In this document: piece by piece, positions 1-37,816 of the stretch | How positions within the stretch are numbered: the first letter of the stretch is position 1 | Layout: every line of letters starts with the position of its first letter | From: Proteromonas lacertae | Lineage: Eukaryota | Length of the DNA stretch: 37,816 bases | Assembly (NCBI GenBank): GCA_002245135.1 | Contig: NGBS01001218.1 | Span: 1 to 37,816 of the forward strand | Reading direction: 5' to 3' | Program-made: the position numbers and the translations under genes | Notes under the pieces: model-generated | What the model was told of the DNA's origin: nothing | Database searches by the model: none | The model's input: the letters and a program-made list of their open reading frames with translations, nothing else

Positions 1-2877
1 TTACTTTTGTTGTCCTTACTGTTGCTCGGGAACAACTTCCTTCCGGCAGTTCCTTACTCATCAAAGTTATCCCTGCCAGAAGCTTATCAAGTACCGTATC
101 AAGAGAGAGTTCCCTGACTCAAACGATTATGAGAAGAGCCATTGCTTCTTTAAGCACTACAAGAACATGCAATACATCCCATTGTAATCTACTACGATAC
201 AGAGGTCTATTTCAAGAAGGTATCCCACGTTGATGCAGATGGTAATGTCTTAAACGAAAGCAAGACTGAGGAGTCCAAGAAGTCCTTCACGTATTATATA
301 GTTACCATATCCTTGTGTGGAGTAGAGTTGATGACTTCCCTTCAAGGTGCATTGAAGGCAAGAAGACAAGTCCCGATCAGAACTTAGAAGAAGAGCTAGT
401 GAGTCAGTTCCTATTGATCGGAGAGTTGATTGAGGACTATTATCGAGAGATCAATGATAAGCCAAAGGTGATGAGAGTAACTAAGGATGATCAGGCAGCT
501 TTTAATGAAGCAACTGACTGTGCCTTCTGCTGTGAGTTGTTTACCAAGGAGAACTATAAGGTAAGACATCATGATCACTTCACCAGTAAGTACATCGCAG
601 CCTTATGCAATTCCTGTAACACGCTTGCCAGATTGCTTATATGAGAATCCGGTGATAGCCCACAATGCTAAGAACTACGATCAGGCATTCATCCTACGAG
701 AGTTAGCTAAGAGATGCCAAGTAGATGTGATACCAAAGTCCGATGAGAAGTTCCTTAGCATATCAACCTTACGATTGTCCTTCATTGATAGCTACTGCTT
801 CATGTCCTCTAGCTTAGAGTCTCTTACAGAGTGCTTACATCGTCAGGCAGTCCAGTCCGGGGACTTCAAGAAGTACTTTGCCCTGGTGTTCTACGTGATG
901 AACCAGATCAAGGGATATGATGAAGAGATGATCAAGACTTACCTCATGCAGAAGAACTACTTCCCTTATGAGTATTGTGATGACTTAGCCAAGTACGATG
1001 ACCAGAGTTACCACCACAAGAAGCTTTCTACTCAGAGCTCAATATGAAAGGAATCAATGAGGAGGAGTACAACTTTGCCTGTGAAGTGTTTAAGAAGTTC
1101 AAGTGTCAGTCCTTAGGTGATTACAACATGCTTTACTTAGCCGTCGATGTTGGCATCCTAGCAAGTGTCTTTGAGAACTTCCGTAATGTCATCCTCGGAG
1201 GGTTCCAGTTAGATCCAGCCTGGTACATCTCTGGTCCTAGTTTAACATGGGATGCATTCCTCCAGCATGAACACATCAGCATCCCCTTGATCTTCGAGGA
1301 AGACATCTATGACTTCTTCATAGCTGGCCTTTACGGAGGTATCTCATCTATGGGAAGTGAAAAGTATAGCACTAGCAACAACAAGTATCAGAACAACTAC
1401 GATCCAGCGGAGCCTTCTACTTATATCATGTACAATGACTACAATAGCTTATACCCATCCACGATGTCCTCCAGCAGTTACCGTGCTGAGATTTCAAGTT
1501 CATTGCCTGGACCGATGAAATAATTCAAGAGATCCTCTCGAAGCCTTATTACGATGACATGTCTATGAAGGAGTTCAAGGAGCCAGGTAAAGGATACTTC
1601 CTCGAAGTCGATATCGAGTGCCCGAGAGAGCTTCATGATAAGTTCAAGGAGTATCCTTTGTTCCCAGAACGAAACACAATCGCTTACGATCAGCTATCAC
1701 CGACTCAGCAGGCATTAGCTCAAGAGTATGGATTGGTGCTAACAACAGAGGATGGTAAGATGGCCATGAAGGTAAAGACTGAGAAGTTGATCTGCGATCT
1801 CACCCCTAAGAAGAATTACGTAATCCATTACCAGGCACTTAAGTATGCAGTTGAACGAGGTTATAAGATACAAGGTGTCCATCGTGTGTTGGAGTTCACC
1901 GAAGAACCTCTGATGAAGACCTTTGTGGATGATATGATCCGATACCGAGTAGATGCAAAGAAGAGCAATCGTACTGCCGATAGTGATACTTATAAGCTAT
2001 TGTTGAACTCCATCTATGGTAAGAGCTGTGAGCGTAAGGAACGACGATCCAGCATTAAGATAGCCTGCTCCGAGAAGACCTTTAAAAAGTACTCTAGCAG
2101 CAACTGGTTCGATACCTTCAAGAACTTATATGAAGAAGATCCAGATCTCCGATTATGCTATTTCAATAAGTCCGCCTGCTTCATTGACATGCCTATCTTC
2201 CTCGGTACATCAATCTTATGCTTATCGAAGTTGAAGATGCAAAGGTTCTGGTATGATGTTCTCTATCCCTTGTATGGATCCTCCTTGAAGTTGCTTATGA
2301 CTGATACCGACTCCTTGCTTTATAAGTGTCAGACTGAAGACATCTATGAGATATTATGGAGCATAAGCAGTTCATGAGGATGATGGACACTGGAAATCTC
2401 AACGTTGACATCTTAAGGGATAGAGGAATCGTCTATGACAATTACAAGGACACTGGCAAGTTGAACTTATTGAAATGTGAAGAGAACAAGAATGGTAAGC
2501 TTTATACAATCACTCAGTTCGTCGGGATTAAACCAAAGATGTATGCTTACGAGAAGAGTGAAGCTTCTTCCGTCTACGTGGAATGTGATAGCCGTGCAAA
2601 GGGACTCAATAAAGCCTTAAGAGAACAGAAGAACTTTTACGTCTACTTCAAGACTCTCTTCAACATGCTACCCATGGAAGATATGAATTGTAAGACCAGG
2701 AACTTCCGTGTCCTCGATCAGCACATCTACACCGTAGAGACCACCAAGAGAGTCTTCACTCCCTTTGATGATAAGAGGTACTTTATCGATCACTTTAGAA
2801 CATTGCCTTATGGGCACTACTCAATACTACCGAAGGATCAAGAGGATGATGATGATGATTTCAATGAGTTGTGGTGA
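1..2877 (+). pseudogene. polB: Protein-primed family B DNA polymerase (Polinton/adintovirus type) with inserted endonuclease VII/HNH-like Zn domain; split by several frameshifts; 5' part lies outside the window
   Basis: Collinear motifs across consecutive frames: ExoI PIVIYYDTE (~178-204), CAFC..HHDH..CNSCN, ExoII AHNAKNYD, FIDSYCFMSSSL, KNYFPYEY, ExoIII YLAVDV, motif A DYNSLYPSTM, motif B KLLLNSIYGK, motif C TDTDS, KPKMY, C-terminal DDKRY..TLPYGHY. Confidence 0.95.
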
Positions 2878-3029
2878 GATCAGTAACACGCATAAGCTCA
2901 TAGCTTTTACTATCAACGTGTGTTTAGTGTACTTGTAAAGTCACTGGAGTAAGAATCATCGGAGATAGCTAGTTGGTCTTTTCCTTATCATTCAAAGAGC
3001 TACTTACAATCACCCGCAATTACTTATCA

Positions 3030-3308
3030 ATGGAAGCCATCGGTAACAACTTACTCCAGACCGTAGATTGCCCAAGTGATAACAACTACCCGAAGTTACC
3101 ATCAGAGAATGAAAGGCTAGTGTTAGAGATGTGTATGAACAGGGCCAAGCAGATCTATCATTCCCGGGTCAGTGGAGAAGTACGTATACTCTACGATGAA
3201 GCAATCTCTCGTTATTGTAAAGACGAGATCATCAGTAGTAGCTTCGGAAAGGCTTACAACCTCTTGGACACTTGCGAGAAGATTAACATGGAGAGTTGTC
3301 TTGGATAA
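3030..3308 (+). CDS. Hypothetical element-encoded protein; degenerate coding-like sequence continues to ~3660
   Basis: ATG at 3030 within ORF 2973..3308; same GC-richer composition as polB; no recognisable motif. Confidence 0.4.
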   Translation: MEAIGNNLLQTVDCPSDNNYPKLPSENERLVLEMCMNRAKQIYHSRVSGEVRILYDEAISRYCKDEIISSSFGKAYNLLDTCEKINMESCLG

Positions 3309-4041
3309 GATGCATTGATAAGAGACTTAAGGCATCGACTCAATGACCTGGAGTTGGAGTATGCAATGGATCGATTACAGATAGATGAAGAAGTTGATCT
3401 CAAGTGTCACGAGGTACTCATCTTACCATAACAAGAACTTCCTTGGAGTTGCCATTGCATCGGTAACTAGCTTATAAACATAACCCAGGTACTTTTCTTA
3501 CTTATCGATGTAGTCTTTGGTGAGTTGCTTAGCAATCATTTATTTTATTCCTTGGAGATAACATTATAAGCAAAGAAGATGAAGACGATTTATATCCTTG
3601 GAAGGGAAGTCACTCAAGATGATGGTCAGAAGATCCTTTATATTGATGATCACAAATAAAAGTAATACTGAGTTTTCTTTTGACTGTAAGCATCTTCTAT
3701 TATCATTACCTGTAATAGCATATAATTTCCTCCAAAATCTATACCAATAGTATATGAATTATCAATATCCTACATAAAATATAAATAGCATTTAAAAGCT
3801 TGTTAGGTTTGAAATTAAATCCTATTTTTTTATTTATAGAAAACAATTATGGACTATTTATGAATTATAATATTTAATAACTCATTAATAGCTGTTGTCA
3901 TGCTATTAATACTATTATTTATACTCTTCAAAGTTTCTCTAGTTTCGTTGTCTTTTTCTATTTGTTCTTAAATTTTTTCCTCAATAATATCGATTTTTAT
4001 TCTCATATTATTTTTTTCTGTTTCATTTGCATATTAAAAAG

Positions 4042-6293
4042 CAGTGATGTATAAAATGGTTAATGACCAGTTGGTTGAATTGCTGGTCTATTGGTCATTG
4101 ACCGTTCAGTGACCTTTAGGTGCTATTACTTGACCTTCTACATACAGGGTGATTTCTTTCTTAAAATCTATCATATAAACTATTTTTTAACCAATATATA
4201 TATTTTTTAAAAAAACCATTTTGACCATTGGTCAATTTATCTTTTTTTTGTAGAAAATATGTTTTAGTTATTTATTGCTAAATAAATTATTACAATAGTA
4301 TATTTGAATATATTAAATATGTAACAATGAATTTAAGCTTTTAAAAAATCATTTTGGCTTGTCAAACCATTTACATTTTCTTTGAAAACAATAAGAATGT
4401 ATAATATAAATCTATTATGTATAGGGAATCTCCAAAATTTCCAGCAGGAACTTGTAATGAAGTGCTCAATATGAAAGATAGCCTATGTTGTCTCGATTTC
4501 AAGTATACCAAGAGCTATTGGTCTTATTTTTTAAAAATTAGGGGCACAGATCAGTGTGTATGCTGTCTGTGCTCCAAACGTTACAAGTGCTTGTCGTCAA
4601 ATGGAAAAGCTATTAAAGGACATGTAATCAGTTGTCATAACTTCAGCGAAACAGTAATTGGGAGAATAAACAATCCAGAAATATCAAGAAATTTATTTAA
4701 TACGATAACAAATGATGGAGTATCAAGCACAATTTTAGACTCAATTAATTTTCGCAATTTCTGCAAGTCACTTAAATATGACTGCCCTAGAAGATTCAAC
4801 TACATCACGTACTTAGAAAACAACTACGAAGAAATCCTTAACAAGTTGAAACGAGAATTAAATAGAAGAAGAGTAGCGTTAGAAATAGATGGATGGAAAA
4901 GCGAAAAAGGAGATCAATACTTTGGAGTGTCATGTAGCTATATTGATAATTATTTTAATGTTATTAAAAGACTATTAGCTGTTAGAAAAGTTGATAATGA
5001 AACAGCATTAACTTTATCAGGTGAACTAAAGGAAATTATTGAACAATTCAATGTAGAGGTAATTAGTGTTACATGTGATAATGCCAAAAATGTATTGAAA
5101 ACAATAAGAATATTAGAAATACCTATAATTAGGTGTTTCGAACACTCCCTTCAGCTTTCTCTTAACAACTCGATAAATGAACAAATCCAAGCAGTGGTAA
5201 ATTATTTTGAAAATTTAGGAAAAGAATTACGAAAACCATCAAATAAGTCCAAATTTAATATAAATATTCCTACTTTGACGGTTACAAGATGGAATTCTAT
5301 GTTTATTATGTTACAAGCTGTAGATAATCATAAGAAAATTTTATTTGAATACTACGATAATGAAATGAAAAAGAAGAAACTTGGATTTGAATGTGATGAC
5401 AGTTTGTTGGAATATTGTAATAAAAATGCAGTAGAATATAAAGTGTTACAAAACCTCATAGATATTCTAAATCCTTTTTATCAGTTGACATTATTTTTGG
5501 AGAGCAGAACTGTTACATGTGGAATGGCGATGTTGAAATGTAAACAAGTAATTCATGAAATGAAGTTTAATTATCCCGAAAAGATAAAAAAATATTGCGA
5601 AGATATTAAAAGCGATATTCTTTCTAGAATTGAAACTATAAATGATGATAGTAACAACATTATATTGCTCTGCTGCTTGTTGGATTTAAGGGTGAAACCC
5701 TTTCTTACTAGAAGAATAATGTTTAATGATAGTGAATATAATAAAGCTGTCAGTATGTTATATGACGTAGTAAATTCTTTAAATGAAAAAGAAGAAGAAG
5801 AATTATTAGAAGAAACTACAACAAATGAACTTGATAAATACTTATTAAATGAAAATCCAACAAAAAAAAGAAAGACTATAAAAAGCGAAGTGGACAACTA
5901 CATTATGTATCAAGAAAGATTTAGTACCACAGATAATATAGGAGAGATTTGGTTAAGACTTAAACCGTCTTTTCCAACAATATTCACAGTTGCACAGATG
6001 TTTCTATCATCACAATGTAGTTCTAGTGAGGTAGAACGTGTATTTAGTAACGCTGGTTTTCTGAGTTCCATACACAGATCAAGTATTTCTCCAAAACATT
6101 TAGAAATGAAGTTAATTATAAGCATGAACAAATAAACTATTAATTACTTTGAAAGCATTATTGATTGATTATATTTGTTTGTTTAAATATAGTATTAAAA
6201 TTAGAAAAGTTTGAAGCTTGACCGACCGATGGTCAAAAAAAAATCGATGGTTTTTGACCATTGACCATTGGTCTACCATTCTATACAGCACTG
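4042..6293 (+). mobile_element. Complete hAT DNA transposon
   Basis: 19-bp TIRs CAGTGATGTATAAAATGGT (4042-4060) and reverse complement CAGTGCTGTATAGAATGGT (6275-6293), 17/19 identical; perfect 8-bp TSD TTAAAAAG at 4034-4041 and 6294-6301; many subterminal TGACC/GGTCA motifs. Confidence 0.97.
4417..6135 (+). CDS. hAT transposase, apparently intact (572 aa)
   Basis: BED-like Zn finger (W..F..CCLC..H...H), IDGW, TCDNAKN, RCFEHSLQL (CxxH), TRWNS, SSEVERVFS catalytic Glu, C-terminal dimerisation region. Confidence 0.96.
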   Translation: MYRESPKFPAGTCNEVLNMKDSLCCLDFKYTKSYWSYFLKIRGTDQCVCCLCSKRYKCLSSNGKAIKGHVISCHNFSETVIGRINNPEISRNLFNTITNDGVSSTILDSINFRNFCKSLKYDCPRRFNYITYLENNYEEILNKLKRELNRRRVALEIDGWKSEKGDQYFGVSCSYIDNYFNVIKRLLAVRKVDNETALTLSGELKEIIEQFNVEVISVTCDNAKNVLKTIRILEIPIIRCFEHSLQLSLNNSINEQIQAVVNYFENLGKELRKPSNKSKFNINIPTLTVTRWNSMFIMLQAVDNHKKILFEYYDNEMKKKKLGFECDDSLLEYCNKNAVEYKVLQNLIDILNPFYQLTLFLESRTVTCGMAMLKCKQVIHEMKFNYPEKIKKYCEDIKSDILSRIETINDDSNNIILLCCLLDLRVKPFLTRRIMFNDSEYNKAVSMLYDVVNSLNEKEEEELLEETTTNELDKYLLNENPTKKRKTIKSEVDNYIMYQERFSTTDNIGEIWLRLKPSFPTIFTVAQMFLSSQCSSSEVERVFSNAGFLSSIHRSSISPKHLEMKLIISMNK

Positions 6294-6301
6294 TTAAAAA
6301 G

Positions 6302-6421
6302 ATGTACTGCAGAGGTAGGTCATATAATAAAGTAAGTATAAAAGTAACAATTTTCCATCAAGACAAGTAAGAATATTCATTTAGTTTGTTTTAAAAGTGT
6401 CTAGTAAACAAATTGCCAACA
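6302..6421 (+). repeat. Fragment of the foldback/MITE family, interrupted by the hAT insertion
   Basis: CTGCAGAGGTAGGTCATATAATAAAGTAAGTATAAAAGTAACAATTTTCCATCAAGACAAGTAAGAATA.. closely matches 17069-17180. Confidence 0.85.
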
Positions 6422-6499
6422 GAAGATGTCATGCAGAAGATTTTACTCTCTTCTGTTAGTTACCAACAATGATATCAGGGATAAATCTTCCTTTGAAGA

Positions 6500-6720
6500 C
6501 TAGAGTGTCCTATTTCTTTTAGTAGGAATTAACAGAGTTGACTTTTGCGAGACTTTCATCGATTGCATCGATGAAGGCCCCGTAAAGTCAACTCTGAATC
6601 TAGAAAGGGATAGACTCCTAGAAAACTCGTTAAAACTCGTTAAGCTGCCTACGGGATTCCTCCTACGGGATCTTCTTCCCTATGAGATGATGAATCCCGT
6701 TTCAAACTAAAGGTGTGGAC
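6500..6720. repeat. Imperfect palindrome plus adjacent sequence; diverged inverted copy of the 21.9-22.2 kb terminus
   Basis: CAGAGTTGACTTT..CATCGATTGCATCGATG..AAAGTCAACTCTG (6533-6596), followed by AATCTAGAAAGGGATAGACTCCTAGAAAACTCGTTA and CCTACGGGATTCCTCC, all matching the reverse complement of ~21965-22123. Confidence 0.9.
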
Positions 6721-6821
6721 CACGCCATAAGTATAATTTCATATAGAAAACATATAGAAAACAACTATAATTTTAATCACGCTGTTTTAAATATTTATTT
6801 TGTATAGATATATTACATATT

Positions 6822-7637
6822 CTAATATAAGTAAGCTGTGCAGTATGGTTTCCATTTATAACAATTTACATTTTTAATGAGATTATTTTTACTAGCATTT
6901 ACTATAGCTTCACTATTTATATATACATCATCCAATAATAAAAGAGAATTTGGATGTGATATTAACTTTATATTAACAATATCATTATATATTACACTTT
7001 GTATGTGACATCCATCAATATGTATCACATTGCATTTACTAAAATTGCTATTAAGTTTGTTAAAATGAAATACTGTATATTCACTTTTACCCCATATCAT
7101 ATTCATTTTAAAAACTTGACTTATAGCATCATATGAATCTTTAGAATACTGATTTCCAATATCAAATCCATAATAATTAATTTCGTGATTAATAGAAGTG
7201 ATTAAAGTAATAGCTCCAACACCTAATTGAAAGCCAATTTCACAGATATTTTTTATTTTATTTTTTTTGTCAAATTCTTTGATTAAATAATTATACTTTT
7301 TCATTTGATAATAGTACATTCCAATATCTCCATCAGCATTACTTAATGCAGATGTAATATTTGTCATTCTTATAGATTTTGCATAGATCCTTATACTGTC
7401 AAGCAAAATAAACAATGGTAATTTATTGAGCTTGTGAATATATACTATACACTCCAATATTTTTTTAATGTTTGGAGATTTACTATATCCTTCTTGTATT
7501 ATGTTTAAATATTGATTTGAATAAAATAAATTATCATCATCATCTTTATCATATTTATAACTACATTTCTGATAGAAATATTCTTTAATAATGAAATTTA
7601 AAAAGATTATAATAAAGAGAATTGTTGTTATATTCAT
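6822..7637 (-). CDS. Membrane-anchored class I SAM-dependent methyltransferase (Methyltransf_24-like)
   Basis: N-terminal hydrophobic anchor; ICEIGFQLGVG motif I, YYGFD, IHIDGCH, LLLDD. Confidence 0.8.
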   Translation of the reverse strand: MNITTILFIIIFLNFIIKEYFYQKCSYKYDKDDDDNLFYSNQYLNIIQEGYSKSPNIKKILECIVYIHKLNKLPLFILLDSIRIYAKSIRMTNITSALSNADGDIGMYYYQMKKYNYLIKEFDKKNKIKNICEIGFQLGVGAITLITSINHEINYYGFDIGNQYSKDSYDAISQVFKMNMIWGKSEYTVFHFNKLNSNFSKCNVIHIDGCHIQSVIYNDIVNIKLISHPNSLLLLDDVYINSEAIVNASKNNLIKNVNCYKWKPYCTAYLY

Positions 7638-8147
7638 TGGTGATATATACTTAAAGTATGTTTTCCATGGGAAAGATTACAAAAATTTAATAATTTTTTC
7701 CACAAAGTCAATCAAGTTTTTAATGAATTGATCTACATATGTAGAAAAAATTATCAAAGTATAAATGCAACTTCTCTTTTTTGAAAATGAAGATGGTTTT
7801 AAAGTAGAAGTTATTGATTATGTAATTCAAGAAAATAGTAAAGAAGATTCAAATAATTCAAAAAGTAAGATTAACAACATCTTCGAATAATCTTTAAAAT
7901 ACTTATAAAATCTTTTTGTATCTCAATTATTTTTAGTGTATTTAGTATATTTATTCAAATATATAAAACAGTAAATTATTATCATTTTATTTCACCATTT
8001 TAATTGATTATAATTCATTTTTCTTGGAATGAAGGGTTTTGAGTTATACTGGTTTGACTGTAATGATAATAATTATAATTATATTCCAGAAAAAGGTATT
8101 ATTATTACAAGTTAATACAATTTGTAAATGCTCAATTGAAATATATA

Positions 8148-9185
8148 TTATTTGAAAATTAATTTACTCTGATTTTTCTTAATAATATATATTTCAATCG
8201 GATAAAATCCATGAATTAACATATACTTATTTAAACTATGAATAGTACTACATATATTGTATGGAAGATCTCTAATTATATATTCAGAAATATCTATCAG
8301 TGATATATTATTGTATTTGAACATATATCCCATAAAAACATCTTCAATCCAAATTTTTGGATTGACATATTTCATCGATATATTCAATAATACAACAGTA
8401 CTGTAAGGAATTATATATCCAACGCCTTGCAAATAAGGAGGATATATATTATCTTTAATAATATTTTTAGGAACATAGTGACTGTATTTTTTATTTCTAA
8501 GTATGAATGTTCTTTTAGATAATTTACCAATAGCATAATTCAAATAATTGCTTTGATAGTATTTTAGCCAGTTATAAATTAAAGGAACATTAACATATAC
8601 ATCAATATCAGATTTTAACAAATACTTAAATCGTATATTAATTGACCATGATATCATATGAGCTGTCTGTATACTTAAATTAAAATATGATGATATTTCA
8701 TTAAACTGAACAATATCATTATATAAACTAGCTTCATATTCTAATTTTCTGTTAATTTTATAATTATTGCTTTTTAAAGTGATATATATTATTATTGCTA
8801 ATTTTGTTTTATATAAAATTTTTCTTGAAATTAATCTTTCATAAAATTCTTCTGGTCTGCAATGTATAAATATAAGAAGATATACATAATTGCGCATAAG
8901 CTTTGGAGATAATAATATTTTTCTATCTAATGGGAAAGAAATAATATATTTTTCAGGATGTCCACCATATCCTATTTTTCTATATTTTGACCTTTTTCTC
9001 ATATCAAACAAATGTTTAGATAGACATAATGATGTAAAATTAGAATTAATTAATAAATCATGAAAGAATAATTGGTGTTCATTACGAAATGTATTATAAA
9101 ATAATAATTTAAAGATGTAATTACATATATAATTAAATAGATATACAGAAAATAGTATATATATAATAAAGAGGTAAAATATCAT
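8148..9185 (-). CDS. GT31 beta-1,3-galactosyltransferase-like glycosyltransferase
   Basis: Type II anchor; YNDIV..SYFNLS, YLLKSDIDVYVN (DxD), YPPYLQGVGYII, IEDVFMG. Confidence 0.9.
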   Translation of the reverse strand: MIFYLFIIYILFSVYLFNYICNYIFKLLFYNTFRNEHQLFFHDLLINSNFTSLCLSKHLFDMRKRSKYRKIGYGGHPEKYIISFPLDRKILLSPKLMRNYVYLLIFIHCRPEEFYERLISRKILYKTKLAIIIYITLKSNNYKINRKLEYEASLYNDIVQFNEISSYFNLSIQTAHMISWSINIRFKYLLKSDIDVYVNVPLIYNWLKYYQSNYLNYAIGKLSKRTFILRNKKYSHYVPKNIIKDNIYPPYLQGVGYIIPYSTVVLLNISMKYVNPKIWIEDVFMGYMFKYNNISLIDISEYIIRDLPYNICSTIHSLNKYMLIHGFYPIEIYIIKKNQSKLIFK

Positions 9186-9228
9186 ATTATAGAGATTTGA
9201 TTTATTTGGTTAATTGCTATAAAAAGAT

Positions 9229-10215
9229 ATAAATAAACTTTCTGAAATAGTTCTAATATTTAATGTTCTTTTAATTCTTTTAATAATAATTACAGTATGG
9301 AGAAAAAAATATTATACTAAATTGGATATGTGGTATGATTTTCTAGTAGTAAATAAGAAAAACAATAATTCTAAAATACTGTTTTATCCTTATATAGGAT
9401 GTGGATTTGCCAATAAAATACCCACATTAGCAAGTACGATTCTATTATCCATACTGTCTTATCATCCAATGTTTATAATAAATTGGGACGAAATTTTGTT
9501 CTATTTTCAAATTCCAAAAAATATATTTCTTAAATTTTACAATATCAGCTTTATAAAAACTTTTAACAAAAATAGTATAAATGTATTAAAAGAATTAAGA
9601 AATGGAATTCCTATAAGAATTTATACATATCATAGTTATGTATCATATATTTTATTATTCTATAATTTAACAAATAAAATAAAGCAAATTATGAAACAAA
9701 ATGAAGAAAAATATAGAAATATAGAAATGTTTGTTTATCAAACATTATTGATACTAACCTCAGTAATAAACAATCATATTTTACAGTTCAATAGATTCAA
9801 GAAAATATCCCACATAATAGTAGTACATATAAGAACAGGTTATTTATCAGACTTCGGAGAAAGCAATAATAGGTTCTATAACAATGGTAGTATTGATTTA
9901 TATATTAAAAATATTAACGCTGTTTTAAAGAATGATAATAAATCAAAAATTTATATAGTGTCTGATTCTACTACAACTAAAAAATATATAGAATCAGTTT
10001 ATAGGAATAATATTATAAAATTTACTATAAAAGGAAAAATATGTCATGCAAGATTTGCAATGCATAATAGTAATAAAATAAATAAATGCGTAGTTAAACT
10101 AATTGCAGAAAATTATATCCTTTCTGAATGTAATAATGTAATAGGAAGTTGTAGAAGTTCATATTTTAATTTAGCTTGCAAAAGGAAAAATGTTAAATAT
10201 TTATCAATTTATTAA
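9229..10215 (+). CDS. Alpha-1,2/1,6/O-fucosyltransferase superfamily protein; anchor is in frame upstream of the listed ORF, start codon reads ATA
   Basis: GFANKI, VVHIRTG (motif I), IYIVSDS (motif II), LSECNNVIGSCRSSY (motif III); frame open from 9223 with hydrophobic segment IVLIFNVLLILLIIITVW. Confidence 0.75.
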   Translation: MNKLSEIVLIFNVLLILLIIITVWRKKYYTKLDMWYDFLVVNKKNNNSKILFYPYIGCGFANKIPTLASTILLSILSYHPMFIINWDEILFYFQIPKNIFLKFYNISFIKTFNKNSINVLKELRNGIPIRIYTYHSYVSYILLFYNLTNKIKQIMKQNEEKYRNIEMFVYQTLLILTSVINNHILQFNRFKKISHIIVVHIRTGYLSDFGESNNRFYNNGSIDLYIKNINAVLKNDNKSKIYIVSDSTTTKKYIESVYRNNIIKFTIKGKICHARFAMHNSNKINKCVVKLIAENYILSECNNVIGSCRSSYFNLACKRKNVKYLSIY

Positions 10216-10238
10216 GAAATATTTTTACATTTTTTAAT

Positions 10239-11071
10239 TTATTTTATGTATAAATTAAAATCACTATTATTATATTTTGAATAGTGCCTATCAAAATGAG
10301 TTGAAAAGTTAAAAGATTTTGTATTATAACAGCTAAAATTAGAATTTTGTTGATAAAGCAGTATATAAAACACACTTTGATCTTGTCTGTGATTAGATCT
10401 ATTAGAGAATTTAGGAGCAATGCAATCTATATTTAAAGAACATTTGAAGAAGGATATTTTAATCCAACAACTCCTCCCGCACACATTGTTTTACTTCTAA
10501 TAATTGAATTTACATTTAAATATAATAATGTCTTTATATATGTAAATCCTTTTATAGTTGATCCTGCTCCAATTGTATAAAATGTATTTTTTTCAATTTC
10601 TTTATAAATTCTTAATAACGATCCTCGTATCAAACATCCTGCATCAAGCCATAATAATGGTTTTTTATATTTTTCATATGATAAAGAAATTATAATTGAT
10701 TTCCATGCATAAACACCTACATTTTTATTAATATTAACATGAGGAGGATAGTCAGTGTAGTTAAATTTATTATAAATTAAATCAATATTTCTCTGCTTTA
10801 TATGTAATATAGCAAAAAAACAAAGTAATTTGTTTATTTGTAGGGATGATAATCCTAAATTCCAAATAATTAAACACATGTCTTTTTCATATTTAAATAT
10901 ATTGTATATAAACAAAAGAAGTAAATGAAAATGATTTGATGAAGATCCTGTAACTAATATTTTATTTTTACTACAGGTATTTTTTAAATAGAGTTGATAA
11001 TTTACTTCATAATAATATATATATAACATCAATAACAATATCATAAAAAATGTCAAGAATGTAATACGCAT
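10239..11071 (-). pseudogene. DUF1647-like putative GT-A glycosyltransferase, frameshifted near 10440
   Basis: Anchor, VTGSSSNHF, WNLGLS, YAWKSIII, LLWLDAG in ORF 10433..11071; CIAP..NHRQDQSV continues in ORF 10239..10484. Confidence 0.7.
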
Positions 11072-11089
11072 AATATAATTATATATAAT

Positions 11090-11925
11090 TATAGATTATT
11101 GTAGGATTGATCGAAAATAATTTCTATATTATATATATAATCAATACCAAATTGTATTTCGTTGAATAATTATTTTTGTAATGAAATTATGTGCTTTTTC
11201 CAGAACCAAATTAATTTTTCTCCATTAAGTGGCAATTTAGGTAAATGAATATCTATTAGACTATTTTTATCTATTTTAGATATATTATTCGGCCATCTGG
11301 ATCTGTCAATTCTAGTGTTAAAATAATTTCTTGGACGATATACAACATTAAAATTAAATTTAGGCCAGTTTCTTATTTTATCTCTTATATATACTTCATC
11401 AAATTTTCAAAATATTTTTTTCCTTTCTTTAATTGAGTTTTAATTATTTTTGAAATAATTAGCTCTAAATTTTTACTTTTTACATCATCTTTTAGAATTT
11501 GTTTCTATATATATTTATTACCCACAATATAACACATTGCCCATCTTCCTGAATTATTTCCATATCCATATCCTTTTACACCAAATGATTTTATTGTTAA
11601 CATGTTATACTCAAAATCATCGAAATATTTCTTTGATACAGGAATCATATCAGCATCAGTTAAATAAAATAGATCATTATCTTTGGCACGTGAGCTAATT
11701 AAATATCCAAGTATCGTTAAATTTTGTCAAATATACAATAGCTCCTAGACTTATCATTATTTTTTTTATGTATAAAATATCACTACTTATATTATGATAT
11801 ACCATAATAACTATGCATTTATAACCATATAATTTCCACGCTTTAATAATAATTGGTAAATATAAAAAATAAGATAAATAACTAACAATGATAAGAAACA
11901 ATATTATGTATAATTTAATATTCAT
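11090..11925 (-). pseudogene. Fragmented putative glycosyltransferase (DxD type)
   Basis: Hydrophobic N-terminus; downstream frames give YLTDADMIPVSKKYF, DEVYIRDKIRNWPKF, RIDRSRWP; several frame breaks; left end approximate. Confidence 0.55.
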
Positions 11926-11932
11926 TATTATT

Positions 11933-12864
11933 TTATAAATACTTCCATTTACTATGATTAACTTTTCTGCTTCTATTTACATAGTAAGTAAAAGATTTAG
12001 GTATATGCAATGGATTTATATACCAATCAGAATGCATAACTGAATAAGGAGGAAGTGATATAAACATACTTCCATTAAATCTTTTAAAAATATTATTGCT
12101 TCTCCTTACTTGGAATATTGTGTCAACTGTAGCTTCTACCAATGAGTAGAATCTATTTTTCCAAAATATTTCGAAATGTGTTTTTGATACTATTTTATTT
12201 TGATCTTTAAAATGGTAATCTACAAGAGGGTAATAATTTGGTAAATTACTAACAACCATTGATGGACCTATTACATCTATCCCTTTACAATTATTAAGAA
12301 TATATATAAAATAATCCAATATATCTAGGGGAGTATATAACAAACACATATCTGGATCAGTAACAATATAGTATTTGCAAGAATGAATTTCAGTAATATT
12401 TTTAATTATATAAGGCAATTCATTATCTGCCATTTTCATCCAATCCAATGTTTTTAATTCTATATACTTTATCTTATTATTCCTAACTAAATTATGTAAA
12501 TATTTTTGAGTAGGAGCATATGTTGTAAAATGATCTAAAACTTACAAATCCAAGTTATATTCCTTTTTGAATAAAAATAGACTTTTCATTAAGACTTTTA
12601 ACGAATATAACCTATCTTTAGTTAAAATAAAAACAGGAATATATGATTTATATCTAAATTGCATATTTATAAAATTACATTTTAGTTTAGTGTATGTATT
12701 TCTATTGTGATTAAATAAATTATATTCCACTTCTTCATTATCTGAATGATCATTATTAATTTTCTTTTTATTATATAAATAATTAAACAAATTAAATAAA
12801 AGGCACATAAACACACAATTATAAAAGTCTTAATAATTAACATGTTTACATTCTTATAAAACAT
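11933..12864 (-). pseudogene. GT2/GT-A-like glycosyltransferase split over three ORFs
   Basis: Anchor (12682..12864), IPVFILTKDRLYSLKVLMKSL first beta-alpha unit (12542..12814), YYIVTDPDM DxD and VDTIF (11933..12448). Confidence 0.7.
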
Positions 12865-12868
12865 TCAA

Positions 12869-13894
12869 TTAATTATGTAAACTACAAGTTGTATTTAACT
12901 TATATGATGTGTTTATATAGTTTCTTTGTTTTATGAAGTGCAAAAAGGCAATTTCAGCTATTCTGAGTGAATGAATCATAAATGTAGTGTTTATATTGTA
13001 ATGGACTTTAGGAATATATTTATATGCTGCATATTTAAAAGATTCAAAACAGTCAAAAAAAGAAAAGTTTGCTTTTCTTGATAAAAGCCCAAATAACATA
13101 TCTTCTTCAAAGCTACATTTTATATTATATAGTTTTTTATCTATGTTACTAAGTAATTGATTTATTGATTTAGCTAAAAATATATATGACATTCCACTGG
13201 GATTTTTTTTTTTGTTATTATTTAAATTCCATATCTTACCAAGTACAAATGATATATTATGCTTCATTATTTTATTTATAGCTTTTTCTACTAACTCAAT
13301 ATTTAAATAAGTGTCAGTATCTTGTTTGATTATTATATCATAAAAATACTGATAATCTTTAACCCACATCAGAAAGTTATATGTTAACATACATAATTTA
13401 AAATAATCACAATAAAAATTAAACAATACAATATCTTTATACTTTTTCATTTCTTTATATAGTTGTTTATTGATGGTATTATTATTATGTAAACCAATAA
13501 AAAATAGTAGCTGTATATTATTATATGAATTGTATATTTTTCTAAATACATATCTGTGATAAAATAAAGATATATGACAATGAAGCGCTATTAGAATTTT
13601 TGACTTTTTTATTTTAAAAGAATGATTGTAAGTTGTTCTATTATGATAATAAATTAACGCACTATCTGTATTAATAATTTTTCTTTTAACATTATTATTA
13701 ATATATGTATATTTTCTACTGCATTTTATTGGAGCATTATCAAAACAACAAGCATTAATTAAAGATATTTCACTCATAAGCTTCATATCATCTGACAAAA
13801 CTAAATTGTTTATGAAGGTAATACATATATTATATGATATTATTATTATCATAATTACTAAATATAATAAGAAGTTTCTTTTTAATAATAACAT
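12869..13894 (-). CDS. GT31-like glycosyltransferase
   Basis: Type II anchor; LLFFIG, EMKKYKDIV..DYFKL, IIKQDTDTYLN, SGMSYIF, EEDMLFG. Confidence 0.85.
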   Translation of the reverse strand: MLLLKRNFLLYLVIMIIIISYNICITFINNLVLSDDMKLMSEISLINACCFDNAPIKCSRKYTYINNNVKRKIINTDSALIYYHNRTTYNHSFKIKKSKILIALHCHISLFYHRYVFRKIYNSYNNIQLLFFIGLHNNNTINKQLYKEMKKYKDIVLFNFYCDYFKLCMLTYNFLMWVKDYQYFYDIIIKQDTDTYLNIELVEKAINKIMKHNISFVLGKIWNLNNNKKKNPSGMSYIFLAKSINQLLSNIDKKLYNIKCSFEEDMLFGLLSRKANFSFFDCFESFKYAAYKYIPKVHYNINTTFMIHSLRIAEIAFLHFIKQRNYINTSYKLNTTCSLHN

Positions 13895-13936
13895 AAATTA
13901 CACATAAAAATTAGAAAAATTGAGAATGAAATTTAG

Positions 13937-14865
13937 ATGAATATAGTAAATATAATAATTACTCATTTTTTATTTACTATATTTATGGTTTATTTATTTA
14001 CTACAAAAAGCAACAATACCACAATAATTATCTATCTTGTATTTCCTAGTAATGGTAAAGGAGGTCCTAAATCTTTATCAACTTATATTCATAAAGCAGT
14101 AATAAAGTGGAATGAAGATAACAAACTATCAAAAACAACAAAACTATTTTATAAAGAATCAGTTAAAATAGATTTTATAAAAAGAATCACAAATAAGCAA
14201 AACACATTTGTATGGTTACAAACAGCTAGCTTTATTCATTTGTATAATAATCCTTCATATAATGGTATTTTTTCAAGAATAATATATGGTCCAAATGTTA
14301 CTCCATTAAATTGGTATAATTCAATAAATAATACATATGAAAAGTATATTTGGATATGCTTTACATTCTGTTAGAGTGAAAAAGCAAATAATGAAGAACA
14401 ATAAATGTAATTCATTTGATTATAAATACTTATATTTAAATATATGTAAAATATGCTGATAAAAATAAAAGAAATGAAGAAAATAGTTTAATAGAATATT
14501 TGAAACAGAAATATAGAATTGAAATTATTAAGTATGGTAATCATTCAAGAGAATCTATATTATCACTAGCTAATGAATCAAAATTTATTATTTATTTCTC
14601 ATTCTATGATACAGGTACACTTTCATTATTAGAAATGAAATCAATGGGAGCATGGCCGATATCTCATCAAAAAGAATTTATTGAGAAGGGATATGGAAGC
14701 TATGTTAAAGAATTGGATAGCGATATTTATAAATCATTTATAATGTTAGATAATATATATAGAACAATTTTTTCCCCTATATTGCTTGTAAATAATGTTT
14801 ATAATCGTTTAAATTGTTTAAAATTATTACAAAAATCAGTAAAATATATTAGAACTATGATATAG
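13937..14865 (+). pseudogene. GT-B fold (GT4-like) glycosyltransferase, interrupted
   Basis: Anchor, GKGGP, IIYGPN in ORF 13937..14374; FSFYDTGTLSLLEMKSMGAWP resembles the GT4 ExFGxxxxEAxxxGxP motif in ORF 14500..14865. Confidence 0.6.
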
Positions 14866-14872
14866 AAAAATT

Positions 14873-15728
14873 ATGACTTTATAAGAATATAGAAGGTATT
14901 ATTTCTAAATTCTTATTTTTTCTTATTTCTTATTATATATTAAACAGATTTATATACAATAATAAACGAAACAAATGTTCTCATTCAAACAAAGTATCAA
15001 TTAATCTACATGATTTGTTTATTTATAATTATTCAATTACATCCAATTATAATTCGTTTTCTGCAGTTATATTTTTTATAGTATCTTCTTCTCTGCATAT
15101 TAACAAAAGAAATATAATAAAGAAAACATGGGTAAATTCATGCTTACATGTTTCATGCAAATATTATTTTGTTATAGCTACTAAAGGATGTTATGAAAAT
15201 ATTAAAAAAGAAAATAATTATGATATTATTGGTATAGACATTATTGATAGTTATTATAATTTAACTATATTAACTAGTAACATATACAGATACTATATAT
15301 TATTTAACTTAAAATCAGATTTTATAATTAAAATAGATGATGATATATTCCCTAATATTCCTCTCATCTATTTGTACTCTTATTTATATATAAATAAGAA
15401 TATGATTTCCGGATACTATTATCCAAGCATGAAGGTAAATAGAAATATTAATTCTTCAGTATATTTACCTAAATCTTTGTACAAATTTAGTACATTTCCT
15501 AATTTTGTTGCTGGTGGGTTTGTTATTATTAATTCTAATTATATTATTCCCTTGTTTAAAGAATTAATGAAAGAAAGAAGAATATTATATAGAGAAGATA
15601 TGCATATGGCTATAATATATAATAAATTAAATATTAACTTTCAAAAAATTAATAAATATTATCATAGAAAACAGATTAAAATAATGTTAAGCAATAAAGT
15701 AAAAGATATATGTTGGCATGGATTTTAG
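14873..15728 (+). CDS. GT31 glycosyltransferase; start region appears damaged, so 5' coordinate is approximate
   Basis: RNIIKKTW, DII..DSYYNLT, FIIKIDDDIFPN, FPNFVAGGFVII, REDMHM, WHG; hydrophobic coding-like segment upstream of 15015. Confidence 0.85.
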
Positions 15729-15807
15729 TGTTTAAAAATTAATGAATTATCAATATTCATAGACTTAAATTATTATTTAATTTAGTAGTAGATTTAAAAT
15801 CATAGAT

Positions 15808-16145
15808 CTATATTATTAAACATTTTTTAAGATAATCAGTCAAAGTATCAGAAAAAGACAATGTCAAATGATTAGCGTCTTTATAAACAATAATTCCGTT
15901 TATTACAAATTGAATCTTTTTCTTTTTGTAAATATATTTATTCATATTGCAATATTTTACTTTTTGATTATATATAAATGGTATTAAAGTAATAGATGAA
16001 TTAATTCCATCTATTGCAAAACATTCTCTTTTTTCTGTAACAGAGTAAATACAATTTAAAGGATTGATATGTAATAAAGGAATATCATTTATTATAAATA
16101 TATGAGATGTATAATTAGATAATATATATAATAATAGTAAATAAA
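15808..16145 (-). pseudogene. C-terminal SGNH-domain fragment of an O-acyltransferase/esterase, 5'-truncated
   Basis: IVYKDANHLT (DxxH) near the C-terminus with preceding Cys residues; N-terminus replaced by unrelated GC-richer sequence at ~16146. Confidence 0.6.
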
Positions 16146-16240
16146 GGTTCTGGCACACCGAGCCGTATGACTCGGGCTCCTGGCACACCAAACCAAACTT
16201 TTTAAAAATACGTGACCTATGTCATATTAGGTCATATTTT
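16146..16240. mobile_element. Putative orphan transposon end
   Basis: CTGGCACACC twice, flanking a CCGAG..CTCGG inverted repeat; TGACCTA..TAGGTCA inverted repeat; abuts the truncated SGNH gene; no partner end seen. Confidence 0.4.
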
Positions 16241-16565
16241 ATTTTTGCATTTTCTAGAATATTCTAATATAATTTTATAGAATTTTCTTTCTATTTTTTT
16301 AAATCTAATTTACATATATTAATAAACAAACACCATTTCAATTAATGATATTAATTTAATTAATTATTTATTATATTTTAATTTTAATTATCAATCTTCT
16401 TCATCCACATCTACTACGTCAAGTTTGTTTTGTTTTAAAAGCATAATTAGCTGCTTTTTTTCATATTCTTCTTTTTCTCTTTCTTCTTTTCTTCTTTTAA
16501 CTTCTTCTTCATTATTTACTTTAGTAAAGAATCTGATTTTTTTGTTTTATTCTCTTCTTCACTTT

Positions 16566-17203
16566 TGTTGTGCGCCGTTTGTCATAGTTGGCCATTTGTC
16601 TATCAGACACTTTTAAAACTAATTAAATGTATATTCTTACTTGTCTTGATGAAAAATTGTTACTTTTATACTTACTTTGTTATATAACCTACCTCTGCAG
16701 AATACTTTTTTGTTAATATAAATAGTTTTAATATTTGCGCCGTTTGTTTTCTAGAAATTTTTAAAGCAAACTAAATGTATATTTAGTTAATATAGACTAA
16801 AATATATTAGATGAAATGATTAGAATATAATAATTATTAAATCTTTCTATATAAAAAAAGAAATGTAAAAAATAGGCTTGAGTGAGGCTTGATTCTATAT
16901 TTTCTTTTATTATTTTAAATGCTTTATGATCAACATTAAGTTGTTCTAAACATTTCAGCTAATATATTTTAGTCTATATTAACTAAATATGTATTTAGTT
17001 TGATTCATAAATTTCTAGAAAACAAACGGCGCAAATATTAAAACTATTTATATTAACAAAAAAGTATTCTGCAGAGGTAGGTCATATAACAAAGTAAGTA
17101 TAAAAGTAACAATTTTTCATCAAGACAAGTAAGAATATACATTTAGTTAGTTTTAAAAGTGTCTGATAGACAAATGGCCAACTATGACAAACGGCGCACA
17201 ACA
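16566..17203. mobile_element. Foldback/MITE element with ~250-bp TIRs and TGT..ACA termini
   Basis: TGTTGTGCGCCGTTTGTCATAGTTGGCC.. (16566 to ~16820) is the near-perfect reverse complement of ~16950-17203; spacer of ~130 bp; no TSD evident. Confidence 0.88.
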
Positions 17204-17649
17204 CATATGATATATTTCCTATTGAATAAAAAACATAGTTGTTTAAAACAAAGTATTTGTTAAGTTGATTGAAATGAATCATTCTTAATGTATACCATGT
17301 AGTTATATTAATTATTATAAATTTATATAGTATATGAATTTAGATTATTAAAATATACACTAATACCCTGAATTATATTAAAATATTTATGTAATATAAG
17401 ATTTGAATTCGATAACATTCCAAGAATATATTCATAAATCCTGCAAAAAATAATATAATAAGAAAATGAAACGTTATTTGATAAGTTAGCTGAAAATATA
17501 ACTATACTCGCTATGCAAGTAATATATAGTATATTCCTGTAATATAAAAAACAAGATAGGAGAATTGGATATATTACATATATTTGCTGCTGAAGAAATA
17601 TATACCAAAAATGTAAAACATACGATGGATTAAATTTTATAACTTTGCT

Positions 17650-17889
17650 AATATAGACTAAAATACATTAGCTGAAATGATTAGAATATAATAATGTTGA
17701 TCATAAGACATTTAAAATGAAAAAAGAAAATATAGAATCAAGCCTCACTCAAGCCTATTTTTTACATATCTTTTTTTATATAGAAAGATTTAATAATTCT
17801 TACATTCTAATCATTTCAGCTAATGTATTTATATTAACAAAAAAGTGTCTGGTAGACAAATGGCCAACTATGACAAACGACGCACTACA
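17650..17889. repeat. Internally deleted copy of the same MITE family
   Basis: Contains the inverted spacer (TAGAATCAAGCCTCACTCAAGCCTA) and the right end GACAAATGGCCAACTATGACAAACGACGCACTACA. Confidence 0.85.
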
Positions 17890-17899
17890 AGCTGGAAGC

Positions 17900-19600
17900 T
17901 TTTAAGGAATGTCATCAGTTCTCTTTTCGTTGCGTTGGTTATTCTAATCCAGTAGGTTTATCCTGATATGTAGTTCCACATTGTTAATAAGGTCTCATTC
18001 ATCGTTTATACTACATCCTTAATAGTCAACAACCTCACTGATAAAGCTGTTTACTTGATTCACAACCAGGTTGTTGAGGTTGTTGACTTTGCCTTGGACG
18101 TCTATCACTCTTGTCTGGCAGTCTCCTATCTTTCAATGTACTTCATTGACCTTGGTTAATTGAGCTGGTGAATAGAAGCTATTGACATTCCCGGTATTGA
18201 ATCCATCGATCTTGGTTCTGATAGCAGCTGCATTGTTGATAGCTGTATCGATCAGTCCTTTACGGGTATTGTTAAAGAAGCCATCCAAGTTCCTTCGGAG
18301 GTTGTCTTCTTCAGTCCTTCTAGCCACGCCGCAGGTTGCATTCACATCATTGATACTTAGAGAATGCACCTTGATCTTGATTGCATCGGTGTTGGCTAAG
18401 TCAGTGAGCTTCGTAAGGCTCTTATCATCCACCGTAGTGATGTACTTGATCATATCGTAGACGTTAACATCCCCGATGTTGAGACTCTCGCATAATGAAT
18501 TCAACAAGGTATTTAGACTATCCAATTTCTCATCCTCTGATCCCTTCAATTGATCGATTGAAGTGTTAGTGGATTCAAGGATATTGCTAACATCCTCCAT
18601 GCTCTTATACAACTCTGGTAATTGCTTCTCCGTGTACTGCTTAAGTTCATTGCTGCAAGTAGCGATATTGCTCAAGGATGTGATAGTCGTATCTCCGAAG
18701 TCTTCAGGGATCTTGTTGTTAAGCAAAGTATATAGATACATCTCTTATATCATAACCTGCCCTGGCCTTCAACAACTTTACCTACCTCCCGAGAAGTACC
18801 TTGCTTACTCTATCCACACGATGAACTTCAACTCCTTACGATTGCTAGCTGATGGATGTAGATGACTTTATCGGCGTTATGATGATTCTATTCCGATAAG
18901 ACTTATACGATGGTCAGAAGCCTCCTTTGAAGTTCACCTACTCTCCTTAGACTTCCAAGGATCTACTAATCGTCTCTCTATTCCAGATGCTCCTTTACCT
19001 TCATGGACTTCTCGGACGTGACAGACATTACCTATGATATGCTTCGTCTTCACTCTCGGTTCTAGCAGTCTACGATCACTGCTCTGGTAAGTACCTTAAT
19101 CATCTCTTGGCATCTCTTGAAGAGCTACTTGTGATCCTTACCGATACCTATCTCTTGAGCTGATGGTAACCCTTTCAAGTGACAACTCCTTCTAGTTCTT
19201 GTTCATCGTAGTTGTTGATCCTCGGTAATGTCCTAGCCTTCAATCAGATCACTACTAGTCTCAGTAATGTTGTTGTTGAAGTCAGTGGCTTTATCTATCT
19301 ATTGAGAAGCACCTTACGATCGATAGCTAATAGACTCTTGGACATCTATGCCGGTGTTGTTACTTGAGGAGTATACGATATCTCGGGTCTACTGACTTAC
19401 TTACTTACTTACTTGTGATGATTCCTAGCATCACAAGTAAGGACTACTCAGGTAAAGGATTATCGATCACACTTCCTATAGTCTGTATTGCAACTCTTTA
19501 TGTACCTACAACTACTTCACGATCTTCAGAGTCATTGATCCAAGGTTGCTATCTCGGGGTTGTTGATGTCCTTGCTATTATTGTCATCTCCGAGACTCCT
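17900..19600 (-). pseudogene. Heavily decayed large virus-like gene(s), possibly fibre/coiled-coil; longest open piece is 18133..18741
   Basis: GC-richer composition like polB; 202-aa helical heptad-like fragment; many stops, frameshifts and an (ACTT)n expansion. Confidence 0.45.
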
Positions 19601-19708
19601 TTAGTTTATTGAATTGATTACTTACCATGTCCTTGGGTTGATCATCTCCGTAAGGCTCCTTGAATTGATTATTTCTATTGTCCTCGACTATCCCAAGGTA
19701 ACATTTTG

Positions 19709-20171
19709 CTAAGTACCGACAGAGTTGTTAGAGTTGAAGATGCGTCTATTGCTGAGGTTATTGATGATTACTTTGCTGAGCGAGGAGTAGTAGTAAGTTC
19801 TATCTCTCGGGAGTTCATTGAGTTGTACTATCTGAAGCGTCTTGAGGGTACGTCTTCTCCTTGATAATAACCTATTCTGTTCTCGGCAGTCCCGACATGA
19901 CGATGAGTAATAACCTTCCTTAGGCATTTGAAATTCCTCCAAGGGCTTATCATGCTTACAAGTACGGCATACTACTTCCTTTTACTGTAGCTTCTCCATT
20001 CACTTTAAGTTGTTTCCATTGAACGGACTGCTTCCTATAATATCGCTCCATTGCCTGGTTGTTCTTGGCCCGGCATGATGGACATTGCTTATAACATCCT
20101 TTACCTCTATCCTTTGGGGTTGGGATCATAGGCTTCTTATACTTACTACAAATGGCTTCGGTATCATCCAT
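19709..20171 (-). pseudogene. Tandem zinc-ribbon protein with one frameshift
   Basis: Joining the frames at ~19980 gives CSKY..CPSCR then CRTCKHDKPLEEF..SSSCRDCR (CxxC..K...F..CxxC), a type common in DNA-virus proteins. Confidence 0.65.
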
Positions 20172-20229
20172 TGAATAACTACTTCCTTGTCGGCGTTGAA
20201 GCTTATCCAACTTCCCTGTGTTAGTCGAT

Positions 20230-21680
20230 CAGAGCTATCTTGGTTGCTCCCGTCCTTGTCATCATGGTGATCTCCTCGGTGAGCTCCTGGACAATGTAAT
20301 TAAACTTTACCTAGATGAGTTATAAAGACAATGAAGCATACCTAAGCAATGATCCCGTGGATGTTCCTTGGCTTTGTAATGAAGTCTCTTGATAGAAGTT
20401 CCATGGGAGGTTCCTTCTTGAGTTACAACTCAAGGAGGAACATCCCTTCCTTGCTAGGATAGATGATAGTTGAATGTTACCTAGTTGATTAACAAGGACG
20501 ATAAGACTTACCTTTATAAGGCTTCCGAGATTGATAACAATGATCTTCAAGGACCCTTGAGAAATTGAAGCCTACTGAAGTGATAACTAAGTTGTTGATT
20601 GTTTAAAGAGGTTCTGATAATGGTCCTTTAACTGAATGAAGATCTCCTGGTCTTGTTGTTGATCAAAGTGTAGTACCTCCCCTGATACAATCACCATTCA
20701 TGACTACGTCCGAGAGAACTCCTCCTTACGGCTATGCCTTCAGGAGGACTTCTCCCGTCCTTGTCATCATGGTGATCTCCTCGGTGAGCTCCTGGACAAT
20801 GTAATTAAACTTTACCTAGATGAGTTATAAAGACAATGAAGCATACCTTCAGAAGCATCCTGAGATTGCTCTTATCTATTCTCAAGTATCCTTGTAAGTA
20901 TTAATGATAAACTGCTAAGCTTAAATCATTTTCATTAGTTTACCTAGTTGAATTATAAAGCCATTGTAACTTACCTCTAGGAAGCTCCCGAGAATGCTTA
21001 CGATGATCTTCAAGGCCTTGAGAAAATCCAGTACTAACCAGAACTTCCAGTTGTAAAGTCACTGATTAATAGAAGTACCATTAAGGCACCTTCCCAGATA
21101 CGTCCAGCCGTGCATGACTACGTCAGGAATCTCCCATGTTGGGAGATTCCTTCCTTGCCAACACGGCTGTTCTTCTCGGGAAGGTCGTGGATGAACTTAT
21201 CTAGGAGAGTTATAAGGATGATAAACTTACCCTTTAGAAACAAACTGAGATTGCTCTTATTGATTCTCAAGTATCCTTGTAAGTATTAATGATAAACTGC
21301 TAAGCTTAAATCATTTTCATTAGTTTACCTAGTTGAATTATAAAGCCATTGTAACTTACCTCTAGGAAGCTCCCGAGAATGCTTACGATGATCTTCAAGG
21401 CCTTGAGAAAATCCAGTACTAACCAGAACCTCCAGTTGTAAAGTCACTGATTAATAGAAGTACCATTAAGGCACCTTCCCAGATGCGTCCAGCCGTGCAT
21501 GACTACGTCAGGAATCTCCCATGTTGGGAGATTCCTTCCTTGCCAACACGGCTGTTCTTCTCGGGAAGGTCTTGGATGAACTTACCTAGGAGAGTTATAA
21601 GGATGATAAAACATACCTTCAGAAGCCTTCCGAGATTGCTAATCATTATCTTCAAGGGCCTTGAGAAATCCACAACTAGC
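20230..21680. repeat. Modular subterminal repeat array: 7 copies of a TTA(C/T)CTAG-initiated unit, plus a 385-bp tandem duplication
   Basis: Unit starts at 20307, 20477, 20812, 20940, 21197, 21325, 21582; ~20860-21244 is repeated at ~21245-21629; a ~95-bp near-exact repeat at ~20248 and ~20753. Confidence 0.9.
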
Positions 21681-21990
21681 TAGAACCTCCCGTAGTTACC
21701 ATTTGGTAACTTGTTACCAATTGTAAACTCCCGGTTCCACGATTGGTTTCCACGGTTCAATTAAAAGCCCTTACAAGATCACCAGCGTAGCAAGGAGAGT
21801 CAAGAGCGTGATTAGATTCATCACCTCGAGGTAACCAACACTTCTAGATAGCTTCCAGGAGTACCCGTAGGAGATCGTCTCATAGATATGTATAGGTAGG
21901 TATAGAAATAGCTTAGAGGAGTTCCCGTAGGGAAATAGACCCCGTTGAGAAGTAGACCCTGTTGGGAGGAATCCCGTAGGAACCTTACGT

Positions 21991-22190
21991 AAACGGGACT
22001 ATGGTACAATGTGCCAGAGTTCTAACGAGTGTTCTAGGAGTCCGTCCCCTTCTAGATTCAGAGTTGACCTTTACGGGAGCTTCATCGATGCAATCGATGC
22101 AGCTCCCTTAAAAGTCAACTCTGAATCTAGAAGGGGACGGACCCCTAGAACACTCGTTAGAACTCTGTGAAAGTGTCCCAGGGTCCCATT
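21991..22190. repeat. ~200-bp imperfect palindrome (hairpin-terminus-like) at the boundary of GC-richer and AT-rich DNA
   Basis: Core 22015-22167: CAGAGTTCTAACGAGTGTTCTAGGAGTCCGTCCCCTTCTAGATTCAGAGTTGAC pairs with GTCAACTCTGAATCTAGAAGGGGACGGACCCCTAGAACACTCGTTAGAACTCTG; centre CATCGATGCAATCGATG. Confidence 0.95.
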
Positions 22191-22387
22191 TATATACTAT
22201 ATAATAATATAATATAATATATATATATATAGAATTTACATTTTAGAAATTAGAATAATAATTATAATACTAATTGAATATACATTTTTTTTTGAGTTTT
22301 TCTTGAAGATCAGTTGATATAGGAATGACTTCCACTGCCGATGAATTAGTCAATCTTATTTCGTTATCTTTATTACTATGTTAAATA

Positions 22388-22759
22388 TTAATATACAAAT
22401 ATATACACTGCATATAATGAATCATTATTTTTGTTCTTTTTGATTATTCTGAGCTCATTTTTATCTTTTTGATTTTTTATTTTCTTAGTAAAAACAATTG
22501 CATTGCCATGCTGGGGGTTTGATACTTTTTCACTCAATTTTTTAATCGAATTCATTACCATCTTACTCTTTTTTTTCTCTATTCTAATATTAACAGATTG
22601 TTTGATATTATCTATTACTGACTTATTCCTATTAATATCTTTATTTATTTTTTCATCATTTATTTCTTCATTGTCAATGTTATAACCATAATCTACAATA
22701 TTATTACTTATATTGTAAAATAATTTTGGCTTTTCTTTTTGTAGTTCTTTTACATCCAT
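22388..22759 (-). CDS. Hypothetical K/N-rich host gene fragment
   Basis: 123-aa ORF, low complexity, no motif. Confidence 0.3.
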   Translation of the reverse strand: MDVKELQKEKPKLFYNISNNIVDYGYNIDNEEINDEKINKDINRNKSVIDNIKQSVNIRIEKKKSKMVMNSIKKLSEKVSNPQHGNAIVFTKKIKNQKDKNELRIIKKNKNNDSLYAVYIFVY

Positions 22760-23033
22760 AAAAGAAAGACTTCTTGGCTTGCAATGTGTTGTTGTAGAAA
22801 TCGAAGTATTTATATCTTCAATTATATTTTCTATAAATTCTGTCCATTCATGACTTGATTATAACGTTCAGCCTTACCATTTGTTTGAGAATGGTAAGGC
22901 GAGCTTGTAACTATGTTTGAGATTATATATTGACAAACTCATGTCCGTTATCAGATTGAATAATTGATGGGGCACTGAAAATTCATATATAACTTTTAAT
23001 ATTTTCTGCTGTTTCTTTAGCACATTTTGTCTT

Positions 23034-23687
23034 TTGACAATAAATCATAATAAAACTACTATAATGATCAAATGTGCTAAACCATCTGAAGGAGAAGAAG
23101 GAGAAGAAGATAGAGTAAAAGAAGAAGGAAGTGTTGAACTATTAGAAAGCAAAGCAACTGAAGGATTTGAAGATGAAAATGATAATGAATTTGAATCAGA
23201 AAAACCATCTGAAGAATTACCTGAAATTAAGAATGAAAATAAAAATGTAGATGAATCAGTAAGAAGAAAATCTTCCCAAGAGAGTGCTAGATTAAGATCA
23301 TTTGTCAATCATTATGTTGATAATACAATAAGAGATATTGTTCAAGATGAAGAACAAAGTACAACAAAACAACAACAACCATATGATGGCAATGATGGTA
23401 ATTCTGTAAATGCACAAGAATCCAAATTCACTGAAGATGGATTTGAGAATGAATCATTTGATACAACTACAAAAACAAATGCAGAAAATAATGAAGGAGA
23501 TTAAGTAAAACCTGAAGAGTCAAAACTAACTGAAAATTTTGAAGGAAATGATGAATTTGCCTCTGAAAAACCATCAGAAGAAATACCAAATAAAGAAACA
23601 GAAGAAGAAGGTAATGTAAAGGCAACTGAAAGTAAAGCAACTGAAGGTTTTGATGATGGAGATGATTTTGATAATTCACTTGAATAG
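23034..23687 (+). pseudogene. Acidic repetitive protein fragment with an in-frame TAA at 23502-23504
   Basis: Peptide repeats ESKATEGF and SEKPSEE occur on both sides of the stop in the same frame, through TAG at 23685-23687. Confidence 0.6.
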
Positions 23688-23842
23688 AAAACTTATAAAT
23701 ATTTTGTTCTTTTATTTATTATACTTCAATATTATATTAATCTTATTTTCTAATAATATTATGTTCCTTTTGTAAATTTTGAATAATTAATAAAAAAAGG
23801 ATGATATATATATATATATATATATAAAGAATTACAAACTTA

Positions 23843-24680
23843 TTATTTTTTCCAAATACTTTTTAATTTATCAGCAGCACGACCTAGAAATCCAAATGGA
23901 TTATGTCTCGATTCATAACACTCATTTTCACTTTTCGCAAATTCTTTCAACTATTCTCTTTGTTTATCACTTATCTTACTATATCAATATAATGATAATA
24001 ATAATAATATATACGTTGGTATTCTTACAGTATAATGCAATATTTGATAGCCTTTACTAAATCCATTTGATTTTACAACAGCTTTATTTCTTAATATCAA
24101 TCTATCACCATTATCTATACCAGGTGGGATTTTAACTTCTACTACTTTTGTTTTTCTTTCCTATATATAAATGATAATAATAATTATATATATATATATA
24201 CTATTCCATTACCATGACAATGACTACATTTCTCTTGTTTTGTACCTGGTGCTTATTATAATAAATATAATAAATATATTATATCCACTACCACTGCATT
24301 TACTACATTGAACCATTCTTGACAATTTTACATCTTTATTACATCCTTTTATTGATTCTAAAAGTGTTAAATTTAAATTATAATGTAAATCATTTCCTCT
24401 TTCAGGAATATCTGTATTTTGATCCATTTCGAATATGTCTTCAAAATTAATACTACCTCCTCCATTGCTAGAATAACTGGCAAATTCACGGAATATATCT
24501 TCAGCAGACATTCCTCCATTGAAACCACCAAAACCACCTTATCCTCCCATCATGTTGGGATCTACACCTGCAAAACCGAATTGATCGTATTTCTTATGTT
24601 TTGCATCTGTTACTTCTACAAATTTCTTCTGTGCTTCTTTATCGCCTTTATTTCTATCTGGGTGATATTTTTTGTTTTTA
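23843..24680 (-). pseudogene. dnaJ: Type I DnaJ/Hsp40 pseudogene with short spliceosomal introns
   Basis: [17 protein letters not shown] region, EDIF, CSKCSGSG, CSHCHGNG, VKIPPGIDNG; GT-AG introns 23979-24014 (36 nt) and 24161-24201 (41 nt); stops at 24539-24541 and 23951-23953; internal deletions. Confidence 0.9.
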
Positions 24681-24937
24681 CATAATTCATTTTCCATAGA
24701 CACAATATAAAATACAAAACATAATAATAATTATAACATGTCATTAACTATTTAAATACTAGTAAAGTATGAATTATCCCATCTTGTTGAATCAATAGCT
24801 AATGATTTTGTTCTTTCCTATCTATTTCATTATTACAAAAACTAATTATCTTCATTAATTAAAGAAGAGGTAGATCTAGCTCTCTTTCTAAACATTCCTG
24901 ATTTTAATAAGTTGAATATCAACATCAATATTACTAT

Positions 24938-25140
24938 TGTTATACGCCGTTGGGAGATTTGCGCCAATGGGAGATAAATGGATTTTATTAAAAACTAATT
25001 TGACAGTAGAGAGTTTGGTAGCGAGTTATATTCAAATGAGATGAATAAGATGTGAAAAAATTGATGTTAAGGTAATTAAAAATGCAAAAATAAAAATCTA
25101 GTTCAAGCCTCTTTCAAGCCTACTTTTTCAATTTCAATGT
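24938..25140 (+). repeat. Diverged relative of the TGT-ended MITE family
   Basis: TGTTATACGCCGTT resembles terminus TGTTGTGCGCCGTT; TCAAGCCTCTTTCAAGCCTA resembles spacer motif TCAAGCCTCACTCAAGCCTA. Confidence 0.45.
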
Positions 25141-25770
25141 TATGTATAAAGAAACAAAAATTATTATTAAGGAGCTATATCCTGAAGAAATAATCAACTG
25201 ATCAGAGACTACAACACATACCATCCGACTATGGATAAAGAATGTTTAATCTATTATATCTCTCTAGTAACTAGATATACTTTTTACTTCTTCTTCAAAT
25301 TTAGGAGCTTTGCTGTATGATTTATAAATTATGTTAAGATAATGTTTATGTAAATTTCATTATTGTCAATTTCGAAATGTTATTGTAAAAGAAAAATTAT
25401 AATTATACCATTACAATAAAATTATATCTTAAATACATCATTTATTTATTCAATTATTATTTCAAATAAATATCATAATCTAGCATATTTCTTGTTTAAA
25501 GCAAGAGTGCGGGAATTTATTAATAATATTTATTGTATATAATTATTATATTGATCTTGTAGGATTTATATTATTAATATACTGCTCTTTTCTATATAAT
25601 AATTATTATCCTATAATACCATTTATATCTTTAATTCCAGTATTTTGTAATGAAAAATATAATGCACTATCTGCAAATAAAATACTCATTTCATATACAC
25701 TATAATATGTAGGAGAAATATTAAGAGAAATATCATACTCATTGTATTTAAGGCATCACTTACTAAAAAT

Positions 25771-28173
25771 CAGGGTTGTATTTATCGGTTACCGACGGAA
25801 ATAGGTCAAAACCTATAGGTTTTGTCTTGACATTCAGTCGGTCAAGCCTTACAAGCCGTATATTATAAAATCTATTTTAATTCATTATATACTAATTTTC
25901 CTTTTATAAAAACTATCTTATAATATATTTTAATACTTGATTCATATATTTTCAATTCAATTAAATAATTTTTAACTTTTTATAAAGAATTACAATTTAA
26001 TACTCAACACTAATTAGGTATTTTATATAATTATGTTCTTATTTATTTCTACTAATCATCAGTTTCATTTGTAATCTATCACATGATAAATTTGATTTGG
26101 ATAAGTTACTTATTTGTCCAGCCTCGGAAAATATTCTTTCTGGCTCTGAAGATGTTGCTAGACTGTTTAAACTGTTATTGGCAAGTATGTATACCCTAGG
26201 AAACTTGGACTTTAATGATAGCCAGATATTTCCAATGGTTTCAGAGGTGCTGTAATGAATATCATATTGCAAATATTCTTGTACTTCATTTGGCATAATT
26301 AATCTCTTTATATTTACTACTTTTTCAAGATATTTATCTAATGTAGTTTCTTCTATTGAATATGTTTCTTCGATTTCAGTAATTATATAAATCAATGAAT
26401 TAATTAATATACTTTTAGATTTTTCAAATTCTGAATCGCTAAACCCTAGAGTACTATGAAGAATGAATGATTTTACTCTAGGGTCTAACATGCAGCACAA
26501 CAGAGTCAAATCACTATTATTACATATATTATTTAGTCTTTTTATCATATTAATTTTGATACTCTCAGCATATTCCTGTATCTTTGTTGGATAACCTGTT
26601 TTGAATTCAAATAAAGTCTGTTTATAATGTAAAACAGCCATTCCCATAGTCATGTCTCTATCTTCCAATATCTTAGTAAGTTTGTATAATGGTTCGAGTA
26701 TATCACATAGTTTATCTAGAATAACATACGCTATATTGATAGGGGAAGGGATAAATTTTAGCAACTCATCTTCTTTTGGTTTTATGGCATTAACTATACC
26801 TATAAGTTTTTCTTGGTTATACTGTTTAAGATTGTTTTTGTATTCATTTGTTTTTTCTTCATAATATTGATGCAATATTTCTTTACTTTCATAAAATTTC
26901 TTTAACATAATATATAAACTATTCCACCGAGTTGTCGTTAAAGTAGGTATACATAAATTGAGCTTATTTTTGTTTACGACGGTTCTTAGTTGTTTACCTA
27001 GATCTACAAATACTTTTACATTAATATCTATAACTCCTCCTTTAACCATAGCCCCAGTAATAGCAAGCTGAAGGCTATGGTTCATACATCTTACATTTGT
27101 TACACATGCATCTCTTATACCTTTCACCATATTCTTTCCATTGTCTGAAGTAACTGAAGTTATTTCAAATCCATACATTTCTTTTATGAAATATATTGTG
27201 TATGTAATTGTGTCTGCCTTTTCATTAACAACTTCTACAACACCAAGTGTTATTGTAACTAATTCAAACAAATCGTTGAAATAACATCCACTAATAGCTA
27301 CTAGTTCACTGGAATGCTCCGATTTCCACCCATCTATAGCAAGTGCGACTTCTTTACCATTTAAATCTTTCTTTAATTTATCCAATAAAAAATATAAAAA
27401 TAATATACAACAATTTCTATGTTTCTTTTAATTAAAAAGTCATTATATACTACTCTTCTTGATAGAACACAGTAGTGCTTATATGATCGTAAGTGATGAA
27501 ATCAAATAAGCTTTGTTCTATCTCATCATTGTTTATCTTTACATCTTCATCTACACAATTATGTGAACTAATTTGGTGAAGTTTGACAGCCTTTCCATTT
27601 TTCACGTTACAAGCGTTTCGAACACCACAAAATATGCAAATGCATTTATCAAGGCTTTTTATCTTTAACATATTATACCAACAGTTTTTGTAAAAGTTAA
27701 AATTAAGATGTTTAAGCATATTTGCCTCTTTTAAGGCAATAACTTCATGAGCCGCTCCAATTGGTAAAACTATACTCCTAGAATATATAATGATAAATTA
27801 TATTAGATAAATTTATGATAATTTTAAGAAATGATTAATGTCAAGCTAAAAGTTTGCCATTTTTTCTTTCAAATTTTTATAATCATTCTATACTTTATAT
27901 TACATATATAACACAATAGAATAACTCATTGGTAAGGTTAGATTCAATTATGAAGAAAGAAAAAAGCGCATCGACCGACGGTTAATTCGGTATTTTATAG
28001 AATGATATATAGAGCTTGAATTCAATATGTACAGTTAGATAATATTATTAATATCACATGTTTAGGAGGAGGTCAGCTAATAGTTACTACAGCCTGGTGT
28101 CGGTCAACATTTGTTTATTGACCTACGACCGATCGGTTTTCTCCTTCGGTCATGACCGATTTATACAACCCTG
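25771..28173 (-). mobile_element. Second hAT transposon, defective, no TSD
   Basis: TIRs CAGGGTTGTATTTATCGGT (25771-25789) and reverse complement CAGGGTTGTATAAATCGGT (28155-28173), 17/19; flanks CTAAAAAT and ATTATGAG differ; subterminal ACCGAC/GTCGGT motifs. Confidence 0.93.
26039..27788 (-). pseudogene. hAT transposase, broken between 27385 and 27450; start aligns to an ATA codon
   Basis: CIFC..H...H BED-like part; IDGW, TSDNGKN, RCMNHSLQL, TRWNS, SSEPERIFS; homologous along its length to 4417..6135. Confidence 0.92.
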
Positions 28174-28201
28174 ATTATGAGTATATAATGTTAGAGGAAA
28201 T

Positions 28202-28365
28202 CTAATTATTGTATCCATAAAGAACTGTTTCATATCATCCTTAAAGTATCTTTTATCATCATGTATGCCGTATAGATATGATGATTTCTACTTCTAATAT
28301 GATTATTACCAAACTTCTGTTTAGAAATATATTCATCAACCATTTCATAATAGTAACATTATAAT
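28202..28365 (-). pseudogene. polB: C-terminal remnant of a second protein-primed PolB
   Basis: Three successive minus-strand frames read HIRSRNHHIYT / HDDKRYFKDDM / TVLYGYNN*, matching FRVLDQHIYT..DDKRYF..TLPYGHY of the first polymerase. Confidence 0.8.
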
Positions 28366-28375
28366 AATGAAAGAA

Positions 28376-28643
28376 AGGGGGCCAGAGCACAGTGTGCTCT
28401 AGCCCCCTATGGTTTTTTGATTCAAAAAAATGGCCCCATATTGTTTTTTCACCATTAGAAACGTTTTTAATGCATAATAAATACATCAATCGATTTCTCT
28501 ATTTATGCTGGGCTCATATATGCCCTTAGTTTGACTTTCTGATCATAATCGAAATTTAATTTTCTTAAAAAAATTCAAAAAACAATGATAGATAGGATGG
28601 CTACCATACTGTGTGATATGACAACATATGGTGACCATCCTAT
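28376..28643. repeat. Non-coding cluster of inverted repeats
   Basis: AGGGGGCCAGAGCACA-G-TGTGCTCTAGCCCCCT (28376-28408); TTTTTTGATTCAAAAAA; ATAGGATGG..CCATA..TATGG..CCATCCTAT (28592-28643). Confidence 0.75.
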
Positions 28644-28955
28644 GTAATAAAAAAAAATGGAGTTCAAGTCAAATCTCGAAACGCATCTATTTTTCTAAGT
28701 GTTATAGTTAGAGCTAGGATTAGTTTGAATTCATAATAAATATATCAATTGATTTGTTTTCTTTTTCTCTATCTTTCTATGTATTTATTTTTTATGTTTG
28801 ACTATAATTGAAATATAATTTAACAAAAATAATTTTTGGCGTATAATTAGCTACGCATATATACATACACTTATAATATCCCCAAATAAACACTATTTTA
28901 ATTATAAATAATATTTTAATTTTTTAATGAAATTGAAATAGAATTACTGACTTAA

Positions 28956-29366
28956 TTAGCAGTCAAATATATCTATTGGTATGGCATCATCATTGTCATC
29001 ATCAAATGCTTTTCTTCTTTTCTTTGTAGGTTCATTTGTTTGAATGATTTCATTGTCTTTCTTTTCTTCTTCTTCTTTTTCTTCTTGAAGGTGTTCTTGT
29101 TCTCTATCTTCATTATTTTTAATAGTTTCCTTAATAGTTTCGATTAATGATTTCATTTTCACAATAACATCTTCTTCAACTGTTTGTTTTTCAGCTGGCT
29201 CTTCAACTGGTTCTACAACTGGTTTATCATTTGTTAATTCAACATCATCTTCTATTTCACTCTCTGTTTCAATCTCTTTTACTAAAGCTGCTACAACATT
29301 TCCCCATTCGTCATCATATTCCATATTATAACCTGTTATCATATCTCCATCCCCTAATTCTGTCAT
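28956..29366 (-). CDS. Acidic hypothetical viral protein with an NLS-like PTKKRRK
   Basis: 136-aa ORF, E/D-rich. Confidence 0.6.
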   Translation of the reverse strand: MTELGDGDMITGYNMEYDDEWGNVVAALVKEIETESEIEDDVELTNDKPVVEPVEEPAEKQTVEEDVIVKMKSLIETIKETIKNNEDREQEHLQEEKEEEEKKDNEIIQTNEPTKKRRKAFDDDNDDAIPIDIFDC

Positions 29367-29449
29367 TGTATCAGATGTTAATGTTTTTAATGAATCATAT
29401 ATGTAGTCAATTTTACGATCTATCTATATATTGATAAAACTTTTATAAA

Positions 29450-29782
29450 TTATACAATTGACTTAGGTTTTGAATTTTTATACTCCAAACAATAAATTAA
29501 TTCATTTTTAAAGTCTTTATAATAATCCACTCTAAACCTTGCATCTCTAATCCAGATGGATTTAAATCTATCCACCAGACTTTGTATATTAGGTATTAAT
29601 CTAGTGCCTTTAAAACTATATAACATAATATGATAAATATACTGGTATCTACTTAAATATCTGAAGTTTTTAGCTACATCTTGTAAATTAACCAACAAAA
29701 TGTCATATTCAGCTTCATCATGTACTACTTTTACTTTTACTCTGTAAACTACTTCTTGTTTTAAAATAATTTTGTTATTCAT
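29450..29782 (-). CDS. Hypothetical viral protein
   Basis: 110-aa ATG-started ORF with globular composition. Confidence 0.55.
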   Translation of the reverse strand: MNNKIILKQEVVYRVKVKVVHDEAEYDILLVNLQDVAKNFRYLSRYQYIYHIMLYSFKGTRLIPNIQSLVDRFKSIWIRDARFRVDYYKDFKNELIYCLEYKNSKPKSIV

Positions 29783-30189
29783 GATGATATTTCAAAAATA
29801 ATTAATAATATAACTGCCAAACTCAAACCAGTATTCAAACTTGTATATTTTTTAATATTTATATACAGGGTTAGCACACAATCTAACTATAATTTATATA
29901 TACTTACTAGGGTATATACCCATCTCAATTATATCAATATCTTATTTCAGGCAATAATTTAAATCATCTTTGATTATGAAACATATATGAAATCTAACTA
30001 TATCAATCGATTGCTTATGATATGCCATATAATAAGAAACACATCAGATTATTCATTATGTCAATGGATCGTGAGATATTATTTTTTTTAACAAACCTCA
30101 AACATTTGTATTACTAAACAAACAATAACTTTATTGATTAGACCCATAAAAATTTAATAATATATATAATAGCAAAAAATACAAAGAAT

Positions 30190-30690
30190 ATGCCTGACCA
30201 TTTAACATATAATATGCTTAGACAACCTAACGGTGAATATGCTTTTTACATTCATAGATATAGAGACAATAGAGCACATAGATGGGTTATTCAATTTCCA
30301 ATTAAAACAATGAAAATATTAAAAAGAAATAAAGTAAAGGTGTTTATATGTGGTTCACTCAGAACTAATAGAAATGATCCAGAAGTACTAGGTGATTATA
30401 GATATCATGGTGATCAATTAATGATAAACCTCAAAACCTATGGGTATGACAGAAGAGCTTCAATATTAGTAATGAATAGAAAATTAAGAAATGGAGAACA
30501 TGAGTATGCAGATGGTGATTGTATTCCTCAAAAATTTAAAAAATATGTTTTTCATCATATGAGTTATCAATGGAATGGAGGGAATTTTTATCACATACAT
30601 CCAGTTGATAGAAATGTTGCTGATGGAATTAGTAGTAGTAGTAGTAGTGATAGTAGTAGTAGTAGTAGTAGTAGTAGCGACTCTGATTAA
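30190..30690 (+). CDS. Hypothetical basic/His-rich viral protein with a poly-Ser tail
   Basis: 166-aa ORF; tail encoded by (AGT)n; TGTTTGTT at 30720-30727 downstream. Confidence 0.7.
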   Translation: MPDHLTYNMLRQPNGEYAFYIHRYRDNRAHRWVIQFPIKTMKILKRNKVKVFICGSLRTNRNDPEVLGDYRYHGDQLMINLKTYGYDRRASILVMNRKLRNGEHEYADGDCIPQKFKKYVFHHMSYQWNGGNFYHIHPVDRNVADGISSSSSSDSSSSSSSSSDSD

Positions 30691-30794
30691 ATACTTAAAA
30701 ATTCTATTATTATTATATATGTTTGTTTTTGTTTGATAAACATACTATTAATAGTTACTATATTTTAAATAATATCAATTATAAAAATCACAAC

Positions 30795-31166
30795 ATGTCT
30801 TATTATGGAGGATGGCCAAAAGGGTTTAAAATTAGTAAAGACTGGAATACATATATTCCTAAATCAGTTAATAGGAGTAAATGGAGAAAGAGCTATGATT
30901 TGTATAGAGACAAAGTAAAGAATGCACTACAAAACAAAACAAAAGTTAAATTACAATATAGACAATTAATGAAAATGTATGAACGATTATTAGCTGCTAA
31001 TCCACCTAAACAAAGAGCAAGACCAAAAGGAAGTAAAGATAGAGCAAAACGTAAACCAAGACGAGCCGGGCCACGAGCCGCGCCAAAGAATGATCCACAT
31101 CGTATAGTTGTGCATAATGGCAGGCATTATCAGTATGGTATTCCAGTTCCTAATATGGATAATTAA
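30795..31166 (+). CDS. Small basic protein, candidate virion core/DNA-condensing protein
   Basis: ATG at 30795; K/R-rich, RARPKGSKDRAKRKPRR is AT-hook-like; TGTTTGTT at 31215-31222 downstream. Confidence 0.6.
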   Translation: MSYYGGWPKGFKISKDWNTYIPKSVNRSKWRKSYDLYRDKVKNALQNKTKVKLQYRQLMKMYERLLAANPPKQRARPKGSKDRAKRKPRRAGPRAAPKNDPHRIVVHNGRHYQYGIPVPNMDN

Positions 31167-31280
31167 AGTAATTCTTTATATATATATATATTTTTTTTTA
31201 TGTAATGTTATGTGTGTTTGTTTTTTTGGTGTTTGGTACTGCTATATCCGGCGGCCACTTGACAACTTGAATTGTAATAT

Positions 31281-31351
31281 AAGTTACAACTGGCGCCAGT
31301 TGTAACTTGAATTGTGATGTATCCTACAACTTGGGCCAGTTGTAAGATACA
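31281..31351. promoter_or_regulatory. Tandem related palindromes between convergent genes
   Basis: Perfect 28-bp AAGTTACAACTGGCGCCAGTTGTAACTT (31281-31308); imperfect 34-bp TGTATCCTACAACTTGGGCCAGTTGTAAGATACA (31318-31351); function inferred only. Confidence 0.6.
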
Positions 31352-31402
31352 AGTTTAACCAAAAGAAACATAATATAATATAATATAAAAAATAAAAAAA
31401 AA

Positions 31403-31639
31403 TTAAATAGTCATTTTCCTTTGTTTAGTGATTTCAATAAGAGACTGAATATCCTTAAGTGTCTTATCATGTTCTAATCCTTTATTCATCATGGCATCTA
31501 TATTATTTCTAAGTTCTTCTATGTCTGTATTGTTTGGAATACAATTGTGTGCCTTTAAGTATTTGAAAAGAGCCAAAGCTATCATATACAATACAAATAC
31601 GAGAACTGAAAGCAAAACAGTTATTACATCAAAGTCCAT
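31403..31639 (-). CDS. Small single-pass membrane protein with coiled coil
   Basis: VITVLLSVLVFVLYMIALALF followed by a heptad-like region. Confidence 0.65.
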   Translation of the reverse strand: MDFDVITVLLSVLVFVLYMIALALFKYLKAHNCIPNNTDIEELRNNIDAMMNKGLEHDKTLKDIQSLIEITKQRKMTI

Positions 31640-31707
31640 GTGTGTTTATGAGAATCTTATATAAGAAAAACAAAATTAATCAAAGTAATGTATTTATTAT
31701 CAATAAA

Positions 31708-32313
31708 CTAACTTACAAGACATTGGTTATTATTAATATATTCATCCTTAATGGATCTTGGTGATATTGGAGATAAGTCATAATCTGTGAGATTGACATT
31801 GTCATTGTCATTTTCAAGCTTGACTTGTATTTCTTCTATTTCTTTATTACTACTATCATTAGGAGGAGGAGGAGGAGGTAATATATTAGCTTCATGATTC
31901 ATCATAATAATACTTTCTAATAATTGATGAGTTTTTTCAAAAGATGGGTTTCTTTTCTCCTTAATCTTGTTAACACACTCAAGGAACATATTAGGTGTAA
32001 TGCGCACAGTCTCATCTACATCAGAAATACCTAATCTTTGAATTAATTTCTCTTTACTCTCATCCCACCAACATCCATTTTTGAATCTATATTCCAAGTC
32101 TAATCTATACTGTTCATCGACGTATTTGAGTATATATCTGATCTCACTATAAGTTAATTCCTTTTTCTCGCCACATATCAAATTCCATAATTTATATTTG
32201 GTTGGTGCCCTCATTTTGCCATCCTTTCTAAAGCAATTAATGAGTATTTGTTTATCAGAGTTCCAAAAGTTATATGGCACTGTTCTAAATTTGTGTTCCT
32301 GATCGTTATTCAT
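31708..32313 (-). CDS. Hypothetical viral protein
   Basis: 201-aa ORF with a poly-Pro linker and acidic tail. Confidence 0.65.
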   Translation of the reverse strand: MNNDQEHKFRTVPYNFWNSDKQILINCFRKDGKMRAPTKYKLWNLICGEKKELTYSEIRYILKYVDEQYRLDLEYRFKNGCWWDESKEKLIQRLGISDVDETVRITPNMFLECVNKIKEKRNPSFEKTHQLLESIIMMNHEANILPPPPPPNDSSNKEIEEIQVKLENDNDNVNLTDYDLSPISPRSIKDEYINNNQCLVS

Positions 32314-32398
32314 TTTAAAAAAATAAAAGTGTAATTAATACTAATAATGACAATATTGACATTATTAACGAATTTATTTTCAAAATAGATTTTATCTT

Positions 32399-33358
32399 AT
32401 GTTAGTTTCGAATCATCGTGTATACTACTTAAATTCTGATATGATTGTATTATCTGATTCCATGGGTGGAGGAAACAAGTATAAGAAGACATTAAAATTG
32501 CAATCATTCGATGATGATTATACTCATGTCAGCTTATTACATGCTGTTATACCCAATTCATTCCCAACTATACAGGAAGAAACAAATGATGAGTTTTCAT
32601 TAGTATTCACATTGGGATGGAGACATGATGTTCAAGTAGATACACCAAAGTATCCAAACATCATAAAACACCTCAAAATACCAGAAGGATTCTATGATGA
32701 AACTCAGATATTAAGTATGATCAATAATTTAGTCAAAAATATGACATATGATGTTTTTGGAATAAATGATGCTGCATATAATACTGAAGGTTCACATGTG
32801 TCTATTATACAAGGAAAAGGAGATTTATTTCGTATAGACAATTTCGATGATAATCAAACATATCATATTGAGGTAGCTAATGATATGAATATTATATACT
32901 ATCAAAAAGACCCAGTATATTGGATAGAAAAATTAGAGATCATCACCAAAGATCTTAGTTACAAAATATTAGGTATACCTAAAAACAATTACTGGTGTTG
33001 TTTTAAAGAATATATTCCATCTGAAGAACCAGAGAATCAACAAGAAATTATGGTTAAGCCATTCCCATTTACTCAATTACCATTTCGTCCTTCTTTGATA
33101 TGGGTTAATTCTATATCTATTAGATTAGACATAGTGAATATTATGCAGGATTCAAATGTATTAGAAAATATACCCGTTTCAAATCCTGAGTTACCATTTA
33201 TTACATATCAGAATAATGACATATTGAATACATCGAAGAGATTTAATAATACCTATAGCAATGGTATGATCACTATTCAGATTACTCAACAAAATGGTTA
33301 TGAACTTAATCTTGATAATATTGAGTTTAATTTAGATATTGTTGTATTTAAAGTCTAA
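32399..33358 (+). CDS. Minor capsid (penton) protein, single jelly-roll type
   Basis: VSLLHAVIPNSFPTI, IPEGFYD..ILSMIN, VLENIPV, ITIQITQQNGYELNLDNIEFNLDIVVF match the PLV/Polinton penton pattern; adjacent to MCP. Confidence 0.85.
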   Translation: MLVSNHRVYYLNSDMIVLSDSMGGGNKYKKTLKLQSFDDDYTHVSLLHAVIPNSFPTIQEETNDEFSLVFTLGWRHDVQVDTPKYPNIIKHLKIPEGFYDETQILSMINNLVKNMTYDVFGINDAAYNTEGSHVSIIQGKGDLFRIDNFDDNQTYHIEVANDMNIIYYQKDPVYWIEKLEIITKDLSYKILGIPKNNYWCCFKEYIPSEEPENQQEIMVKPFPFTQLPFRPSLIWVNSISIRLDIVNIMQDSNVLENIPVSNPELPFITYQNNDILNTSKRFNNTYSNGMITIQITQQNGYELNLDNIEFNLDIVVFKV

Positions 33359-33389
33359 TTTTTTTATTTCTTTATTCTTTTGTTTTCTA

Positions 33390-34849
33390 ATGGCTTTATC
33401 TATTCCAAAAGAACAGAAACATGGTGTAGATGTCCCTGTGATGCTACCCTTCTATAATTATGTGAGATTGTCTCCGATGGGATCAACATCAGAATACAAG
33501 TTGGATACAAATACTTATTCAGAAGAGATTAGATGGGAGATAAGTGGAGATAATATTATCAATTTAGCTAAGTCATATATCCAATTCGATATCGAAGTAA
33601 AATTAAATCCTTATGATGATGGTACCTATGCAACCGATGGTAGTACTAGTAATTTAGTCGGTAAAGGTTTATATCCGAGTATGATAAAAGGAATTAAAGA
33701 AGGGTTTGGCTTGGCCTCTTTTAGAATTTGTAATCAGACTGGAACAGATCTGGTCAAGCTTGATGATTCATATGAACCATATCGTGTATTTATGGACGAA
33801 TTAGTTAGAAAGAGATGCGATATATTCTATCAAGACAATTACTATGATGGAATACAATTAGATTGGGATGATGATAATCATAATTATAAAGTTCAAGATA
33901 TCAATAAGTGGAAAGTAGAACCTAGTACACAATATGTTGAATTAAAAGCTAGTACTAGTGCATCTGCAGCAACAGCATATGCAGTTCAGTATAAAGATTC
34001 AGTTATATTACATTTCAAATTACAATTAGGTAAATTTTATAATACATTTGCTGCATTAAAGAATGATGTATTCTTTGGAGAGAGAATGTATATATGCATT
34101 CGTTTTCAAACCACAAGTAATTATGGTTTATTAAAAGCATATACACCAGATGAATATGCAAGATTGAAAAATGATAAAACAAAAGATAATGTAAACTATA
34201 CAGTGTCACATGCAGATGTTGATATTAATGAAGCAATATTCAAGAATTTCAAATTCTATGCTTATATCAACAAGGATACTCAATGCAACAATAATACCAA
34301 ACAATATTGTTTATCAAAACCTATTCAATTCAATGATTTCAGATGTCATCAAATTGTTGTACCATCAGGTGGATCTGGCATATTCAATTATTCATTCACA
34401 TTGAATAGTTCTAATGGACCATTTGTTCGTTACATAATCTATAGGCCATGGATAGAATCATTAAAAAGATATGCCACATGTACCTGAAAATGCACAATTC
34501 AGATGGATGATCAATGACTTTGTCTATCAGCCAGATTATACACTTATGCAATATTATGATAGCTTCATGACTGTCCGTGAATATTTCCAAGACTCATGGT
34601 ATGATATATTCAGAAAAGATGAAAAATTCAATGACAAGTTCTTTGAGATATTGAATTTTGGCTCTAAGGATTTGGATAACATTAAGAACCAGGCAGGTAG
34701 ACCTTTGGCTACTGATTTGAAAATAACCTTTGAATTTTCAACACCTGGTACAAATGACTTTACTAATAATGATATTACTCATCGTTTCTATATCATCACT
34801 GGACGTATGGTCACCTATTAATGGAAGTGGTATTGTAAGTGTAGTTTAA
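33390..34849 (+). pseudogene. Major capsid protein (double jelly-roll type), frameshifted at ~34480 and ~34818
   Basis: ATG at 33390; IRWEISGDNIINLAKSYIQFDIEV N-terminal strand pattern; beta-rich; reconstructed C-terminus INGSGIVSVV*; lies between penton and ATPase. Confidence 0.75.
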
Positions 34850-34910
34850 AAATAATCATAATATCGATAACGGCTATATTTCTTATAATTATGTTTTTGT
34901 TATTTTTGTT

Positions 34911-35660
34911 ATGAGTAAAGTTAATTTAGAAAAAATAAACAACATAGTCATAAATCCTGTTGAGACAGTAGTCAAAGGATGTGGAAAACGCTCCAAAGAT
35001 AGTGTCCTTGGATATGACTATTTCCAGGAGCCTTTCTGCAACATATTTATTTTAGCTAAGAAAAACAGTGGTAAGACTACACTTATATTTAATATGATCC
35101 AACACTTGCTGAAAAAAGGGATATGACCAAGTAGTGTATTTTTTCGTTGCAACTATATCCAAGGATATCATATATGAGAAAATCACTGATATGCTCAAGT
35201 ATAACCAAATTGAGTACCATTGCTATGATTCAGTAGTGAATGAAGATAGAGTGAATATATTAGATGCAGTATTAGATAATATCAAAGATATAGACAAAGA
35301 TAATTATGATTACCCAGAGAATATATTTATATTCGATGATATATCATTTGATTTAAGAAATAAATCCGTTTCTAAATTACTTAAGTCAAACCGTCATTAC
35401 AAGTCAAAAGTAATTATATCAAGTCAATATGTCACTGACATTACTCCATCAGTTCGTTTACAGCTTGATTACTGTTTGGTATTCAAAAACCTGAGTATGG
35501 CTAATTTAAGAAATTTGTATGCAAGTTTGGATATATGGATCGATTTCGATGTTTTCAAATCATATTATGATTATGCAACCAAACAGAGTAATCACTCATT
35601 TTTATATATCGATTTATATAATCATGAATTTAGAGTGAATTTTGATAGTAGAATTAGAGA
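34911..35660 (+). pseudogene. A32/FtsK-HerA family genome packaging ATPase, frameshifted at ~35115; 3' end uncertain
   Basis: Walker A AKKNSGKTT, Walker B IFIFDD, LLKSNRHYKSKVIISSQY, ITPSVR, HSFLYID. Confidence 0.92.
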
Positions 35661-35823
35661 TAATAGTAATAATAGCTATAATCACAATAATAAATATGAT
35701 CACCTCATTTCCTATAGCAGCGATGATGAGTCCACTGATTCATCAAGTTATCCAGCGATTCGGAATAATAATAATCCCCATATTGTCACTAATATAATTA
35801 TTTTGTTTATTTTGCTATATTTT

Positions 35824-36696
35824 ATGTTTGGCCGTCCTATTAAAAAACAAGCTGTATCAACAGATCTAACACCTGTCACGAGGGCACTGACATCGATTAC
35901 AAGCAATTTGGGAGAAAAAGTTGGAGATGCTAAATCGATTAGAGAAATGTTGGTCGATATCAAGAATAGTGGTACAGGAGGATCATCTGGATCAGGTGGT
36001 GGTATTGATAGTGCAACTAGTGAGAAAATTGATGGAATTGTGAATGTCATTGGAAAGACCAAATTAGAGAGCTGGGATAAGAGCATACATAATATGTTAT
36101 CTGTTTTGTATTCTACAATTTATGATGATGCTAATTCAATTGCTTATAATGTCAATAGTATAATGTCCTATATAGGATATCGAAGTGAATATCAAGATAG
36201 TTCATGGAAAATGGAGAATCGTATAAAATGGAGTTCTATGGGTGAAAATAACATGATATTAAAATCTGTAGATGGTCAATTAGAAATTGTTCAAGCAAGA
36301 CAAGTTTTACCAAACTGTTATTGCTTTGTAAGATATGCAGCTTTTCAAACATATTTGCAAATAGAAATACTAAATCCTGTTAGAATAATAACAAGCGAAC
36401 TAATAATTAATTCAATCTTAACTCCAGATGTAGAAAAATTTTTAAGCAAATATTTAAGTTTTACAAATAATGTACCAAGAATAGATATTTTTTTTGAGTC
36501 ATTAAGTGGACATCATCAAGTATGCTTTTTTGAAATTACTCGTGATATATGTAGTTTTAGTATGAAAAATCCTACTACAGAACATAATGTGGATAACTTT
36601 GAAGGTAATTGTATTCTAATCCCACAAAAAATAATATTTCCATATGGTAATAATGTTATATTAATAAAGATGATGCCATTTGATTTTAATATATGA
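35824..36696 (+). CDS. Putative fibre/receptor-binding protein, in frame with the ATPase ORF
   Basis: ATG at 35824 after a T-rich intergenic-like stretch; helical N-terminus, GTGGSSGSGGG linker, beta-rich AT-richer C-terminal domain. Confidence 0.5.
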   Translation: MFGRPIKKQAVSTDLTPVTRALTSITSNLGEKVGDAKSIREMLVDIKNSGTGGSSGSGGGIDSATSEKIDGIVNVIGKTKLESWDKSIHNMLSVLYSTIYDDANSIAYNVNSIMSYIGYRSEYQDSSWKMENRIKWSSMGENNMILKSVDGQLEIVQARQVLPNCYCFVRYAAFQTYLQIEILNPVRIITSELIINSILTPDVEKFLSKYLSFTNNVPRIDIFFESLSGHHQVCFFEITRDICSFSMKNPTTEHNVDNFEGNCILIPQKIIFPYGNNVILIKMMPFDFNI

Positions 36697-36703
36697 ATTA
36701 TAA

Positions 36704-37000
36704 TTAATTCTTCTTGTTTCTCTTGTATTGTTGGTTTTGATTATCACTCTCAGTTCTTCTTTTCATCGGAGCAGGTGTTGTTGGTACTGGAATAATATCA
36801 TAATCTGCAGGTTGTGTATACATATTCTCCAAATCTATATCATCTACATCCTGATTCTCAGCACACTGATCCTCATCATCCTTCTCCTTCTCAAGTTTTT
36901 GCTCAAATTTCTTGATACTACTATGCACTTCAAATTTTGGGATAATAGTGTATTTTTCTTTATCCTTCTTATCTAATACAGTTATCTGTCTAATTCTCAA
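36704..37000 (-). CDS. Hypothetical charged viral protein
   Basis: 98-aa ORF (TTG start) abutting the next ORF. Confidence 0.45.
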   Translation of the reverse strand: MRIRQITVLDKKDKEKYTIIPKFEVHSSIKKFEQKLEKEKDDEDQCAENQDVDDIDLENMYTQPADYDIIPVPTTPAPMKRRTESDNQNQQYKRNKKN

Positions 37001-37267
37001 TCACACTGGACACTCATAAAATAAATAACTTGGAGGATCTTTAATCTTGCTTAACCATGCCCAAAATCTGACAGTGTTATTATCGTTGTCTTCAGGAAAT
37101 ATCACTTGGAAGCCACATTTCTTATAGTCTTTGACCATATTTGAGTCATCTGTATACTTGATGGCATAATCCACAAACATTTTTTTCAAAGGCTCCTTTA
37201 CATCTTGATAATAATTTTTAATAGGTCTTCTGTTCTTAAATAAGAACCTTCCTGGAGTAAAACTCAT
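37001..37267 (-). CDS. Hypothetical viral protein
   Basis: 88-aa ATG-started ORF. Confidence 0.55.
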   Translation of the reverse strand: MSFTPGRFLFKNRRPIKNYYQDVKEPLKKMFVDYAIKYTDDSNMVKDYKKCGFQVIFPEDNDNNTVRFWAWLSKIKDPPSYLFYECPV

Positions 37268-37816
37268 GACATAGTACTTTGCATCTTCAATCTTTTTCTG
37301 TATTTGGTTCAGGCTTCATTACACCAATCCTTTTACAGTTAAATAAGTAACATCTCTATCATCTAATGTGATAAAATTAGATCCATTATTGATATTTGAA
37401 CTCATACCGCCAAAATGAATATTATATATCCGTTTCACAAAAAGATTTATGTGGTTTGAATATGTTTGATACATTTGGAGCGGTTATACAAATTACCGCG
37501 CATACCATGAACATGTGTAAATTGTATAGTTTGATTACACAAGCTTATTTGATAGATTCCATTTTCATCATTTCATTACACTCAAGTATGTCAGACAACC
37601 AAAAAGATACTTCAGAAAATATAAGGACTTAGATTATTGTGATTACATGCCATTCGAAGATGCTCGAAATAGATTCTGGGAGCGTATGGAGCAATTAGAC
37701 CCTAATGGGAGTGATGCTTTATCTAAAGAGTATAATCGATTTTTTAAAGAATTGGAAACAAGAAAGAGAAGAATAATGAGAAGTAATTTATAATAATTAT
37801 AATAATAGTAACCATT

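Follow-up and report, generated by a model that had tools for sequence, protein, structure and literature searches.

Virus-like elements integrated in eukaryotic genomes offer the closest described counterparts of the locus analysed here. The endogenous virophages and PLVs of Halocafeteria seosinensis are described, in the available part of a preprint (bioRxiv 10.64898/2026.07.28.741278), as bearing terminal palindromes that are proposed to be replication primers, as lying in hotspots where PLVs, transposable elements and fragments are nested, and as often having their replication genes near one end. Polinton/Maverick elements and MELD viruses, some of them reported from Blastocystis datasets in the available text of PMC8502044, form a second point of comparison; a third is given by nematode Mavericks, for which the accessible part of bioRxiv 10.1101/2022.07.12.499685 describes wasp/krma cargo that differs in GC and adjoins the left TIR on its inner side. 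Surface-coat glycosylation genes of Blastocystis are treated in the available text of PMC6115916, citing Eme et al. 2017. Among the titles and abstract openings that we surveyed, no glycan cassette inside a Polinton-like element came to light.

The window is the whole stretch of Proteromonas lacertae DNA that was analysed (37,816 nucleotides). Like the Halocafeteria elements in the text available, it has palindromes at element ends, fragments nested with transposons in hotspots and a GC contrast to the host; in Halocafeteria, TSDs lie next to the palindromes, which measure 52 nt in virophage subtype 5 and mostly accompany replication genes other than a protein-primed DNA polymerase B (pPolB), whereas here the right palindrome spans 203 nt, the search for a TSD was negative and pPolB is the likely polymerase. 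With Polinton/Maverick elements and MELD viruses, as far as they are described in the available source, the locus has in common pPolB, an endonuclease VII-like domain carried by the closest pPolB relative and integration in a eukaryotic genome, but a search of its GC-rich segments within the window turned up no integrase, ATPase or capsid gene. It further departs from Polinton relatives in that this closest pPolB is 51% identical and in a homopolymer avoidance unmatched in 122 related loci. As in nematode Mavericks, host-like genes of differing GC lie directly inside the left terminus; in the accessible account, however, the nematode cargo measures 2–5 kb, still has core genes next to it and is met again in many elements, whereas here it measures 11 kb, has no core genes between the ends and occurs at one locus with no sign of movement. 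The beta-1,3-galactosyltransferase-type genes recall those of Blastocystis, a gut protist with a carbohydrate coat, in the text available.

The right palindrome (21990–22192, unstranded) has arms of 100 nt at 88% identity, the inner 73 nt being alike at 69 positions and the outer 27 nt at 19, and folds with a z of -19. It closes a GC-rich segment at 22192, placing a palindrome at the element end as in a virophage or PLV of the Halocafeteria type. A TA-rich run directly follows it. The left terminus (6533–6740, + strand) is an incomplete stub of about 210 bp with an imperfect 64-nt palindrome at 6533–6596 (65 columns at 80% in self-BLAST), a 72-nt inner arm, a 31-nt outer arm that is short by 69 nt and two subterminal motifs; the region 6490–6750 folds with a z of -4.8, and a test for an outer arm longer than 31 nt gave no significant result (p about 0.09). 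The original prediction that the two palindromes are homologous, inverted and inward-facing is upheld by self-BLAST, in which 6533–6638 matches 22017–22123 in inverted orientation at 86.9% over 107 nt (E 6e-30). The direct orientation also aligns (82%, E 7e-23) because the right-hand target is itself palindromic; the inverted reading is the better one because the apices of both ends agree in reading direction when inverted, an extra 39-nt block is alignable only in this orientation (score 41, where the null reached at most 27), and the subterminal motif CCTACGGGA, found 5 times against 0.49 expected, lies twice on the + strand at the left and three times on the - strand at the right. On the same three observations a direct-repeat arrangement was rejected. 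Neither terminus has another partner within the window, and hairpin patterns had no match in the viral contigs searched. The evidence supports assigning both palindromes, as termini that face inward around predicted glycan genes, to a single hairpin-ended, virus-like family.

As a pair of TIRs the ends are imperfect, since the left one is truncated and its arm-to-motif distance is about 27 nt shorter than that of the right copy, to which it can be aligned for only about 40 nt past the arm. The two ends differ more than the two right arms differ between themselves: private changes number 10 in 104 nt of the left arms and 4 in 146 nt of the right (Fisher p 0.025), and of six changes within the core on which the two right arms coincide, the left arm accounts for five (p 0.018), all towards A/T. 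A paired change sets the ends apart at arm position 11, which is G in each left arm and C in each right arm. Over the initial 31 nt, present in all four arms, the private changes (5 vs 3) show no difference, and the comparison of arm ages presumes that no gene conversion occurred between the right arms. No TSD of at least 5 nt was found on comparing 6525–6536 or 6415–6425 on the left with 22185–22200 on the right, the true left end possibly being lost. The original prediction had itself conceded that the ends are diverged and that no TSD is visible, and both points hold.

GC-rich, virus-like DNA lies on both sides of the predicted glycan genes. The first segment (1–3660, + strand, GC 0.42), which falls outside the proposed 6533–22192 element, contains a broken pPolB followed by an ORF. 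The polymerase (about 5–2877) is cut by the window edge, is recognised by Pfam DNA_pol_B_2 in three pieces and by tblastn to P0024 in 7 blocks (E 1e-154), and has 6 frame breaks and one in-frame stop over about 940 codons, an indel-rich pattern. The GC-rich element body on the right (17891–20240, - strand) comprises a 202-aa ORF, two small Cys-rich ORFs and fragments. Decayed virus-like genes had been proposed inside the bracket; one Zn-ribbon ORF, which matches PHROG HNH/endonuclease VII (E 4e-6), and the composition agree with this, but the 202-aa ORF has no relative that we could find and does not resemble the 501-aa ORF of a second element. The right 4.3 kb and the pPolB segment have a rare fingerprint in common, 42% GC with homopolymer avoidance: the O/E of AAAA+TTTT is 0.19 in 1–3650 and 0.17 in 17891–22190, below all 122 loci with a pPolB that were compared, whose values have a minimum of 0.42 and a median of 1.3. 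Trinucleotide frequencies of 1–3650 and 17891–20240 correlate at r 0.92, and a model trained on 1–3500 against the host flank classed as element-like 38 of 42 windows taken from the right segment and 0 of 96 from the glycan block. The segment 1–3660 is therefore likely to be of the same family as 17891–22192, pPolB being tied to the hairpin ends, with which it has zero sequence overlap, by composition alone. The polymerase on the + strand and the right-hand ORFs on the - strand are convergent, with mirror-image AAA/TTT depletion and AT skew. Homopolymer avoidance exceeds what codon usage accounts for and may, as a conjecture, reflect a slippage-prone polymerase. A sequencing artefact was rejected as its source, given that about 43 runs are missing from 1–3650 against 6 pPolB frame breaks and that AAG:AAA is 62:8. 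No integrase (rve or tyrosine recombinase) came to light among the ORFs scanned in 6533–22192, and neither a packaging ATPase nor a double-jelly-roll capsid did so in the GC-rich segments within the window. Outside the bracket, an AT-rich rve remnant lies at 22831–23072.

By our own segment list, mobile DNA makes up about 65% of the window. A hAT transposon (4041–6294, + strand) with an intact 572-aa ORF (Pfam Dimer_Tnp_hAT, E 1e-8) and the 8-bp TSD TTAAAAAG on either side is inserted within a partial copy of the foldback MITE arm, which occupies 6296–6420 (+ strand, about 90% to 17058–17182) while its first bases, read by eye, sit left of the hAT near 4030. Between the ends, the MITEs and the repeat array of the original prediction are both present. 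One foldback MITE (16566–17203) has arms of 276 nt at 94%; another (17644–17890) is half-deleted, and its intact end abuts the GC-rich DNA, forming the junction with the glycan block, which is secondary because it is a broken MITE. Neither is assigned a strand. The array at 20250–21700 has a 385-nt unit in 2.2 copies and belongs to an unstranded subterminal region (20241–21989) with 79-nt sub-units and three subterminal motifs.

Ten AT-rich gene units lie between the palindromes, so that the earlier count of about 10 glycan genes stands as a count of units; seven have a family match (three Galactosyl_T, Methyltransf_24, DUF1647, acyltransferase-3/SGNH and a fucosyltransferase look-alike) and three have none. 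Their description as intronless holds for the unbroken genes only, candidate GT-AG introns spanning 4 of the 5 breaks examined. Three units run unbroken from ATG via an N-terminal anchor to a stop, five are interrupted and two are without an in-frame ATG ahead of the anchor. From the left, there is an unbroken SAM methyltransferase with an N-terminal hydrophobic anchor (6822–7637, -; Pfam Methyltransf_24, E 2.8e-6), a first, unbroken GT31-type galactosyltransferase (8148–9185, -), a predicted NodZ/FUT8-like fucosyltransferase (9223–10215, +; Atlas feature score 0.96, no Pfam match) with no in-frame ATG upstream of its anchor, and an anchored DUF1647 protein (10244–11071, -; Pfam E 6e-7) with a likely frame break near 10433. 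An anchored protein that has no family match, is broken into three pieces and bears a DxD-like motif (11170–11930, -) precedes a gene with an in-frame stop at 12542–12544 (11933–12808, -) that is GT-A-like by eye only; its product, read through the stop as X, had no Pfam, phage or plasmid match, and its predicted fold was unusable (pLDDT 33). There follow a second, unbroken GT31-type gene (12869–13894, -; Pfam Galactosyl_T, E 9e-11), an anchored protein in at least two pieces with no family match (13937–14865, +) and a third GT31-type gene (14877–15728, +; Pfam Galactosyl_T, E 9e-20) with no in-frame ATG ahead of its hydrophobic segment. The last unit is a predicted acyltransferase-3/SGNH O-acetylase (15808–17667, -; PHROG O-antigen acetylase, E 5.8e-7 and 5.8e-4), whose Pfam Acyl_transf_3 and SGNH scores are under the cut-off; it is split by an insert at about 16148–17210 and its 5' end is cut by the MITE remnant.

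The three predicted GT31 genes score 76.1, 42.4 and 71.7 bits with Pfam Galactosyl_T against a cut-off of 23. The first has 11 full-length relatives at 55–65% identity, which are 51–70% identical among themselves and have its AT-type bias in residues; with 4 singleton departures to their 0–7, it does not exceed them in degeneration. With the GT31 alignment as query, metagenome, viral and prokaryote contigs yielded no locus, and the fucosyltransferase, as a single-sequence query, had no relative in viral contigs; its look-alikes include giant-virus clusters, where the taxa give no sign of transfer. Codon usage of the block correlates at 0.96 with the flanking AT-rich ORFs and at 0.11 with the pPolB segment, and its GC of 0.21 against 0.40–0.42 in the GC-rich segments matches the earlier caveat that the cargo is more AT-rich than the termini. 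None of the 17 ORFs of the window that were tested, 13 of them glycan pieces, had a match in 122 distant pPolB loci (879 kb). Searches of NCBIfam, PDB sequences and Rfam yielded nothing further.

On balance, we lean towards a resident glycan cluster flanked by remnants that a hairpin-ended Polinton-like family left there separately. Polinton-like copies would have inserted independently to the left and right of predicted Golgi-type glycan enzymes whose cluster is likely resident, and deletions would then have trimmed these copies. The family would be an integrating linear dsDNA element, to which pPolB would belong, and its ends would fold back into a stem of about 70–100 bp that could serve as a replication primer or be extruded as a cruciform and resolved. 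The left stub may be an older or different copy worn down to its end, and the right copy would formerly have reached further left, until a deletion through the MITE removed its left part together with the O-acetylase 5' end. The glycan genes, several copies of which look damaged, would serve to build or alter the surface coat of the host itself. Separate insertion is favoured because the left end is more diverged, truncated and set apart by the paired change at arm position 11, and because the termini have no TSD although the neighbouring hAT retains its own. Host codon usage, membrane anchors, the AT-biased GT31 relatives and the lack of matches in the pPolB loci argue for a resident cluster, and the share of mobile DNA, together with the nested hotspots described in the available Halocafeteria text, argues for remnants in a hotspot. 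Against separate remnants stand the inward orientation at 15.7 kb, which would arise in only one of four random pairings, the lack of any second partner for either end in the window, and this distance itself, which fits the 14–40 kb given for PLVs; moreover, captured cargo would likewise look host-like in composition, the nematode Maverick cargo sits where this block does, the first 31 nt of the arms do not distinguish the copies, the arm comparison carries its gene-conversion assumption and the pPolB–hairpin tie is compositional only.

A possible but less probable course, to which we give perhaps half as much credence, is the splitting of a single element where it lay: a block of host glycan genes, along with MITEs and the hAT, would have moved into or replaced its middle, and the element would not have moved again. 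The resident copy might have run from 6533 to 22192; or it might have extended from pPolB, rightwards from upstream of the window, to the genes running leftwards to 22192, with the left stub as a further fragment. The convergent strands and mirror-image skews, the frequent placement of replication genes near one end of such elements and the MITE pieces that bound the AT-rich interval 3660–17890 all speak for such a split, but a MITE end looked for at 3660 was absent, the left stub would still require an origin of its own, and the left–right divergence and paired change point the other way.

That a hairpin-ended Polinton-like virus with a homopolymer-avoiding genome took up an 11-kb surface-glycan cassette behind its left end and carried it around a protist genome or from one such genome to another appears improbable, and so does the narrower form in which a non-autonomous hairpin-ended derivative, its core genes replaced by the cassette, was moved in trans to this site. 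The homologous inward-facing termini, the dense block of unrelated glycan families adjoining the left end, the giant-virus clusters among the fucosyltransferase look-alikes, uninformative about transfer as their taxa are, and the nematode Maverick precedent are compatible with such a history. Yet a single mobilised element of about 15.7 kb, as originally proposed, fits poorly with a truncated and diverged left end at which no TSD was found, a likely replication gene outside the bracket, a right junction made by later deletion at a MITE, and the contig searches, in which neither GT31 nor, as a single-sequence query, the fucosyltransferase found a relative; the one-element cargo reading is accordingly weakly supported. 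Were it true, it would amount to a vehicle for exchanging surface-coat chemistry in protists, a eukaryotic counterpart of phage serotype conversion and a way of testing how glycan gene clusters arise. An assembly join via repeats (MITE arms, palindromes), with some frame breaks as read errors, would suit junctions that coincide with repeats and the indel-rich pPolB breaks, but is very improbable beside a hAT whose 572-aa ORF is uninterrupted and whose TSD is clean, acetylase halves that flank the MITE in correct order and strand, and the presence of in-frame stops as well.

The separate-remnants reading has a smaller value: it would add a virus-like family that none of the searched collections yielded and in which a terminal stem of 100 bp likely goes together with pPolB. 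As a link to Blastocystis, the TGTTTGTT motif is weak, with 8 occurrences against 3.1 expected and a maximum of 9 in 100 shuffles. The core of this motif is given as TGTTGTT in the available text of PMC12129017, according to which AT-rich Blastocystis genomes of 21–23% GC exist. A capsid alignment found no locus in the viral contigs; the capsid gene itself, at 33390–34821, is part of a separate AT-rich element.

The original prediction that the palindromes are related and face inward was borne out. The right palindrome (21990–22192, 203 nt; folding z −19) has arms that agree at 69/73 positions over the inner 73 nt and at 19/27 over the outer 27 nt, and it closes a 4.3-kb GC-rich segment, beyond which lies a TA-rich run. 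The left palindrome (6533–6596, 64 nt) has an identical apex, and 6533–6638 aligns inverted to the right palindrome with 86.9% identity across 107 nt, against 82% in direct orientation. The apex, a 39-nt block past the arm and the strands on which the five subterminal motifs lie all settle the orientation as inverted, with the two ends facing inward.

Outside these termini, at 1–2877, a protein-primed DNA polymerase B (pPolB) is encoded in seven blocks; among 18 longer relatives, the nearest shows 51% identity and carries an endonuclease VII-like domain that falls under the Pfam cut-off. The pPolB segment (1–3650) and the GC-rich segment ending in the right hairpin (17891–22190) both have a GC content of 0.42, with AAAA+TTTT at 0.19 and 0.17 of expectation respectively, compared with near 1 in every other segment of the window and a minimum of 0.42 among 122 pPolB-bearing viral or metagenome loci. 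Their trinucleotide profiles correlate (r = 0.92). Relative to synonymous shuffles, AAA and TTT are depleted in 1–3650 (22 observed/41 expected and 21/41) and in the right segment (11/27 and 4/10), mirror-imaged on the coding strands. Because the window comparison found no sequence overlap joining 1–3650 to 17891–22190, we infer their common family from composition, albeit strongly, and the locus therefore has at least two pieces of the family under any model.

All four homopolymers are scarce across 1–3650 and 17891–22192 (AAAA 0.09–0.26, TTTT 0.13–0.34, GGGG 0.12–0.46 and CCCC 0.32–0.49 of expectation); for A and T the depletion exceeds the effect of codon usage. This scarcity is unmatched in the 122 related loci. 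Two pPolB-bearing viral contigs (L015, 11572–11751, and L016, 5705–5884) have in common internal imperfect palindromes of approximately 105 nt, which are non-terminal and give no BLAST match to the hairpin of the window.

The left terminus is a stub. Its outer arm measures 31 nt against 100 on the right (a longer left arm was tried and was not significant, p about 0.09), approximately 27 nt are absent between arm and motif, alignable similarity ends near 6680 and element-like composition at ~6740. Private changes number 10 in 104 nt in the left pair and 4 in 146 in the right pair (p 0.025). At arm positions 32–73 the left arm carries 5/6 changes, all towards A/T (p 0.018), and position 11 is G in both left arms and C in both right arms. 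One shared insertion with equal decay does not predict these arm sequences, although the test is modest: it presumes no conversion between the right arms, and over the first 31 nt alone the private changes are 5 versus 3. As originally noted, no target site duplication (TSD) is visible, and none was found at the terminus boundaries scanned; the neighbouring hAT (4041–6294) retains an 8-bp TSD. Loss of the left end would likewise conceal a TSD.

The junction on the right is secondary. An insert at ~16148–17210, which includes a foldback MITE (16566–17203), splits the acetylase gene of the glycan block. The 5′ part of this gene is absent at 17644, the point at which another copy of that MITE, half of it deleted, begins; the intact end of this copy, at 17890, adjoins the GC-rich body. 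In the simplest history, the MITE would have inserted into the right element copy, and a deletion would then have removed the MITE's left half, the element's remainder and the beginning of the acetylase gene. The right copy's own left end may have been lost in this deletion, so that no partner at 6533 is required. Within the acetylase gene, the piece at 16148–16560 is transposon-like; a GGCACACC motif stands doubled at its left edge, and the window holds no end that would pair with it. Another faint copy of the MITE centre (71–75%) lies at 25037–25167.

Ten gene units occupy 6822–17667, in keeping with the ten or so glycan genes predicted, but a family match was obtained for seven (Methyltransf_24, three Galactosyl_T, DUF1647, acyltransferase-3/SGNH acetylase and NodZ/FUT8-like fucosyltransferase) and not for the other three. 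Most start with a hydrophobic anchor, as Golgi enzymes do; three are unbroken, five interrupted and two lack an ATG ahead of the anchor. Codon usage correlates with the AT-rich flanks (r 0.96) and hardly with the pPolB segment (r 0.11), and 0/96 glycan windows scored as element-like. For the first galactosyltransferase, Logan assemblies supplied all 11 full-length relatives, at 55–65% identity; these are 51–70% identical to one another, share its AT-type residue bias and form with it an unresolved star, a pattern that points to an old family of AT-rich genomes. Such relatives do not refute capture, since cargo too would resemble its host.

On balance, the probable history seems to be that a hairpin-ended Polinton-like family inserted separately on either side of a resident glycan cluster and was later trimmed by deletions; by our own segment list ~65% of the region is mobile DNA. 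That host glycan genes came to lie within an element copy that never moved afterwards is possible but rather doubtful. Mobilised cargo, as originally proposed, is clearly improbable. In its favour, the ends face inward (a 1 in 4 chance), the span is like that of a Polinton-like virus (PLV), and nematode Mavericks are reported with host-like cargo just within the left TIR (10.1101/2022.07.12.499685); the stub, the family pieces outside the bracket and the secondary right junction disfavour a single mobilised element. The proposed 15.7-kb unit comprises 4.5 kb of element and 11.2 kb of AT-rich DNA, and no polymerase, integrase, ATPase or capsid was found inside it. An assembly join is a very unlikely source of the juxtaposition; some apparent decay may be read error, as pPolB has 6 frame breaks and 1 stop.

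In Halocafeteria, virophages and PLVs that end in palindromes are proposed to use fold-back priming (10.64898/2026.07.28.741278), and by analogy fold-back of the present hairpin would prime replication; conjecturally, an endonuclease VII-like domain would resolve the cruciform. The element works like a PLV; it is not classifiable as one because its pieces within the window yielded no integrase, no morphogenesis genes and no TSD. Palindromes at element ends and hotspots of nested elements are already described (10.64898/2026.07.28.741278), as is cargo in Mavericks (10.1101/2022.07.12.499685); the comparison also covered PMC12220804, PMC8502044, PMC12129017, PMC5608401, PMC6115916, 10.64898/2026.10.13.758929 and PMC13620141. 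What is new is a family that has no match in the collections searched; its terminal stem of 100 bp is likely paired with pPolB, and its avoidance of homopolymers is unusual.

The window is AT-rich eukaryotic DNA, in which a DnaJ-like gene (~23860–24700, minus strand; Pfam DnaJ_C E 0.09) is broken by short AT-rich stretches that by eye resemble introns; an in-frame TAA within its Gly-rich linker reflects either a pseudogene or read error. A Blastocystis-like host with an AT-rich genome is at most a lead. The analysis as a whole drew on the window, protein relatives and distant loci. Some 200–900 bp beyond the right hairpin, a broken AT-rich rve integrase gene (22388–23110, minus strand; Pfam rve E 1.4e-4, under the cut-off) has a composition unlike the hairpin family. 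A second hAT transposon occupies 25768–28176 (minus strand); its TIRs have diverged, its ORF is broken, it lacks a matching TSD, and its subterminal sequence is similar to that of the hAT at 4041–6294. Between the latter and the pPolB segment, an AT-rich gene fragment (3660–4030, minus strand) carries an IGIDFG motif and is presumably Hsp70-like. A second, AT-rich Polinton-like element (28400–37816, GC 0.29) includes small palindromes (28589–28646 and 31281–31308), an ATPase-like gene (about 34890–35700, one break) and a capsid gene (33390–34821, one frame break, 14 relatives) whose predicted fold fits double-jelly-roll capsids.

What the first reader, a model, noticed from the sequence alone, without database searches (positions are those of the whole stretch)
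6822..16145. Operon-like, intronless eukaryotic glycan biosynthetic gene cluster
Seen: a methyltransferase, three GT31s, a fucosyltransferase-like gene, three GT-A-like genes, a GT-B gene and an SGNH fragment are packed with gaps as small as 4-7 bp (11925/11933, 12864/12869). Most have Golgi-type type II anchors, and none shows introns although host dnaJ does. Known: GT31 beta-1,3-galactosyltransferases plus alpha-1,2-fucosyltransferases build blood-group-like epitopes. Inference: a complete pathway for a galactosylated, fucosylated, methylated/acylated surface glycan, possibly for mimicry or antigenic variation.
Basis: partly seen in the sequence, partly recalled or inferred. Interest (0 to 1): 0.75.

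Follow-up and report, generated by a model that had tools for sequence, protein, structure and literature searches.

The report
Decaying protist sugar-coat gene cluster
Ten sugar-modifying genes or gene remnants with no evident introns sit packed nose to tail in an AT-rich genome that is likely from a Blastocystis-like gut protist; seven of them are broken, so this is likely a dying copy of a cluster that would decorate the cell's sugar coat in the Golgi.

Summary
The cluster is real. Ten genes or remnants fill about 92% of 6822-16145, with gaps of 4-79 bp (one of 510). Eight have an N-terminal hydrophobic anchor, and no intron is needed to read them. Supported identities: a Methyltransf_24 methyltransferase, three GT31s only 24-27% alike, a fucosyltransferase (GT37/GT23-like by profile and fold, not the GT11 blood-group type), a GT2-like gene, DUF1647 and a weak SGNH fragment. 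The 'GT-B' gene and the 11925 gene rest on motifs only.

The rest carry 7 frame changes, 3 in-frame stops, a missing start codon or a truncation. The neighbouring dnaJ is also a pseudogene, and the block lies among hAT, Polinton-like and foldback remnants. Mixed strands rule out a single operon, and no sugar-nucleotide genes are present.

Intact relatives at 47-65% identity exist in unnamed sequencing-run contigs; the only relatives with an organism name are Blastocystis proteins at about 30%. Conserved clustering elsewhere and expression could not be shown. Best reading: a recently decaying copy of an old Golgi surface-glycan gene cluster of a low-GC Blastocystis-like protist.

The parts
6822..7637 (-). 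Type II-anchored class I SAM methyltransferase (Methyltransf_24), intact 271 aa; likely glycan O-methyltransferase
   Evidence: PF13578 E 2.5e-6; 8 of 9 hits at 47-61% identity; 1 of 64 otherwise invariant columns changed; distant relatives fused to GT64/DUF273 in L001 and L002
7640..8115 (+). Possible decayed ORF remnant in the 510-bp gap; unidentified
   Evidence: Broken reading-frame pieces; no Pfam match in three frames
8148..9185 (-). GT31a, beta-1,3-glycosyltransferase (B3GALT/B3GNT-like), intact 345 aa with DxD and ED motifs
   Evidence: PF01762 E 4e-21; 11 of 12 hits at 55-65%; family profile hits B3GALT5 E 1.8e-18 and B3GNT2 E 2.5e-18; 4 of 87 invariant columns changed, within the relatives' range of 0-7
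9223..10215 (+). Fucosyltransferase of the GT37/GT23/POFUT superfamily; frame open for 330 codons, but the first in-frame ATG (9328) lies behind the anchor helix
   Evidence: 16 relatives; atlas 0.96 to O-FucT/FUT8/NodZ clusters; AF2 pLDDT 83, Foldseek FUT8 E 2.6e-8 and AtFUT1 E 5.6e-7; profile hit AtFUT4 E 1.5e-8; ATG positions
10239..11071 (-). DUF1647 protein (GT-A-like, recalled), anchored; one frame change near 10433-10490
   Evidence: PF07801 E 5e-7; frames
11089..11925 (-). Anchored DxD-motif gene of unassigned family; two frame changes (about 11700-11726 and about 11410) and in-frame stops at 11505-11507 and, probably premature, 11170-11172
   Evidence: Frames; no glycosyltransferase family match
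11933..12864 (-). GT2-like (GT-A) glycosyltransferase, anchored; frame change after the anchor and in-frame TAA at 12542-12544
   Evidence: Relative P0001, 51% over 248 ungapped residues with Tyr opposite the stop; P0001 scores 0.98 to GT2 (PF00535) clusters
12869..13894 (-). GT31b, open 341 aa; about 18 residues shorter than GT31a in the acceptor-side region, activity uncertain
   Evidence: PF01762 E 8.8e-11 over profile positions 17-126 of 195; alignment
13937..14865 (+). Putative GT-B glycosyltransferase (motif resemblance only), anchored; two frame changes (about 14340-14374 and about 14440-14459)
   Evidence: Frames; no GT hit; fold model failed
14873..15728 (+). GT31c; ATG at 14873 is out of frame with the 14877-15728 ORF; the stop directly after the last conserved His may be premature
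   Evidence: PF01762 E 9.4e-20
15808..16145 (-). C-terminal SGNH-domain fragment of an O-acetyltransferase-type gene, cut at about 16145 by unrelated GC-richer sequence
   Evidence: PF19040 E 0.0024, below cut-off; PHROG O-antigen acetylase E 5.8e-4; junction
4042..6293 (+). Intact hAT transposon left of the cluster (12-bp terminal repeats, perfect 8-bp target duplication, 572-aa ORF)
6296..6720 (.). Left flank: right end of a foldback repeat, then a remnant of the terminal hairpin of the 41%-GC element at 17890-22192
16559..17210 (.). Foldback repeat element (276-nt arms, 94% complementary) right of the cluster; its outer end faces the cluster
23845..24750 (-). dnaJ pseudogene: introns of 31, 41 and 36 nt, in-frame stops at 24539-24541 and 23951-23953, 8-residue gap in the J domain

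Best explanation
This is a tightly packed block of ten glycan-modifying genes, seven of them broken, and it is likely a recently decaying copy of an old Golgi surface-glycan gene cluster of a low-GC, Blastocystis-like gut protist. Mechanism of a working copy (inferred): anchored enzymes in the Golgi lumen build beta-1,3-linked Gal/GlcNAc chains (three divergent GT31s plus GT-A and perhaps GT-B enzymes), cap them with fucose from GDP-fucose, and add O-methyl and O-acetyl groups. Donors and transporters would come from genes elsewhere. The product would be part of the surface coat. Transcription would run in five units, two pairs sharing divergent spacers of about 40 bp. Shown: layout, family assignments for 8 of 10 genes (SGNH weakly), and the breaks. 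Inferred: host lineage, Golgi location, common pathway, product, and the existence of a working copy elsewhere.
For: Old, assembled cluster rather than a tandem array: the three GT31s share 24-27% identity (against GT31a), and at least six different families are present. Host-type genes: third-position GC is 13-17%, like dnaJ's 18%, against 22-54% for the mobile-element ORFs. The only relatives with an organism name are two Blastocystis proteins. Region GC is about 21%, matching the 21-23% reported for tortoise-lineage Blastocystis (PMC12129017). Non-random layout: Blastocystis ST1/4/7 genes have introns in 84.6-94.6% of cases (PMC5608401), and median spacers are 137-186 or 645-719 bp, against 4-79 bp here. 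Real decay: a stop faces Tyr in an ungapped alignment; dnaJ has two stops, an AT..AG intron and an 8-codon gap; runs of five or more A/T are as common in the frames without a shift (5-15) as in those with one (4-10); the 2.25-kb hAT element is letter-perfect at its target duplication. Recent decay: MTase and GT31a keep normal conservation and branch lengths. Intact family members exist elsewhere. The methyltransferase type is fused to anchored glycosyltransferases in L001 and L002.
Against: No intact or clustered copy could be shown: there is no host genome, and 8 scans returned no relative (one search was for the capsid-like gene), one returned 2 distant loci. The curated GT list of Blastocystis ST1 shows no clustering: at most 2 of 125 GT tags in any 10 consecutive tags, and the nine GT31 tags are 53 or more apart (assumes tags follow scaffold order, and divergent families may be unlisted). 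The Blastocystis link rests on two proteins at about 30% identity that form a distant branch; all close relatives are unnamed. Nearest atlas clusters for the FUT and GT2 genes are mostly viral or bacterial. Some frame changes lie near A/T runs, and no reads were laid.
Confidence: 0.55

Rival explanations
1. The block is cargo of a large DNA virus or mobile element of the protist (a glycosylation island like those of giant viruses) that integrated and is now eroding.
For: Virus-like layout (no evident introns, 4-42 bp gaps, mixed strands). Nearest atlas clusters are 93-100% viral (top three) for the FUT and 88-91% viral (3 of 4 rows) for the GT2 relative. The best Foldseek E-values are to giant-virus proteins, 8e-11 against 2.6e-8 for FUT8. 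The window holds PolB, capsid-like and ATPase-like genes. Methyltransferase relatives occur in virus-like marine contigs.
Against: No relative in IMG/VR for 4 cluster queries or in phage records for 2. No viral core gene lies inside the block. Third-position GC matches dnaJ, not the neighbouring elements. The flanking inverted repeats point their outer ends at the cluster, so they do not enclose it. The atlas warns that its taxa are no sign of transfer. A gut-virus survey found no gene flux between Blastocystis and egoviruses (10.1101/2024.03.23.586382).
Confidence: 0.2
2. The cluster is alive, and the breaks are errors of a long-read assembly (or, in part, unrecognised short introns).
For: Frame changes outnumber stops 7 to 3. 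PolB, the capsid-like and ATPase-like genes and the second hAT are frameshifted too. MTase and GT31a show no excess change. One break fits a 31-nt GT..AG intron.
Against: In-frame stops by substitution, a multi-codon gap in dnaJ, a physically truncated SGNH gene, and long intact ORFs with as many homopolymer runs.
Confidence: 0.15
3. The genes are unrelated processed copies or fragments of dispersed host genes that piled up in a repeat-rich region, with no common pathway.
For: Pseudogenes and transposon remnants surround the block; ST1 glycosyltransferases are dispersed.
Against: All eight assignable genes are glycan-modifying. Full-length frames abut at 4-42 bp with no poly(A) tails or UTR remnants. 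Relatives are themselves single ORFs.
Confidence: 0.05

Closest known systems
Leishmania SCGR/SCA cluster on chromosome 2 (PMC6993435, passages)
   Same: A parasitic protist clusters predicted beta-1,3-galactosyltransferase genes with capping (arabinosyl) transferases for a surface glycan, with extensive gain and loss between species.
   Different: Two paralogous families in a genome that is intron-poor and polycistronic throughout (recalled). Here at least six unrelated families plus methyl- and acyl-transfer genes lie on mixed strands in a lineage where most genes have introns.
Megavirinae glycosylation gene clusters (PMC10117803, passages)
   Same: Compact clusters of 6-33 genes with glycosyltransferases and a sugar methyltransferase, varying between clades.
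   Different: They include nucleotide-sugar synthesis and glycosylate virion fibrils; the paper has no mention of Golgi or transmembrane. Here there are no donor-synthesis genes and 8 of 10 products are anchored.
Blastocystis GT31 beta-1,3-galactosyltransferase proposed for host-glycan mimicry (Eme et al. 2017, not held; seen only as described in PMC6115916)
   Same: Same enzyme family and probably the same genus; the coat is reported to contain fucose.
   Different: A single gene; ST1's nine GT31 tags are dispersed and its curated list names no fucosyltransferase family.
Plant arabinogalactan/xyloglucan enzymes (GT31 GALTs with GT37 FUT1/FUT4)
   Same: GT31 plus GT37-like fucosyltransferase chemistry on galactose chains (profile hit AtFUT4 E 1.5e-8).
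   Different: 12-14% structural-alignment identity to AtFUT1; the plant genes are not clustered with each other (recalled).
Bacterial capsule/O-antigen loci (recalled)
   Same: Co-located transferases and modifying enzymes for a variable surface glycan.
   Different: No polymerase, flippase or sugar-nucleotide genes here; mixed strands; eukaryotic type II anchors.

Membership tests
GT31 (PF01762) | Galactosyl_T domain above the gathering score | tested here: met
   76.1, 42.4 and 71.7 bits against cut-off 23; GT31b covers only profile positions 17-126 of 195
GT31 (PF01762) | DxD and ED motifs plus C-terminal His | tested here: met
   Invariant in alignment A5
GT31 (PF01762) | Donor is UDP-Gal (galactosyltransferase) rather than UDP-GlcNAc | tested here: inconclusive
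   B3GALT5 70.4 bits and B3GNT2 69.9 bits
GDP-fucose transferase superfamily (GT23/GT37/GT65) | GT-B variant fold with conserved H-x-R and S-D motifs | tested here: met
   Foldseek FUT8, AtFUT1, NodZ and POFUT1; H202, R204 and S247 invariant in 15 sequences
GT11 alpha-1,2-fucosyltransferases (blood-group H type) | Glyco_transf_11 domain match | tested here: not met
   0 of 15 family members; only weak fold hits to viral GT11-labelled models
GT37 alpha-1,2-fucosyltransferases | XG_FTase domain match | tested here: inconclusive
   1 of 15 members at E 0.0067; family profile to AtFUT4 E 1.5e-8
GT2 | Glycos_transf_2 match | tested here: inconclusive
   No Pfam hit; atlas 0.98 to clusters with 21-38% PF00535 (run on relative P0001)
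GT-B glycosyltransferase (13937-14865) | Two Rossmann domains with the GT4-type E-x7-E-like motif | tested here: inconclusive
   Motif resemblance recalled; no GT hit; model pLDDT 43
Operon | Genes on one strand in one transcript | tested here: not met
   Seven genes minus, three plus, five runs; co-transcription of the four-gene run 10239-13894 untested
Functional biosynthetic gene cluster | Intact member genes | tested here: not met
   3 of 10 intact
Functional biosynthetic gene cluster | Clustering conserved in related genomes | tested here: inconclusive
   Relatives' contigs could not be fetched; no related loci; ST1 list unclustered
Functional biosynthetic gene cluster | Co-expression and a common product | not testable with these tools
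   Needs RNA and glycan data for this organism
Cargo-carrying TIR transposon | Inverted repeats enclosing the cargo with outer ends facing away | tested here: not met
   Outer ends of 6296-6420 and 16566-16711 both face the cluster
Giant-virus glycosylation cluster / endogenous giant virus | Nucleotide-sugar genes or viral core genes within the block | tested here: not met
   None among the ORFs of 6822-16145

The most novel reading that the evidence does not exclude
Blastocystis-like gut protists carry swappable, intron-free 'glycan islands' of Golgi enzymes, possibly of viral origin, that are duplicated, exchanged and lost like bacterial capsule loci and so set coat serotypes. This window would hold a discarded island.
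Probability: 0.2. Interest if true: 0.8.

Novelty: new variant of a known kind. Interest (0 to 1): 0.45.

Why it matters
Golgi glycosylation genes of eukaryotes are normally dispersed. A 4-42 bp-spaced cluster of unrelated Golgi enzymes would point to how the carbohydrate coat of Blastocystis, the commonest gut eukaryote, is made and varied. It names candidate enzymes, including an uncatalogued fucosyltransferase family for a coat reported to hold fucose, and it links DUF1647 and two unassigned families to glycan synthesis by neighbourhood. The value is reduced because this copy is mostly dead and no live cluster was shown.

Tried and rejected
No host genome is held. No sequencing run was listed for 6800-16200, so no reads were laid. 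Related-locus scans found nothing for GT31a, MTase (one search gave two 29-30% marine loci), the GT-B N-piece, DUF1647 or the capsid-like gene. The FUT alignment was too divergent to scan. The flanking-repeat pattern had 0 viral matches. tblastn in phage records found nothing. The single-sequence model of the GT-B piece was unusable. The VIA fold search was busy twice. The first tree script gave no answer; trees were redone with FastTree on the existing alignments. Single-sequence PDB searches for FUT, the GT-B piece and DUF1647, and the MTase profile, gave nothing significant. Five look-ups in earlier findings were empty. Rejected: TIR-enclosed cargo (repeat orientation); a single operon (strands); introns as the general cause of the breaks (ungapped across the stop; one search leaves one plausible candidate); stop codons made by polyadenylation (genes have their own stops, and the downstream motif was not found at the ends of cluster genes); GT11 assignment.
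Full report
SETTING. The window is an AT-rich eukaryotic region; 7001-17000 is 19-23% GC. No host genome is held. Around the finding lie a frameshifted protein-primed PolB at 41-44% GC (571-2877), an intact hAT element (4042-6293), a foldback repeat (16559-17210), a 41%-GC element ending in a hairpin (17890-22192), an integrase remnant, dnaJ, a second broken hAT, and Polinton-like capsid and ATPase genes (32399-36696; that label is recalled, with no confident family hit).

OBSERVATION. Ten genes or remnants cover 8596 of 9324 bp. Gaps are 510, 37, 23, 17, 7, 4, 42, 7 and 79 bp. Such open frames are not chance (3e-12 for 270 codons). Eight of ten have an N-terminal hydrophobic segment of 1.9 or more. 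Strands run -, -, +, -, -, -, -, +, +, -: five runs, two divergent pairs with 37- and 42-bp spacers and two convergent pairs. It is therefore not one operon. The four-gene run with 17-, 7- and 4-bp gaps could be co-transcribed; that is untested.

IDENTITIES. MTase: PF13578, with 8 of 9 hits full-length at 47-61%. Distant relatives (29-30%) in two marine contigs are the C-terminal domain of anchored GT64-DUF273 fusions, which suggests a glycan substrate (inference). Three GT31s pass Pfam's cut-off; GT31b and GT31c are 24% and 27% identical to GT31a. The GT31a family is equally near B3GALT5 and B3GNT2, so the donor is open. The FUT-like gene has no informative Pfam hit itself but has 16 relatives. 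A model at pLDDT 83 matches FUT8, AtFUT1, NodZ and POFUT1, and the family profile ranks plant GT37 first. None of 15 members matches GT11. The 11933-12864 gene has one relative, P0001, which scores 0.98 to GT2 clusters. 10239-11071 is DUF1647. 15808-16145 is a weak SGNH/O-acetylase fragment. The 11925 gene and the 'GT-B' gene remain unassigned. No nucleotide-sugar synthesis or transporter gene is present.

Only MTase, GT31a and GT31b run from ATG to stop. The others show 7 frame changes (DUF1647 one, 11925 gene two, GT2-like one, GT-B-like two, GT31c one), 3 in-frame stops (12542-12544, 11505-11507 and, probably premature, 11170-11172), no start codon before the FUT anchor, and a truncated SGNH gene. 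The GT2-like stop faces Tyr in a 248-residue ungapped alignment, so it is not an intron. dnaJ has introns of 31, 41 and 36 nt, but also two stops, an AT..AG intron and an 8-residue gap in the J domain. Homopolymer runs are no commoner in frameshifted than in unshifted genes. I read the decay as real. Against this reading: no reads were laid, several breaks lie near A/T runs, and one fits a 31-nt intron. MTase and GT31a differ at 1 of 64 and 4 of 87 otherwise invariant columns, within their relatives' range, and have ordinary branch lengths. The decay is therefore recent, or these two genes are still in use.

HOST AND ORIGIN. Of the clusters looked up, the only members with an organism name are two Blastocystis proteins, at about 30% identity and on a distant branch. 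All closer relatives are unnamed Logan proteins with the same AT-driven composition. GC, intron sizes and own stop codons fit the low-GC tortoise lineage described in PMC12129017 (passages). I put a Blastocystis-like host at roughly 75%; no core-gene tree was made. Third-position GC of the cluster (13-17%) matches dnaJ (18%), not the mobile elements (22-54%). The inverted repeats at 6296-6420 and 16587-16711 first looked like transposon ends, but both outer ends face the cluster, so it lies between elements, not inside one. A viral origin stays open, but no relative was found in viral contigs.

CLUSTERING ELSEWHERE. Not shown. The contigs of the close relatives could not be fetched. In the curated CAZyme table of Blastocystis ST1 (PMC5608401 supplement 28, read whole), the 125 GT rows with locus tags (one GT77 row given by scaffold coordinates left out) show at most 2 in any 10 consecutive tags and 6 close pairs, against 7.0 expected at random. 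One hint of local duplication: P0036 has two NCBI accessions four numbers apart.

MECHANISM (inferred). In a working copy, lumenal type II enzymes would extend beta-1,3 Gal/GlcNAc chains, add fucose, and O-methylate and O-acetylate the product for the surface coat. That coat is reported to contain fucose and GlcNAc (PMC5608401 and PMC6115916, passages). Mimicry by a Blastocystis beta-1,3-galactosyltransferase was proposed by Eme et al. 2017 (not held; seen only through PMC6115916). O-methyl and O-acetyl capping with a GT37/GT23-like fucosyltransferase fits a variable, protective coat at least as well as blood-group mimicry (my inference).

COMPARISON AND NOVELTY. The nearest systems are the Leishmania SCGR/SCA cluster (PMC6993435, passages) and Megavirinae glycosylation clusters (PMC10117803, passages). 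Seven paper searches (listings and abstract starts) showed no report of such a cluster in Blastocystis. Caveats: the first version of preprint PMC10690189 is listed with 6 uses of 'glycosyltransferases' and 3 of 'surface coat', but only version 2, with none, could be read. Subscription journals are not searched, bioRxiv supplements are closed, and most PMC5608401 supplements were not read.

VERDICT. A real, unusual layout with largely correct enzyme classes, but mostly pseudogenes, not an operon and not a complete pathway. New variant of a known kind; interest 0.45.

Noticed in passing
window 4042-6293: Intact hAT transposon with 12-bp terminal repeats, a perfect 8-bp target duplication and a 572-aa transposase ORF, inserted into a copy of the foldback repeat; possibly still active.
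   Followed up: yes
window 28956-37267: Polinton/virophage-like gene block (capsid-like 32399-33358 and 33390-34821, ATPase-like from about 34907) with frame changes; no relative of the larger capsid-like ORF in viral contigs. Labels recalled.
   Followed up: partly
window 1-3660 and 17890-22192: Two 41-44% GC elements in a 21-29% GC background: one with a frameshifted protein-primed PolB, the other with tandem repeats and a 200-bp terminal hairpin whose remnant recurs at 6533-6638.
   Followed up: partly
window 16559-17210, 17644-17890, 6296-6420, 25037-25167: A foldback repeat family with 276-nt arms and several partial copies.
   Followed up: partly
window 23845-24750: dnaJ pseudogene with three short introns, one starting AT instead of GT.
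   Followed up: yes
window 25771-28173: Second hAT element with 19-bp terminal repeats, no matching target duplication and a broken transposase.
   Followed up: partly
window 22780-23060: Integrase core (rve) remnant, E 0.0076.
   Followed up: partly
L001:4051-13619: Marine contig with Snf7, Arf, an anchored LicD-GT64-DUF273-Methyltransf_24 fusion, a Stealth-GH125 fusion and a 735-aa orphan ORF; looks like a large DNA virus (untested).
   Followed up: partly
L002:759-5803: Anchored DUF273-GT64-double-methyltransferase fusion next to a GT10 fucosyltransferase.
   Followed up: partly
window 16146-16235: GC-richer stretch with a short direct repeat and a palindrome that cuts off the SGNH gene; may be a transposon end.
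   Followed up: no

Follow-up and report, generated by a model that had tools for sequence, protein, structure and literature searches.

Hairpin-bearing subterminal repeats and a 203-nt terminal palindrome in a likely Polinton-like element of Proteromonas lacertae

The window analyzed here, 37,816 nt of Proteromonas lacertae DNA, contains a hairpin-bearing repeat array within a compositionally distinct island, placed between the last island ORF (ending at 20210) and a long terminal palindrome (Table 1). The flanking DNA encodes galactosyltransferases and two hAT transposases, genes that by themselves point to a eukaryotic and probably protist host. The palindrome, with a GC content of about 47%, lies exactly at the island edge with TA-rich DNA beyond it, and is separated from the array by 290 nt. 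No homologues were identified for the 202-aa island ORF, for which Atlas gave one weak match (0.76). The two Cys-rich ORFs, which we take to be zinc-finger-like, matched no family, and a homologue search with one of them returned none. Pfam and PHROGs searches of the island frames and the array ORFs gave nothing significant. Integrase, capsid and packaging ATPase were not detected in six-frame Pfam scans of the island, in three-frame scans of 2880-3660 or by tblastn against 36 loci. Toward the left end of the window lies a broken protein-primed family B polymerase, which showed 51% identity to P0001, the closest of 18 listed relatives.

Other elements surround the island. A complete-looking hAT transposon at 4042-6293 carries a 572-aa ORF (PF05699) and matching inverted ends, with an 8-bp target-site duplication, TTAAAAAG, at 4034-4041 and 6294-6301. 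At 16559-17210, 17644-17890 and 6296-6420 there are MITE-like sequences of one family, with inverted arms of 276 nt that are 94% complementary and with two partial copies; one copy adjoins the left edge of the island and another is located some 110 nt away from the second terminus copy. The termini at 6533-6678 and 21949-22192, inverted relative to each other, have diverged and enclose host-like genes, and between them 6822-15728 forms a dense 21%-GC cluster of glycosyltransferases and methyltransferases (three Galactosyl_T, DUF1647, Methyltransf_24). A separate AT-rich (29% GC), gene-dense block at 28900-37800 looks like a second Polinton-like virus and includes a P-loop ORF split at 34911/35134, with weak MobB and terminase matches, and ORFs at 32399-34821 that are presumably capsid-like. 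Hairpins that are GC-richer than the AT-rich DNA around them were also found at 31264-31351 (a 40-nt tandem pair of palindromes), 28376-28408 (a 15-bp stem adjoining the second hAT) and 22871-22900 (an 11-bp stem).

Table 1. Features of the repeat array, the island and the polymerase region, in window coordinates.
Feature	Position	Strand	Remarks
Protein-primed family B polymerase with endonuclease VII domain	315..2877	+	5 pieces; PF03175, E 3e-12
Second, diverged terminus copy, inverted	6533..6678	-	apex, inner arm, CCCGTAG repeats; outer arm cut short
41%-GC island	17891..22192		poor in A/T runs, within 20-28% GC DNA
Island ORF, 202 aa	18133..18741	-	
Isolated perfect 13-bp hairpin	19408..19441		left part of island; sequence unrelated to H2-H4
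Two Cys-rich ORFs with CxxC pairs	19709..20210	-	just inside the array
Hairpin-bearing repeat array	~20230-21700		homology extends to ~21700
97-nt exact duplicate of 20752-20848	20247..20343	+	left edge of array; H3 end, TCCTTG, linker, truncated core 1
Hairpin H2	20405..20446		18/20 Watson-Crick pairs; z -5.6
Core 2	20477..20560	+	unstructured 79-nt block; short CAAGG..CCTTG palindrome at end
CATGACTACGTC, hairpin H3 (20711-20757), TCCTTG	20699..20763	+	18/22 pairs; z -4.9
Core 3	20812..20894	+	
Core 4	20940..21023	+	preceded by 128-nt short unit without long hairpin
CATGACTACGTC, hairpin H4 (21125-21151), TCCTTG	21113..21157	+	perfect 12 bp; z -4.3
Core 5, hybrid	21197..21279	+	5' part core-7-like, 3' part core-3-like, clustered changes between
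Recent tandem copy of 20878-21211	21263..21596	+	period 385; contains core 6 and hairpin H5
Hairpin H5	21510-21536		12/12 pairs; identical to H4; z -4.3
Core 7 and start of its variable part	21582..21696	+	
Short subterminal CCCGTAG repeats	21864..21985	+	
Imperfect palindrome, 203 nt	21990..22192		100-nt arms, 88% complementary, 3-nt apex; z -20.8

An earlier, sequence-only reading of this DNA had described seven copies of a TTA(C/T)CTAG block, the first of them truncated, and all seven were recovered, with starts at 20307 (the truncated copy), 20477, 20812, 20940, 21197, 21325 and 21582. The six full cores show 57-100% identity in an ungapped alignment of 79 nt. The consensus written for them is loose, as the core at 20477 has TTAACAA and the core at 21197 has TACCC. 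The independent core spacings are 170, 335, 128 and 257 nt, corresponding to unit lengths of 257 nt (twice) and 335 nt and to shortened derivatives of 128 and 170 nt. Each long unit is ordered as core, short CAAGG..CCTTG palindrome, variable stretch, CATGACTACGTC, hairpin, TCCTTG, linker and next core, with CATGACTACGTC present in two of the three long-unit types. The 128-nt units have a core-terminal CCTTG that also serves as the TCCTTG of the next unit, an arrangement suggestive of a deletion between these words. All four independent core spacings are 2 modulo 3, and three of the four distances from TCCTTG to the following core (54, 51 and 45 nt) are divisible by three, the fourth being 29 nt; these patterns could be due to chance. 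Outside the array, two GTCCTTG..ATCTCC motifs at 19558-19653 resemble the array linker at 20252 and 20757 and are possibly older relics of the array unit.

Recent duplications have enlarged the array, and a crossover took place within a core. Between 20878-21211 and its tandem copy there are 4 mismatches in 334 nt. Roughly four old unit types, together with two recent duplications (the 334-nt one and the identical 97-nt one), account for the seven copies. Eighteen of the 21 differences over the 385-nt period are confined to core 5, which is likely an unequal-crossover junction.

Five stem-loops had been proposed upstream of the blocks. Four of these (H2 to H5) fold strongly, with z from -5.6 to -4.3 and none of 200 shuffles folding equally well in each case, but because H4 and H5 are identical copies within the recent tandem duplication, the independent hairpins number three. 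By the same reasoning CATGACTACGTC, correctly placed before three stems (20699, 21113 and 21498), occurs independently twice. The weak fifth hairpin at about 20231-20249 was not substantiated (z -0.35, with 68 of 200 shuffles as good), and it straddles the cut left end of the 97-nt duplicate. The 853 non-duplicated nt of the array hold three stems, while third-order Markov simulations produced none in 58 of 60 runs and one in 2 of 60 (0.03 expected). Of the 73 windows in the array, 6 had z below -3, compared with none of 180 in the polymerase region and 1 of 113 in the left island. The cores do not fold, as four of them examined on both strands (8 folds) gave z between -1.5 and +1.0. TCCTTG does follow the three different stems; it is, however, a common word in the element, since 5,990 nt of comparable DNA beyond the array contain it 11 times on the plus strand and 7 times on the minus strand, and on its own it therefore carries little weight.

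H2 and H3 look homologous, with arm-against-arm shuffle p values of 0.01 and <0.001, the two arms not being independent tests. When aligned with one gap, they have 25 of 42 arm letters in common and keep 35 of 42 Watson-Crick pairs, and they differ by 4-5 double-sided changes depending on gap placement. Neutral simulation at the same identity reached this pairing in 2 of 60,468 runs, without correction for the stretches having been picked for their pairing. The arms of H4 have no clear relationship to those of H3 (p 0.42 and 0.46), and H4 nevertheless occupies the exact slot of H3, between the 12-mer CATGACTACGTC and TCCTTG, with a different stem. The claim of conserved structure with changed sequence thus holds for H2 and H3, that is, for one sequence pair, and does not extend to the blocks themselves. 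Their wobble pairs, one G-T in H2 and one A-C in H3, show no strand bias, which in these two cases is compatible with a DNA-level role.

Across the three hairpin sequences, pairing has been maintained during divergence, by selection or by template switching. Selection had been inferred from the kept pairing, which indeed lies far above neutral simulation, but template switching can give the same pattern without selection. According to the accessible text of PMC8794818, it can create perfect stems, repair stems and yield multi-base compensatory changes. An entirely neutral history can be built on this process, in which unequal crossing-over amplifies a subterminal stretch in accordion fashion and template switching makes and keeps hairpins in GGAG/CTCC-rich sequence, leaving repeats that have no function. 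The 128-nt units that lack a long hairpin, the truncation of core 1, the six mismatches that H2 and H3 jointly carry and the clustered changes at the core 5 junction are all in line with such a history. The cores, however, have kept their 79 nt free of gaps, at 57-80% identity, whereas bases have been gained and lost between them, and three distinct stems end at one TCCTTG, two of them beginning at one 12-mer. We consider a functionless array unlikely.

An RNA-level explanation is also improbable. Here, the long unit would be a small transcription unit in which the core acts as promoter, a 165-235-nt non-coding RNA spans the variable stretch and the hairpin serves as a 3' cleavage signal like that of Mimiviridae, whose polyadenylation-signal hairpin is described in the available portion of PMC4402537 as conserved in structure and not in sequence. 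Stems of 12-20 bp at a fixed unit position with double-sided changes would suit this explanation, as would the separate 13-bp hairpin at 19408 among the island ORFs, and a TATAAA-like word at core positions 14-19 could be the promoter. That word reads TATAAA in four of the seven cores and is altered in the other three. No hairpin scoring at least 10 was found after the polymerase gene or elsewhere in 1-3650, and the cores are unfolded. In the Mimiviridae, as far as the same portion of that article goes, the hairpins end protein-coding transcripts, whereas no intact ORF ends at the hairpins here and the polymerase gene is without one. The non-coding RNA option offered in the sequence-only reading gained no support from Rfam, where three chance-level matches fell far below the gathering score, or from promoter and processing signals, since Pol III boxes A and B, TATAWAW and AATAAA are all absent. 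Scans for sigma-70 promoters and intrinsic terminators gave zero hits each, and the window contains no tRNA or tmRNA.

A coding origin of the array is still less likely. The units could be a decayed tandem protein repeat, an outcome for which the earlier account had allowed, or a row of small paralogues. They would be read either on the minus strand, where the adjacent ORFs also lie and a hydrophobic core of 26 residues results, or on the plus strand if TAA and TAG stand for Gln; the hairpins would then mark gene ends or have been added later. All five cores tested lack stops in one minus-strand frame (p 0.044), which hints weakly at a coding past and runs counter to a DNA-level role as well; mismatches by plus-strand codon position are 94/60/73 with the middle position lowest (pooled, non-independent counts), and two in-register frames score best by codon, at 0.055 and -0.004. 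Real genes of the element, however, score 0.173 +/- 0.097 per 30 codons. With core 1 and the duplicate core 6 left out, pN/pS in the best of six frames was 0.70, and 86% of 1,000 column shuffles were as good or better, while minimum changes per codon position in four cores were 18/13/13 (p 0.17-0.59). None of the independent spacings is a multiple of three, all being 2 mod 3; there is no common start codon, and the coding-strand AT skew of the island (-0.20) is missing from the array (-0.04). A profile of five pieces, translated with TAA and TAG as Gln, returned a single spurious match among 1.84 billion proteins, of 8 residues in a low-complexity repeat, and this reading was rejected. The polymerase pieces are free of in-frame TAA and TAG.

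The array is not a CRISPR, as had been stated. CRISPR arrays have near-identical repeats of 23-50 nt, unique spacers of even length and cas genes, whereas here the 79-nt cores are 57-80% alike, the spacings are 128-335 nt, the inter-core stretches are mutually homologous and no Cas family was present among 34 ORFs scanned. REP/IS200-type and Helitron-end readings were likewise dropped, with GTAG on the wrong side of the stem and CTAG 30-55 nt off, at a variable distance.

In order to identify relatives of the array, five DNA collections were searched, and none was found in them. A degenerate core pattern gave no matches in viral, metagenome and prokaryote genome contigs, the apex pattern of the palindrome gave none in viral contigs, and blastn of 20230-22200 against phages and plasmids gave no match. 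A CATGACTACGTC..TCCTTG pattern returned eight viral loci that matched the 18-nt motif alone and were rejected as chance. Among 28 fetched pPolB loci, mostly partial, none had a similar array or a long terminal palindrome. Within the literature covered, comprising titles and abstract starts with most subscription papers outside coverage, no such array is described in a Polinton.

The terminal palindrome and the mobile-element setting were absent from the sequence-only reading. Because a second, diverged and inverted terminus copy exists at 6533-6678, the palindrome is a feature of an element family and not a one-off fold-back. The island likely represents the terminal part of a Polinton-like element that became integrated. 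Bases 1-3650, which include the polymerase, have the same composition as the island, and trinucleotide correlation with the polymerase region reached 0.92 for the left island and 0.86 for the array, compared with 0.70 for the best of 17 controls (including 12 loci of similar GC). Runs of at least 4 A or T are scarce in all three segments, at 9 observed versus 37 expected in the polymerase region, 4 versus 24 in the left island and 5 versus 16 in the array, and occur at the expected level in host DNA (286 versus 283). The shortage is absent from all 36 fetched loci (lowest ratio 0.72) and could mean that a signal for termination or polyadenylation is avoided. Codon choice in the polymerase is 66:7 for AAG over AAA and 36:12 for TTC over TTT. 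On this basis, we infer that the island and the broken polymerase probably belong to one element, a link that is purely compositional and spans 14 kb. The polymerase-bearing element is partial and continues past the left end of the window. By the definition given in the accessible text of PMC12220804, Polintons encode a retroviral-type integrase, a capsid and a packaging ATPase and are bounded by terminal inverted repeats and a target-site duplication of 5-6 bp; no pair of terminal inverted repeats could be fixed, and no target-site duplication identified, for the element in the window.

Taken together, we favor a reading, with a probability of about 0.45, in which the array represents hr-like subterminal palindromic repeats of a decayed Polinton-like element that would have worked on DNA as replication-origin or enhancer sites. 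Among the options raised earlier, which included non-coding RNAs, origin or packaging iterons and a repeat-spacer-like system, an origin- or iteron-like DNA element fits the context best. The anatomy of the units, the maintained pairing and the recent duplication are observed, and the following course of events may be added to them. In replication by strand displacement, the single strand that is set free would fold; its terminal palindrome would form a priming hairpin, and each unit would present a stem-loop next to an unstructured 79-nt block that is a putative protein-binding site. Fold-back (template-switch) copying would rewrite stems in place, so that a new stem could appear between old flanks, and unequal crossing-over in the cores would alter copy number. 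It is more speculative, and we think doubtful at best, that the element represents a new Polinton-like kind combining a protein-primed polymerase with 200-nt hairpin ends in the style of parvoviruses or poxviruses and an array of cassettes, each holding an exchangeable palindrome between a constant 12-mer and a constant hexamer and each being a structured small RNA or an origin with an actively rewritten stem.

The copy in the window looks decayed, and the roles proposed for the repeats and palindrome are drawn from sequence. For most Polinton-like viruses the replication strategy is unknown, according to the available text of bioRxiv 10.64898/2026.07.28.741278. The 203-nt terminal palindrome, present twice and placed beside hr-like repeats, offers a testable end structure in a family that, with its likely protein-primed polymerase, should need no hairpin primer. 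The hairpins also provide a clean case in which apparent covariation may stem from template switching and not from selection.

Repeats known as hrs are carried by WSSV (Nimaviridae) and also by baculoviruses. In WSSV, as far as the accessible text of PMC2855118 describes them, the hrs are built of 3-8 units, each 250-300 bp long and containing an imperfect palindrome, and are proposed origins or enhancers. They have in common with the array the intergenic tandem units of about 250-300 bp in several copies, the combination of conserved and variable domains, a palindrome per unit and a variable copy number. However, the WSSV palindrome lies in the conserved center of the unit, whereas in the array the long palindrome varies and the block that is conserved has no structure. 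The WSSV hrs are moreover dispersed over nine sites in a large genome, whereas one subterminal array is seen here, in a small element. The array is therefore not a member of the hr class, and the likeness would be a functional one.

The order of features at the island end, with hairpin, repeats and first ORF, is the same as in the vaccinia inverted terminal repeats, which in the available portion of PMC8956199 comprise a mismatched terminal hairpin, tandem repeats (125/54/70-bp) and the first ORF; a title cited there ascribes the vaccinia repeats to unequal crossing-over. The vaccinia hairpins are listed there as AT-rich, in contrast to the GC content of the palindrome here. Further differences from vaccinia are the stems that the repeats here carry and the integrated state of the element, which likely uses a protein-primed polymerase.

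A further comparison is with the protist Halocafeteria seosinensis, in which endogenous virophages and one PLV subtype have terminal palindromes proposed as replication primers, according to the accessible text of bioRxiv 10.64898/2026.07.28.741278. As is likely for that of the island, these palindromes terminate Polinton-like elements integrated into a protist genome. In the same text, the palindrome illustrated is 52 nt long, compared with 203 nt here, and terminal palindromes occur preferentially with non-pPolB replication genes, whereas the element here likely has pPolB. The term 'tandem repeat' is absent from the main text of that preprint, and its supplements may describe subterminal repeats. 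Terminal palindromes in integrated virophages and PLVs are thus already known from the available text of this preprint, and the array is best read as an unusual repeat-plus-hairpin variant of viral terminal or origin repeats.

What the first reader, a model, noticed from the sequence alone, without database searches (positions are those of the whole stretch)
21991..22190. ~200-bp imperfect palindrome resembling an unfolded hairpin telomere or concatemer junction
Seen: ~54-bp near-perfect arms, a mismatched inner stem and an asymmetric centre (CATCGATGCAATCGATG here, the complementary CATCGATTGCATCGATG at 6.56 kb), exactly where GC-richer DNA gives way to AT-rich host DNA. Known: canonical Polintons end in simple TIRs with short AG/AGT-type tips, whereas incompletely paired hairpins next to tandem repeats typify poxvirus/asfarvirus telomeres and parvovirus ends. 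Inference: a Polinton-like lineage using hairpin ends or cruciform resolution.
Basis: partly seen in the sequence, partly recalled or inferred. Interest (0 to 1): 0.75.

Follow-up and report, generated by a model that had tools for sequence, protein, structure and literature searches.

The report
Palindromic end of a Polinton-like fragment
A 203-base mirror-image DNA sequence forms the very edge of a decayed, likely virus-like jumping element in a likely protist genome, and an older inverted copy nearby shows it is an inherited end structure, but nothing here shows poxvirus-style flip-flop hairpin ends, and shorter ends of this kind were described in a 2026 preprint.

Summary
The palindrome is real: arms 21990-22089 and 22093-22192, 88% complementary, 3-nt loop, folding z -20.8. 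It ends within 5 bp of the point where a GC-richer, A-tract-poor block (about 17.9-22.19 kb) meets AT-rich DNA. That block shares its composition with a broken protein-primed polymerase (pPolB) gene at 1-2.9 kb; this is the only link to Polintons. The 6.56-kb copy is a diverged, inverted copy of the same end, carrying the same interior CCCGTAG motifs and the same loop orientation relative to them, so it is not a flip/flop isomer. Two of the four core mismatches are paired in that copy, so they look like decay or base-calling error, not conserved bulges. Host-like DNA lies outside, so this is not a concatemer junction, and it is not a free MITE. Best reading: a fold-back-derived palindromic tip of a likely protein-primed Polinton-like element (0.5); self-priming hairpin end is the main rival (0.22). 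Terminal palindromes on endogenous virophages and Polinton-like viruses are already in a 2026 preprint (52 nt, mostly without pPolB); this one is about four times longer. Only two copies were available; no genome, reads or close relatives.

The parts
21990..22192 (.). 203-bp imperfect palindrome: inner arm 21990-22089, loop GCA 22090-22092, outer arm 22093-22192; 74-bp core with 4 mismatches, outer 26 bp with 8
21689..21979 (+). Four CCCGTAG motifs (21689, 21864, 21924, 21973) leading into the palindrome; related CCCGT[A/T] words inside both the inner arm and its edge; candidate protein-binding repeats (inferred)
   Evidence: 6 matches in the window, 0.44 expected, all beside the two palindromes
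20247..21696 (.). Subterminal repeat region: 385-bp tandem (2.2 copies, 93%), 128/257-bp sub-units, 97-bp exact duplicate, small hairpins at 20405-20446, 21125-21151 and its copy near 21510
17891..22187 (-). Block B: GC 41-47%, AAAA/TTTT at 0.17 of expectation; decayed minus-strand frames; left side cut at a foldback-MITE end (17890), left edge uncertain (17.9-18.05 kb)
19709..19981 (-). 90-aa frame with a CxxC..CxxC zinc finger matching the zinc-finger part of phage HNH / endonuclease VII families; no catalytic part seen in the following frames
   Evidence: (best E 4e-6)
18133..18741 (-). 202-aa ORF of unknown function; only repeat-protein hits
22193..22235 (.). AT-only/TA-repeat flank; a single ACT at 22196-22198 could be a 5'-AGT tip (weak)
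6533..6699 (+). Diverged, inverted, internally deleted copy of the same end: 31-nt outer arm, loop TGC 6564-6566, inner arm (8 differences in 73 from the 22-kb inner arm), two CCCGTAG motifs
1..3638 (+). Block A: broken Polinton-type pPolB (PF03175, PF02945-like insert; 6 frame changes against P0005), same composition as block B; runs off the window

Best explanation
The palindrome is the outermost stretch of a decayed mobile block, likely a protein-primed Polinton-like element, and likely arose by fold-back copying of the element's end, after which it was inherited as part of the end. Shown: position at the compositional edge, a second diverged copy carrying the same interior motifs, near-perfect core with a 3-nt loop. 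Inferred: block B belongs to the family that encodes the pPolB of block A; the ancestral core was almost perfectly paired; on a displaced single strand the end would fold into a long hairpin next to the CCCGTAG repeats and serve as part of the end/origin signal, while initiation would still be by terminal protein rather than by a covalently closed hairpin.
For: Edge: change point 22187 with a model trained only on block A. Family link: trinucleotide-bias r 0.92 between A and B coding part, 0.25-0.42 between B coding part and host/hAT/C regions; A4/T4 ratios 0.19 and 0.17 against about 1.0 elsewhere. Polymerase: PF03175; closest homolog P0005, 51%, is a 1293-aa pPolB collinear with block A; polinton pPolBs carry a terminal-protein domain (PMC11161782 passages). 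Inheritance: 6.5-kb copy 86.9% to the minus strand, 82.2% to the plus; its interior side aligns to B's subterminal DNA, 0 of 1000 shuffles as good. Against closed or priming hairpin: outer 26 bp have 8 mismatches and the 6 nt beyond are mostly unpaired; no isomer in 2 copies; no HUH, SF3 helicase, resolvase or tyrosine recombinase among 36 frames scanned and 14 ORFs scanned.
Against: No gene of block B is tied to Polintons by homology; A and B are 14 kb apart and need not be one element or share ends. No (AGT)2 or (AG)3 end repeat; only one ACT, and its homology to the 6.5-kb copy's flank is not significant (p 0.14-0.31). None of 25 distant pPolB loci (25-33% identity) has a palindrome scoring above 22 (64 here), so nothing shows that such hairpins go with this polymerase. 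In the Halocafeteria preprint terminal palindromes go preferentially with non-pPolB replicases. Most of the element is missing, so absent enzymes prove little. No TSD or second end found.
Confidence: 0.5

Rival explanations
1. Functional hairpin tip: the free genome ends in a fold-back hairpin that primes replication (parvovirus-like hairpin transfer), and integration leaves it unfolded, as proposed for Halocafeteria virophages and PLV subtype 4.
For: Very stable fold, 3-nt loop, exact edge position; centre better kept than the outer end in both copies; repeated motifs beside it; published model (bioRxiv 10.64898/2026.07.28.741278 section 7).
Against: Same isomer in 2 of 2 copies (chance 0.5, so weak); poorly paired outer 26 bp; linked polymerase is of the protein-primed type; no nicking or resolving enzyme seen.
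Confidence: 0.22
2. Head-to-head fusion of two ordinary ends (circle or end-to-end junction): the true terminus is at the centre (5'-TGCATCGATG.., an integrase-type TG..CA end) and the palindrome is two 100-bp TIRs joined with 3 nt lost.
For: Left arm reads ..CATCGATGCA up to 22092; arm identity fading over the last 26 bp is how inner TIR borders often look (recalled).
Against: Beyond the outer arm lies host-like DNA, not element interior; the same 3-nt centre is in both diverged copies, so it would have to be inherited, not a fresh junction.
Confidence: 0.13
3. Block B is the end of some other element that merely shares composition with the pPolB block (satellite, non-autonomous or unrelated virus-like element) and the palindrome is its recognition site.
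For: No homology link between B and any Polinton gene; the 170-bp copy at 6.5 kb shows that short end-only derivatives exist.
Against: The shared A-tract depletion is strong and confined to A and B in this window.
Confidence: 0.08
4. Free-standing palindromic MITE inserted at the block edge by chance.
For: About 200 bp, fully inverted, TA on both sides; the window holds another foldback MITE.
Against: The tips are the least complementary part (8 of 26 mismatches against 4 of 74; Fisher p 0.002, bins chosen after seeing the data); the second copy lacks the tips and carries flanking interior DNA; composition continuous with block B.
Confidence: 0.05
5. Sequencing or assembly artefact (fold-back chimeric read).
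For: Frameshifts in several genes suggest an error-prone assembly or decay; inverted duplicates lower nanopore accuracy (PMC7229812 abstract), which could explain individual mismatches.
Against: A second copy, 11% diverged, has the same centre and loop.
Confidence: 0.02

Closest known systems
Terminal palindromes of endogenous virophages (subtypes 1, 2, 5, 6) and PLV subtype 4 of Halocafeteria seosinensis (bioRxiv 10.64898/2026.07.28.741278; passages and sections 7, 9 read)
   Same: Palindrome at the extreme end of an integrated virus-like element of a protist, next to host DNA; hairpin priming proposed, untested.
   Different: 52 nt there (subtype 5) against 203 nt here; shown there at both ends beside TSDs, here one end and one relic, no TSD; there preferentially with non-pPolB replicases, here compositionally tied to a pPolB block.
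Polintons/Mavericks (PMC8097293, 10.1101/2023.08.22.554363, PMC11161782; passages read)
   Same: pPolB of the PF03175 type with an endonuclease-like insert in block A; long repeat-rich end region.
   Different: No (AGT)2, (AG)3 or (AC)3A end motif, no TSD, no integrase, protease, ATPase or capsid gene within blocks A/B in the window; long terminal palindrome not mentioned in the passages read.
Poxvirus hairpin telomere / concatemer junction (PMC8956199 passages)
   Same: Imperfect inverted repeat next to tandem repeats.
   Different: 48% GC against 84-93% A+T; mismatches not conserved between copies; no flip/flop pair; genome DNA on one side only; no resolvase seen.
Blastocystis MELD virus (PMC8502044 passages)
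   Same: Adintovirus-like pPolB element in a likely similar host, with divergent virion proteins.

Membership tests
Polinton/Maverick | Protein-primed family B polymerase | tested here: inconclusive
   Present but broken in block A; tied to the palindrome's block only by composition.
Polinton/Maverick | Retroviral-like integrase | tested here: inconclusive
   None in 21 ORFs or 36 frames; block A runs off the window and block B is truncated.
Polinton/Maverick | Capsid, ATPase and protease genes in the same element | tested here: inconclusive
   A capsid-like gene and P-loop ATPase lie in block C, which has a different composition and is treated as a separate element.
Polinton/Maverick | TIRs at both ends with 5-8-bp TSD | not testable with these tools
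   Second end not identified; no genome held. The 6.5-kb copy is in TIR orientation but its outer flank does not align significantly.
Polinton/Maverick | Short repeated end motif such as (AGT)2 or (AG)3 | tested here: not met
   Only a single ACT at 22196-22198 in an AT-rich flank; the motifs come from vertebrate elements and the exact tip is unknown.
Poxvirus/asfarvirus hairpin telomere | Flip and flop isomers | tested here: inconclusive
   2 of 2 copies are the same isomer; too few to exclude.
Poxvirus/asfarvirus hairpin telomere | A+T-rich hairpin with conserved extra-helical bases | tested here: not met
   48% GC; 2 of 4 core mismatches paired in the other copy.
Poxvirus/asfarvirus hairpin telomere | Concatemer junction flanked by genome on both sides; Holliday-junction resolvase | tested here: not met
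   Outer flank host-like, log-likelihood -0.5 per base; only a zinc-finger fragment resembling endonuclease VII families.
Parvovirus-type rolling-hairpin end | HUH nickase with SF3 helicase | tested here: inconclusive
   None in scanned frames; element incomplete.
Protelomerase (telRL-type) target | Perfect, even-centred palindromic core (feature recalled, not from a call) | tested here: not met
   Odd centre with G/A mismatch around 22091 in both copies.
Halocafeteria-type terminal palindrome | Palindrome at the TIR extremity | tested here: met
   Ends within 5 bp of the compositional edge; TIR status inferred from the inverted second copy.
Halocafeteria-type terminal palindrome | Adjacent TSD and presence at both ends of complete elements | not testable with these tools
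   No complete element available.
MITE | Best-matched tips, moves without flanking DNA | tested here: not met
   Tips worst matched; second copy carries flank and lacks tips.

The most novel reading that the evidence does not exclude
A pPolB-encoding Polinton-like lineage of a gut-type protist has 200-bp hairpin tips that self-prime replication or are resolved as cruciforms, using CCCGTAG repeats as the origin, and leaves short end-only relics: a hybrid between adenovirus-like and parvo/pox-like end strategies in one integrating element.
Probability: 0.15. Interest if true: 0.75.

Novelty: new variant of a known kind. Interest (0 to 1): 0.38.

Why it matters
How integrated Polinton-like viruses start replication and regenerate their ends has not been shown by experiment in the papers read. 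A 200-bp terminal palindrome tied to a protein-primed polymerase would test whether hairpin ends are confined to non-pPolB elements, as the one preprint suggests, and genome-wide counting of loop orientation is a cheap, decisive read-out of hairpin transfer. As it stands it is one decayed end and one relic.

Tried and rejected
No whole genome held. Exact DNA patterns from the arm: 0 hits in metagenome contigs, 0 in viral contigs; phage blastn gave only 4 hits to the AT-rich flank; no sequencing run was listed (no evidence either way). Rfam: 0 matches. pPolB relatives with context: 0, 21 loci, 4 loci, all 25-33% identical; 2 of the 21 examined for TIRs show both (L005 746 bp, L012 277 bp; L022-L025 not examined for TIRs); translated comparison of the window with these 21 loci gave nothing for block B. 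Capsid relatives with context: 0. 202-aa ORF: 3 hits to repeat proteins, Atlas best 0.76, rejected as uninformative. Single-sequence fold of the window's capsid-like ORF failed (pLDDT 29); sequence search of PDB 0. Homology of the 6.5-kb copy's distal outer flank to the 22-kb tip: not significant in 4 of 4 tests, so a shared AGT tip was dropped as a claim. Idea that block A continues into the 6.5-kb copy across the hAT and MITE: the DNA left of the hAT is AT-rich and matches neither. The endonuclease-VII-like insert in pPolB as a cruciform resolvase: such inserts are common in polinton pPolBs and in 5 of 18 homologs listed, so it is not specific. My recollection of an HUH-fused nematode pPolB was wrong ('HUH' 0 occurrences). 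Earlier scan notes by place and sequence: none. Papers that added nothing (passages only): 10.1101/2024.03.23.586382, 10.1101/2022.05.25.493380, PMC12835684, 10.1101/2022.07.28.501842, 10.64898/2026.10.13.758929.

Full report
Observation. The palindrome is there: arms 21990-22089 and 22093-22192, 88% complementary, loop GCA at 22090-22092. It folds at -87.6 kcal/mol, z -20.8, 0 of 200 shuffles as stable; its score is 64 against at most 11 in 100 Markov shuffles of the block. Mismatches are uneven: 4 in the inner 74 pairs, 8 in the outer 26 (Fisher p 0.002, bins chosen after seeing the data). It is 48% GC.

Setting. Two blocks differ from the rest of the window: A (1-3638) and B (about 17.9-22.19 kb), GC 41-47%, with AAAA/TTTT at 0.19 and 0.17 of expectation against about 1.0 in the glycosyltransferase cluster and in block C. 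A third-order model trained on A alone scores B positive up to a change point at 22187, five bases from the palindrome's outer end; the next 100 bases score -0.5 per base. A holds a broken protein-primed polymerase (PF03175; PF02945-like insert; six frame changes against the 1293-aa homolog P0005). B holds decayed minus-strand frames: a zinc finger like that of phage HNH/endonuclease VII families (E 4e-6) and a 202-aa ORF without informative relatives. No B frame matched a Polinton gene (0 informative hits in 36 frames; none against 21 pPolB loci), so the A-B link is compositional only. Between the coding remains and the palindrome lie 385-bp tandem repeats, small hairpins and four CCCGTAG motifs; CCCGTAG occurs 6 times in the window (0.44 expected, 0 of 100 shuffles), 4 beside this palindrome and 2 beside the other copy. 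The host is likely an AT-rich protist; TGTTTGT follows 3 of 21 stop codons (0.008 expected per window), which resembles the gene-end motif described for Blastocystis (PMC12129017 passages), but none of the 8 glycan-cluster genes has it and the host is not established.

The 6.56-kb copy. It matches the minus strand of the 22-kb end at 86.9% and the plus strand at 82.2% over 107 columns, and its right side continues into B's subterminal motifs (score 71.5, 0 of 1000 shuffles). It is therefore the whole end turned round: read from the interior, both copies give GCA in the loop. The arm next to the interior agrees with the 22-kb inner arm at the three diagnostic sites (distances 9, 17, 52); inner-inner 8 differences in 73, outer-inner 11. 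At distances 9 and 17 three of four arms agree and only the 22-kb outer arm differs, so these two mismatches are private; distance 22 may be shared; distance 52 cannot be aligned on the outer arm. The ancestral core was thus likely almost perfect, and single mismatches may be decay or base-calling error in an inverted duplicate (PMC7229812 abstract). The copy lacks the 27 bases that form the poorly paired part of the inner arm, keeps only 31 nt of clear outer arm, and its more distal flank does not align significantly to the 22-kb tip (p 0.14-0.31). Two copies with one isomer is what chance gives half the time, so isomers elsewhere are not excluded.

Mechanism. Best supported (0.5): a palindromic tip made by fold-back copying of the end and then inherited, in a likely protein-primed element; on a displaced strand it would fold beside the CCCGTAG repeats as part of the end signal. 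Shown: position, inheritance, core symmetry. Inferred: family link, origin by fold-back, role, protein priming (polinton pPolBs carry a terminal-protein domain, PMC11161782 passages; that part of block A lies outside the window). Rival (0.22): self-priming hairpin; against it the poorly paired outer end and no nickase, helicase or resolvase seen, though most of the element is missing. Rival (0.13): two TG..CA-type ends fused at the centre; against it host-like DNA outside and an identical centre in both copies. Unrelated element (0.08), MITE (0.05) and artefact (0.02) fit worse. Against my reading: no repeated AGT/AG tip (vertebrate motifs, PMC8097293 passages), no TSD, and none of 25 distant pPolB loci (25-33% identity) has a palindrome scoring above 22; 2 of 21 examined show plain TIRs of 746 and 277 bp.

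Known systems. bioRxiv 10.64898/2026.07.28.741278 (passages, sections 7 and 9 read; figures and supplements not seen) reports palindromes within TIRs next to TSDs in four virophage subtypes and one PLV subtype of a stramenopile, 52 nt in subtype 5, preferentially with non-pPolB replicases, and proposes hairpin priming or accidental annealing. The concept is thus in print; the length and the pPolB link would be the variant. Poxvirus telomeres are 84-93% A+T, occur as flip and flop, and need a resolution site and resolvase (PMC8956199 passages); those features tested here were not met or were inconclusive. pPolB elements are known from Blastocystis datasets (PMC8502044 passages). PMC11296320 (passages) discusses PLV inverted repeats as origin and recombination substrate. 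Searches that found no description of a roughly 200-bp terminal palindrome on a pPolB element in their listings: (top 9-20 listings each; most not opened). Earlier scan notes, unchecked, describe 170- and 214-base hairpins at Polinton ends in other genomes, a lead that the feature recurs.

Limits. No genome, no DNA matches in public collections, no run listed. Everything on the end rests on two copies in one window. Verdict: real element end, known kind, longer variant; hairpin telomere not shown. Interest 0.38.

Noticed in passing
window 1-3638 and 17891-22192: Strong avoidance of A/T runs: AAAA/TTTT at 0.19 and 0.17 of expectation, AAA/TTT at 0.41, in a host where they occur at expectation. 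Unexplained; could reflect avoidance of a transcription-termination or polyadenylation signal, or of bent DNA.
   Followed up: partly
window 28376-37816: Second, AT-rich virus-like element: frameshifted ORF 33390-34821 with five 46-61% homologs whose low-confidence model (pLDDT 45) best matches Sputnik and mavirus double jelly-roll capsids (E 6e-8); split P-loop ATPase near 34896-35700; runs off the window.
   Followed up: partly
window 28376-28408: GC-rich 33-bp hairpin (15-bp stem with one mismatch, 3-nt loop) near the left edge of that second element, and a 58-bp weaker one at 28589-28646; could be another palindromic tip; boundary not determined.
   Followed up: no
window 31264-31345: Perfect 28-bp palindrome inside a 40-bp tandem duplication between convergent genes of the second element.
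   Followed up: no
window 16559-17210; 6296-6420; 17644-17890: Foldback MITE with 276-nt arms (94%) and two partial copies; one abuts the left end of block B, another lies about 110 bp left of the 6.5-kb palindrome copy.
   Followed up: partly
window 4043-6292: hAT transposon with intact 572-aa ORF (PF05699), TIRs and 8-bp TSD TTAAAAAG; a broken second hAT at about 25771-28173 without a matching TSD.
   Followed up: partly
window 6822-16500: Dense cluster of short AT-rich ORFs with N-terminal hydrophobic segments: two galactosyltransferases (PF01762), a methyltransferase (PF13578), DUF1647. It lies between the two inverted end copies; composition is host-like (r 0.91), so capture as cargo is not supported but not excluded.
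   Followed up: partly
L002 11572-11857; L003 5705-6067: Internal array of palindromic repeats in two related pPolB-encoding viral contigs.
   Followed up: no

Follow-up and report, generated by a model that had tools for sequence, protein, structure and literature searches.

Which virus left the capsid genes at the right-hand end of this DNA, and in what state does its copy persist? The window, i.e., the whole stretch of 37,816 nucleotides that was analysed, has at positions 28956 to 37816 a region which an earlier note regarded as a divergent Polinton-like virus with a near-complete virion module, possibly of an undescribed lineage in a gut protist. With considerable confidence we read it as the set of virion genes of a Polinton-like DNA virus. 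The virus is likely integrated in an AT-rich protist genome of the gut, and this protist is likely an opalinate of the Proteromonas/Blastocystis group. Since protists often carry endogenous Polinton-like viruses, one more of them is ordinary. What the window supplies is the gene order of this family and the penton and ATPase families that are tied to its major capsid protein (MCP).

The virion genes

Penton, MCP, A32-type ATPase and a 290-aa orphan frame (ORF290) are consecutive and all on the forward strand; the tandem of the first three genes, as described earlier, is borne out. The penton, or minor capsid protein (32399..33358, 319 aa), is intact and was assigned from relatives and structure matches. 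Among 432 candidates nine relatives were found (37-69%). The best Foldseek rows in BFVD are proteins of the Tetraselmis viridis virus S1 and minor capsid proteins of virophages and giant viruses (E 4e-6 to 3e-5, TM about 0.3). VIA ranks a capsid chain of PBCV-1 first (Z 8.2, rmsd 4.1, 120 aligned), and Sputnik chain N and the mavirus penton score Z 6.0 and 5.8. From a model of moderate quality (pLDDT 63, i.e., middling) the protein is probably a single-jelly-roll penton.

The reading frame of the MCP (33390..34849, forward strand, about 485 aa according to the alignment to intact relatives) is broken near 34479 and again near 34817, and advances by one at each break. The MCP thus reads as three pieces. 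Five relatives were retrieved among 1599 candidates, 46-61% alike to the first piece, and all five are intact (469-484 aa). Read with X at the breaks, the MCP is 64-66% alike to the P0001/P0002 clusters. The fold was modelled on the intact relative P0001, 65% identical to the window's MCP, and not on the window's own pieces (pLDDT 83, pTM 0.83). Foldseek matches reach E 4e-14 in BFVD and 2.5e-12 in the PDB at 7-12% identity and TM 0.4-0.57, and nearly all of those listed are double-jelly-roll capsids or scaffold homologues thereof. The best PDB E-values belong to iridovirus and PBCV-1 capsids. When the PDB matches are ranked by query TM-score, the Sputnik MCP comes first (0.55), as was also reported for Gosseviruses. 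By sequence, Pfam, PHROGs, NCBIfam, PDB sequences and phage records do not name the MCP. Judged by the model of its relative, the window's MCP is thus predicted to be a double jelly roll, which agrees with the Polinton-like virus of the earlier note.

The ATPase of the A32/FtsK-HerA type (34911..35768, forward strand, about 285 aa) is likewise interrupted twice, near 35115 and near 35749, and falls into three pieces. Walker A (AKKNSGKT) and Walker B (FIFDD) are retained. At E<=1e-8, 45 of 87 candidates are relatives, the best at 92%. The family profile matches the packaging ATPase B204 of STIV (E 6e-6), and one relative, P0057, exceeds the Pfam Pox_A32 cut-off; these similarities argue for an A32-like packaging ATPase. 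A scan of viral contigs with ATPase words gave 42 pattern matches and no confirmed one, exact words being apt to miss distant relatives. Because the second break joins frames, the ATPase appears fused to the following ORF290, the supposed fibre gene. A real fusion was rejected: the closest relatives end at 282-288 aa with the same acidic Ser/Asp C-terminal tail, and the natural stop of the window's gene, TAA TAA TAA from 35766, lies in the other frame.

In the Atlas, most of the clusters next to the MCP carry the label Nucleocytoviricota and some contain Capsid_N; moreover, the window cuts the element so that its full size is beyond view. Both points would fit a piece of a larger insertion, Nucleocytoviricota-like or mriyavirus-like, or a viral contig that was free in reality and became attached to host DNA by misassembly. 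We consider this very improbable. The Pfam matches of 24 aligned MCPs do not include Capsid_NCLDV, VLTF2/3 and HUH genes are absent among the frames scanned of this incomplete element, MCP, penton and ATPase are adjacent like in small elements, and the sequence relatives reside on contigs that do not exceed 21 kb and whose gene content is of the Polinton type.

Orphan frames and surroundings

ORF290 (35824..36696, forward strand) continues the frame of the middle ATPase piece only via the second break and was taken as a separate gene. The fibre-like character ascribed to it earlier is unconfirmed: it has no Pfam, PHROG, NCBIfam, PDB-sequence or phage match, and its best Atlas score (0.81) is at chance level. 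A trimer prediction, folded without an alignment, scored 0.01 and speaks neither for nor against a fibre.

Left of the penton, two frames on the reverse strand (28956..29791), an acidic one of 155 codons and one of 113 codons, probably belong to the element according to position and GC content. Position 28956 is merely where an orphan frame ends and does not imply an element boundary. On the forward strand follow a 166-aa frame with a Ser/Asp tail (30190..30690) and a 123-aa frame (30795..31166) with a pI of 10.8, 26% Lys plus Arg, and no family. The latter is basic as noted earlier; its charge suggests that it may be a DNA-condensing core protein, the core role being read from composition. 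Between genes that converge lies a direct repeat of 40 bp with two GC-containing palindromes (31250..31345). The reverse-strand frame at 31403..31639 (78 aa) has one strong N-terminal hydrophobic stretch (KD19 2.87), in line with the small membrane protein of the earlier note; for its supposed part in an internal membrane or in egress the analysis found no support apart from this stretch. In Polinton-like viruses, membrane genes of the holin-like and SLATT kinds are reportedly common. The comparison with SLATT_5 is not significant (E 0.014, 14.9 bits at a cut-off of 60), and the protein is a candidate for an egress or defence function. A 201-aa frame without family (31708..32313, reverse strand) is oriented divergently to the penton, with a spacer of 85 bp between the two.

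On the right side, six-frame translation displays one broken or two to three short frames on the reverse strand (36704..37405), with an in-frame TGA at 37001-37003 and more stops near 37316. An 87-codon frame (37530..37793, forward strand) is the last one, 23 bases ahead of the window end. None of the orphan frames is named by Pfam, PHROGs, NCBIfam, PDB sequences or phage records, and none matches the small frame of the sister group (hhalign under 1%). Rfam gave no match in the window. TTTGTT, a motif picked post hoc, is present downstream of 6 of 11 stops and hints at host-type 3' processing.

The GC content of the region is 0.292, between the 0.213 of the host gene block and the 0.418 of positions 1-3700; third-position G+C is 0.23 in the capsid-gene element and 0.55 in the pPolB element at 1-3.7 kb. 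As stated in the earlier note, the region is more AT-rich, and a divergent Polinton-like virion module, distinct in base composition from the pPolB element, is supported. To its left is a hAT element with terminal repeats (25771-28173), to its right the end of the window. The flanking genes are galactosyltransferases and a DnaJ gene with short introns. This DnaJ gene carries an in-frame TAA and TAG, and pPolB at 270-2877 is split into five pieces, i.e., real decay occurs in the same window.

Polinton-like viruses have genomes of 14-45 kb bounded by terminal repeats; the window stops inside the element and the right part is beyond 37816. Between 28.2 and 37.8 kb neither tblastn with 16 sister-clade proteins nor Pfam detected an integrase, a replicase or a protease; a terminal repeat, a partner repeat or a target-site duplication of the capsid-gene element was not found within the window. 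Thus, the downstream inspection for integrase, protease and terminal repeats proposed earlier yielded none in the part seen, and the near-complete virion module stands with respect to MCP, penton and ATPase but not to a maturation protease.

Frame breaks and the state of this copy

MCP and ATPase have two breaks each, and one of the four falls in a base run. Introns were set aside because the relatives align straight through the break sites. Programmed frameshifting was set aside as well, since the relatives are single frames and the break contexts have no common motif. There are no stops in 1085 codons. At otherwise invariant columns the window has 7 changes in 370, exactly as many as its nearest intact relatives (7/370). 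No nonsense codons and uneroded conserved residues favour, therefore, either assembly error or very recent damage. In the survey by Bellas et al. (2023; PMC10120064) such breaks are described, in section 7, as frequent assembly artefacts. We lean, slightly, towards assembly errors.

Nearly an even chance has to be conceded to a dead provirus, in which the breaks are real and the copy is a young pseudogene at a place where broken mobile elements gather; particles, if any, would come from other copies. It is supported by the four breaks, which hit two neighbouring core genes and coincide with a base run in a single case, by the extra stops at 36.7-37.4 kb, and by the damage to DnaJ and pPolB elsewhere in the window. 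Neutral-decay simulations cut both ways. The clean protein pattern emerged in 72% of runs at 1 substitution per indel and in 45% (179/400) at 2, i.e., it is expected of very young damage, but only in 10/400 at 5 and in 0/400 at 10. Against a dead provirus stand the lack of nonsense codons and of excess change at conserved columns, and terminal branches which resemble those of intact relatives (ATPase 0.08 versus 0.05; MCP 0.19 versus 0.13-0.18, in trees without named reference viruses). It departs from the integrated Polinton-like virus preferred here solely in the state of this copy.

Relatives, way of life and known systems

The close relatives are solely Logan-sourced or unlabelled proteins; exact-word scans of IMG/VR, JGI and GTDB returned none. 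Word scans for the MCP in viral, metagenome and genome contigs gave 134, 248 and 135 pattern matches with none confirmed, distant relatives being missed by this approach. The searches reveal many intact, diverse relatives and, beyond these, a sister group of environmental Polinton-type elements in water and sediment metagenomes. The ATPase profile fetched 80 metagenome loci, 38 with an MCP match and 15 with all three genes, and in 11 of these 15 the order is penton-MCP-ATPase on one strand, like in the window. A profile from the 12 close MCPs alone recovers the sister MCPs (best E 1e-21), and hhalign of the two clades yields 99.9% (E 8e-33). MCP, penton and ATPase of the sister clade (L002-L080) are homologous to those of the window, yet MCP identity is about 15% (10-19%) and that of the ATPase 28-51% (best segment). 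Sister loci possess a frame of 117-163 aa between MCP and ATPase, which the window lacks. Thirteen long loci, three of them scanned in part, contain rve (4), a cysteine protease (5), pPolB (2) and a DUF5906 helicase domain (5).

According to the established biology of the group, an icosahedral shell would be built with MCP trimers on its faces and penton pentamers at its vertices; into it the ATPase would pump linear DNA, possibly condensed by the basic protein. If the sister group is a guide, the part missing on the right would contain an integrase, most likely rve, a replicase (pPolB or a primase-helicase) and perhaps a cysteine protease. With a sister-type integrase and replicase the element would alternate between an integrated copy and particles.

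Would it do so on its own? An integrated element might instead be activated by a co-infecting large DNA virus of gut protists and use its factory, as a virophage does. This is the way of life of several isolates of Polinton-like viruses; the Sputnik match by TM-score and the absence of transcription genes in the part seen are in line with it. It is, nevertheless, rather unlikely. A virophage MCP family is absent from the Pfam matches of the 24 MCPs, and by E-value the capsids of iridovirus and PBCV-1 match best. According to a preprint on egoviruses, no gene flux connects these giant viruses of the gut with Blastocystis, and TTTGTT, post hoc as it is, hints at processing by the host.

A more far-reaching proposal starts from the integrated Polinton-like virus. 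The family could be a still-active lineage confined to gut opalinates (Proteromonas, Blastocystis), deep at the class level and derived from an unnamed aquatic Polinton-type group; its particles would move between opalinates in the vertebrate gut, TTTGTT would be a Blastocystis-type 3' processing motif, and the copy would be intact and inducible. We regard this as speculative and doubtful as a whole. If true, it would offer a cultivable DNA virus, a gene vector for opalinates, and virus-host tests in a very common group of gut eukaryotes.

Virophages (Virophaviricetes, including rumen virophages) share with the window a double-jelly-roll MCP, penton, packaging ATPase and endogenous copies. However, there is no profile match, structural alignments have 8-10% identity, and virophage MCPs are no closer structurally than other double-jelly-roll capsids. 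Maverick-Polintons (Polintoviricetes groups 1 and 2) have, together with a Maverick-type MCP, pPolB, an rve integrase and a protease; none of these three is in the part of the element seen, and among the structure matches of the modelled MCP an adintovirus capsid first appears at rank 16 (9% identity). In gene content the sister clade resembles Gosseviruses or VC35 of Bellas and Sommaruga (2026); searches of published material by contig name and by motif attached no group label to it. The cysteine protease, a Gossevirus core gene found in 5 of 13 sister loci, is not in the part of the element seen. By eye, the window's MCP has no motif in common with the Gossevirus GKS1 type MCP of Table S2 (576 aa), and in Table S4 of PMC10120064 the hits from P. 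lacertae fall outside the GKS1 columns. Blastocystis MELD virus 3996, a small DNA virus from Blastocystis data, has pPolB, an integrase and virion proteins unrecognisable by sequence according to its description (Starrett et al., 2021; PMC8502044). Compared by this description it could belong to the window's MCP family, to the window's 42% GC family, or to neither.

The closest known system is an unnamed 'new' MCP cluster, for which 285 hits are listed from Proteromonas lacertae (Bellas et al., 2023; Tables S1, S3 and S4 of PMC10120064; number 25 in Table S4 by column count). The clustering rule of that survey is MCP identity of at least 25% over 30% of the length. Of the P. lacertae MCP, Table S3 displays 400 of 450 residues; a hand count over two C-terminal blocks gives about 61 of 130 aligned positions, a value within this rule. 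NLxKSY, DxFFGE, FNYSFTxNSS, WMINDF and KFFExLNFGS are common to both, as are the MCP length class, the gut protist setting and the Foldseek match to the PBCV-1 capsid. From the displayed sequence the window's MCP is, however, far removed, and its subclade is 46-66% alike to Logan proteins. Host-like DNA of the window has 21% GC, that of P. lacertae 27% genome-wide. The tables list MCPs and no gene maps for this cluster; in the literature covered, the family has been a capsid count in one gut protist without name, gene map or placement. It appears to be drawn again in a 2026 preprint, and the literature search found no genome-level description. In the 2023 survey, 10 of 10 rows for Blastocystis lack an MCP count, and if Blastocystis were the host the host range would widen for this reason. 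GC content, intron size and the known host of the capsid point to an opalinate as the likely host, and the gut protist suggested earlier is plausible. Of the undescribed lineage, the missing name and genome-level description remain, whereas the MCP by hand comparison likely belongs to the catalogued cluster. Since the capsid family is apparently listed already, the element probably adds one more member to a group that has received little study, rather than representing a new lineage.

Virion module and its structural genes

The segment 28956..37816 holds a real Polinton-like virion module. As the earlier note had read it, penton, major capsid protein (MCP) and ATPase stand in tandem; they lie on the plus strand. 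Six-frame reading places the penton, a 319-aa frame, from 32399, the capsid-like MCP gene from 33390, the ATPase from 34911 and, on the same strand, a 290-aa frame (ORF290) from 35824. Short orphan frames flank this run on either side, and 23 bases lie between the last frame and the window end. None of 16 queries for integrase, protease, polymerase and helicase matched 28.2-37.8 kb.

The first piece of the MCP has five relatives among 1599 candidates, all from Logan (46-61% identity, 469-484 aa). A profile run against 1.84 billion representatives returned 28 matches at E<=0.001, 16 at 1e-10 and 9 at 1e-30; the three close matches traced to source were all from Logan. We folded an intact relative, P0001, which is 65% identical to the window MCP when the latter is read with X at the breaks (24-row alignment, pLDDT 83, pTM 0.83). 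In Foldseek the model matches double-jelly-roll capsids at 7-12% identity. The best BFVD match is an unnamed entry (E 4e-14, TM 0.57), followed by a MELD virus protein; PDB matches are iridovirus, PBCV-1, Sputnik and mavirus capsids. The double jelly roll on which the earlier note had staked its reading is thus borne out in this relative. Pfam has no family for P0001 and no capsid family for any of the 24 aligned MCP rows.

The penton has nine relatives among 432 candidates. Its model is middling (pLDDT 63). The top Foldseek matches are proteins of Tetraselmis virus S1 and minor capsid proteins of virophages and giant viruses, and VIA aligns the model with a PBCV-1 capsid chain (Z 8.2, rmsd 4.1, 120 residues). 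The capsid assembly scheme of the proposed mechanism is general knowledge. For the ATPase, 45 relatives at E<=1e-8 were found among 87 candidates, the best at 92%. Walker A and Walker B are retained, the family profile matches the STIV B204 packaging ATPase, and a relative, P0057, passes Pox_A32 (Pfam). Longest-contig sizes of 5409, 7818, 3319 and 4759 are common to MCP relatives and penton or ATPase relatives, a mere hint that the MCP is linked to either gene there as well.

ORF290 matched nothing in Pfam, PHROG, NCBIfam, PDB-sequence or phage searches and reached only chance level in the Atlas, hence its former label 'fibre-like' rests on position. A 123-aa frame, the proposed core-like protein, is indeed basic. 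Family searches returned nothing for it, nor for a 78-aa frame with one hydrophobic segment. To the earlier note the membrane protein could mean an internal membrane or a role in egress. A 2026 preprint reports that holin-like and SLATT membrane genes are common among these viruses, so a gene of this kind does not point to an internal membrane.

TTTGTT, a motif chosen after looking, occurs within 60 nt past 6 of 11 viral stop codons (28956-36704), never in antisense and at 0 of 9 host genes; for this post hoc choice the shuffle mean is 2.0, and 4 of 1000 shuffles are equally high. The motif is similar to the downstream element found in human-type Blastocystis; that element is reported to be missing from tortoise isolates and from P. 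lacertae. GC-richer palindromes at 28376-28408 and 28589-28646, left of the first orphan frame, are a candidate element end; two more lie between convergent genes (31250-31345).

Frame breaks in MCP and ATPase

Aligned to its relatives, the MCP gene runs on in the next frame from about 34479 and changes frame once more near 34817; the ATPase carries two further breaks. A 527-codon frame joining ATPase and 'fibre' was rejected as a real fusion. It is a break product: the closest relatives stop at 282-288 aa with an acidic tail, which the window encodes as well, with three TAA codons after it, in a different frame.

We lean towards assembly error as the cause of the breaks. Such breaks are often artefacts of assembly according to Bellas et al. 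(2023; PMC10120064). Recent real damage, to which we give slightly less than an even chance, would agree with the in-frame stops of the nearby DnaJ gene and with a polymerase gene in five pieces in the same window, yet penton, MCP and ATPase are free of stops over 1085 codons. Departures from columns invariant in relatives, all mild (penton 0/112, MCP 5/164, ATPase 2/94), are on par with those of the nearest intact relatives (1/113, 3/162 and 3/95), and the terminal branches of the window are not clearly longer in either the ATPase or the MCP tree. In simulations of neutral decay (400 runs per ratio), 'no stop, at most 2 extra hits' came up in 72% of runs at 1 substitution per indel, in 45% at 2, in 2.5% at 5 and in 0% at 10, assumed ratios which may not be those of the host.

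Host flank and other mobile elements

The array at 6800-16200 consists of genes for membrane-anchored glycosyltransferases and methyltransferases; three of them have a Galactosyl_T match. The DnaJ gene (23840-24895, minus), whose AT-rich introns are about 36-41 nt long, is interrupted by one TAA and one TAG in frame and shows a gap within its J domain; it is pseudogene-like or error-rich. Published GC values are 21-23% for tortoise Blastocystis, with introns >30 nt, and 27% for P. lacertae. Flank genes, GC, intron size and the known host of the capsid point to an opalinate host.

The earlier note rightly set the module apart from the viral element at 1-3700. GC is 29.2% in the module, 41.8% in that element and 21.3% in the host gene block (7-17 kb); third-position G+C is 0.23, 0.55 and 0.16, respectively. 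The two viral regions are therefore unlike. The element carries a gene for a protein-primed type B DNA polymerase (pPolB, 270-2877) that is split into five frame pieces and begins with an endonuclease VII-like part; its GC and codon use are unlike those of the module. Two hAT transposase copies (25771-28173 and 4405-6138) are 41% alike; the former has terminal repeats CAGGGTTGTAT, its frame is split, and it lacks an 8-bp target duplication. A third island (17900-22200, 41.7% GC) has at its end a near-perfect hairpin of 200 nt (21990-22192), part of which recurs at 6533-6678. It contains repeats spaced at 128/257 nt and, on the minus strand, an orphan frame of 203 codons (18133-18744), and is possibly the end of a 42% GC family element. 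A MITE-like pair of 276-nt inverted repeats, separated by 100 nt, lies at 16559-17210 and 17644-17890, with further partial copies.

Relatives and known systems

MCP scans of IMG/VR, JGI and GTDB contigs gave no confirmed match. With the ATPase profile, 126 of 242 matches in JGI metagenomes were confirmed, and 80 loci were kept (28-51% identity, best segment). An MCP match is present in 38 of the 80 and all three genes in 15, of which 11 have the order penton-MCP-ATPase on one strand. A profile from 12 close MCPs alone recovers the MCPs of this environmental sister clade; the two clades align with 99.9% probability at 15% identity. In trees built without named reference viruses, the window falls in a long-stemmed clade, of 11 sequences for the ATPase (53 rows) and of 12 for the MCP (39 rows, after removal of five near-duplicate loci and of short fragments). 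Clade support labels are high in both, their placing being uncertain after midpoint rooting. A Pfam scan of 98 proteins from 13 long sister loci, three of which were covered in part only, finds a cysteine protease and a DUF5906 helicase domain in 5 loci each, rve in 4 and pPolB in 2.

Directly after the MCP, 11 sister loci, among them L036 (8034-8429) and L039 (9549-9935), carry a conserved beta-rich ORF of 117-163 aa that may encode a second small capsid protein and is absent from the window. One sister contig contains an ATG8 ubiquitin-like gene (L056:10378-10755, E 1e-13).

For comparison we drew on parts of PMC10120064, PMC7805220, PMC12129017 and PMC8502044, and of the preprints 10.64898/2026.06.19.733378, 10.64898/2026.10.13.758929, 10.64898/2026.07.28.741278, 10.1101/2024.03.23.586382 and 10.1101/2022.05.25.493380. 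In PMC10120064, Proteromonas lacertae has 285 MCP hits and 10 Blastocystis assemblies are without a count (Table S1); all 285 fall into one 'new' cluster without group name (Table S4), and 400 residues of one 450-aa member are given, with a Foldseek match to PBCV-1 (Table S3). Proteromonas PLV MCPs are drawn as a known set in a 2026 preprint. Starrett et al. (2021; PMC8502044) describe a Blastocystis MELD virus that has pPolB and an integrase and whose virion proteins cannot be recognised. At the level of its capsid, which fits the catalogued P. lacertae cluster by hand comparison, the lineage appears not to be undescribed; genome descriptions of this MCP family were not found in the literature covered, which includes few subscription papers and no bioRxiv supplements.

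The gene content of the sister clade resembles Gosseviruses and VC35, but the type MCP of the Gossevirus group GKS1 looks, by eye, unrelated. With the one P. lacertae cluster member given in Table S3 the window MCP shares N-terminal motifs and, counted by hand over two C-terminal blocks of the 400 residues, about 61 of 130 positions. Most likely, the module is an integrated copy of this unnamed but catalogued gut-protist virus family.
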